This document shows positions 1 through 37,896 of a stretch of DNA of 37,896 nucleotides, one piece after another. The notes beneath the pieces are model-generated. The model had not been told where the DNA came from. It did no database searches and saw only the letters and a list, made by a program, of their open reading frames with translations. The position numbers and the translations under genes are program-made. Numbering within the stretch: position 1 is the stretch's first letter; each line of letters begins with the position of its first letter. The stretch is taken from positions 1 through 37,896 of IMG/VR virus record IMGVR_UViG_3300049215_000050, one strand, 5' to 3'. This DNA comes from a virus.

Positions 1-127
1 GCGTTCGGCCCGAGCCTCATCCTCTGCGAGCACGATGCGAAACTCATTCCCTTGTGCTTCACGCACGGGCTCTAGGATCGTCTCCCACTCAACAGGCGGT
101 CGTTTGGGCTGTCTCGCCCGTGGCAGC
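1..127. repeat. Terminal direct repeat, copy 1 (identical to 37770..37896). Most likely a circular-assembly overlap.
   Basis: gcgttcggcccgagcctcat...gtctcgcccgtggcagc is present exactly at both window ends. A minus-strand ORF is continuous across the implied junction. Confidence 0.95.
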
Positions 128-171
128 TTGTGGTGTGGTGCAGGAATGGGCTGGATGTCGAGCTTTGGCAT
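1..171 (-). CDS. 5' part of a junction-spanning hypothetical gene. Start is ATG at 171; positions 1-127 duplicate 37770-37896, and the gene continues to 37569.
   Basis: Minus-strand translation from ATG 171-169 reads MPKLDIQPIPAPHHKLPRARQPKRPPVEWETILEPV with no stop and is in frame with the 37569..37835 ORF (171-66=105 nt). Total is 123 aa on the circle. TACGCT lies 6 nt upstream of the ATG, so a leaderless -10 is possible. Confidence 0.6.
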   Translation of the reverse strand, partial: MPKLDIQPIPAPHHKLPRARQPKRPPVEWETILEPVREAQGNEFRIVLAEDEARAER

Positions 172-215
172 TGGCGTAGCGTAGACCGTTCGGCCGTGTG
201 CTGTGTACATACGCG

Positions 216-237
216 AAAAAGCGCCCCGTAGGGCGCT
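216..237 (-). terminator. Intrinsic terminator for the leftward operon
   Basis: On the minus strand: AGCGCCC-UACG-GGGCGCU (7-bp GC stem, tetraloop) followed by a U run (plus-strand A run 216-220). It lies 64 nt downstream of the stop of 301..600(-). Confidence 0.65.
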
Positions 238-300
238 CTCTCGCTGCCTAGACGGCTCTAGGCATCCTCACCCACCCGCGAAGGGCTCAGGTGGGGGAGA

Positions 301-600
301 TCACAGTTCTAGCCGCTGCGTGATGCGGGAAAGCTTGCGACCCACTCTGTCGATCTCGTCGGCGGTCTTCGCTATCCAGGTGGCAAGCTCGGACATGGGA
401 GCACGGGGCTCGGCTAGGTCAGGAACCGCCGACGTATCGGCAGGGCTGAGCACAGCTTGTAGGCGGTCCTGCATGATGTCAACCGCACGGTCTAAGTCGT
501 TGAACATCGACTCAAGGTGGCGGCACTGGTTCTCGATCTCTCGGGAGTCTCGCTCCGCCTGTTTCAGCTGCTCTGTCGCCTCATCGAATCGTGTTGCCAC
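301..600 (-). CDS. Hypothetical protein, helical/coiled-coil-like (99 aa)
   Basis: ORF with high GC3, overlapping the upstream minus-strand gene by 20 nt (coupled). No recognisable motif. Confidence 0.6.
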   Translation of the reverse strand: MATRFDEATEQLKQAERDSREIENQCRHLESMFNDLDRAVDIMQDRLQAVLSPADTSAVPDLAEPRAPMSELATWIAKTADEIDRVGRKLSRITQRLEL

Positions 601-871
601 GGTACAAGTCTCCTTCCACGTAGGTCACCATGTCGCCGTTGCGGTCTTGTGCCACCCAGTAGTAGGAGGCTTTGATCGTCGGGAACGTCCAGCCATTGAC
701 CAGACAGTCAATCACCTGGACATCGCCGCCAGAACCCTCAAAGAAGCCGTCGCCGACGCTCAGGCCAGGCACCGAGGGGCACGCTGCGAGTAGCTCATCA
801 ACCGTTGTTGCTGCTCGAATCTCCTCGCATTGAGCGTCGATCGCTTCCCAGAATCCGTCAAGTAGTCCCAT
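581..871 (-). CDS. Hypothetical protein (96 aa)
   Basis: ORF with high GC3. GAAGGGAAAGAG RBS-like purine tract precedes the ATG at 871. Confidence 0.6.
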   Translation of the reverse strand: MGLLDGFWEAIDAQCEEIRAATTVDELLAACPSVPGLSVGDGFFEGSGGDVQVIDCLVNGWTFPTIKASYYWVAQDRNGDMVTYVEGDLYRGNTIR

Positions 872-892
872 CTGCTCTTTCCCTTCGCTACG

Positions 893-953
893 CCTGGCCC
901 GTCGCCAGGTTCGTGCCCCGTGGCCGAATCGAACGGCCGTCGCCAGTCGGGGC
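893..953 (-). other. Two RNA hairpins between leftward genes, one with a nested T-arm-like stem-loop
   Basis: Minus strand: GCCCCG-ACUGGCGAC-[GGCCG-UUCGAUU-CGGCC]-A-CGGGGC (915-953), then CCUGGC-GACGG-GCCAGG (893-909). Confidence 0.4.
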
Positions 954-968
954 GGTTGAGAGTCTTAT

Positions 969-1160
969 TTAGAGTTCGAAAGAGCAGACGCTCCAGCCGG
1001 GCAGCCGCTCGCGGAGCAGGTTCTCGAAGGCCCCAAGGGCCTTGTCCCACAGCTCGTCGAGGATCTCGCTTGCTGCTGAGATGTTGGCGTCTGTCGGTTC
1101 CCACGATTCGGGCCTGATCACGTCGACGCCGTAGCGACCGAACACCGTTTGTGCGTTCAT
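969..1160 (-). CDS. Hypothetical protein (63 aa), first gene of the leftward operon
   Basis: ORF with high GC3. GAAGGGAAG RBS lies upstream of the ATG at 1160, and a promoter sits about 50 nt upstream. Confidence 0.55.
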   Translation of the reverse strand: MNAQTVFGRYGVDVIRPESWEPTDANISAASEILDELWDKALGAFENLLRERLPGWSVCSFEL

Positions 1161-1213
1161 CTTGACTTCCCTTCGCTCATCCCTCCCGATTCCGTCATCG
1201 GGGGGCTGAGACC

Positions 1214-1242
1214 ACTGTACCTACAGACTTGCCACAGGTCAA
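1214..1242 (-). promoter_or_regulatory. Leftward sigma70-like promoter (TTGACC-N17-TACAGT)
   Basis: Minus strand reads TTGACC (1242-1237), a 17-nt spacer, then TACAGT (1219-1214). It overlaps the 14-mer CCACTGTACCTACA that is shared with the 31417 promoter. Confidence 0.6.
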
Positions 1243-1497
1243 GCCCTTCGAGCTCAGCCTCAGCGAAAGTCCTGGGTCGCCGGCGGCTCCTTCCTCCCCA
1301 CACAGGGCCGTTTTTGACTGCCTGAGAACGCACTACAGACGGAGCCTCGCGTCCGGTCACCATCCCTTGCTGCCTGTCTCCGAGCTCAGCTCAAGAGACT
1401 CCCCCCGCCCCGGCCAGACCCTTGGGGTTCCCGGTCCTCGAGCCCGAACGACACGGCTGGCATTCCAGGATGCCCCTCGGCGGCCGGGCCACCACGG

Positions 1498-1606
1498 AGA
1501 ATGGCGGACTTTCCAACCGGGATTTCGGATCCAGACCAGGTGTGGGGACAAAAATGGGGGGGGATGCTGGATTTCGACCACCTGTAGGTACTAAGAATGG
1601 GGGGGT
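1498..1606. repeat. Three degenerate iteron-like units (AATGGSGGG ... GGATTTCGR) with long G runs
   Basis: gaatggcgg (1498), aaaatgggggggg (1551) and agaatggggggg (1594); gggatttcggat (1519) and tggatttcgacc (1568). GC3 in the overlapping ORF frame is low, so the stretch is probably non-coding. Confidence 0.6.
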
Positions 1607-1808
1607 GTCGTACAAGGGACCCCAGCGGGCTGAGACTCGGGATCGGGTTCAGAAGCGGTTGGGGGAGAACGCCCAGGCCAGGCTGCGGAAATGGGCCGAG
1701 CAGGCTGTTCGCACTCCAGCGGGGGCGCAGTTGATCGTGGACCGGCAGGTCGCCTTAGACGTGCTCGAGGTCTTCAAGTTCCACGGGGAACTTGGCGGTG
1801 AAACATGA
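1605..1808 (+). CDS. Hypothetical protein (about 67 aa); start uncertain (GTG 1605, alternatively ATG 1554)
   Basis: GC3 becomes high only from about 1605 within ORF 1422..1808. The stop is ATGA-coupled to the next gene. Confidence 0.45.
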   Translation: MSYKGPQRAETRDRVQKRLGENAQARLRKWAEQAVRTPAGAQLIVDRQVALDVLEVFKFHGELGGET

Positions 1809-2470
1809 CCGACTGGGGGTTCGATGACGGTAGCGGTGATCTGCCTAGCGGTCCTGAGCTCGGCCTTGCTGGGCTGCGTGATGATCCTGGTGCGCTGGAT
1901 CCTGCGGGGTTCGGACTCGCTGACGACGAAGTGGCAGGAGCAGGACCGATCCCGGTCCCGCGAGACCCTCAACCTCGTTCAGACCCTGTGCTCGAGCTTC
2001 TTCGCGACAACGCCGCGATCGACAAGCGAGCCATCAACTCAGGAAGACGACCGAAACCTCCAGCCGGCGTGGGACAACTGGGACCCGGAGACCGCCTTGG
2101 AGGAGGAGCAGATGTTCGCCATGGGGTCGTGGGGGACCGAGAGCCAGGCGCGGAGAACGGTGGAGGAGGCGGTCATCGAGACCCACAGCCCCCCGACGCT
2201 CAGCTGACCTACGACGCCAAAGCCGTCGAGGCGGTGAAGATCCTCCGGGACCGGATGTCGGTCAGAAGCGCGGTCGCCGTGGCTTCCACCTTCGAGAAGG
2301 CGTCGTTCCAGGCCGAGTTCCGCGGGGCCAAGGTCAACAACATCGGCGGGGTGGACATGCTCATCCGCATCCCCCCTCAGGACAAGTGGCAGGCCCTGTC
2401 GCTCGCTGATGCGGCGGAAATGATGGTGCAGATGGACGTGAGGAGAGTCGATGGCGACCCCGATCTATAA
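1805..2470 (+). CDS. Hypothetical protein (221 aa)
   Basis: ATGA-coupled, high GC3, acidic/Pro-Gly-rich N-terminal half. Confidence 0.6.
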   Translation: MTDWGFDDGSGDLPSGPELGLAGLRDDPGALDPAGFGLADDEVAGAGPIPVPRDPQPRSDPVLELLRDNAAIDKRAINSGRRPKPPAGVGQLGPGDRLGGGADVRHGVVGDREPGAENGGGGGHRDPQPPDAQLTYDAKAVEAVKILRDRMSVRSAVAVASTFEKASFQAEFRGAKVNNIGGVDMLIRIPPQDKWQALSLADAAEMMVQMDVRRVDGDPDL

Positions 2471-2666
2471 CTTCCGCATGTCCAAGGAGCTCTACGAGGA
2501 GGGGAGGACCTTGGCGGCGAAGAAGGGGAAGACCCTCTCAGAGTTCATCCGGGAGCTGCTCCTCCAAGCCATCTTCATCGCCAACACCAACCTCGACCAC
2601 TTCGACCCGGTGCCCGACAACATCCGGCCCTTGGAACGCAGAGAGGTCATCACGCGGTGGAAGTAG
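2451..2666 (+). CDS. Ribbon-helix-helix (CopG/Arc-like) DNA-binding protein
   Basis: N-terminus PIYNFRMSKELYEEGRTLAAKKGKTLSEFIRELLLQAI fits a beta-strand/helix/helix RHH pattern. It sits just upstream of the terminase genes. Confidence 0.55.
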   Translation: MATPIYNFRMSKELYEEGRTLAAKKGKTLSEFIRELLLQAIFIANTNLDHFDPVPDNIRPLERREVITRWK

Positions 2667-3013
2667 AGGAGCTGGTCGTCGGGCTGATCAAGGAGGGCGT
2701 CCAGATTCCCCTGCTTGCAAGAGCAAGTGGCATCCCCGAGGACGACCTGTGGGCACTCGGCATCCAAGACGAGTCCCAGGCGCTCCCCGAAGCCGCCCTC
2801 TCCCTTGCCTGGATGGCGATCGAGAAGGGCAAGGAGATCCTCCGCTCGGGGACTCAAGCCAATCAGCTTCGTCTGGTGGCCACGATCTTCAACCACGTCA
2901 TGCGCTCCTACAAGGGAGAATCCCCGAAAGCGTTCCAGGATCTTCAGTCCTACATCGGCAAAGTGTTGAGCGGTGAGGACATCGCTGTCGATGACGAACC
3001 TGAACTCGATTAG
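2657..3013 (+). CDS. Putative terminase small subunit (HTH-containing)
   Basis: 118-aa ORF directly upstream of and overlapping terL. N-terminal HTH-like LIKEGVQIPLLARASGIPEDDLWAL. Called by position. Confidence 0.45.
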   Translation: MEVEELVVGLIKEGVQIPLLARASGIPEDDLWALGIQDESQALPEAALSLAWMAIEKGKEILRSGTQANQLRLVATIFNHVMRSYKGESPKAFQDLQSYIGKVLSGEDIAVDDEPELD

Positions 3014-4655
3014 ACCCGAGCGGCTCGACCACCTCGAGCGCATGATGAAGCTCATCGCCATCCAGAAGAAGGACATGGACGTCGGCCGGCTGGATCTCGA
3101 CGAGGAGTTCGCCTGGGCGCAGAAGGGGATGGTGCGCGAGGTCATCCGGCAGTACAATGAGGAGAAGCCGGTACGGATCATCGCGCTGAAAGCGCGCCAG
3201 CTCGGCATGAGCACGGCGACCGCGGCGACGCTGTTCAACTGGGCGTTCCTCTTGCCCGGTGCTCAGGGGATGATCATCGCGCATGACACGGAGACCACCC
3301 AGTCGCTGTTCGAGAAGACGGCGCTGGCGTGGGAACACTGGCCCATGAACGTGGCCTACACGCTCCGACACCAGACCCAGCGCCGGCTGACGTGGAAGGA
3401 GACCAACTCCTCCATCCGGATCGCCACGGCCAAGAACGTGAAGTCTGGTCGAGGCCGCACGATCCATGCCCTTCATGCCAGCGAAGTTGCCTTCTGGGAA
3501 GACCCGGAGACCCTCATGACAGGTCTGCGCCAGACCATCCCCAACAAGCACGGCACCATCATCGTCATGGAGTCAACGGCCAACGGGGTCGGGAACTACT
3601 TCTGGCGCCAGTGGCAACTGGCGGAACAGGGGGAGTCGGACTTCGCTCCGCTGTTCTTTCCCTGGTTCATGCACCCCGAGTACCGGGCTTCGTTCGTCAC
3701 CATCACCAAGCGAGACCTGGACGAGTACGAGACCTGGCTGTACGAGGAGCTGAAAGTTCCGCTCGAGTGCATCGAGTGGCGCAGGTGGGCCATCCCGAAC
3801 CTCACGAACGGCTCGGAGGACGAGTTCAAGCAGGAATACCCGGCCACCCCCGAGGAATCGTTTCTCACCACCGGACGGCCCGTCTTCCCCCCGCAGGCTC
3901 TCTACGCCTGTTTCCGGGACTCCCCCTGTGCGCGCGGATACATTTCGTCCAAGGGCGGTCGATACGAGTTCGTGAACAACCCGCTTGGGGAACTTCGCGT
4001 CTACAAGAAGCCCTTTGCCGACAAGTCGTGGCGGGGGTACTTCGTCGCTGCCGACCCTTCTCGATCCACCATCGGGGACCCGAGCTGCATCCAGGTCATC
4101 AACCGGGCCACCTTCGAGCAGGTGGCGGTGTGGCACGGCGTCACCGATCCGGTGACGCTCGCCCATCACATCATCCGGATCGGCCGCTACTACAACGACG
4201 CCGAGGTGTCGGTCGAAGTCGAAGGCGGGGGACAGGCCACCATCGGAGTCCTGCTCGATCAGAACTACCCCCACATCTGGCAGCACCGCCGGGCCGACAA
4301 GCACCAGGGTCAACTGGCGAACACCTACGGCTGGTCCACCAACTACAACCGCAAGCAGTGGATGATCGGCACCACGATCCGGCTCCTCACCGATCATTCG
4401 CTTCTCCTGCACGACCAGGAGACCTTCGACCAGATGCTCGACTACGTGGTGCTGAACGCCGAGACCGGGTCGATGGGGAACTCCTCGCGAGATGGACATG
4501 ACGACGCCGTGATGGCCATCTGCCAGGCCGTCATCTGCGCCATCACCACCGGCCCACCGGGTACCTACGAGTCGGACAAGGCGTGGAAGCCCCTCGCTCC
4601 GCACCAGCCCAGCGACCTCATGGGTGTCCCTGGATACGAGGCGTTCCCCGACTAG
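2973..4655 (+). CDS. terL: Terminase large subunit
   Basis: P-loop variant ALKARQLGMST; IHALHASEVAFWED; nuclease-domain acidic motifs FVAADPSRS and GHDDAVMA. 560 aa. Start is GTG 2973 or ATG 2991. Confidence 0.85.
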   Translation: MRTSLSMTNLNSIRPERLDHLERMMKLIAIQKKDMDVGRLDLDEEFAWAQKGMVREVIRQYNEEKPVRIIALKARQLGMSTATAATLFNWAFLLPGAQGMIIAHDTETTQSLFEKTALAWEHWPMNVAYTLRHQTQRRLTWKETNSSIRIATAKNVKSGRGRTIHALHASEVAFWEDPETLMTGLRQTIPNKHGTIIVMESTANGVGNYFWRQWQLAEQGESDFAPLFFPWFMHPEYRASFVTITKRDLDEYETWLYEELKVPLECIEWRRWAIPNLTNGSEDEFKQEYPATPEESFLTTGRPVFPPQALYACFRDSPCARGYISSKGGRYEFVNNPLGELRVYKKPFADKSWRGYFVAADPSRSTIGDPSCIQVINRATFEQVAVWHGVTDPVTLAHHIIRIGRYYNDAEVSVEVEGGGQATIGVLLDQNYPHIWQHRRADKHQGQLANTYGWSTNYNRKQWMIGTTIRLLTDHSLLLHDQETFDQMLDYVVLNAETGSMGNSSRDGHDDAVMAICQAVICAITTGPPGTYESDKAWKPLAPHQPSDLMGVPGYEAFPD

Positions 4656-4666
4656 GATTCGGCCAA

Positions 4667-4972
4667 ATGCCGACCTACCAGTACCGCTGCGAGAAGTGCC
4701 GGGTGCTGTTCCACGCGGACACCCGAACGGTGAGCGAGTGCCCCATCGGCCACCCCCAGGTGAAGCGGAACTACTCGTTCACCTTCGGGCTCGGGGTGAA
4801 AGAGCACTGGAACGGCTCTGTCGGAAAGTACGTTAGTAACGAACGACATTTGCGGGACGAACTGTCGCGAGCTTCCGACGAGCACTCGGAGAAGACCGGA
4901 ACGGAGCACCGCTACGTCATGGCCGACGTCGGGGAGATGCGTCAGCAGTTCGGGGTGAGTGAGGACGCATGA
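4667..4972 (+). CDS. Zinc-ribbon protein with an FmdB-like N-terminal signature
   Basis: Starts MPTYQYRCEKC (MPxYxYxCxxC) with a later ECPIGH. ATG 4667 lies inside ORF 4583..4972, 12 nt after the terL stop. Confidence 0.55.
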   Translation: MPTYQYRCEKCRVLFHADTRTVSECPIGHPQVKRNYSFTFGLGVKEHWNGSVGKYVSNERHLRDELSRASDEHSEKTGTEHRYVMADVGEMRQQFGVSEDA

Positions 4973-6795
4973 GCGTCACCGAATATCCCCCCACCGACAC
5001 CGACCAGGATCTGCTCTCCACCGATTCGCTGGCGACTCTCGCCAAGTGCAAGCAGCTCTACCAGACGGCCCGTAAGGCGAAGGCCAATCTGCTCTCGCGC
5101 TGGCGCAGGAACTTTTTGCTTCTCAACAACCAGATGTGGTCCGACTTCCGCATGGCCTGGATGCCGAGTCCGTCCGATTCGGAGATCATGCCCATCATGG
5201 CCAACCTGATCGGGTGGATGACCGATCAGTCGGTCGCCTACACGGTGAACGCGGCCACGCAGCCGAACACCCCGTGGTACGAGTACCTGTCGCAGCTGGC
5301 CGACGATCTGGAAGCGATCCTCGAGTCCAACTGGAAGGTGCTCAACTGGCAGATGAAGGTCACGCGTTCGATGTGGGACGCGGGACTGTACGGGGCCGGC
5401 ATCCTGAAAGCGGTGTGGGACCAGGCACTCGACAACGGACTCGGGAACGTCGATCTGGTGGACGTGGATCCGTGGAACTTCTATCCCGATCCCATGGCCA
5501 GAAACGAGTACGACGGCCAGTACTACATCGAAGTCAGACGCCTCGCCTTCGACACCATCGAGCGCAAGTTCCCCGACCGGGCACAACGTCTTCTCGACGA
5601 CCTCACGTTCTACTCGGAAGGCGATCTCGATTCGGAATCCCGGCCGTCGAACACCGAGAAGTCGGGATCGCAGTACCCGATGTCGTTCTCCTCGGGATAC
5701 CAGGGCGGATCGCCGTCCATGGGACTCCCCGGCCAGTCTCGCATCAAGGCCCCGCGCCCCGAAGGCATCCTCGTCTTCGAGTGTTGGATGCGCGAGAACC
5801 GGGAGACCGAGATTCCCGATCCGGATTTTGACGGCGAGGGAGAGGCTCCGAAGATCACCGTCATGGCCGAGGACTGGCGGGTGGTCATCTGGTCGTGCAA
5901 CACCATCCTCATGGACGCCTGGGCGTCCGATCTGTGGGAGGGGGCGACACATCCCTATGGACGATTCGTCTTCGAGGACACCGGAGAGTTCTGGCCTACC
6001 CCCCTTGTCACCCACCTGGCTCCTTGCCAGATCGCCATCAACCGACTTCTCGCCGCGCTTCAGCAATCAGCCGAGCTCACCGGAAACCCGATCTTCTTGG
6101 AACCTGACCAGAGTGGCATCAGCCAGACACTGCTGATCAACCGCCCCGGCCAGCGCCTCAAGACCAACACCCGAGGGGGACAAGCCCCTCCGCAGTGGCT
6201 GAGCCCTCCCCCCATGTCCTCCGATGTCATGGGACTCATCCGCTTCTACATCGAGCGCATGGAGAACATCTCGGGACTCTCGACCACTTCCAAGGGAAAG
6301 CCGCCTGCGGCGAGAACCCCCGAAGCGGTGGTGTCGAACGTCCAGGAGTCGGGCTTCGTCCGAGTCCGGTCAGGACTCAGGAACATGGAACGCACCCTTC
6401 GGAGGCTGTCTGAGATCCTGGTGCAGCTCGTCATCGAGAACTTCACCACCCCGAGAACGGTGTCGATCATCGGTCAGGAAGGCGAGCAGTCGGCGGTGAC
6501 GCTCAGAGCACGGCACTTCATCGACGCCGTGAACAACGAGTACGCTCCGTTCAAGTACAGCCTCATCGTGAACGCCGGCTCCGACGTCCCGACGTCGAGA
6601 CAAGCCCGAGCCACCGAGGCGCAGAACCTGTTCGTGCTGAAGGCCATCGACCGCAAGGCTCTCCTCGAATCGGTGCGTTTCCCCCACTGGCAGGCCATCG
6701 ACCAGCGAATGCAACAGGCCGAGGCGGCAGCCGCTCAGGCGCAGTTGGAGAACCCCGATTCCCGAGCCAGGACTCGCCGTTCCCCCAAGCCGTAG
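4969..6795 (+). CDS. Portal protein
   Basis: 608-aa ORF, ATGA-coupled, located after terL and before scaffold/capsid. Called from size, synteny and general resemblance; no single diagnostic motif. Confidence 0.7.
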   Translation: MSVTEYPPTDTDQDLLSTDSLATLAKCKQLYQTARKAKANLLSRWRRNFLLLNNQMWSDFRMAWMPSPSDSEIMPIMANLIGWMTDQSVAYTVNAATQPNTPWYEYLSQLADDLEAILESNWKVLNWQMKVTRSMWDAGLYGAGILKAVWDQALDNGLGNVDLVDVDPWNFYPDPMARNEYDGQYYIEVRRLAFDTIERKFPDRAQRLLDDLTFYSEGDLDSESRPSNTEKSGSQYPMSFSSGYQGGSPSMGLPGQSRIKAPRPEGILVFECWMRENRETEIPDPDFDGEGEAPKITVMAEDWRVVIWSCNTILMDAWASDLWEGATHPYGRFVFEDTGEFWPTPLVTHLAPCQIAINRLLAALQQSAELTGNPIFLEPDQSGISQTLLINRPGQRLKTNTRGGQAPPQWLSPPPMSSDVMGLIRFYIERMENISGLSTTSKGKPPAARTPEAVVSNVQESGFVRVRSGLRNMERTLRRLSEILVQLVIENFTTPRTVSIIGQEGEQSAVTLRARHFIDAVNNEYAPFKYSLIVNAGSDVPTSRQARATEAQNLFVLKAIDRKALLESVRFPHWQAIDQRMQQAEAAAAQAQLENPDSRARTRRSPKP

Positions 6796-6813
6796 ATGAC
6801 ACGATCGTGTCAT
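6796..6813. repeat. 18-bp perfect palindrome ATGACACGATCGTGTCAT
   Basis: Starts immediately after the portal stop codon (6793-6795). Perfect dyad with a CGATCG centre. Confidence 0.9.
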
Positions 6814-6864
6814 ACGGTGAGGATTCCCCCACAACGGGTGCCCTCTGCTATACGCTGATCCGCG

Positions 6865-7074
6865 ATGCCATACGGATCGACACCAGAGCAGGACGACGGG
6901 GACCTCGACCAGCCGCGCATCATCGGTCAGGTCACCGGCCCGAAATCCATGTCGGAGTACTCCCGAGACTTCGGGCTCGACGTGGACCCGCAGTTCGAGT
7001 GCGACAACATGGGCCGGCGAAACGGCTACGCGCTCCCGAAGAACGTTCCGTCGGTGGGGGTCCACGGTCGATAG
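6865..7074 (+). CDS. Hypothetical protein (69 aa)
   Basis: Very high GC3 in this frame, unlike the overlapping 6807..7106 frame. Confidence 0.55.
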   Translation: MPYGSTPEQDDGDLDQPRIIGQVTGPKSMSEYSRDFGLDVDPQFECDNMGRRNGYALPKNVPSVGVHGR

Positions 7075-7150
7075 ATCGCATACACATGCGAGTCAACGGC
7101 GTGTAACACGTCGGTTGATCTCCCTTCAATCCGGAGGAGGTGATCCTGAA

Positions 7151-7189
7151 ATGGCACGTCGCAAGGGTCGTCACAGCAAGCGGGGCTGA
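7151..7189 (+). CDS. Candidate 12-aa basic micro-ORF (MARRKGRHSKRG) behind an extended Shine-Dalgarno
   Basis: GGAGGAGGTGATCC (7133-7146) contains GGAGGTGATCC, complementary to the conserved bacterial 16S 3' end. ATG follows 4 nt after it (10 nt after the GGAGG core), and two small hairpins follow the ORF. Confidence 0.3.
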   Translation: MARRKGRHSKRG

Positions 7190-7234
7190 GCCCCCACAGA
7201 GGCGAAAGCCTCACCGCTACCAAGGAGAAGCAAC

Positions 7235-7393
7235 ATGGCCAACGAAGGTGTCTCCAGCTCGAACGCCACCGCCGCACGCCGGGGAGGCAACGTCTCCATC
7301 ATCCGTCAGGGGCAGACCTCGGGTTACCTCGGGAACGACCCCTACGTGAAGGAAGGCGGGCAGGCGTCGAAGGTCCAGGACCTGAAGCCCTAA
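7235..7393 (+). CDS. Hypothetical small protein (52 aa), not in the ORF track
   Basis: AAGGAGAA RBS lies 5 nt upstream of ATG 7235. GC3 is high, and the TAA stop abuts the ATG of the next gene. Confidence 0.6.
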   Translation: MANEGVSSSNATAARRGGNVSIIRQGQTSGYLGNDPYVKEGGQASKVQDLKP

Positions 7394-7732
7394 ATGGCCC
7401 AGGCCGCCGCGAAATCCGTCCGAGACTCACTCGCTGAGGCGTTGAGGTACATCGTGGAAGCACAGACGGCACCCGATGCCGGCCCGATGCTCCCTGTTCT
7501 CAGCCAGCTTCATCAGGTGGTCTTGGGTGTGATCCGCGGTTCCGGTCAGCAGCCCGGAGCGGGAGGCCCGTCCTCCCCTCCGGGTGCTTCTCCGATGGGA
7601 CAGCCCATGGGCCAGTCCCCTCAACCCCCGCCGGGGATGCCGAACGCTCCCGGTCAGGGGATCTTCCCCCGCTCTCCGGTACCCAACGCCAATGAGATGC
7701 GCGCCATGCTCGGGAACAGGAACGGACTGTGA
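7394..7732 (+). CDS. Hypothetical Pro/Gly-rich protein (112 aa)
   Basis: High GC3, coupled to the scaffold-like gene, with a low-complexity PGQ-rich centre. Confidence 0.6.
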   Translation: MAQAAAKSVRDSLAEALRYIVEAQTAPDAGPMLPVLSQLHQVVLGVIRGSGQQPGAGGPSSPPGASPMGQPMGQSPQPPPGMPNAPGQGIFPRSPVPNANEMRAMLGNRNGL

Positions 7733-8586
7733 GCTTCACCGAACCCGCAGATGTCCAGAAGCAGCTCGAGGAAGCCTTCGGTGGCGAGCCCGAGCCGCTG
7801 AACCCGATCGAAGAAGTTCCTTCGGATCCAACTCCGGAGGAACCCCCCGCCCCGGTCGAGCCAGAGCCGACACCCGAGCCAGAGATTCCCGCGGCGGGGG
7901 AACTCGTCACACTGCCGAACGGTTCCCAGGTCACCCTGGAGCGGCTCCAGCAGCTCGCCCAGATCGACCAGGCGTTCCAGACCGATCCGGAGATCGCCCG
8001 AGCGATCACCGAGGTGGTCAGCCAGCGCGCCCCGCGCCTGACTCCCTCCCCGGCTCGGGAGCCACAGGTGGAGATCCCGGCCGATCTCCCCCCGCCGGAG
8101 CTCGACCTGGAGGACCCCACCGTCAAGGCGCTGTGGTCGGCACTCCAGTCCACCAAGGCAGAAGTCCAGGAGTGGAAGCGTTCGCAGTCCCAGGCCCAGG
8201 CACAGATGGCCTACCAGGCAATCGCCTCGGGCAAGGACGAGTTCGCCAAGAAGCACAACATCTCTCCTGACGAACTAGCTGTCATCGACATGCGCGCCGC
8301 GCAGATGATCGACCTGAACCGCCTGGCCCAGAGTCGCGGTGGAGATTTCAAATCGGCCACCGTCGAAGCGTTGGAGCTTGCGGCGCTGGCCGATCCCAAC
8401 TACCGGACGAAGTTCATCGCTCCGGCACCCGATGACACGAAGCGCAAGCAGAACCTGAATGCCCTGGCCGGTGGGTCGGGCGCGACACCTCGCAGTGAAC
8501 CCGATCCGTCAACCATGACCCCCGAGCAGCGAAAGCAGGCCATGATCACCGAGCTTGCCAACTCGCTCAAGGGTCAGAACTCGTAA
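7729..8586 (+). CDS. Putative scaffolding protein
   Basis: 285 aa, acidic, Pro/Glu-rich N-terminus and helical C-terminal half. Lies immediately upstream of the major capsid gene. No protease gene is present. Confidence 0.55.
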   Translation: MSFTEPADVQKQLEEAFGGEPEPLNPIEEVPSDPTPEEPPAPVEPEPTPEPEIPAAGELVTLPNGSQVTLERLQQLAQIDQAFQTDPEIARAITEVVSQRAPRLTPSPAREPQVEIPADLPPPELDLEDPTVKALWSALQSTKAEVQEWKRSQSQAQAQMAYQAIASGKDEFAKKHNISPDELAVIDMRAAQMIDLNRLAQSRGGDFKSATVEALELAALADPNYRTKFIAPAPDDTKRKQNLNALAGGSGATPRSEPDPSTMTPEQRKQAMITELANSLKGQNS

Positions 8587-8599
8587 GGAGCAGTAGGCC

Positions 8600-9562
8600 A
8601 TGGCCGTGCCTGTGGGTACCAATGTTGTCACGTCGATTTCCAGACGGTTCATCCTGAAGGACATCGCCGACAACATCTACAACTCGAATCCCCTGTTCTT
8701 CCGCCTGAACCGCATGGGGAAGAAGGTCGTCCAGGGCGGCTACCAGATCGAGCTCCCGGTCATGTACGCCCGGTTCGCAGCCGGCGGGTGGTACCAGGGC
8801 TACGACGCGCTCAACATCTCCCCGTCCGACACCGTGAAGAACGCGGCGTTCGACTGGAAGCAGGCGTATGTGCCTGTTACCGTGGACGGTCTCACGCTCA
8901 TCAAGGTGGATTCGCCGGAAGCCATCGCCAATTTCCTCTCCTTCTACTTCGCCCAGGCGGAGATGGAACTGGCTGAGGTCATCGGTTCGGCGCTGTGGGC
9001 CACGTCGGTCATCTCCAACCAGCCCGACTCGCTCCTCGCCGCCATCGACAACGGCACGGTGGCTGCCACCTACGGCGGGCTCACCCGAGCCTCCAACTCG
9101 TTCTGGAACGCCCAGTACGACTCGTCGTCCACGACGCCTTCGTTCGCCAACCTCCAGACGAACTTCGGCAACGCCACCTTCGGTGGACGGCACCCGACGA
9201 TCCTCATCACCGACCAGCACGTCTACAACGTGTACCTGGGGAACTTCACCTCCACGACCTACTTCGAGCGCGGCCCGGCCGGCTACGACGAGGTGCTGGC
9301 CCAGGGTGGGTGGACCAACGCCCTGTTCAACGGCATCCCCATCGTGGTGGACTCCCACGTCCCTCTCAACGGCTCGGCACACCGGCTGTTCGGGATCAAC
9401 GAGAACTACGCCTATCTGGTGGTCGCCCAGGGCGTGGACTTCAAGCTGGAGGACTTCCAGACGCCGGTCAACCAGGACGCCATGGTGTCGAAGATCTTCT
9501 GGACCGGCGACCTCTGCTTCAACAACGTCCAGACCAGCTTCCAGATGACGAACATCACCTGA
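8600..9562 (+). CDS. Major capsid protein (HK97-fold, T7-like size)
   Basis: 320 aa with a strong TAAGGAG RBS, positioned after the scaffold. The N-terminal pattern FILKDIADNIYNSNPLFFRL...GGYQIELPVMY is typical of podovirus-type coat proteins. Confidence 0.75.
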   Translation: MAVPVGTNVVTSISRRFILKDIADNIYNSNPLFFRLNRMGKKVVQGGYQIELPVMYARFAAGGWYQGYDALNISPSDTVKNAAFDWKQAYVPVTVDGLTLIKVDSPEAIANFLSFYFAQAEMELAEVIGSALWATSVISNQPDSLLAAIDNGTVAATYGGLTRASNSFWNAQYDSSSTTPSFANLQTNFGNATFGGRHPTILITDQHVYNVYLGNFTSTTYFERGPAGYDEVLAQGGWTNALFNGIPIVVDSHVPLNGSAHRLFGINENYAYLVVAQGVDFKLEDFQTPVNQDAMVSKIFWTGDLCFNNVQTSFQMTNIT

Positions 9563-9572
9563 GAGGACTCAG

Positions 9573-10001
9573 ATGCCTTCCACCCTCATCACCAACCCCA
9601 CCGCAGCCTTCGGGCTGTCCACCGTCGATGGTGTCGAGTACTACGTGGCGAAGAACACCACCACGAACGCGACCATCACCGCGGGGCTGCTCGTCATCGC
9701 GGACAACGCCAATCCCGGTGGGGTGAAGCCCTCGCTTCACACCTCCACCCAGGCGTACGTCATCGGCGTGGCCATGGACACCATCACGCCGGGATCGGTG
9801 GGCCGGGTCCAGACCGGCGGTTTCGCCACCGTGACCGCCGGGGCGACCGGAACGACCGCGGGGGTGCCGGTCCAGCAGGACGGCGCCACGGACGGCTGTG
9901 TGGCCGGGATCACGAACGCCGCGGTGCAGGCCACCATCGGCGTGGCCCTTGCCACCACTGCCTCGGGCAACACGCTCACCATCTGGGTCAACAAGGCATG
10001 A
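9573..10001 (+). CDS. Putative head decoration/cement protein (DUF2190-like)
   Basis: 142 aa directly after the capsid gene. AYVIGVAMDTITPGSVGRVQTGGFATV resembles the DUF2190 core. Confidence 0.5.
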   Translation: MPSTLITNPTAAFGLSTVDGVEYYVAKNTTTNATITAGLLVIADNANPGGVKPSLHTSTQAYVIGVAMDTITPGSVGRVQTGGFATVTAGATGTTAGVPVQQDGATDGCVAGITNAAVQATIGVALATTASGNTLTIWVNKA

Positions 10002-10609
10002 TCCTCCTCGAGCACCACTCGGTCATCGTCCACAACGACGACTCCATCGTCCTGCGTTGGCGCTGGGACGGTCACGAGTACGTCATCGCTCCGGGGACAT
10101 CGACCACCATCCCCTTTCCCCTTGCCTGCAAGGAGCTCGGAGATCCACGTTCGGGTGGCCAGGAGCAGGTGGTGAAACTCGAAGGCGGTCAGCTGCTCCG
10201 CATCCCCTCGCGGGAGTGGGAGCGCAAGCGCCTCGACGTGCTTTACGGCTGCTCGGCCCGGATCGTGGAGGCCAAGATGGAGCGCGGCGAGGTGCTCTCT
10301 GTCTCGGTGCCCGAGATTGCCCCCAAGGTCCGGGTGACCACAACGGACGGCGAGCCCATCTCGACGGTGATCGACGACTGGGAAGGCGACCGCCAGCTCA
10401 TCCTGCCATCTGACCTCGACTCCCCCGACGCCTTGCGGGCGCAGATCGCTCAGCAGCAGCGGCAGCTGGAGGAGCTGAAGCGGCTGTTCGAGGCGAGGAT
10501 CGCCAACCCCGACACGACCGACACCATCCCCGAGGACACGCCGGGTCAAGCCGTTTCGGTGCCAGTGTCCGAACCCCCGGTGGACAACCCGGTCACACTC
10601 GAGGTCTAG
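9998..10609 (+). CDS. Hypothetical virion-module protein (203 aa)
   Basis: ATGA-coupled, high GC3, C-terminal coiled-coil QIAQQQRQLEELKRLFE. Confidence 0.6.
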   Translation: MILLEHHSVIVHNDDSIVLRWRWDGHEYVIAPGTSTTIPFPLACKELGDPRSGGQEQVVKLEGGQLLRIPSREWERKRLDVLYGCSARIVEAKMERGEVLSVSVPEIAPKVRVTTTDGEPISTVIDDWEGDRQLILPSDLDSPDALRAQIAQQQRQLEELKRLFEARIANPDTTDTIPEDTPGQAVSVPVSEPPVDNPVTLEV

Positions 10610-10616
10610 TCCCCAT

Positions 10617-10644
10617 GACCGTCGCTTGGCGAGGGGCGACGGTC
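10617..10644 (+). other. Hairpin (9-bp perfect stem GACCGTCGC/GCGACGGTC, 10-nt loop)
   Basis: Lies between the stop at 10609 and the lysin gene and is followed by G/U-rich sequence. Possible attenuator or processing site. Confidence 0.35.
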
Positions 10645-11321
10645 TGGGTCTGGTGGTTGCCGTGGCTTACCTGACGATGTACGACTCCATCGCCGTCTCG
10701 GCTATCCCTCGGGATGCCAAGGCGGTGGCGGGGTACGTGGATGGACGCTGGCCCAACTTCCAGCAGATGTGCCAGATGTTCCCCGACGCGCTGCACGTCT
10801 CCATCGCCACATCACCCGGATCCTTCGCCCTGGTGCTCGACGTGGAGACGGGGGACGCCACCCCCGAACAAGCCCCTCCCTGGGTGGAGAGGATGCGTTC
10901 GCTCGGAGAGGTGGAGTCGTGGGTCTACTGCAACCGATCCACCTGGCCGCTCGTCATCGAAGCCTTCACCCAGGCGAACGTGGCTCCTCCGAGGTACTGG
11001 ATCGCCACCGCCGACAACAACCCCATCCCACCGCCGGGGGCAGACGCCTGCCAGTATGCCCAGGGGGGATCGGGTTCCTACGACATCTCGTCCTGGCCGG
11101 CGCCGGCCCCGAACTACGTGGAGGACTCCGTGATCGAACTGAGCGAGAAGGGACCGAACGGCGAGCCCGTCATCCTGGCTGTCGGTGCCGGCGGGAGCAC
11201 CCCCCAGGGGCATCTGCTGAAGATCACCCTTGAAGCCGACCCCAAGCAGGACTCGGTGATCGACCTCACCGAAGCCATCGCCCAGGCCAACCCCGGCTGG
11301 ACGCTCCTGGTGGCGCCGTGA
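10626..11321 (+). CDS. Putative endolysin (Rv2525c/DUF1906-like glycoside-hydrolase-type domain)
   Basis: YDSIAVSAIPRDAKAVAGYVDGRWPN...LVLDVETGDATPEQ...YWIATADN pattern. A holin-like gene follows. Start is uncertain (TTG 10626, GTG 10653 or ATG 10677). Confidence 0.5.
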   Translation: MARGDGLGLVVAVAYLTMYDSIAVSAIPRDAKAVAGYVDGRWPNFQQMCQMFPDALHVSIATSPGSFALVLDVETGDATPEQAPPWVERMRSLGEVESWVYCNRSTWPLVIEAFTQANVAPPRYWIATADNNPIPPPGADACQYAQGGSGSYDISSWPAPAPNYVEDSVIELSEKGPNGEPVILAVGAGGSTPQGHLLKITLEADPKQDSVIDLTEAIAQANPGWTLLVAP

Positions 11322-11572
11322 ACTGGACCGCCATCGGGCACATGGTCCTCGCCCTCGGGGTGCTCGCGGCAGTTTGCACATTGGCAGCCATCGGCACCAT
11401 CACTGGCAATGACGCCTTCACAGTGATCGTGGGTGTTGCAATCGGCGGTGGGGTCTACGCCGGGGCCAACCTGGGAACGGCCGGCACGCCTGCCCCCCAG
11501 CCCCCGGTCGTGACTCCTCCGGTCGCCCAGCCCACCCCCATCGGCGTGGGGCCGCAGGCGAGCGTTGGCTGA
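11318..11572 (+). CDS. Putative holin (two transmembrane segments)
   Basis: 84 aa, GTGA-coupled to the lysin. Hydrophobic stretches IGHMVLALGVLAAVCTLAAIG and FTVIVGVAIGGGVYAGANLG, with a Pro-rich tail. Confidence 0.5.
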   Translation: MNWTAIGHMVLALGVLAAVCTLAAIGTITGNDAFTVIVGVAIGGGVYAGANLGTAGTPAPQPPVVTPPVAQPTPIGVGPQASVG

Positions 11573-11897
11573 TTTCAAGGGGTACGTCACCCAGGAGATC
11601 CCGACGCTCATCGAGCGCCTGGCCTTCGTGCAAACACGGTTGGCCAATCTGGCTTTGGAGATCGCCAACATCGAGATCGACGAGCACAAGGAGAAGACGG
11701 AAGCCTACGTGCGCTCCGAGCACACGTCGGTTACCGACCGCCGCAACTCCGCGTCGTTCCAGGCGCTTCACATCTCGACCGAGATCATCAAGCTGAAGGG
11801 CGAGCGGACGCAGCTAGAGGAGGAGAAGTCGTTCCTCCTCTCCTTGATCGGGTGGCGGATCGCCCTTTCCAAGTCGCTGTCAGAGGTGGGGGTTTGA
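11565..11897 (+). CDS. Hypothetical coiled-coil protein (110 aa)
   Basis: High GC3, TTG start overlapping the holin stop. Confidence 0.5.
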   Translation: MADFKGYVTQEIPTLIERLAFVQTRLANLALEIANIEIDEHKEKTEAYVRSEHTSVTDRRNSASFQALHISTEIIKLKGERTQLEEEKSFLLSLIGWRIALSKSLSEVGV

Positions 11898-12179
11898 GTG
11901 TTCGTCGGTTCCCAGGTGAGCGTGACGAGCACCGCAGCGGCGCTGTGGAACTCGGTCAACGCCGGTAGTTACGCAGACCCAATCCCGGTCATAGCCAAGA
12001 ACCAGGACCCCGCCTACTCGGTGTGGTTGGGTGGGGCGTCGGTAGCGACGTCGGGACAGAACGTCGGCTACGAGCTCGAGGCCGGCAACGTCATCAACCT
12101 GAACGTCTGGGGCAACGACGTCATCTACGCCGTGTCCAACGGTTCGGTTCGGGTGGACGTGCTCATAGGGCACCAGTGA
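11898..12179 (+). CDS. Small beta-rich protein (93 aa), paralog-like to 16018..16290
   Basis: GTG start directly after the previous stop. Shares the motif V[WY][LV]G...G..[LI]E...[IL]Y.V.S.G with the 16018 product. Confidence 0.55.
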   Translation: MFVGSQVSVTSTAAALWNSVNAGSYADPIPVIAKNQDPAYSVWLGGASVATSGQNVGYELEAGNVINLNVWGNDVIYAVSNGSVRVDVLIGHQ

Positions 12180-13579
12180 TGGCGAATAACTCCGTCATCC
12201 CCGCCCCCCCGCAGACCGGAGGCCCGGCCGAGGTCTCGATCTACAACGGCCCCGACAAGACCATCTTCGGATCGCAGTTCTCCGAGCCGTTGCGTGATGA
12301 CATCTCGACCGACTTCTCCACCACCATCTCCACCAGTCTGATCGCCATCTCGACGGCCAACGGCGGCACGGTCACGAACTCGAACGCCCAGGCGGTGCTT
12401 TCTTCGGGCACAGCGACCAACGGCGCTGCTTCCATGCAGACCTTCGCCGTGATCCGCTATCGGCCCGGCCACGAAGGCAGAGCGGTATTCACCGCCACCT
12501 TCACCACCGGAGTAGCCGGATGCAGTCAGTACATGGGCGCCTACGACGTGAACAACGGCTTCTACCTGGGATTCGCCGGAGCGACGTTCGTGGTGGCCAG
12601 ACGCTCTGCCGGGGTGGACACCCAGATCGCCCAGGCCAACTGGAACGGGAACCTCACCTCGGCCTACACCCGAAATGGGGCGGTCGAAGCACTCGACTTC
12701 ACCAAGGGAGACGTCTACCGGATCCGCTACGGACTCCTCGGGAACGCCATCATCAACTTCGAGGTTCTGTCGCCGGATGGGATCTGGTGCCTCATGCATC
12801 AGATCAAGTTCCCGAACTCCTCCACCTCTGCTTCGATCCAGATCTTCTCGAATCCCATGCGGGCTGAGGTCACGAAGACTTCGGGGGCGACTTCCCTCAC
12901 GCTCAAGTCGTCGTCGTGGAACGGCGGCATCCTCTCCATCCCCCAGAACCGGATCGACGAGGGGAACTCCACCTTCGTCCCGCTCAACTCTGGTCAGTCG
13001 TTCACCGGGAGCCCGTGGATCGACGCTCTTCCCTATTCCGGTTTTACGGTGCTGGTGAACACCGACAAGAACGGACTGCTCTACTGCGACTACTCGGCCG
13101 ACGCATTGACCGTCGATCAAACGGACACTTTGCCGGTTGTCGCTCTGGAACCGCTGTTCGAGTACCTGCCCTCCAAAGCCCGATTCGTTCGCATCCGATT
13201 CAGCAACAACTCCGGGTCGAATCAGACATATCTTCGCATCCAGACGATCCTAAAGCTCAACCCCCCTGAGTCGTTCCTGGCTGCGCTCAATCAGGTCTAC
13301 GTGAGGACGACTCCGGTCACCGGAACAGCAGCGAGACAGGTGGACACCAACCAGCTCTCCGGGCGCAAGACCGTCGCCATCAAGTACCGGGCTGACGGGA
13401 CGAACAACTCACGAGCCTTCATCTCCAATCTCTCCACCATCACCAACTCGGGCGGCAACGCCTGGTCGTTGGAGCTCGGAGAGTCCATCACCCTGGCCAC
13501 GACCGAGCAGGTGAACTGGTACTGCGTGCTCTCCGCTGGAGCAACGGGGACCATCGAGGCGATCGACGTGGCCAGCTGA
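12179..13579 (+). CDS. Putative tail fibre/receptor-binding structural protein (466 aa)
   Basis: ATG 12179 overlaps the previous TGA. Ser/Thr/Asn-rich with a beta-sandwich-like composition (RYRPGHEGRAVFTATF..., NGFYLGFAG). Confidence 0.6.
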   Translation: MANNSVIPAPPQTGGPAEVSIYNGPDKTIFGSQFSEPLRDDISTDFSTTISTSLIAISTANGGTVTNSNAQAVLSSGTATNGAASMQTFAVIRYRPGHEGRAVFTATFTTGVAGCSQYMGAYDVNNGFYLGFAGATFVVARRSAGVDTQIAQANWNGNLTSAYTRNGAVEALDFTKGDVYRIRYGLLGNAIINFEVLSPDGIWCLMHQIKFPNSSTSASIQIFSNPMRAEVTKTSGATSLTLKSSSWNGGILSIPQNRIDEGNSTFVPLNSGQSFTGSPWIDALPYSGFTVLVNTDKNGLLYCDYSADALTVDQTDTLPVVALEPLFEYLPSKARFVRIRFSNNSGSNQTYLRIQTILKLNPPESFLAALNQVYVRTTPVTGTAARQVDTNQLSGRKTVAIKYRADGTNNSRAFISNLSTITNSGGNAWSLELGESITLATTEQVNWYCVLSAGATGTIEAIDVAS

Positions 13580-14508
13580 TGGCTACACCGGGAGCGGGAT
13601 ACACCCGCATCTACACCCGTCAGCCGGCGTCGGTGAAGACCGGCGGTGGTTCGACCCCGACCACCAACCCTTCCGAATCGTGGACACTCAGCATCTCTCC
13701 CCAGGACACGAACTCGACCCCGACCGAAGTCTTCCTCTCGACGTTCACAGTCACGGGATCGGACACCAACTCCACACCATCGGAAGCGGTGCTCATGCAG
13801 ATCATCGGACTCTCGGACACCATCTCCACTCCGACCGAAGCCTGGACCCGCACCGTTACCTGGGCCACGGCAGGGAACTACCAGGTCGCTTTCCCCGCCG
13901 CCACGCTCACCATCGCTTCGCAGGGCGGAGGAGGGTCGGGAGCGGGAACGGCATCGGGGGCCACGTCTTCGGGTGGCGGCGGAGCAGGAGCGGGGTACGG
14001 CTCGTCCTCCACCACTCTGGGAGCCGGTACTTACACCGTCAATGTCGGGGCGGCAGGAGTCGGGGCTTCCGGCGACAACGGGACCTCAGGTGGGGACTCC
14101 TGGTTCAATACCACCAACACCGAGGTCGGAGCCACCCCCATCGCAAGGGGGGGGCCAGCGGCAGTCGGCACGGTGGCTGGGACGGCCCCCAACACCAACG
14201 TCGGGAACATCACCACCCACAACGGCGGGAACGGCGCCGCGGGGTCACTGTCGGCCGCAGGCGGAGGTGGAGCAGGATCCGCCGGCTCGACGGGCACAGG
14301 CGGGAACGCCAGCTCGTCTACAGGCGGGACGGCCGGGGCCGGAGGCGGGGCTACGGGCGGAGCCGGCGGGGCGCTCCTCGGCGGTGCTGGAGGCACAGGC
14401 GGCACACCGGGAGCAGGTGGTGGTGGGGCGGGGAACTCGCTCACATCGGCCGAGACCGGGGGATCGGGTGGTCCGGGGAAGGTCACCGTGTCGTGGAGCA
14501 ACGCATGA
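13579..14508 (+). CDS. Glycine-rich-domain minor tail/fibre protein
   Basis: WATAGNYQVAFPAATLTIASQGGGGSGAG...GAGTYTVNVGAAGVG...GGDSWF is the glycine-rich domain pattern common in actinophage minor tail proteins. N-terminus has a 3x DT(N/I)STP(T/S)E repeat. Confidence 0.7.
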   Translation: MATPGAGYTRIYTRQPASVKTGGGSTPTTNPSESWTLSISPQDTNSTPTEVFLSTFTVTGSDTNSTPSEAVLMQIIGLSDTISTPTEAWTRTVTWATAGNYQVAFPAATLTIASQGGGGSGAGTASGATSSGGGGAGAGYGSSSTTLGAGTYTVNVGAAGVGASGDNGTSGGDSWFNTTNTEVGATPIARGGPAAVGTVAGTAPNTNVGNITTHNGGNGAAGSLSAAGGGGAGSAGSTGTGGNASSSTGGTAGAGGGATGGAGGALLGGAGGTGGTPGAGGGGAGNSLTSAETGGSGGPGKVTVSWSNA

Positions 14509-14521
14509 GAGGATTGTCCCT

Positions 14522-14788
14522 GTGAGCAGCGTGAGCGTCATCCTCGGGCCCTCGGTGCTCGACCACGACCACAAGCTGGTGAAGGTAGGCCACGAAGGCG
14601 ACCAGGCCATCTTCCAGTGCGATACCTGGAAGGTCCTCACCGCCGAGGATGGCAGCCAGATCCGCCAGCTCGAGTGCGGCTACGCCGAGCTCCAGCCGAC
14701 CACCGAGGACGAAGCCGTGGCCTTCGACCGCCAGCGTCACATCGACCACTTGGAAGCCACCCTGGCCGCGCTCAAGGACCAGGCGTGA
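14522..14788 (+). CDS. Hypothetical small protein (88 aa)
   Basis: GTG start (14522 or 14531) after a GAGAGGA RBS. High GC3, GTGA-coupled to the next gene. It is the tail end of the spurious fused ORF 13646..14788. Confidence 0.5.
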   Translation: MSSVSVILGPSVLDHDHKLVKVGHEGDQAIFQCDTWKVLTAEDGSQIRQLECGYAELQPTTEDEAVAFDRQRHIDHLEATLAALKDQA

Positions 14789-15372
14789 ACCCCGAACAGC
14801 TCCTCGACTGCCCCGAGTCTTTCCACCTGGACGACGCCGGGCTGTACCTCCCGTCGAAGGGATCGCTCACTTGTCAAGGACTTGGCCTCGTCTACCGGGC
14901 CACGGACGGGCTGTGCGTGGACGGCTTCGAGTTCTCGAACCGCATCGTGGACAACGGCAAGTCGGTGATCCTGGGCCAGCTGTTCGGACAGAACGTGAGC
15001 GGCCTCTACACCACTACCCCGTTCACCTACCCGGCTCCGATGAACAGCCTCGGCGTCGGGGTCGGTACAACGGCATCGGCCAACACCGACTTCCAGCTGG
15101 CGACCTCTACCGCTCCGTCGATCATCTCCATCGCCACCTACGCCATGACGGCATCGACGGGTACCGGAGCAGCGACGGCGGTTGTCACCGCGACGTGGGG
15201 GACGGGTGTCGCCAACTTTGTGTGGGCTGAGTTCGGCATTTTCAACGGAACCGTGAATGGCACGTCCATAATGCTCGACCACAACACGTCGGGTGACTCC
15301 CCTGCTTTTGGCACGTTCAACAAGACGACGGCTGTGTCCATACAGCTCCAAATAACGATCTCGCAATCTTGA
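14785..15372 (+). CDS. Putative fibre/receptor-binding protein (195 aa)
   Basis: GTG 14785 inside ORF 14617..15372. Thr/Ala/Gly-rich beta-type composition, located in the fibre module. Confidence 0.5.
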   Translation: MNPEQLLDCPESFHLDDAGLYLPSKGSLTCQGLGLVYRATDGLCVDGFEFSNRIVDNGKSVILGQLFGQNVSGLYTTTPFTYPAPMNSLGVGVGTTASANTDFQLATSTAPSIISIATYAMTASTGTGAATAVVTATWGTGVANFVWAEFGIFNGTVNGTSIMLDHNTSGDSPAFGTFNKTTAVSIQLQITISQS

Positions 15373-15403
15373 TGCTCGTTATGGTACAGCCGAGGTTTCT
15401 CCA

Positions 15404-16018
15404 ATGACTGAACACAGAGTCGTCATGGCGCTTCCGATCTACGGACAGATGCCCGTGCCGGCGGCCATCCACATGGCTGTCCTCATGCAGAAGTCGGCAG
15501 CGGCAGGAGTTCTCTCGGGACTCACCTACTGCCAGAACGCCATGGTGGACTTCGCCCGAAACCAGTGCGTCGAGAACGTGTTGGAGCACGAATCCGAGCC
15601 CACGCACATCTTCTGGCTGGACGGTGACATCGTGGCTCCGAACGACGCCATCGAACGTCTACTCGAGCACGACACCGACATCGCCTCGGGGCTCTATCAC
15701 CGCAAGGACCCGCCCCACATCCCCGTCGTCTACACGCTCGATCCCTTCCAGAATGTTCCCGACTTCGACATCGAGAAGGTGCAGACCGTCGAAGGGACGG
15801 GAATGGGATGTCTCCTCGTCCGCACCCAGGTCTACAAGGACATGGCCGAGAAGTACGGGGACCGGGCCTGGCACCAGGCCATGTACCCGACCGGGGGCGA
15901 GGACGTGTGGTTCTTCGGTCGATGCAAGGAGATGGGGGTCGAGACGATCATGGACCCCCGTATCCGCTGCGGTCACATGAAGGAGACCATGATCACCACC
16001 GAGGACTGGAAGCGGTGA
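15404..16018 (+). CDS. GT-A fold glycosyltransferase (family 2-like)
   Basis: DXD-type motif IFWLDGDIV; GTGMGCLLVRTQVY; GGEDVWFFGRCKEMG. 204 aa. Confidence 0.75.
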   Translation: MTEHRVVMALPIYGQMPVPAAIHMAVLMQKSAAAGVLSGLTYCQNAMVDFARNQCVENVLEHESEPTHIFWLDGDIVAPNDAIERLLEHDTDIASGLYHRKDPPHIPVVYTLDPFQNVPDFDIEKVQTVEGTGMGCLLVRTQVYKDMAEKYGDRAWHQAMYPTGGEDVWFFGRCKEMGVETIMDPRIRCGHMKETMITTEDWKR

Positions 16019-16290
16019 TGGAAGCGTCGAGGACCGGACAGGTGATCGCCAAGTCGGAACCTGATCTGGTACTGCCGGCCAACCCTTTCCGCCTTCGGGC
16101 CGAGATCCGAAACATCGGGACCTCGCGTGTCTATGTCGGGGTCGATGCCAAGGTGGACAGCACCACAGGGCATATCATCGAGCCCAACGCGAAGTTCACA
16201 ATGAAGGGGAAGGGTCCGCTCTACGTCGTGGCCTCGGGACTCACGGGACAGACGGTGAGCTTCTTCGAGGAGTCGGAAGACGATGGCTAA
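16018..16290 (+). CDS. Small beta-rich protein (90 aa), paralog-like to 11898..12179
   Basis: ATG 16018 overlaps the glycosyltransferase TGA. VYVGVDAKVDSTTGHIIEPNAKFTMKGKGPLYVVASG. Confidence 0.55.
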   Translation: MEASRTGQVIAKSEPDLVLPANPFRLRAEIRNIGTSRVYVGVDAKVDSTTGHIIEPNAKFTMKGKGPLYVVASGLTGQTVSFFEESEDDG

Positions 16291-18697
16291 CCACGTCCAG
16301 CTCTCAGGTCTGATCTCGAACCCCAACGGTGCCTACGGCCAGGACGCCCAGACCCCCATCCTCGTCGATCAGCACACCCTTGCCTCCACGGGGTTCGCTA
16401 CGTCGCTTCCCATGACCGGGACGTCGGGAGCACCGACCTCGGGTACTTGGCAGTACGGTCAGCTGGCCATCGACTCCCAGAACCGGATCTGGGTCTGCAC
16501 GGCTTCCGGCACACCGGGGAACTGGCAGTTGGCACAGAATGGCACTTATGCGCCCATCGGAACCGCCCCTGGTCAGTGGGCTGCCGACCTCGTCGCCAAC
16601 TTCGGCGCCGACCCCACGGGGGCCACTGACTCCAGCGCCGCCATCTCGGCATGGCTCACCTACGCCCTCAATCACGGCGGTGGCTTCAAAGCGCCCCCCG
16701 GCACCTACCAGATCGCATCGGGCCAAGAGATCGTTATTTCCTTCACCCCTAACGCCAACTACATCTGGACGCACATCGACCTGACAGGCACCGTATTCAC
16801 CTATTCGGGCACGGGGACGCCGATCACGCTCCAGTCCACCCTTGCTGCCGGTGCCCCTGCCATGTTCGACGTGAAGGGCGGCTACTGCTACGCGCCGAAC
16901 TCGACAACGCAGTTCTGGCTCCTCGAGGACGTGACCGGGTCCCACTGGGAGCGGGTGCAGGGCTACGTGCCCAATGGGTCGATCTGGACCCAGAGCAACG
17001 TGGCCTACTGGTGCGAGCGCAACCAGTACATCGGCTGCATCGACGGCGACGGCAACGGCAACGGGTCCATGCACGCGCTGAGCTTCATCATCAACGGCTC
17101 GTCCAAGGGGTCGATGGCCCGCACAGTCGTCCGAGACCTCTGGCTCCAAGGCGGGGTGCCAGGCCAGGCCAAGATCAACCTCGTCTACAGCGCCAATCCG
17201 CTCGGCCCCGGCCTCTACGACTCGATCTTCGATGGCCTGCGGGGAAACATCAAGTGCGGCGTCATCGTGATGACCCTCGCGGCCAACATGCGCAACATTC
17301 GCTTCCTCTCGCTCGGGACCGAGGCGGTCGTCGCCACGCAGACGGCGAGAACAGTCACCTGGAACAACAACGCCTCCACCTACACCGGGGACGCCTCGGC
17401 GAGCTCCTCCGACGTCGGCCAGGCGGTGACCGGGGCCGGCGTTCCGAACGGCTGTTTCATCGTGAGCGTGAACGGCTCGGGAGCCGGCGCCGTCGTCACC
17501 ACGAACGTCCCGCAAACATCGGGCGGGACCATCGCCTCGATCAACGTCGGGGGCTACAACACCGCCGCCTACTTCTCGGTGCAGAACCTGGACTTCACCC
17601 ACGGGAACACCAATGGGTCGAGCATCCTGCCCTCGATCATCGGTGCCCCGCCCGACCTGTCGGACTTCTCGGGCATGAACCTCTTCGCCCAGGGATCGAC
17701 ACCGTGGGGAACGGCCGTGTCGCCGATCCCGTATCCCTTCCAGTCGGCCGTGAGCGTGCTCACCTACTCGAACGCCGCCTGGCCGATTCCTCCTCGGGCT
17801 CAGCTCCTTCGCATCACCTGCATCGGGGGCGGCGGCGGCGGAGGAGGAGCGGGGTCTGCGGCCGCGGCGCAGCTGCAGGCCGGGGCCGGGGCCGGTGCTG
17901 CTGGAGACTCAGTCAGTCAAGTTGTCGCGGTGGGAAGCAACACAACGCTGAACGTCACTATTGGAGGTGAGGGAAGCGTAGGAACGGGAGGGAATGCCGG
18001 GGGCAATGCTGGCACCAATGGCACTTCGGGTGGGAGCACAACGGTAACGGCATCAGGCATCTCGCTATTCGCCAAGGGCGGCCCTGGAGGGATCGGATCG
18101 GGCGCATCTTCGACCACTTCGGTAGGCGGTGGCGTGTATGGCACGTCCTCGACGGCAACCGGGGCTGGCACGGCAGGAAGCGGTGGCGGCAGCAACTCAG
18201 GCGGCGGCTATCCAGTCGGGTATTCACCGGGTGGGGGTGGCGGTGGCGGACCAGCCACAGCGACGAACGGTGGATCGGGCGGCAACGCCGGGAGCCCGAC
18301 GAGCAATGGAACGGCAGGCAGCTCCGGGGGGTCGGGTACCTCTGCGGGTGGCGCAGGGGGGGCAGCCTATTTCTCCACCTCGGCCAGTCTGACGGCCAAC
18401 AGCAACACCATCACCGTCACCGATGCCAGCGGCATCGTCGTCGGTCAGTACGTGACCGACATCACTGCGGCCGGCCATCTGGCCCAGGGCGCACAGGTGG
18501 TGGCCATCAACGGAACCACCATCACGCTCTCGGGCGTGGCCAACAACACGGCCGGGGCGGACACGCTCCACTTCTACAATCCCGGCGCCCCCGGTGGTGG
18601 TGGCGGTGGTGGAGCAGCAGGAACGGGGGCTGGTGGCAACGGCGGCGTCGGCGCTCGAGGCCTCGTCATCATCGAAGTGATCGGTAGCGGTTCATAA
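16283..18697 (+). CDS. Tailspike-like protein: pectate-lyase-type beta-helix N-terminal region plus C-terminal glycine-rich domain
   Basis: FGADPTGATDSSAAISAWLTYA...PPGTYQI is the classic beta-helix depolymerase N-cap motif. C-terminus AWPIPPRAQLLRITCIGGGGGGGGAG...NVTIGGEGSVG...GGSTTV repeats the glycine-rich domain. Confidence 0.75.
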   Translation: MANHVQLSGLISNPNGAYGQDAQTPILVDQHTLASTGFATSLPMTGTSGAPTSGTWQYGQLAIDSQNRIWVCTASGTPGNWQLAQNGTYAPIGTAPGQWAADLVANFGADPTGATDSSAAISAWLTYALNHGGGFKAPPGTYQIASGQEIVISFTPNANYIWTHIDLTGTVFTYSGTGTPITLQSTLAAGAPAMFDVKGGYCYAPNSTTQFWLLEDVTGSHWERVQGYVPNGSIWTQSNVAYWCERNQYIGCIDGDGNGNGSMHALSFIINGSSKGSMARTVVRDLWLQGGVPGQAKINLVYSANPLGPGLYDSIFDGLRGNIKCGVIVMTLAANMRNIRFLSLGTEAVVATQTARTVTWNNNASTYTGDASASSSDVGQAVTGAGVPNGCFIVSVNGSGAGAVVTTNVPQTSGGTIASINVGGYNTAAYFSVQNLDFTHGNTNGSSILPSIIGAPPDLSDFSGMNLFAQGSTPWGTAVSPIPYPFQSAVSVLTYSNAAWPIPPRAQLLRITCIGGGGGGGGAGSAAAAQLQAGAGAGAAGDSVSQVVAVGSNTTLNVTIGGEGSVGTGGNAGGNAGTNGTSGGSTTVTASGISLFAKGGPGGIGSGASSTTSVGGGVYGTSSTATGAGTAGSGGGSNSGGGYPVGYSPGGGGGGGPATATNGGSGGNAGSPTSNGTAGSSGGSGTSAGGAGGAAYFSTSASLTANSNTITVTDASGIVVGQYVTDITAAGHLAQGAQVVAINGTTITLSGVANNTAGADTLHFYNPGAPGGGGGGGAAGTGAGGNGGVGARGLVIIEVIGSGS

Positions 18698-18832
18698 TGC
18701 CGGTGACGAATACATGAATACCCCTCTATTCCGGATGGATAGAGCCACTTGCAAATGGTGCAAGCGGGAGTTTCCGATGTACGAGTTCCTACGCTCGGCG
18801 CCCCCCGACGATCTAGATGAGAATGACATCCC

Positions 18833-18991
18833 ATGCCTCTAGCCAAAGGAACCTCCAAGAAGGTCTTCTCTGAGAACGTCTCGGAGATGATGAAGGCCGG
18901 CCATCCCCAGAAGCAGGCCGTGGCGGCTGCGTACTCGCAGCAGCGACGATCCGGCAAGCGGAGCTCGAAGAGAAGGAGCAAGCGGTCGTGA
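18833..18991 (+). CDS. Small protein (52 aa) with a highly basic tail, not in the ORF track
   Basis: [56 protein letters not shown]-coupled to the next gene. It resembles a widespread small phage protein family (KG.S.K...N...G.P.KQA.A.A). Confidence 0.6.
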
Positions 18992-19335
18992 GCCTCAATA
19001 TCCAGGGAGTCGTGACCGGACTCAACGTTGGCTCCTACACGGTCGGGCCGTTCACGATCGCCACCAACGCCAGCGGCAACACAGCGACGACAGCACTCAC
19101 CCTTGCTTCGGGGGCGAACACGATAACGGTCCCGTCGTGGGCGAGCTGCTGCATCATCGCCCCCAACTCCTCCAATGCCGTGGCCCTTACGCTCAAGGGG
19201 GTTTCTGGTGACACGGGCATCCCGCTCGATCTCACGGCTCCCAGTCTTGTGAACTTCCCCGGCACCCCGCCGGCATCCTTCGTCGTGACTGCTGGTTCGA
19301 CGGCAGCCACCGTGACCGAGTTCATCTTCCTGTGA
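18988..19335 (+). CDS. Hypothetical beta-rich virion-module protein (115 aa)
   Basis: GTG start, high GC3, Thr/Ala/Ser-rich. Confidence 0.55.
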
Positions 19336-19336
19336 G

Positions 19337-19564
19337 GTGACAATGGCAAGCGATTCCAAATGGATGCAGTCAGCAGTCAAGCGTCCCGGTGCCTTTTCGG
19401 CTAAGGCCGAGAAGGCAGGGATGTCCACCCAGGAGTACGCCCGCAAGGAGGCACACAACCCGAATGCCTCGACGCGGACCAAGCGTCAGGCCAACCTCGC
19501 GCTCACGTTCTCCGGGTACCGGGGTGGTAAGCGCAGGTCCAAGCGAGGCGGGAAGCGGGCCTAG
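19337..19564 (+). CDS. Small protein with a basic tail (75 aa; ATG 19343 is an alternative start)
   Basis: KWMQSAVKRPGAFSAKAEKAGMSTQEYA...GGKRRSKRGGKRA. Its tail is similar to that of 18833..18991. Confidence 0.55.
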   Translation: MTMASDSKWMQSAVKRPGAFSAKAEKAGMSTQEYARKEAHNPNASTRTKRQANLALTFSGYRGGKRRSKRGGKRA

Positions 19565-21244
19565 GTGCCGAACGATCCTCGGGGGCTGACCTGGCTCAAC
19601 ATCTCAGACTTCACTCCGGGGATCATCTCGGCCACGACTATCGGCAGGAACCCTCCTGCTCCGGTGAATCTGTCTCCCCCCCAAGCAGCCGCCCAGGTAT
19701 CGGGCACCTACGCCTGCTACGCCCTTCCCCAAGGGGGTCTTGCCCCGCTGCCGGGGAACTCGAGGACGGTCAATCTCAACACCAACACGACCGACTCCTA
19801 TCCATGCTCCATGGCGATTCTCGGCCCTTCGGGGAATGTCTACGGGGGAGGAATCCCGAACTTCGCCACGGGCGGAGACGAGATCATCTTCGGGAAACAG
19901 ACCATCGATAACTCGGGAAACGTCACTCTTGTCTTGTGGAGCTGGCAGGACGCACTCTCGACTTTCAACATTATTCACACCGCCGGCCCACAGGCCGGAA
20001 CCGGAAACCTCGGGGTTTCCTATGTCTCAGGGGATTTCACGACCATCTTCCTCGACGGGGCGAACACTCCCATCCAGCCCCAACCCTGCTACGCCTTCGG
20101 CTACACGATGATCTGGACCGGCTCGGCTCTCACGGTGAACGGGCTCTATCCCGACCCCTATGCACCGGCTACGGCTTTCTACTCGCTTTCGGGAGCATCG
20201 CCCCAGCCGTCCATCTGCCTCACGCACCAGAACCGGATCCTGTATCTCAACAACACGAACTACTCCTGGTACCCCGGCACGAACTACTACTTCAACCAGG
20301 GAGCCGAGTGGTTCAACTTCTCCGACCCTCCCGGCGGGATCAATGGATTCGGCCAGCGTGAAACGTTCGTGGCCGAGAACCCCTACGGACACGGAGCCTG
20401 GGGGTCGGTTTCGTCAGGCGAGCTGTTCCTCGTTCGTCACCACGGCGGGGGATACATCGTGTCGGGGGACTTGAACAACCCGTCAGTAACCCGCTTGTTC
20501 GGCGTGCAGCCCACCTTCGGCGTGGTCCAGCAGGCGGCACAGACGACCATGGGCATCGTCTACTGCTCGGGCAACAACGGGGCCTGGTCGTGGGGCGGGG
20601 GATCGACCTCGACGAAGTTCTCTCACCAACTGAACGACGACTTCTTCGACCCCGGCCAGCCGACGCATCTGGGTTCACCCCTCCCGACTTACGGCCCGCG
20701 GTTCAACATCGTCCAGATGGGCGAGCAGATCTTCTTTCCCAACAATTACGTCTACGACATCCACACGAACGGCTGGTGGCGGCTCGACTCCCCGAGCGCC
20801 CCGACCTATTCCTTCTTCGCTGTGTCCTATGACGGCAAGGCTCTGTGGGCCATGCCCAAGCAGATCCTGGCCGGGAACCTGGGGATCTTCTACCGCTACG
20901 ACCAGACCGCCCCCGCGACCTTCTACGCCTGGCAGTCCTGGCCGATCCCGGTCACACGGGAGAAGTCGATCAACCTGCGCGAGATCGTGGTCAGGGGACA
21001 GGGGGTTGGGACGATCTCTTTCGCTGCCTACGGCCGAAACGGATCGTCGGATGCGTCGGTACCGTCTGTGGCTACGTTCAACTCCACCACCCAACCGCAG
21101 GTGTTCCGCCTCGACCTCGGGCTGTACGACGCTCAGGACGTGACGATCCAGGTGAACTCGACCGGAACGGGGGGGAACCCGGCCCCCATCCTGTGGGACT
21201 TCTCGGTGGGCTACACCGAAGCCAACATGCAGAGCGCGACCTGA
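19565..21244 (+). CDS. Putative tail (nozzle/tubular-type) structural protein (559 aa)
   Basis: Large ORF in the tail module with Gly/Trp-rich, beta-propeller-like repeats. Called by position only. Confidence 0.45.
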   Translation: MPNDPRGLTWLNISDFTPGIISATTIGRNPPAPVNLSPPQAAAQVSGTYACYALPQGGLAPLPGNSRTVNLNTNTTDSYPCSMAILGPSGNVYGGGIPNFATGGDEIIFGKQTIDNSGNVTLVLWSWQDALSTFNIIHTAGPQAGTGNLGVSYVSGDFTTIFLDGANTPIQPQPCYAFGYTMIWTGSALTVNGLYPDPYAPATAFYSLSGASPQPSICLTHQNRILYLNNTNYSWYPGTNYYFNQGAEWFNFSDPPGGINGFGQRETFVAENPYGHGAWGSVSSGELFLVRHHGGGYIVSGDLNNPSVTRLFGVQPTFGVVQQAAQTTMGIVYCSGNNGAWSWGGGSTSTKFSHQLNDDFFDPGQPTHLGSPLPTYGPRFNIVQMGEQIFFPNNYVYDIHTNGWWRLDSPSAPTYSFFAVSYDGKALWAMPKQILAGNLGIFYRYDQTAPATFYAWQSWPIPVTREKSINLREIVVRGQGVGTISFAAYGRNGSSDASVPSVATFNSTTQPQVFRLDLGLYDAQDVTIQVNSTGTGGNPAPILWDFSVGYTEANMQSAT

Positions 21245-21771
21245 TGCCGATCTCGTCGTACCTGCACTTCCCGCACAAGAGCTCCAACAAGCCGGCGGAC
21301 CTGAACGACAACTGGACGACGCTCCAGACCTTCATCAACACGACCCCGTGGTCCGACTACGCGCCGTTGTGGAACGGCACGCTCGGAGACGGACAGATCC
21401 TCGGCCGGTTCCGTACCTACGGAAAGACGTGCTTCGTCCGCATCCAGCTCTACTTCGGGACCACCACCACCGCGCCGGGAGGACAATGGACCATCACCGT
21501 GCCCTTCGTGGCCGCTAACATTTCCGGCATAAGCCCAGTTGACGAACAGGTGTTGAGCGTGAAGCGATTGGTGTCGGGAGCGGGATCGGAGATGGGGTTC
21601 GCCTCCCTGCTCGGAGGCACCAACACCCTGCTCCTGAACACCTACCCGAACAGCCTGCCCGTCCAGGGTACGGCGCCGAGCGAGTACGTCGTCCCCTACA
21701 CCTCGCCGGTCACGGGCACCGACGCACCGGGCTCGTACACCAACGTCTACGGAACCTACGAGACGACCTGA
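21244..21771 (+). CDS. Hypothetical structural protein (175 aa)
   Basis: ATG 21244 overlaps the previous TGA and lies inside the spurious ORF 20845..21771. High GC3. Confidence 0.55.
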   Translation: MPISSYLHFPHKSSNKPADLNDNWTTLQTFINTTPWSDYAPLWNGTLGDGQILGRFRTYGKTCFVRIQLYFGTTTTAPGGQWTITVPFVAANISGISPVDEQVLSVKRLVSGAGSEMGFASLLGGTNTLLLNTYPNSLPVQGTAPSEYVVPYTSPVTGTDAPGSYTNVYGTYETT

Positions 21772-22454
21772 TGCCCGAGCTCATGTCCACGGCTCTGGCC
21801 GACGTGCGGTCCCGGCTCAACGAGTCGTCGGCCAACTTCTACTCGGACTCCGATCTGATCGCCTGGATCAACGAGGGGTGCCGTGAGGTGGCCCGCAAGG
21901 CCATGTGCCTGTGGGACCAGACCTCTATCCTGGTCTATCCCGGGGTGCAGCAGTACGCGGCTCCGTCGAACATCTTGAAGTTGCACTACGCCGAGTTCGC
22001 CCCGAACACTTCGATCAACACCTACCCCTTGGAGATCCGAAACTACGCCGAGATGGGTCCAATCTGGGGGGTGCAAAAGGGCATCCAGCAGTACACGCCC
22101 AACTACCTGACGCTCTGGAACAGCCCGCCCAATCTCTACGTCATCCTGTTCCCCATCCCGAGCCAGTCGGGGCTCATGAACATGTACTTCTATCGAAACG
22201 CCATCCCCGCCACGACCTCGCAGAACCTCGACGTTCCCGAGGGATGGTGGGAGCTGCCCATCCTCTACTGCGAGTACACCGCCCTTCGCAAGAACGTTGA
22301 CCCCCGGTGGAAGGACGCCAAGGCGATCTACGAGGAGAAGCTCCAGGACATGATCGCGGCGACCGGCTGGCATGACGCCGCCGGCCAGATGTCGTATGGG
22401 ATGACCAACATGCCGCCGTTCGCCTTCGGTGGCGTGGACCTCTGGGGGGGCTGA
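21771..22454 (+). CDS. Putative head-tail adaptor-type protein (227 aa)
   Basis: N-terminus ALADVRSRLNESSANFYSDSDLIAWINEGCREVARKA matches the usual adaptor/connector N-terminal pattern. Confidence 0.45.
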   Translation: MPELMSTALADVRSRLNESSANFYSDSDLIAWINEGCREVARKAMCLWDQTSILVYPGVQQYAAPSNILKLHYAEFAPNTSINTYPLEIRNYAEMGPIWGVQKGIQQYTPNYLTLWNSPPNLYVILFPIPSQSGLMNMYFYRNAIPATTSQNLDVPEGWWELPILYCEYTALRKNVDPRWKDAKAIYEEKLQDMIAATGWHDAAGQMSYGMTNMPPFAFGGVDLWGG

Positions 22455-23262
22455 CGTGGCAGCCGGCAGCGGACTCGGAGCCGCCCCCCAGCAGACCTCG
22501 GGTCTCTCGGCCCAGCAGTACCAGGACCTGTCGAACCTCCTGTTCTCCCAGATCGCCCCTACGGTCGGGCTCGAGAACCAGGCGGTCAACCTCGCCCAAG
22601 CGCAAGCCGGGATCATCCCCGAGGAGACCGCCCTTCAGACCGGCTATCTCGGTCAGCAGTACCAGAACCAGCTCGCCCAGCAGCAGCTCTCTCAGCAGGG
22701 GTTGGTCGGTCAGCAGCAGTATCTCGCCACCCAGGAAGGCGTGTACCCCCAGCAGTTCGCTCTGGAGCAGGCCGGGCTCCAGCAGCAGTTGGCAGAACTG
22801 GCGGCGAACTACGCACCGGGTCTTCAGCAGATTCAGGGCCAGGCGGCAGCGGCCGGGGCGGCGAACACGGTGGGGGCGCGGACGGCCCAGCAGCAGTACG
22901 AGCTCCAGGCCAACCCTGAAACCGGCTATGCCGCGCAGGACATCCAGCGAGCACTTCAGCAGGCGGGGTTGTCGAACCAGCTCCAGAACGCAAACTTCGC
23001 CTTGCAGAACCTCCAGACCGGACTCCCCGGTTCCAACTCGCTGGCCCAGCAGTCGCTCGCCCTCCAGACCCAGGGACTCGGGGAGCAGTACGGATACAAC
23101 CTTCAGAACGCCCAGTTGCAGGGAGCGTTCTCCGGTCTCGGAGCTCAGCAGGGGGTACTCGGCCAGCAGGCGGGGATCATCGGTCAGATCCTCCAGAACC
23201 AAGCGCCGCTCGGGTTGCTCGGCATGGCTGTGAACAGCGGAGGAAGTAATGCCGGTAACTGA
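22429..23262 (+). CDS. Gln/Leu-rich coiled-coil protein (needle or ejection-protein candidate); start GTG 22429 or 22456
   Basis: Q-rich low-complexity heptad-like sequence (LAQQQLSQQGLVGQQQYLATQEG...) throughout. Confidence 0.55.
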   Translation: MAWTSGGADVAAGSGLGAAPQQTSGLSAQQYQDLSNLLFSQIAPTVGLENQAVNLAQAQAGIIPEETALQTGYLGQQYQNQLAQQQLSQQGLVGQQQYLATQEGVYPQQFALEQAGLQQQLAELAANYAPGLQQIQGQAAAAGAANTVGARTAQQQYELQANPETGYAAQDIQRALQQAGLSNQLQNANFALQNLQTGLPGSNSLAQQSLALQTQGLGEQYGYNLQNAQLQGAFSGLGAQQGVLGQQAGIIGQILQNQAPLGLLGMAVNSGGSNAGN

Positions 23263-23710
23263 TCTGACCGAGAGGGAGTTCTCGCGGTTGTGCTCATGGT
23301 TCACCGTAGGTGACGGGTGTTGGCAGTGGAGCGGGAATCTTGCTCGGGAAGGTTACGGGACCTTCTTCCTAAGAGGGCACTCGTCATATGCGCATCGCTT
23401 TTTGTATGAACTGCTAGTGGGGGAGATACCTGAGGGATTAGTAATAGACCACCTTTGCAGGAATAGAGGATGTGTCAATCCAGGACATATGGAGGTGGTG
23501 ACGAGGACTGAGAACGTTATGAGAGGGGTCGGATTCGGGCCTTCCAATCGTCGAAAGACCCATTGTCCCCGGGGCCATGAGTACACGCCTGATAACACCT
23601 GGACGAACTCTAAAGGCTGGAGATGGTGTCGCGAATGTAATCGCCTAAAGATGAGACAACTCCAGGCTGAGGGCCGAATGGACAAGTACCGGAAAAAGGA
23701 GCGGGCCTGA
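23249..23710 (+). CDS. HNH homing-type endonuclease (HNH_3-like)
   Basis: IDHLCRNRGCVNPGHMEVVTRTENV plus CPRGHEY...CRECN zinc motifs. Clearly lower GC, with AGA/ATA/TTA/CTA codons that are rare elsewhere. Confidence 0.85.
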   Translation: MPVTDLTEREFSRLCSWFTVGDGCWQWSGNLAREGYGTFFLRGHSSYAHRFLYELLVGEIPEGLVIDHLCRNRGCVNPGHMEVVTRTENVMRGVGFGPSNRRKTHCPRGHEYTPDNTWTNSKGWRWCRECNRLKMRQLQAEGRMDKYRKKERA

Positions 23711-23711
23711 G

Positions 23712-24212
23712 ATGGCTACGAAACCGAAAACGCCGAAGGCGACCACTCCCGCGGCTCCGCAGCCTGATGTTTCCCAGACGACCCTCAACCAGCTTCTCGC
23801 TCCCTTCATGTCGTCGCTCCAGGGGGATGCGAAGTCGGCCACCACCACGCAGAACCCGTCGCTGGCGCAGATGTTCGGCAACCTGAACCCGTCCTACCAG
23901 TCGGCCATCGCTCCGTACATGAGCCAGTACAACGCGAATGTCCAGTCCTTGCCGGCGCTCATCCAGGGATCGGTGCAGGACGTAGGCAAAGCGGCGATGC
24001 TGTCGGATCTGCTGAACGCGCTTCGCTACCAGTTCGTCTACGGGGGACAGAACCCGAGCCAGGGCATCGGGCAGTTCTCGGGCGTGCTCAAGTACCTGCT
24101 CGGAGAGAACGCGCCGTCCTCGGGTTCCACGTCATCGACGGGTCAGATCCCGCTCAACCTCGGCCCCATCATCGACCAGAGCAGTGGCGGTAACAAGACC
24201 CCGAGCTTCTGA
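23712..24212 (+). CDS. Hypothetical (internal virion protein candidate, 166 aa)
   Basis: High GC3, coupled to the 1328-aa gene. Confidence 0.55.
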   Translation: MATKPKTPKATTPAAPQPDVSQTTLNQLLAPFMSSLQGDAKSATTTQNPSLAQMFGNLNPSYQSAIAPYMSQYNANVQSLPALIQGSVQDVGKAAMLSDLLNALRYQFVYGGQNPSQGIGQFSGVLKYLLGENAPSSGSTSSTGQIPLNLGPIIDQSSGGNKTPSF

Positions 24213-27200
24213 TGGCTACCAAGACCTCGGCCCAGGACTTCACGAAGAAGTGGAGCACGATCGCCGGGCAGTTCGGCAGCCAGGTTCCCTACCCGGTGCT
24301 CAATCAGGTCTACCAGCTGGACCGCCAGCATCTTCAGTCCCAGGGCTACGACTATTCCCAGACCGAGCTCGAGAACATGATCGCCTCGGCCGCATCGGGG
24401 AAGTCGATCACCGCGCCACCGGACCAGGGTGGGGGGAACTTCTTCTCCAATGTCCTCGGAGACGTGAAGTCGATCGGCACCGGGCTCATGGGCCTGGTGA
24501 AGACAGGACTCGGGGACATCGAGCATCCCTCGCACATCGGAGCCCAGGTCTCCACCATCTGGCGCGACCCCAACGCCGTGCTCCAGAACGTCGTTCCCGG
24601 CCTGGCCGACATCGAGACGGTGCTGAAGGCGGATCCCCATCTGACCGGATCAAAGGGTGCTGAGAAGCTCCTTCAGCACCCGGTGACGTCCGTCCTCGAC
24701 GTTCTGCCTATCGGCAAAGCCCTCGGGGCCGTTGCCGGCAAGCTAGGCCGAGTCGGGCTGGATGAAGCAGCGCGGTCAGCTGCCGAGGAAGCGAGCCGTT
24801 ACAAGCCCTCCGACTACTCGCCCGAAGCGAGAGCAGCCCGAGCATCGGCCAAGACCCAGGTGTCGAGAGCGAGACAACTGGCCATCGCTTCGGAGAAGGG
24901 ACTGCCTCATCTCCTGCGGGAATCAGTGCTCGGCGGCGGCGGAAATCTGGCTCTGGAAGCCCCGGCCGGATTCGATTTCGAGACGGGCAACTCCATCTAC
25001 TCGGACCAGTGGATCGGAAACCGGGGGGAACGGCTGGCCAACTTCCTGAACCGTCGTTCTGGGGGACGGATCGGGTCGATCACCGCCGACGAGAACCGCC
25101 GGCTGGCCCCGGTCATCGGCCAGTTCCTCCACGCCCGGGCCGAGATCGCCAACAAGCGCAACCCCGATTCCATGGTGAATCTGTGGTGGAAGCATGGACT
25201 CTCGGAAAAGCGGGGTACTCCACCCTCACCGGAGGTCTACGACCTCTACCAGAAGCTGTGGAACGAGGGTGCCACCAAAGATGAAGTTCTGGCGCAAGCG
25301 GGTCCGGAACTCGGGCCGAAGATCAACGCCCTTTTCGATGACCTCCAGGCCCGCTACACCGACAACCTCAACGCGGATCTCGCTGGTGGGAAGGTGGCCC
25401 AGGTCATCGACCCTCGTGACGGTCGTGTCGAAACAAGAGCTACCCGAGGACGCGACAACACCGTCGTCCGAGCGTCGAAGCTCTTCGAGGGACGAAGGTC
25501 CAAGGCCCAGGGCGTCCTAGCCGACTTCAATGCGACGCACGGCACCGACATCCCCCTTGACCCATCGACCGCCCGACAGGCGATGGTGGATCAGATCGTT
25601 TCTCGCCTGTCGGGGGCGGCGGGGCCGTTCGTAGGGCTCGACACCGAGAACCTCGACGCCCTGCGTCAGGCGGTGGAGATCGGCAAACGCACCCAGGCGG
25701 CAGATCTGCGCTTCGCCAAGAAGGTGCTCGGTCCTTCGGGATCGCTCAACCGATTCCTCGAAGCCATCAAAACCGGGGATCTGGAGACAGCCCGCAAGAT
25801 CCTCGGCACCGAAGGGGGGTTGCTGTCGAACCTCACTCGCAAGTCCTTCCATGCCAACCCCTTGCTGCGCCAGATCGGATTGTATCTGAGGTCGATCCGT
25901 CCTGTGCTCGACGGGTTCAAGAAGGTCGAATCGGAGTTGAAGAAGTTCGACCGATCGAAGACCACCCTCACCTCGCTCATCGACCGGAACCCTTCAGCTG
26001 AGTACCAGAAAGCCTTCAACGAGATCGTGAAGGACCAGGCGCTTCTGTGGTTGTCCCATCACCGGGAGGACATCGACCCCGAAGCCCTGACGTCGCTCTA
26101 CGACGACATCGGGGACCTCACCTATCGGGGGAAGAAGTTCTCCGAGATCATCGGGCCGTACAACTTCAGACGCATCAAGGATGCGGCCATCGACGAGCTG
26201 GTGTCGATCCGAAACGAAGGCTTCCGGCCCCGCTTCGCCTACTCGACGGCTCCGGAGAACATGGAGTCGATCCTGTCGAAGCACCCGAACCTGGAACGGA
26301 TCTCCGCCCCCCAGCCGGGGTTCACCCGAGCCGAGGTCGTCCCGTCGAGACTCTACGACCCGGTGATCGGGCTCATGGCCGATGCCGAGCGCAGACTGGA
26401 GCACGACTTCGCCACCGAGTACTGGTTCGGGAAGAACGGCGTGCTGTCGGTACATGGCATGGGATTCGACGACGCCAAGTCGATTGCCATGCAGTCGATG
26501 AAGATCCGTGAGGGATCGTTCCTCTCCAAGCACGCGTCGCTCGACCGAGAGATGAAGGAGAAGTTCGAGAAGGTCGATCCCCGCTCGCTGTTCTCCTCAG
26601 CCAAAGCGGTAGCTACTGGGGTGTCGTTCAACGCAGATGTCTATGTCCCGAGAGACATCATGGCTGCGGTCAGAGCCAACTTCGACGCCATGAAGCCGAC
26701 GAACAACCCGCTCATCCGTGGATACGCCCGAGCCACGGGGATCTTCAAGTACAGCCTTCTCAACTTCTCCCCCCGCTACCAGATGCACATCGCCGGGGGC
26801 GGGTCGATGCTCCTTCTCCTCAGAGGGAACATCTGGGAGATCGTTCCCAACGTCTCGGCCGCTCTCGGCATGGCCGTCCAAGACACCGCCAGCCTCCAGG
26901 AGTGGGCGACGCGGGGGCATGTGAGACGGACGGTCATCCAGCCGCTTCTCGACCACTTCACCCAGAAAGCCGAGCGGCTTGGTCAGCATGGCATCCCCGG
27001 TCAGATCGCCCACTCCCTACCGGAAGCCGATACCCAGGGACTCCAGCAGGCATTCGCCTACGCCTCGGGGCACAAGATCGGAAAGTGGCTGGACGAGGCC
27101 ATGTCCAAGCGGGGTCTGTCGGCCGGACTCGAGGTGGCCAACTTCAACGCCAACATGCTCCGTGCGCTCGCCTATCTGTCGAAGGGAGGGGGAGAGGAAG

Positions 27201-28198
27201 GCATCGCCTTCGCCAACAAGGTCTTCGCTGATATGAACAGCTTGACCCCGGCCGAGCGATCCTTGATCAAGTACGTCATCCCCTTCTACGGCTGGACGAG
27301 GCATATCCTGAAGTTCGTCAGCACGTACCCGGCCGACCACCCGTACAGAGCGATGGTCTTGGCCAACGCTACCCAGCAGTACTGGGAGGAGTGGGACTCG
27401 GGGTTCCCGCAGAAGCTTATCTACCTGTTCTCCTTGGGAACACCCGACGCCCAAGGGAACGTGAAAGTGGACGACCTGCGCCAGCTCGATCCGCTCAGGA
27501 ACGTGGTGGACATCTTCACCATGGCAGGAGCGATGTCGGCGCTCAACCCGGCGTTTCAGACCATGCTCCAGGGATTCGGCATCGACCCGGTGACTGCCCA
27601 GCCCGACAACATCTACTCGACCTTCACCTACGACTCGTTCTCCGGAGCCTTGCAGGCAAACCGTCCGAGTCCGTTGCAGCTAGCGGCGAACGGGGTGTTC
27701 AATTTCATCCCCGAGTCGAGCGTGCTCGATCACTTCCTCCAGCTGTCCTCCTACACCCGGTATCTCGCGCAGAACGAGCCCGCTCTATACCGCCAGCAGC
27801 TCTACCAGGCGCTGAACGTCCCGTGGGTCCCCTACAACGTGAACGTCTACCAGACCATCGCGCGCACCGAGGCACATCAGTACACGGTGGCCAAGGATCT
27901 GGTGCAGACGACATCTGGGACAGGGGCGATGTACTCGGCCGACCCCAACTCTGCGGATTGGGGGGCGCTGTTCAAGTACGCCTATGTTCCGTACCAGAGC
28001 TGGATGGTTCAGCCTGCCGCACTTCGCTACTGGGTGTTCATGCAGGCCCCGGTGAACGACGGCAGCCATGTCTACACGGGCTACTTGCAGTACCGACAGT
28101 CCGGAGGAACGCTTCCGCCTGCATCGGTGATCGTTCCGCCGAGCTCACCGAGAAGCGGCGCAAATCCCTATCAGCCGCCCTTCGCTCAGGCAGGATAG
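24212..28198 (+). CDS. Very large virion protein (1328 aa), internal core/ejection protein candidate
   Basis: Single uninterrupted high-GC3 ORF. Its size and position, after small internal-protein-like genes, resemble T7 gp16-class proteins. No catalytic motif recognised. Confidence 0.6.
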   Translation: MATKTSAQDFTKKWSTIAGQFGSQVPYPVLNQVYQLDRQHLQSQGYDYSQTELENMIASAASGKSITAPPDQGGGNFFSNVLGDVKSIGTGLMGLVKTGLGDIEHPSHIGAQVSTIWRDPNAVLQNVVPGLADIETVLKADPHLTGSKGAEKLLQHPVTSVLDVLPIGKALGAVAGKLGRVGLDEAARSAAEEASRYKPSDYSPEARAARASAKTQVSRARQLAIASEKGLPHLLRESVLGGGGNLALEAPAGFDFETGNSIYSDQWIGNRGERLANFLNRRSGGRIGSITADENRRLAPVIGQFLHARAEIANKRNPDSMVNLWWKHGLSEKRGTPPSPEVYDLYQKLWNEGATKDEVLAQAGPELGPKINALFDDLQARYTDNLNADLAGGKVAQVIDPRDGRVETRATRGRDNTVVRASKLFEGRRSKAQGVLADFNATHGTDIPLDPSTARQAMVDQIVSRLSGAAGPFVGLDTENLDALRQAVEIGKRTQAADLRFAKKVLGPSGSLNRFLEAIKTGDLETARKILGTEGGLLSNLTRKSFHANPLLRQIGLYLRSIRPVLDGFKKVESELKKFDRSKTTLTSLIDRNPSAEYQKAFNEIVKDQALLWLSHHREDIDPEALTSLYDDIGDLTYRGKKFSEIIGPYNFRRIKDAAIDELVSIRNEGFRPRFAYSTAPENMESILSKHPNLERISAPQPGFTRAEVVPSRLYDPVIGLMADAERRLEHDFATEYWFGKNGVLSVHGMGFDDAKSIAMQSMKIREGSFLSKHASLDREMKEKFEKVDPRSLFSSAKAVATGVSFNADVYVPRDIMAAVRANFDAMKPTNNPLIRGYARATGIFKYSLLNFSPRYQMHIAGGGSMLLLLRGNIWEIVPNVSAALGMAVQDTASLQEWATRGHVRRTVIQPLLDHFTQKAERLGQHGIPGQIAHSLPEADTQGLQQAFAYASGHKIGKWLDEAMSKRGLSAGLEVANFNANMLRALAYLSKGGGEEGIAFANKVFADMNSLTPAERSLIKYVIPFYGWTRHILKFVSTYPADHPYRAMVLANATQQYWEEWDSGFPQKLIYLFSLGTPDAQGNVKVDDLRQLDPLRNVVDIFTMAGAMSALNPAFQTMLQGFGIDPVTAQPDNIYSTFTYDSFSGALQANRPSPLQLAANGVFNFIPESSVLDHFLQLSSYTRYLAQNEPALYRQQLYQALNVPWVPYNVNVYQTIARTEAHQYTVAKDLVQTTSGTGAMYSADPNSADWGALFKYAYVPYQSWMVQPAALRYWVFMQAPVNDGSHVYTGYLQYRQSGGTLPPASVIVPPSSPRSGANPYQPPFAQAG

Positions 28199-28203
28199 GC
28201 ACG

Positions 28204-28452
28204 ATGGCTACCAGGCTGAAGGTGGTCTTGACCCTCTCGGACTTCCCGCTCTACATGATCGGGGGAGCTACGGGCATCGAGCCGTCGTGCCTGTCGCGCT
28301 ACTCGCGTGGGAGGAGACAGCTCCCCGAACGGCACTTGATCCGGCTGGCAGCGTTCTTCGATCTGCATCCCGACGACCTACGGGGAGAAGCCGATCTCGA
28401 CTGGGCGGCCAACTACATCGCGCGGGTGAAGAAGCAGAAGGTCGATGCCTAG
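28204..28452 (+). CDS. XRE/Cro-type helix-turn-helix regulator (82 aa)
   Basis: LSDFPLYMIGGATGIEPSCLSRYSRGRRQLPERHLIRLAAFFDLHPDDL fits HTH_3 topology. ATG 28204 lies inside the spurious ORF 27391..28452. Confidence 0.6.
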   Translation: MATRLKVVLTLSDFPLYMIGGATGIEPSCLSRYSRGRRQLPERHLIRLAAFFDLHPDDLRGEADLDWAANYIARVKKQKVDA

Positions 28453-28643
28453 TGAGCTACTGCCCGTGCGGCCGGCTCAAGGCTCCGAGCGAGAAGTTGT
28501 GCCTCGCTTGTAGGTATTGGCCTACCAGGACTTTCGGCCCTACCCAGGACCGAAAGCGAACCCCAGGCTGGTCGGGTACCTCGGCTGCCAGGGTACCGAG
28601 AGGAAGCCGCGGTGCGGTGGCTTGGGGAGGGCAGCACCCTTGA
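28452..28643 (+). CDS. Possible small Cys-rich protein (CPCG...CLAC); frame ambiguous
   Basis: GTG overlaps the previous TAG. GC3 is high for only about the first 20 codons, after which the 28517 frame looks better. Confidence 0.25.
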   Translation: MSYCPCGRLKAPSEKLCLACRYWPTRTFGPTQDRKRTPGWSGTSAARVPRGSRGAVAWGGQHP

Positions 28644-28918
28644 GCCAGGCACCGCTCGCGGCTTCTGATCTCGCAGTGTCATGGTGGCAGGTGATCGTGG
28701 CCACCGGAGTTCCCCTCGGAGCCTCGGCTGCTCTGTGGGTGGTGCGAACCATCCGAAAGGCCGAGTCCAACCTGACCAAACACCTGCGGTCCCAGGATCA
28801 GAAGCTCGGGAAGGTGGAACGCGAAGCTGCCCTCGCCGGGCGGGCAGCTCGAGCCGCACACCGCCGGCTCGATCAGATGGGCGCTCCTGACAGACGGCAG
28901 TGGCCCACGGTACGCTGA
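28517..28918 (+). CDS. Hypothetical membrane-anchored coiled-coil protein (start TTG 28517 or GTG 28676)
   Basis: Transmembrane-like WWQVIVATGVPLGASAALWVV followed by a charged helix. High GC3. Confidence 0.45.
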   Translation: MAYQDFRPYPGPKANPRLVGYLGCQGTERKPRCGGLGRAAPLSQAPLAASDLAVSWWQVIVATGVPLGASAALWVVRTIRKAESNLTKHLRSQDQKLGKVEREAALAGRAARAAHRRLDQMGAPDRRQWPTVR

Positions 28919-28954
28919 GAACTGCGTGCTCCAACCACGCACCTTTGCCAGCTC

Positions 28955-28990
28955 GCACCCCTCGGCTTCGGTCGGGGGGTGCTTGCGTTT
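28955..28990 (+). terminator. Strong intrinsic terminator-like hairpin ending the long rightward block
   Basis: 12-bp stem GCACCCCUCGGC / GUCGGGGGGUGC closed by a UUCG tetraloop (28967-28970), followed by UUGCGUUU. Confidence 0.6.
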
Positions 28991-29024
28991 CGCGACACCC
29001 TCCTGTTAGAACACCTGTGGGTAC
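28983..29024 (+). promoter_or_regulatory. Weak promoter-like element plus operator-like 13-mer upstream of the early block
   Basis: TTGCGT-N17-TTAGAA, immediately followed by CACCTGTGGGTAC (29012-29024), a 12/13 match to 1579-1591. AAAGGAG RBS and GTG 29043 follow. Confidence 0.35.
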
Positions 29025-29042
29025 AAGGCAAAGGAGCCCACT

Positions 29043-29723
29043 GTGGACAAGCACCCGAACGACGAACTGCGAAAGCCGTTCCCGGCATCGGCTGTCGGGA
29101 AGCTCCCGAGGAAGACGAAGGACGGCCGCACGATCTACCTCGACTACGTGGGGCACGCTGCGGTCACCGACCGGCTCTTGAGCGTCGATCCCGAGTGGGA
29201 CTGGGAGCCGCTCGCCTACGATGACAGCGGACTTCCGCTGTTCGACCGCAACGGACAGGGCCAGGTCGTCGGTTTGTGGATCGAGCTGACCGTGAACGAC
29301 GTGACCCGCTTGGGCTACGGGTCCGTGACCGCCAGCTCGTTCGACGCCGAGAAGCAGCTGATCGGGGACGCCATCCGTAACGCTGCCATGCGCTTCGGGG
29401 TGGCGCTCGATCTGTGGACGAAGGCCGACCTCGAGTCGGAGGCCGAGGAAGAGCCGCTTCCCATCCTGGCCACCCAGCACCTCCGGGCGGACCTGTCCTC
29501 ACGGATCTCGGAGCTGTCGAAGGAGTCCCAGGAAGAGCTGAAGCGGGCCTGGCGGGAGCAAGGTCTTTCACCCCTCAAGAACCTCCTCGAGCGGGACCAG
29601 GAGGCAGCCGAGGCACTGCTGCGGAGATTCGAGGACCGGGCTGATGCGCTATCGGGCCAGAAGAGCCCCCCAGAAGCCCCCTTCGATGGACTGCGGGACC
29701 GTCTGAGCGGAGAAGCGAAATGA
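29043..29723 (+). CDS. Rad52/Sak-type single-strand annealing protein
   Basis: LRKPFPASAVGKLPRK...IYLDYVGHAAVTDRLLSVDPEWDWE and GYGS...DAEKQLIGDAIRNAAMRFGVALDLW match the Rad52-family SSAP pattern. Confidence 0.65.
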   Translation: MDKHPNDELRKPFPASAVGKLPRKTKDGRTIYLDYVGHAAVTDRLLSVDPEWDWEPLAYDDSGLPLFDRNGQGQVVGLWIELTVNDVTRLGYGSVTASSFDAEKQLIGDAIRNAAMRFGVALDLWTKADLESEAEEEPLPILATQHLRADLSSRISELSKESQEELKRAWREQGLSPLKNLLERDQEAAEALLRRFEDRADALSGQKSPPEAPFDGLRDRLSGEAK

Positions 29724-29992
29724 GGGGCCTCATCCGGGGCTGGCACTTCCAGCGCGAGCAGTGGTGGCAGGACTTCCAACAGTCGCTTCACGTTCGCAGG
29801 ATCACAACCCCCTTCGACTACCAGGCGGGGTGGGCCTGCCGGGAGTGCGGCTCCACCCCGGTGGCCCTGCGGCGGTGCCGGGAGTGCTTCGGGCACGTCT
29901 GTCGCAACTGCGAGGTCGTCCACGCCCTCGAGCACTGGGGGTTCTGCACGGAGCTCGATTGGAACCCGTGGCAGGAGCTGGTCGGTGGATAG
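29720..29992 (+). CDS. Cys-rich zinc-finger protein (90 aa)
   Basis: CRECGSTPVALRRCRECFGHVCRNC (three CxxC pairs). ATGA-coupled. Confidence 0.55.
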   Translation: MRGLIRGWHFQREQWWQDFQQSLHVRRITTPFDYQAGWACRECGSTPVALRRCRECFGHVCRNCEVVHALEHWGFCTELDWNPWQELVGG

Positions 29993-30551
29993 GCCCGGCC
30001 CCGATTGGTTCTCCCAGGCCCGCCCCTACTTCGAGCGCCACCTGCTCCCTCTGGCGGACCGGGATCTCCACTGCCTTCAGCTCGGGGTCTACCTCGGGGA
30101 CGCCTCTCTGTGGCTGATGGAACATCTCCCGAAAGCCCAACTGACCGATGTGGACACCTGGGAGGGATCCGACGAGACCGAGCACGACGAGCTCGACTGG
30201 GCCGGCGTCGAGACCTACTACGACCAGGTGACCTGGGACTACGCAAGACGTATCCGAAAGTTCGTGGGCACCACGGAGACCTTCTTCGACTACCTGGAGT
30301 TCGGGCTGTTCGACTTCATCTACGTGGATGCCGACCACCGGGCTCCCGAGGTCCTGACCGATGCCGTGCGGTCGTGGCGGCATCTGAAGGTCGGGGGGAT
30401 CCTGGCCTTCGACGACTACACCTGGCAGGCGCACTCGGGGATCCTGCTCGACGCGCCGAAGGTGGGGATCGACGCCTTCTGCGCCACCTTCTTGGACCGC
30501 CTCGAAGTCATGGAGACCGGAGCCCAGGTGTGGGTGAGAAAGACCCGCTGA
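29985..30551 (+). CDS. Class I SAM-dependent methyltransferase (Methyltransf_24-like)
   Basis: Motif I-like CLQLGVYLGDASLWL; FDFIYVDADH; LKVGGILAFDDY. Confidence 0.7.
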   Translation: MDRPGPDWFSQARPYFERHLLPLADRDLHCLQLGVYLGDASLWLMEHLPKAQLTDVDTWEGSDETEHDELDWAGVETYYDQVTWDYARRIRKFVGTTETFFDYLEFGLFDFIYVDADHRAPEVLTDAVRSWRHLKVGGILAFDDYTWQAHSGILLDAPKVGIDAFCATFLDRLEVMETGAQVWVRKTR

Positions 30552-30676
30552 CCAAGCCGGCGCAGATCGGCAAGCACCTCGACACCGACATGTACGAGGA
30601 GTGGAGCACCGTGAGCTTCTCGGAGTGGGCCAAGGACCGGGGCTACGACCCTGTGACCAGGAGCTACGAGAAGTGA
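30530..30676 (+). CDS. Small hypothetical protein (about 48 aa), not in the ORF track as a separate gene
   Basis: GTG 30530 in the frame of ORF 30005..30676. Almost every codon ends in G or C. Confidence 0.45.
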   Translation: MGEKDPLTKPAQIGKHLDTDMYEEWSTVSFSEWAKDRGYDPVTRSYEK

Positions 30677-30816
30677 TCTGGCACAAGGACCCGGCCTTCA
30701 CCATCCAGGACGTGGCCTTCGCCCTCTACGGCATCTGGCTGTGGTGGAGGACCGTGAGCGGGATCAGATCTGCCCTCGACATCTACCACCGTCACAGGGA
30801 TGGGGTAGGGTCATAG
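30673..30816 (+). CDS. Small membrane protein (47 aa)
   Basis: GTGA-coupled. VAFALYGIWLWW hydrophobic segment. High GC3. Confidence 0.45.
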   Translation: MIWHKDPAFTIQDVAFALYGIWLWWRTVSGIRSALDIYHRHRDGVGS

Positions 30817-30857
30817 CGGGAGACCGCGTGTGGAGCCTTCTTCCGAACTGGTGCGTC

Positions 30858-30890
30858 GGGGTCCGGTCCTTGTGACCGGGCCTCTTCGCG
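30858..30890 (+). terminator. Terminator-like hairpin
   Basis: GGUCCGGUC-CUUGU-GACCGGGCC (9 bp, one G-U pair) followed by UCUUCGCGUCU. Confidence 0.4.
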
Positions 30891-30922
30891 TCTAGCCTCT
30901 TGCCAACCAGTTTGGAGGTGAG

Positions 30923-31420
30923 ATGTCCACGAAACTCTCACCGCTGTTCTCCTGGCGCGGTGCCATCTGCGACAGCGGTCTTCCCCCGATCACGCGACTT
31001 GTCGCGTTCACGCTCTCGCTCCACATGAACGAGCGTGGCGGAAGCTGCTATCCCGGCATCGCTCTACTGGCTCGGGAGTCCGGACTGGCCGAGTCCACCG
31101 TGCGTGAGCACATCCACAAGCTGATCGACGCCGGGTGGCTCAAACGGTCGGGTCGAGTGCGCGGTGGACGGAGCGTTTCCCCTGCCTACACAGCCTGCCT
31201 GCCAAACCCACCGGGAGCCGGTGGGTTTTACGCCAAAGTCACCGGCTCGGTACCCGAAACCCACCGGATGAGCGACGAAAACCCACCGGGAGCCGGCGGT
31301 GAGGACGTTAGGAGGACGTTTGAGGACGCGGCGGCTAACGCCAAATCTGAGGACGCCACCCGGTTCATCCCTGACTGGAATGCTCTCCACGGCCTCATCA
31401 AGCGGCCACCCAGTGCTTGA
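30923..31420 (+). CDS. Winged-helix (HTH_36-like) protein, replication initiator/organizer candidate
   Basis: LPPITRLVAFTLSLHMNERGGSCYPGIALLARESGLAESTVREHIHKLIDAGWLKR. GGAGGTGAG RBS. Iteron-like repeats lie inside its 3' half. Confidence 0.6.
   Translation: MSTKLSPLFSWRGAICDSGLPPITRLVAFTLSLHMNERGGSCYPGIALLARESGLAESTVREHIHKLIDAGWLKRSGRVRGGRSVSPAYTACLPNPPGAGGFYAKVTGSVPETHRMSDENPPGAGGEDVRRTFEDAAANAKSEDATRFIPDWNALHGLIKRPPSA
31204..31345. repeat. Iteron cluster: AAACCCACCGG x4 (one inverted, forming a 25-bp palindrome) and GAGGACG x4
   Basis: AAACCCACCGG at 31204, 31257 and 31279, with an inverted copy at 31218-31228. GAGGACG at 31301, 31312, 31322 and 31339, the first three spaced 10-11 bp apart. 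Confidence 0.75.
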
Positions 31421-31445
31421 CACCCTACTCCACTGTACCTACACT
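31417..31445 (+). promoter_or_regulatory. Rightward sigma70-like promoter (TTGACA-N17-TACACT)
   Basis: Consensus -35 at 31417-31422, 17-nt spacer, TACACT at 31440-31445, in a locally AT-richer gap. GAGGAGG RBS and ATG 31483 lie downstream. Confidence 0.6.
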
Positions 31446-31482
31446 TGTCCATACAGACGGAGGGTGCGAGGAGGTGGACGAC

Positions 31483-31659
31483 ATGGACCGCAACGACCCG
31501 ACCGACCGCTACTGGCCGCTCAAGACCGGAGCCGCGACCATCATCGACTTCCCCGGCACCACCGAGCGCGTGCTTCCGAAGGAAGAGGCGCTCGAAAAGG
31601 TGCGGGAGCTGAAGCGCAAGCTCTACCACCAGGAGGGATCCGATGAGCGATCTGCCTGA
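31483..31659 (+). CDS. Hypothetical protein (58 aa from ATG 31483)
   Basis: GAGGAGG RBS 6 nt upstream. High GC3. The upstream part of ORF 31417..31659 overlaps the promoter. Confidence 0.5.
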   Translation: MDRNDPTDRYWPLKTGAATIIDFPGTTERVLPKEEALEKVRELKRKLYHQEGSDERSA

Positions 31660-31843
31660 GGAGGAATCCGATCTCGTCCTCGAGTTGCTCCGGACCTTCG
31701 ACAAGATGCTCGGTGAGCAGAAGGCAGCCGCCTCGTGCTTCGAGCGGTGGTCGGCCCAGTGGTGCTACCACCAGGGCCAGGTCGATCTGCTCGACGCGCT
31801 CTCGGAATCGCTGTCGGCATCGGCGCTCAAGTGGAACCTGTGA
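31643..31843 (+). CDS. Hypothetical acidic protein (66 aa)
   Basis: ATG start, high GC3, overlaps its neighbours. Confidence 0.5.
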   Translation: MSDLPEEESDLVLELLRTFDKMLGEQKAAASCFERWSAQWCYHQGQVDLLDALSESLSASALKWNL

Positions 31844-31847
31844 CCCG

Positions 31848-32015
31848 ATGTCTCTACTGCGGGGTGCGTGGCCACGACCAACGCCGATGCCCGTGGCTTA
31901 CCGGATCTGTGGTCTGTGCGCCGGCCCTCACTTGGAACGCAACTGCCCGAGAGGACGAAAGGGCCTGTGGGAGTGGATGGTGATGCACACGCGAAAGATC
32001 CATCATGGGGCGTGA
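31848..32015 (+). CDS. CCHC zinc-knuckle protein (55 aa); the alternative overlapping frame 31840..31983 also encodes a knuckle
   Basis: This frame: CGLCAGPHLERNC (CX2CX3HX4C), with its stop overlapping the next ATG. The other frame: CLYCGVRGHDQRRC (CX2CX4HX4C), starting at a GTGA-coupled GTG 31840. Confidence 0.4.
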   Translation: MSLLRGAWPRPTPMPVAYRICGLCAGPHLERNCPRGRKGLWEWMVMHTRKIHHGA

Positions 32016-32340
32016 CCTGACACCGCTACAGCGGGACTTGAAGGCGAAACGGCGAAAGACGCTCAAGGCGATGTCGGATCGACGCCAGGGCGAACTCGCC
32101 TCTCGACGCGAGATTCGTGAACGCGTGTGGGCTCGCGACGGACATAGGTGCAGATTCCCGCATCACGAAGTACCGGACCTGCCATGCTTCGGCGGGCTCA
32201 CCGTTCACCACCTACTCAAAGCATCGCAGGGAGGCGAGTACACCGATGAAAACCTCATCACCATCTGCGCGGTCGGGAACTGCTGGATCGAGGACCACCC
32301 CCGACGAGCAACCGAACTCGGACTTGTCCACTTCCGATAA
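32005..32340 (+). CDS. HNH endonuclease (HNH_5-like)
   Basis: VWARDGHRCRF...CFGGLTVHHLLKASQGGEYTDENLITICAVGNCWIEDHP. Confidence 0.8.
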   Translation: MGRDLTPLQRDLKAKRRKTLKAMSDRRQGELASRREIRERVWARDGHRCRFPHHEVPDLPCFGGLTVHHLLKASQGGEYTDENLITICAVGNCWIEDHPRRATELGLVHFR

Positions 32341-32418
32341 CAGGTTCGATCGGCTCCATGACTTGTACGGGCCAGCTATCTACTACCCGGACTTCGACCC
32401 GCATACTTGGATCTACGA

Positions 32419-32490
32419 ATGACCATCTTCGCCTACTTCCTCATCGCTCTCGTCCTGGGGGCCTGGTGGTGGAGCGATCGTCGTGACTGA
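32419..32490 (+). CDS. Candidate 23-aa transmembrane micro-protein
   Basis: MTIFAYFLIALVLGAWWWSDRRD. Its stop overlaps the GTG 32483 of the next gene. Confidence 0.3.
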   Translation: MTIFAYFLIALVLGAWWWSDRRD

Positions 32491-32767
32491 ACCGCTCTCT
32501 CAGGAAGAACTGGCCCGCTTTCGGGCGGTGGTCCATACAAAGACAGAGGAACTCCTCCTCGCAACGCTCGACAACCGTAACGCTGAGATCGCAGCCCTGC
32601 GTGAGCGCCTGGAAGCGGCCGAAGCGGTGTGCGAAGCGACGAACCGGGTGCGGGTGGCGCACACCCGTGGCTGGAACAAAGGGGTTGAGCTGATCGCCCT
32701 GTTTCTGGCCCATGACTCCTGGCGCTCCCTGGCCCCCCAAGAGAGAAGAAGCGAAGGAGAGAAGTGA
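32483..32767 (+). CDS. Hypothetical helical protein (94 aa) ending in the shared tail [12 protein letters not shown]
   Basis: High GC3. Its last 41 nt are identical to the 3' end of the next gene. Confidence 0.6.
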   Translation: MTEPLSQEELARFRAVVHTKTEELLLATLDNRNAEIAALRERLEAAEAVCEATNRVRVAHTRGWNKGVELIALFLAHDSWRSLAPQERRSEGEK

Positions 32768-32769
32768 CC
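32729..32769. repeat. 41-bp perfect direct repeat, copy 1 (gene-junction cassette)
   Basis: ctggccccccaagagagaagaagcgaaggagagaagtgacc, identical to 33457-33497. Contains a GAAGGAGAG RBS, TGA stop and GTG start. Confidence 0.95.
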
Positions 32770-33495
32770 ACGACAACGAAGATCCCCGCCTGGCTGAAAC
32801 TCGACACCGGCTCGCACGAAGACTCCTGCGGCGTGTGCGTCGAGGAGTGCCTGGCGCTCTTGCTCGGCCAGGAGAAGACCGACAACCCCGACCGGGTGCA
32901 TCCCATCATCCGGTCGGTCGCCATTAACGCCAACGACACCGAGCCAGACCCGAAGAAGCGTCGGCTGCTTGCCCGAACGCTCGCCTGCCAGGTGGACACC
33001 GACGACGTGAGTGAGGAAGTGACAAGGCGATTGGCTGCCTTCGTGTGCCGCTACAGCGCCGAGCGGCTGCCCGAGGGAACCGACGAGCGAGTGGGGGCCG
33101 CCCTGCTGGCTGCTGCGGCGTGCCTGGAAGACCCGAGCGCCGGGCGTGCGAGAGCTGCGGAGGCTGCGAGAGCTGCGGAGGCTGCGTGGGCTACGAGGGC
33201 TGCGGAGGCTGCGGGGGCTGCGGGGGCTGCGGAGGCTGCGTGGGCTACGAGGGCTGCGGGGGCTGCGTGGGCTACGGAGGCAGCGGAGGCTGCGTGGGCT
33301 GCGAGGGCTGCGTGGGCTGCGAGGGCTGCGTGGGCTGCGTGGGCTGCGTTCTGCGCCGACCTGCTTACCGCCCTCATCGCGGAGTTCGACCGTCTCACTG
33401 GCCGCACCGAGTGTCACAAGTTCACGAAGGCGGACTGGGACCGCGTGAAAGCGGCGCTGGCCCCCCAAGAGAGAAGAAGCGAAGGAGAGAAGTGA
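32764..33495 (+). CDS. Alanine-repeat protein A (243 aa): Cys-containing N-domain plus (Ala-Ala-X)n array
   Basis: N-domain [18 protein letters not shown]..., then [31 protein letters not shown]...[16 protein letters not shown]-coupled. Confidence 0.7.
33154..33351. repeat. 22 tandem 9-bp units GCTGCGNNG (in-frame coding microsatellite)
   Basis: Units counted directly: gctgcggag, gctgcgaga, gctgcggag, gctgcgtgg, gctacgagg ... gctgcgttc. Confidence 0.95.
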
Positions 33496-33497
33496 CC
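33457..33497. repeat. 41-bp perfect direct repeat, copy 2
   Basis: Identical to 32729-32769. Confidence 0.95.
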
Positions 33498-34346
33498 GAC
33501 TTCACTGAAATGCTCCGAGCCCCGCTGCACAAGGGGGCGCATGATGACCCGTCCAAGGGTGCCTGCGTTATGGAACGTGTGGCGATCCTCTGGGCGCTCC
33601 ATGCCGGTGAGGACGTGAAGGCCGTGTTCAGCGATCTGCCCGCCTGCACAAACGAGGTCGTGGCTCGCTGCGCCCAGCAGGTGAACGACCGGCTCGATGA
33701 CAGCGAGCGCCAACGGCTCAACGCGCTCATCCCCCGCCTGCTCAGAGCACGACGCACCGACAGCGATCTGCGGGTGAATGTACGTCTGGCGGTATGGGCG
33801 GCTCGCCGGGTGCTGCACCTGGTGCGCGAACAGGACCGCGAGGTCTGCGAGAAGGCCATCGAGGCAGCGGAGAACTGGCTGGAAACGGGGGTGTGGGACG
33901 CCACCTACGCCAACGCCGCCAACGCCACCGCCTACGCCGCCGCCAACGCCGCCAACGCCACCGCCTACGCCGCCGCCAACGCCGCCCACGCAGCCCTCGC
34001 AGCCCACGCAGCCCTCGCTGCCTCCGTAGCCCACGCAGCCCCCGCAGCCCCCGCAGCCTCCGCAGCCCTCGTAGCCCACGCAGCCTCCGCAGCTCTCGCA
34101 GCCTCCGCAGCCACCGCCGCCAACGCCGCCGCCGCCGCCTACGCCGCCAACGCCGCCTACGCCGATCCAGTGGCCGAGCTGGACGCGTTCCTCGACGCCT
34201 GGGAGGAGGCGGTCACCAAGGAGGGCGAGGACCTCTACATCCCAAGAGAGTGGGAGGACGAGGCGCTGGCTTTCGTCGCTGAGTTCATAGCCCCAACCCC
34301 CACAGACACCATCGAGCGCATGGAAGCGGAGGACTACGAGAAGTGA
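33492..34346 (+). CDS. Alanine-repeat protein B (284 aa), paralog of protein A
   Basis: N-domain [23 protein letters not shown]...[22 protein letters not shown]..., then [11 protein letters not shown] x2 and [47 protein letters not shown] 33492 lies inside the spurious ORF 33045..34346. Confidence 0.7.
33909..33986. repeat. 33-bp tandem duplication (about 2.4 copies) encoding [11 protein letters not shown]
   Basis: gccaacgccgccaacgccaccgcctacgccgcc at 33909-33941 and 33942-33974, followed by a partial third copy. Confidence 0.9.
33986..34111. repeat. Inverted copy of the 33154-33333 9-bp array (14 units)
   Basis: The reverse complement of 34040-34111 equals 33154-33225 exactly (72 bp). The remaining 54 bp match after unit-multiple gaps of 36 and 18 bp. 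Confidence 0.9.
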
Positions 34347-34732
34347 CCCCTGACAACCCCATAGAAGCCGCAAGCCCACTGACGTTTCAGGCGGTTCACG
34401 CCGCCAACACGGCCCGCTGCCGCCGTTGGCACGAGGACTCCACCGCCTGGACGGGAGCTGATTGGGCGACGGCTCTCGGCGGCGAGTGCGGCGAGGCACT
34501 CAACATCGTCAAGAAGATGCGACGGATCGAGTGTGGGATGGACCCAGGCCCCGACGACCCGCCGTTCCCTGCGCTGGGTTCGATGCTGGCAAAGGAGTTG
34601 GCTGACGTGTTTCTGTACCTCGACCTGCTCGCCTGGCACTACGGCATCGACTTGCCCCACGCCATCGTCTCGAAGTTCAACGAGGTAAGCGCACGCCAGG
34701 GTTTCCCCGAGGAGTTGCAACATGAACGCTGA
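34343..34732 (+). CDS. mazG: MazG-like nucleotide pyrophosphohydrolase
   Basis: [26 protein letters not shown] and [20 protein letters not shown] match the MazG/NTP-PPase helix motifs. Confidence 0.75.
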
Positions 34733-34811
34733 CCCCATAGAAGCCGCAAGCGGCATCGAGCGGATCGAGAAGTTGGAGGCCGTGGCTCGGGCGGCTGCGG
34801 CGCGGGGGTAA
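34722..34811 (+). CDS. 29-aa ORF sharing its N-terminus (DPIEAAS) with MazG; possible duplication remnant
   Basis: ATG 34722. The 19-bp ccccatagaagccgcaagc at 34733-34751 repeats 34357-34375. Confidence 0.3.
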   Translation: MNADPIEAASGIERIEKLEAVARAAAARG

Positions 34812-34815
34812 CTGA

Positions 34816-35166
34816 ATGACGCTGACCCTTATCCTCATCTACGCAATCGTCGCGGTCGCCATCCCCGTGACCATGACGGTTCTCGATGGCCCCGACCCCG
34901 ACCCAGCGGTCTTTGTGTTCGGGTGCTTCTTCAGCATCTTCTGGCCGATCTATGCGCCGTTCGTCTTGCTGTGGCTGTGTGTCAAGGGCCTGTCCGCTGC
35001 CGTAGCCGACAAGCCTGGGCCGCTTCACGGGTGGTTCCCGACTGACGACCCTGACGAGTACGTGCGGGCGGGCGAGCGGTGGCGGGCCGAAATGCACGCC
35101 CGCCAGATGGATGACCCGGGCGACTGGGGGGGTGAAAGTGAGTTTCAACATGACAACGAGTCCTGA
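34816..35166 (+). CDS. Membrane protein (116 aa, two transmembrane segments)
   Basis: LILIYAIVAVAIPVTMTVL and VFVFGCFFSIFWPIYAPFVLLWLCV. Confidence 0.6.
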   Translation: MTLTLILIYAIVAVAIPVTMTVLDGPDPDPAVFVFGCFFSIFWPIYAPFVLLWLCVKGLSAAVADKPGPLHGWFPTDDPDEYVRAGERWRAEMHARQMDDPGDWGGESEFQHDNES

Positions 35167-35395
35167 CGGAAGGTTGGTCAAGCTGGTGGCCGAAAGAAAC
35201 GGCCAGCCGCCCACGCCGACCATCGTGCAGGAGAACCCGGCCTACGCCAAGTGGGTCGAGCGGGCGGCGCTGATCCTGTGCGACGAGGCGGGCGAGCTTG
35301 GCGAGATTCCGACGCCCTGCTTCACACACATTCATGAGGCCAGCCGCATCTCGGCGGCGCTCCGTATGACCGTCATGAACAGCGCCGGGAGGTAA
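35111..35395 (+). CDS. Hypothetical protein (94 aa; alternative start ATG 35150)
   Basis: High GC3. Overlaps the end of the previous gene. Confidence 0.5.
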   Translation: MTRATGGVKVSFNMTTSPDGRLVKLVAERNGQPPTPTIVQENPAYAKWVERAALILCDEAGELGEIPTPCFTHIHEASRISAALRMTVMNSAGR

Positions 35396-35400
35396 CAGCG

Positions 35401-35748
35401 ATGCCCAAAAAAGTGACGATTGAGCGCGGGAAACCGCAGGAGGAAGTGCATATGAGTGAGGAGGTACAACGGCCCACCATCGGTCGGATCGTTCACTACC
35501 GCCAGGAGTACGACGTGGTGGCTGCCATCGTCACCATGACGCCCGAGGAGTGGTCGCCCGGCTACCGGGACAACGACGGCGAGTGGCACCCGACGACAAA
35601 CGTGCCGCAGCCCAAGGCCGGGACGGTCCACCTGCACCTGTTCCCGCCATTCGGCGCTGGCTGGACAGCCGAGCAGTGCGACGTGCGGGATGTGGCCCAC
35701 GGTGACGAGCCCGGCTCATGGTCGTGGGCCACCGAAGATCGGGGGTGA
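35401..35748 (+). CDS. Hypothetical protein (115 aa; alternative start ATG 35452)
   Basis: High GC3. No motif recognised. Confidence 0.5.
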   Translation: MPKKVTIERGKPQEEVHMSEEVQRPTIGRIVHYRQEYDVVAAIVTMTPEEWSPGYRDNDGEWHPTTNVPQPKAGTVHLHLFPPFGAGWTAEQCDVRDVAHGDEPGSWSWATEDRG

Positions 35749-35754
35749 CGCCTG

Positions 35755-35952
35755 ATGGCCGGTAAATGGTGGGTCTGCACCGATGCGCTCGCCCGAGGTG
35801 GTGCGAAAGTGATCGGCCCGTTTGAGTCGCAAGAGTTGGCTCTGGACGTGCGGCATTACGTCGAGCACACGCCCTTCCGTGAGCGACCGCCCGGCGTGGC
35901 ACGGCAACAGGCCACGTTTTGGGTGGACGAGGAAGTTGGGGGTGAGTCGTGA
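35755..35952 (+). CDS. Hypothetical protein (65 aa)
   Basis: High GC3, GTGA-coupled to the next gene. Confidence 0.5.
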   Translation: MAGKWWVCTDALARGGAKVIGPFESQELALDVRHYVEHTPFRERPPGVARQQATFWVDEEVGGES

Positions 35953-36239
35953 CCATCCGCAAGGAGCAGGTGACCGCCTTTTTGCAGGGGGAGGGCTTCG
36001 CTGTAGCCGATGCCCAAGCGCAAGCCATCACAGAACGCCTGAACGACGAGCGTAAGGGGACGCCGGACGACTTCTCCGAACTGAACGCCGTGCTCGACCA
36101 TCTCGCGTCGTTCGGAGAGCGGGACGCCATGAAGATCGACTGTCCGATCTGTACTGCAGCCAGAAAGTACGGCTTGGACAACCTGAAGGTGCGGGCGTTC
36201 CTGCGCCGACGCCCACGATACCGCCCGACAAGGGGCTGA
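35949..36239 (+). CDS. Hypothetical protein (96 aa)
   Basis: High GC3. CPIC motif near the C-terminus and a basic tail. Confidence 0.5.
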   Translation: MTIRKEQVTAFLQGEGFAVADAQAQAITERLNDERKGTPDDFSELNAVLDHLASFGERDAMKIDCPICTAARKYGLDNLKVRAFLRRRPRYRPTRG

Positions 36240-36259
36240 AAGTAGCGTCCCATCTGGTG

Positions 36260-36283
36260 AAACACCCATCCTGTAGGGTGTTT
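36260..36283 (+). other. Hairpin AAACACCC-AUCCUGUA-GGGUGUUU abutting the next start codon
   Basis: 8-bp perfect stem ending 2 nt before GTG 36286. Could be a weak terminator or a structure occluding translation initiation. Confidence 0.35.
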
Positions 36284-36285
36284 GG

Positions 36286-36555
36286 GTGATCGACCTGCGC
36301 CAGCTCCGACAGATCGCGGAGCCCAACCTGAAGGGCGGCACCGTCCAGTCCCGAGCCGCCTACGCCGAGACCTTCGGGCCGGCGGTCGTGCTCGAGCTCA
36401 TCCAGGCACTGGACCTGGCCGTTGACCTTCTGGACCAGACCGGACTGAGCCACGATCCGCACGCAATCGACCCCACCGGGCGTTTAACGATCACGATTCC
36501 GGACGAGGAAACCATCCAGGAGTGGCTGACGACCCGTAAGGGCATCCACCTGTGA
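36286..36555 (+). CDS. Hypothetical protein, possibly Ead/Ea22-like (89 aa)
   Basis: IDLRQLRQIAE...FGPAVVLELIQALDLA resembles the Ea22-like N-terminal pattern. Weak call. Confidence 0.4.
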   Translation: MIDLRQLRQIAEPNLKGGTVQSRAAYAETFGPAVVLELIQALDLAVDLLDQTGLSHDPHAIDPTGRLTITIPDEETIQEWLTTRKGIHL

Positions 36556-36577
36556 GAACCAGGGAAAGGCGGCTGCT

Positions 36578-37108
36578 GTGACAGACACGCTCGAAAACTC
36601 CGACTACCGCGACTCCGATCCTCCGGAGCAGGTCACTGAACCTGAGAACCCCGACGAGCCGGTCGAGGACTACACCGAGGTCAACCGGGCCACCCCGGTC
36701 ACCGGCTGGGGCGGATCCGATCCCTCCAACCTCCCGCCGCACGATCCCATGACCACTGGCTACGCCGGCCAGCTGGACCAGAACCTGAAGCCGACCCAGG
36801 GCACGAAGCCGGTCCCGGTGGGCAACACCGTTCCCCCCGTCCAAGGTCGGATCGAGACCGTGAGCGTGCCGCCGGACAAGACGTCGGCCGACCTGGCCGC
36901 CCCCAACACCGAGCAGGTCGTTCCAGTCCCGCCGCACCCCCAGGGGGACGTGGAGGGCCAGACCCGTCAGGAGGCCATGGCCGAAGCCGCCGTGTCGCCT
37001 CCTCCGACCGCTGAGCAGCCCGGCGAGGTCACAGGTCAGGCTGATGTGCCCCCGCAGGACGTGGGGACCGGAGAACCGCCTTCCTACGGCGCCGAGGCCC
37101 CGCTGTGA
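36578..37108 (+). CDS. Pro-rich, probably disordered acidic protein (176 aa)
   Basis: GTG start, high GC3, low complexity. Confidence 0.5.
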   Translation: MTDTLENSDYRDSDPPEQVTEPENPDEPVEDYTEVNRATPVTGWGGSDPSNLPPHDPMTTGYAGQLDQNLKPTQGTKPVPVGNTVPPVQGRIETVSVPPDKTSADLAAPNTEQVVPVPPHPQGDVEGQTRQEAMAEAAVSPPPTAEQPGEVTGQADVPPQDVGTGEPPSYGAEAPL

Positions 37109-37263
37109 GCCCCGACATCTCGGACCTGGCGGGACTCGGGACCTCCAACACTCAGCAGCCCGAATCGGGCGACAGCTCGCTCGACGAGGGCACGGACCCA
37201 GGACTCGGGACGAGCCCTAGCGAGGTTCCCGACCAGGGCGACGCCGGGGAGATCGAGGGCTAG
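37105..37263 (+). CDS. Small acidic protein (52 aa), not in the ORF track
   Basis: GTGA-coupled. Nearly all codons end in G or C. Confidence 0.45.
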   Translation: MSPDISDLAGLGTSNTQQPESGDSSLDEGTDPGLGTSPSEVPDQGDAGEIEG

Positions 37264-37424
37264 TGCTGCCGCTCCTCCTGGCGCTGCTCCTCGTCCTCAT
37301 CCTGTTCGGGGTGGGGATAACGGCGCACTTCCTGTGGATCGTGGCCGTGGTGCTCTTGATCGCCTGGCTGGTCGGCTTCGCCGGCCCCGTGCGTCGCGGC
37401 GGGGGTCGCTGGTACTACTGGTGA
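37263..37424 (+). CDS. Small two-TM membrane protein (53 aa), not in the ORF track
   Basis: VLPLLLALLLVLILFGVGITAHFLWIVAVVLLIAWLVGFAG...RWYYW. The LW....LL..WL.GF motif is reminiscent of lmo0937-type small membrane proteins. Confidence 0.45.
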   Translation: MLPLLLALLLVLILFGVGITAHFLWIVAVVLLIAWLVGFAGPVRRGGGRWYYW

Positions 37425-37591
37425 ACGCCTTCGCCTTCGTCCTGCTGCTTATCGCCGCTGTGCTTTTCGGCGTTGCTGCGATCCTGGTCAGACCACACGT
37501 TCCGGCGTTCCTGGTCTACCTGGGCTTGTGCCTGTTGACCATTGGACTGATCGTGCAGTTCGCCTCTTCTAGTCACTCCGTGACGTTCTAG
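37421..37591 (+). CDS. Small two-TM membrane protein (56 aa)
   Basis: GTGA-coupled GTG 37421 in the frame of ORF 37334..37591. FAFVLLLIAAVLFGVAAILV and FLVYLGLCLLTIGLIV. Confidence 0.45.
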   Translation: MNAFAFVLLLIAAVLFGVAAILVRPHVPAFLVYLGLCLLTIGLIVQFASSSHSVTF

Positions 37592-37896
37592 AGGCTGCGG
37601 CGAGCCTTCTGCCGGCCGCCTGGAAGCGTTCCAGCTCTTGTTCGGTGTACTCGCCGTCGTAGCGGGCGCGAACTTCCCACGTTCCGTCGTGTCCTGTGTC
37701 GTAGTGGCGAATGGTCCACTTTTCGGACGGACAGAGCTTGCGTAGTCGAGCTTTCACGTCCCGTCGGATGCGTTCGGCCCGAGCCTCATCCTCTGCGAGC
37801 ACGATGCGAAACTCATTCCCTTGTGCTTCACGCACGGGCTCTAGGATCGTCTCCCACTCAACAGGCGGTCGTTTGGGCTGTCTCGCCCGTGGCAGC
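37569..37896 (-). CDS. 3' part of the junction-spanning hypothetical gene (123 aa on the circle)
   Basis: The frame is open from 37569 to the window end and continues through 128-171. It converges on and overlaps 37421..37591 by 23 nt. Confidence 0.6.
   Translation of the reverse strand, partial: LPRARQPKRPPVEWETILEPVREAQGNEFRIVLAEDEARAERIRRDVKARLRKLCPSEKWTIRHYDTGHDGTWEVRARYDGEYTEQELERFQAAGRRLAAASRTSRSD
37770..37896. repeat. Terminal direct repeat, copy 2
   Basis: Identical to 1-127. Confidence 0.95.

Follow-up and report, generated by a model that had tools for sequence, protein, structure and literature searches.

Two adjacent paralogous genes of a phage carry alanine-rich repeat arrays, part of one being the exact reverse complement of units of the other. 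This arrangement results from a recent, non-reciprocal inverted copying of the array of the upstream gene into the downstream gene, probably a one-off accident of replication or recombination rather than a new system. The window, i.e. the whole stretch of DNA analysed, is the 37,896-nucleotide virus record IMGVR_UViG_3300049215_000050 (positions 1 to 37,896), and all coordinates refer to it. The two genes (A and B), their arrays and the repeats that link them are as follows:

32764-33495, + strand: gene A, an ORF of 243 aa with a Cys/His-containing N-domain, an Ala-Ala-X array and a C-terminal domain, a paralog of the Imm5-like superfamily
33492-34346, + strand: gene B, an ORF of 284 aa with a paralogous N-domain, an X-Ala-Ala array and a C-terminal domain, its start overlapping the stop of gene A (GTGA)
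33154-33351, + strand: the gene A array (donor), 22 9-bp units GCTGCGNNG, in frame, read as AA followed by E, R, W or G
33897-33985, + strand: native left part of the gene B array, NAC/ACC-GCC-GCC units (Y/N/T)
33986-34111, + strand: inverted copy of the gene A array in gene B, 14 units NNC-GCA-GCC, read as H/L/S/P, then A or V, then A
34112-34166, + strand: native right part of the gene B array, ACC/AAC/TAC-GCC-GCC, the block junction being confirmed in two Logan contigs
33154-33231, unstranded: left arm of a perfect inverted repeat, 78 bp, an exact match to the right arm
34034-34111, unstranded: right arm of the same repeat, 78 bp, an exact match to the left arm
32729-32769, + strand: first copy of a 41-bp perfect direct repeat, covering the end of the upstream ORF, a ribosome-binding site (RBS) and the GTG start of gene A
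33457-33497, + strand: second copy of this direct repeat, covering the end of gene A, an RBS and the GTG start of gene B

The gene A array consists of GCTGCGNNG 18 times, GCTACGNNG three times and GCAGCGGAG once, and both the unit count and the translation bear out the first-pass annotation, which had described 22 tandem 9-bp units at 33154-33351 encoding (Ala-Ala-X)n, with X being E, R, W or G. The X-Ala-Ala array of gene B spans 33897-34166 and is composite: its 14 central units (33986-34111, hereafter the block) are of the form NNC-GCA-GCC, which is the reverse complement of A-type units, and its flanks are made of NAC/ACC-GCC-GCC units, with an internal duplication (33 bp x 2.5) inside the native left part. 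The suspected relatedness of the N-domains of the two proteins is confirmed by hhalign (97.9% probability). The second copy of the 41-bp direct repeat gives gene A a 10-residue C-terminal tail found in no homolog.

Along its full length the block matches the reverse complement of the gene A array at 126 of 126 positions, provided that two gaps (36 and 18 bp) are introduced, as had been noticed from the letters of the window. The match to the gene A array of a second assembly of the same phage is equally complete (126/126), with gaps of 9 and 18 bp. Rare marker units (AGA, ACG-AGG, ACG-GAG, GCA) are collinear in the gene A array and the gene B block. The perfect inverted repeat within this match is real, but its length is 78 bp (33154-33231 versus 34034-34111) and not the 72 bp reported before, its arms being separated by 802 bp. 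Judging from comparisons with other viruses, the inverted match is beyond chance, since A-type and B-type genes of other phages share inverted exact matches of at most 8-16 nt, and in the 235 IMG/VR loci with comparable arrays the unit is always confined to one strand and no array contains an exact inverted repeat reaching 30 nt. The copying event is also very recent, since the 126 bp of the block contain no substitution and the only differences accumulated are unit-multiple indels; very recent copying or gene conversion had been proposed from the outset.

The second assembly (ERZ12298644, 37,737 bp) has an identical gene B, block included. The two assemblies are 99.8% identical over 15.4 kb, where they differ by 1 SNP, 1 single-base indel and one longer indel located in the gene A array:

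33234-33260, + strand: 27-bp (3-unit) segment present in the window and missing from the second assembly, flanked by 16-nt direct repeats that make its exact placement ambiguous

This 27-bp indel is a slippage polymorphism, and the array is thus slippage-prone as first suggested, having changed between assemblies otherwise 1 SNP apart in 15.4 kb. Contingency loci (slippage-prone, in-frame repeats of surface and host-interaction genes) resemble the gene A array in this copy-number polymorphism between near-identical genomes, the copy number changing far faster than point substitutions accumulate (one 27-bp, 3-unit indel per 1 SNP in 15 kb), and in the highly variable array length among homologs. 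They differ from it in their on/off frameshifting, which is not seen here as all changes are unit multiples.

Comparison with relatives indicates that gene A was the donor and gene B the recipient of the inverted copy, because the unit type of gene A recurs in other A-type arrays, the units of the block are found in no other B-type array, and Leu and Pro are atypical for the family. GCT-GCG-NNG units are also present in the A-type arrays of four other phages (L002, L014, L016 and L039). B-type arrays, by contrast with the block, are made of GCC-GCC-NNC units throughout in six other cases (L003, L006, L010, L013_p1, L018 and L019), whose unit type is also that of the native left part in gene B, and mostly so in a seventh (L001), which also has a short GCT-GCC run; neither NNC-GCA-GCC units nor an inverted block was found in any of these seven genes compared as DNA. 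The gene A array retains the family-typical unit and residues, and Leu and Pro together represent 21% of the non-Ala residues of the gene B array versus 2.5% in 113 other C-type arrays. The gene B block fits foreign A arrays no less well than gene A itself, its matches being inverted (24-25 nt) and those of gene A direct (24-26 nt). The closest homolog of gene B (P0001, from L001) contains a short stretch rich in S, L and P, with GCT-GCC codons, which might be an older, independent antisense-type insertion, hinting at recurrence.

Another potential strand-flipped pair, formed by L039 (AAX, GCT-GCG-NNG) and its ortholog L050 (XAA, NNC-GCA-GCC), was rejected: the X codons of L050 reverse-complement to Leu or Arg and not to E/R/W/G, so its array is a native C-type array.

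The first-pass annotation had also raised the possibility of selection acting on the nucleotide sequence itself, which is not supported, the inverted block being absent from all seven other B-type genes and all 235 array loci. For the GCTGCG motif, which is common to the A-type arrays of four phages though their flanking synonymous sites are 50-68% identical, nucleotide-level selection is unproven, as repeat units inside one array are not independent of one another, the constant parts of other paralogs are GCT-GCT, GCG-GCT or GCC-GCC, and arrays of GCCGCG and GCGGCG units are comparable in number (30 and at least 120 viral loci in IMG/VR, respectively, versus 85 for GCTGCG). The vrRNA arrays of VIPR (bioRxiv 10.64898/2026.04.26.720920) are also phage tandem repeats made of a constant motif and a variable dinucleotide (here GGCTGCG, 7 nt, plus NN), but they consist of 5-nt units (YNNGG), lie in non-coding intergenic DNA, have a 3' tail and have a RAMP protein as partner. 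The arrays described here have a 9-nt period, lie in frame inside conserved ORFs and have a constant part that varies between paralogs (GCC-GCC, GCT-GCT, GCG-GCT), and no Vipr-like (RAMP) gene was seen near them, nor any family match suggesting one. The differences in period and coding status, together with the missing RAMP gene, led to the rejection of a VIPR-like RNA code.

Genes A and B are diverged paralogs of a phage-borne, all-helical, Imm5-like family with hypervariable (Ala-Ala-X)n arrays, a membership that rests on profile comparison. Neither window protein matches Imm5 or Imm5_like (PF14423/PF21805) by hmmscan at E <= 1, but distant homologs of both carry PF21805, PF14423 or PF22011, and hhalign against an alignment of 15 Imm5-type proteins gives probabilities of 99.7% for A1 and 99.2% for A2 (99.2% for gene A). 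Imm5 and Imm5_like proteins (Zhang et al. 2012, PMC3482391) have a largely alpha-helical fold in which a short N-domain precedes Ala-rich repeated helices; both window proteins likewise have all-helical AF2 models (pLDDT 74 for gene A and 66 for gene B), the gene A array forming a predicted long helical hairpin (H124-164 and H170-212), and both family profiles reach more than 99% probability to carriers of PF21805/PF14423. They depart from Imm5 and Imm5_like proteins in that neither is matched by the Pfam models directly, their genes are located in a phage early/accessory region rather than in a polymorphic-toxin or polyimmunity locus, and no cognate toxin is evident: next to the pair lie an HNH endonuclease gene, a small ORF and an ORF with weak MazG likeness, and no toxin domain was recognised. 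The tandem arrangement of two or three paralogs (in the window and in L013) bears a loose likeness to polyimmunity. Sequence and fold searches of the PDB returned no significant match. A binding or immunity-like role seems plausible for these proteins.

Homologs of gene A are 62-83% identical to it and vary in array length. Close relatives of the locus were not recovered by a near-identity search of the region against 50,697 phage records, by single-protein scans of IMG/VR for genes A and B, or by a scan of genome contigs for relatives of either gene; tblastn of both genes against the same 50,697 records gave one weak hit only, and alignment-based scans retrieved only 3 viral and 7 metagenome loci, mostly short.

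The inverted copying could be explained by a property of the repeats themselves. In this family, homogeneous 9-bp units encode (Ala-Ala-X)n, the length of the arrays shifting fast by replication slippage. The reverse complement of GCN-GCN-NNS, taken one base out of register, again reads NNS'-GCN-GCN, so that two Ala-Ala-X arrays lying on one strand constitute a built-in imperfect inverted repeat. Consistent with this, the native A and native B arrays have 59-73% inverted identity versus 42-54% direct identity (random window segments average 41%), and the units flanking the block are identical to gene A units at 7 of 9 positions, in register. About 126 bp of the gene A array was copied, inverted and in frame, into the middle of the native gene B array, and because the arrays are quasi-palindromes the copy keeps the frame as X-Ala-Ala. 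The exposed X residues were thereby changed, E becoming S, R becoming L, W becoming H and G becoming P, and the 78-bp perfect inverted repeat was left with arms 802 bp apart. Most likely, replication switched template between the quasi-palindromic arms; gene conversion between the arms could have been involved instead, possibly aided by a protein encoded upstream, a candidate for promoting the annealing of short or imperfect homologies:

29043-29723, + strand: phage single-strand annealing protein (phrog_3290, E = 8.8e-49)

Homogenisation of inverted-repeat arms by template switching has been described in coding DNA (PMC8604942, PMC8794818, PMC7202029). As in those cases, an imperfect inverted repeat seems to have been perfected non-reciprocally, one arm being copied from the other, with a cluster of apparent multi-nucleotide changes in coding DNA and a long RNA/DNA stem as by-product. 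Prior imperfect complementarity, an exact reverse complement of an unchanged nearby donor and restriction to one lineage are all found here. Speaking against a template switch, the 126-bp tract and the 802-bp spacing exceed typical quasi-palindrome switches, mostly tens of bp within one locus. The present case also differs in that the arms lie in two different genes, in that they are tandem arrays whose complementarity comes from alanine-codon symmetry, and in that the copy is in frame and keeps the periodicity of the protein repeat. The first-pass annotation knew of no described system with this architecture, a point rendered moot by the Imm5-like affiliation of the proteins and by the fit of the DNA event to known inverted-repeat homogenisation by template switching.

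Whether the exchange was adaptive is another matter. Strand symmetry could allow the exposed X residues of one paralog to be recoded in a single step, the variant then being retained by selection on a target that changes, for example part of a host defence or of a toxin. The arrays of the family are indeed hypervariable in length and in X residues, L013 has side-by-side paralogs with identical ends and different arrays next to an Acb5-like gene, the block is intact and in frame in two assemblies, and the P0001 run is possibly of antisense type. Against this, there is one clear case only, with none in the seven other B-type genes compared as DNA or in the 235 viral loci that have arrays, Pro and Leu are almost absent from the X position in the family, the gene B model is least confident over the block (AF2 pLDDT 29-37), and zero substitutions leave no time for visible selection. 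Adaptive exchange thus seems unlikely here. A broader version, in which recurrent reverse pasting between paralog arrays would be a built-in diversification route, changing every exposed X residue at once by the complement rule, under selection by host or rival-phage targets, the inverted repeat also modulating the expression or recombination of the pair, is quite unlikely.

A functional RNA duplex is a very unlikely explanation. The polycistronic mRNA would form a stem of about 126 bp, cleaved by RNase III or acting as a dsRNA decoy, as had been put forward on first inspection, or as a regulator of gene B. A long stem does dominate the in-silico fold of 33100-34180 (MFE -685 kcal/mol), the genes overlap (GTGA), and on the + strand nothing resembling a promoter or a terminator separates them. 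Every inverted repeat would fold likewise, however, so the stem follows automatically from the repeat, and comparative support is lacking: no relative keeps the complementarity, the inverted array being conserved in 0 of 7 other B-type genes and 0 of 235 viral loci. Homologs with unrelated arrays had been named beforehand as the sign of a one-off accident, and that is what was found. Both arms are also translated, so that ribosomes would compete with pairing, Rfam gave no match in 31000-36000, and the 9-36 bp indels between the arms indicate no pressure to stay in register.

A programmed invertible switch, in which recombination between the arms would flip 33232-34033 and toggle the expression of A and B, is highly improbable. 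The 78 bp of perfect inverted homology suffice for homologous recombination, and an annealing protein is encoded by the phage. A simulated flip does truncate gene A at ...AAWAALAAA as predicted, but this cuts the protein to 178 aa and places the N-domain of gene B on the other strand, fused to junk, both conserved C-domains being orphaned. The 32 ORFs scanned (Pfam, PHROGs or PADLOC; not every small ORF) gave no invertase or recombinase hit, the orientation is identical in two full assemblies and the arrangement is unique to this lineage.

Finally, a chimeric de Bruijn path, a k-mer and its reverse complement sharing one node, is hardly credible even though tandem arrays are difficult to assemble and short-k Logan contigs stop exactly within the block, at 34082: the 127-bp terminal overlap suggests an assembly at k=127, long enough to span the 78-bp exact repeat, the block is in frame with gene B's own units on both sides, and it is confirmed not to be an assembly invention by the independent second assembly, with its different gene A array and identical gene B, and by two read-derived Logan contigs (ERR9963787 and ERR9963788) that cross the junction between block and native array with no mismatch.

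It therefore seems that the inverted repeat left by the copying of the gene A array into gene B is most likely a by-product, presumably neutral or mildly deleterious, and not a functional device. Being identical in two assemblies, the block is at least tolerated and could be under selection. No new defence or counter-defence system is revealed. The general point is that alanine repeats of the form GCN-GCN-NNS read as alanine repeats on both strands, of which this locus is a clean natural example. Because of this alanine reading on either strand, neighbouring arrays are latent inverted repeats, open to homogenisation by replication or recombination. A single mutational step can thus cause a large in-frame change of every variable residue and equip a small phage genome with a long, perfect inverted repeat, and the two assemblies of one phage indicate that the number of units shifts far faster than the genome gains substitutions. 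The Imm5-like repeat proteins of phage accessory regions, widespread and uncharacterised, are candidate rapidly evolving binding proteins.

Two adjacent genes of this phage genome, gene A and gene B, carry alanine-rich arrays that share a stretch of DNA in opposite orientations. This stretch likely derives from a recent, lineage-specific, inverted and non-reciprocal copy between paralogous, slippage-prone and intrinsically quasi-palindromic alanine arrays. The features of the window are:

2973-4655, terminase
4969-6795, portal
8600-9562, major head protein
29043-29723, single-strand annealing protein
29985-30551, methyltransferase
30923-31420, replication initiator
32005-32340, HNH endonuclease
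32729-32769 and 33457-33497, 41-bp perfect direct repeat bracketing gene A
32764-33495, + strand, gene A (243 aa)
33154-33351, + strand, gene A array (22 in-frame 9-bp units)
33492-34346, + strand, gene B (284 aa)
33897-34166, + strand, gene B array
34343-34732, MazG-like ORF (sub-threshold)

A further ORF of 1328 aa (24212-28198) has no match in Pfam, PHROG or PADLOC; its 1318-aa counterpart in the related contig L001 likewise lies upstream of recombination and early genes.

The gene A array (18 units GCTGCGNNG, three GCTACGNNG and one GCAGCGGAG) is read as Ala-Ala-X, X being E, R, W or G. Gene B, whose start overlaps the stop of gene A (GTGA), has NAC/ACC-GCC-GCC units (Y, N, T) on the flanks of its array, and its central 14 units (33986-34111, hereafter the block) take the form NNC-GCA-GCC, which is the A-type unit in reverse complement. 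The block follows gene A units 1-8 and 13-18 in order, down to the rare markers AGA, ACG-AGG, ACG-GAG and GCA. The 72-bp perfect inverted repeat described in the first-pass annotation extends to 78 bp (33154-33231 versus 34034-34111), and the full match proposed there holds at 126/126 positions once unit-multiple gaps of 36 and 18 bp are allowed. This match is far beyond chance; inverted exact matches between A-type and B-type genes (homologs of genes A and B) of other phages reach 8-16 nt at most. None of 235 IMG/VR loci with comparable Ala-Ala-X arrays (2.15 Mb) has the unit on both strands, nor an exact inverted repeat of at least 30 nt within the array. The native left array of gene B also comprises 2.5 copies of a 33-bp unit at 98% identity (33908-33991), a separate recent internal duplication.

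The inverted block is not a product of misassembly. A 127-bp direct repeat at the two ends (1-127 and 37770-37896) shows the window to be a circularly closed phage contig (genome size ~37.77 kb), probably assembled at an inferred k of 127, long enough to span the 78-bp repeat. A second assembly of the same phage (ERZ12298644 scaffold_9177_c1, 37,737 bp; L255) differs over 15.4 kb by one SNP (window 25164), one single-base indel (about 37130) and a 27-bp indel, consisting of three gene A array units (window 33234-33260) absent at L255 10751/10752. This polymorphism bears out the slippage previously claimed for the array. Gene B, block included, is identical in both assemblies, and two short-k Logan contigs (runs ERR9963787 and ERR9963788) begin at 34082, 30 nt inside the block, and run from it into native gene B units with no mismatches.

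Gene A is the donor of the block. The A-type arrays of contigs L002, L014, L016 and L039 use GCT-GCG-NNG units, as gene A does, with X residues E/R/W/G(/K/Q). B-type arrays are GCC-GCC-NNC throughout in L003, L006, L010, L013_p1, L018 and L019, and mainly so in L001, which has an additional short GCT-GCC run; NNC-GCA-GCC units occur in none of these seven. Foreign A arrays are matched equally by the block (24-25 nt, inverted) and by gene A. Leu and Pro make up 21% of the non-Ala array residues in gene B versus 2.5% in 113 other C-type arrays, and all of them are located in the block, which is also the lowest-confidence part of the gene B AF2 model (pLDDT 29-37).

The copying event is very recent, as already suspected in the first-pass annotation, the 126 bp showing no substitutions and differing by unit-multiple indels alone. 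Against the gene A array of the second assembly, gaps of no more than 9 and 18 bp are needed, so this shorter array is probably nearer the donor state, and the extra 27 bp of the window probably arose later, by slippage duplication between 16-nt direct repeats. P0001 of contig L001, the closest homolog of gene B, has a run (6500-6580) on NNC-GCT-GCC units (GCA-GCG-NNG in reverse complement), which may be an older insertion of antisense type; no A-type gene turned up in the 9 kb of L001 available.

The reverse complement of GCN-GCN-NNS, shifted one base in register, is N'N'S'-GCN-GCN, and because of this strand symmetry native A and B arrays are already complementary when inverted (59-73% inverted versus 42-54% direct, with a mean of 41% for random window segments). 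In register, gene B units beside the block agree with A units at 7 of 9 positions. Quasi-palindromes of this kind are the known substrate of template switching during replication, a process that homogenises the arms of inverted repeats, in coding DNA too (PMC7202029, PMC8604942, PMC8794818). A template switch during replication between the quasi-palindromic arrays could have copied gene A units inverted into gene B; gene conversion by annealing of imperfect homology, perhaps aided by the phage's own annealing protein, would give an identical product. The inverted copy preserves the reading frame and three-residue periodicity, X being swapped by a complement rule: GAG to TCC (E to S), AGG to CTC (R to L), TGG to CAC (W to H) and GGG to CCC (G to P). 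Rather than a new system, this is a known mutational process in an unusually large, in-frame form that involves two genes.

Genes A and B are probably co-transcribed, and 33100-34180 folds in silico into the long stem anticipated earlier (MFE -685 kcal/mol). The inverted repeat by itself entails such a stem, and a role for the arms as an RNA stem in a shared transcript is not supported: the stem is conserved in no relative and has no Rfam match, both arms are translated, and indels have already shifted them out of register. Nor is an invertible switch, in which recombination between the arms flips the segment. A simulated flip does truncate gene A to 178 aa, exactly as predicted, but the B N-domain would also move to the opposite strand and be joined to junk, and two C-domains would be orphaned; no recombinase was found among the ORFs scanned and both full assemblies have the same orientation. 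Selection on the nucleotide sequence of the unit, another early suggestion, is not supported: paralogs employ other alanine codon pairs, and GCCGCG and GCGGCG arrays are comparably common in viral contigs. Blocks might also be exchanged in antisense repeatedly and under selection, as a means of diversifying these repeat proteins; this more interesting reading is improbable. VIPR vrRNA arrays likewise combine a constant motif with variable NN; this reading was rejected on period, coding status and an absent RAMP gene.

In IMG/VR, 85 viral contigs have arrays with 3.5 or more GCTGCGNNG units (loci L020-L099 noted). The A or B profiles recognise an N-domain in only 4 of the 80 analysed, which means that a much broader range of Ala-rich phage proteins uses the unit. 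Orthologous proteins of L039 (about 4129-4269) and L050 (about 7005-7373) have common N- and C-domains, one with an Ala-Ala-X array on GCT-GCG-NNG and the other with an X-Ala-Ala array on NNC-GCA-GCC. Their constant 7-mers are reverse complements without mismatch, but a simple flip was rejected because the X codons fail to match.

Dozens of metagenomic homologs exist for each of genes A and B, sharing an N-domain, an Ala-rich array whose length varies greatly and a C-domain that is short and conserved. The N-domains of genes A and B are homologous to one another (hhalign 97.9%). Neither protein has a direct Pfam match; remoter homologs bear Imm5_like (PF21805), Imm5 (PF14423) or DUF6931, and both family profiles match the set of such proteins with >99% probability. 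AF2 models of both are all-helical, the array of A forming a long antiparallel helical hairpin, and no solved structures resemble either. Phage contig L013 (176-2886, 2994-3503) has three family paralogs directly followed by an Acb5-like (PF26761) gene; a tandem pair among them has identical N- and C-ends (121 nt exact) and wholly different arrays (GCG-GCT-NNT versus GCT-GCT-NNG). Multi-copy, array-variable clusters in accessory regions are thus typical of the family. In gene B homologs P0020, P0028 and P0031 (L007 814-1419), the array is in another frame, reading PPTPPPP or RRRQRRRRR runs, and the C-domain is lost, through either genuine frameshifts or array assembly errors. Given its relationship to Imm5 (PMC3482391), the family may have a binding or immunity-like role that evolves rapidly.

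The 41-bp repeat comprises the final 12 codons of the upstream ORF, a ribosome-binding site and a GTG start, and adds to gene A a C-terminal tail found in none of its homologs. It starts at CTGGCC, the sequence in which A-type genes natively end (…AAL), which suggests that an unequal crossover at this microhomology set gene A upstream of gene B. The adjacency of the two genes may therefore itself be recent, consistent with a young inverted copy, and gene A could be lost again through recombination between the 41-bp copies.
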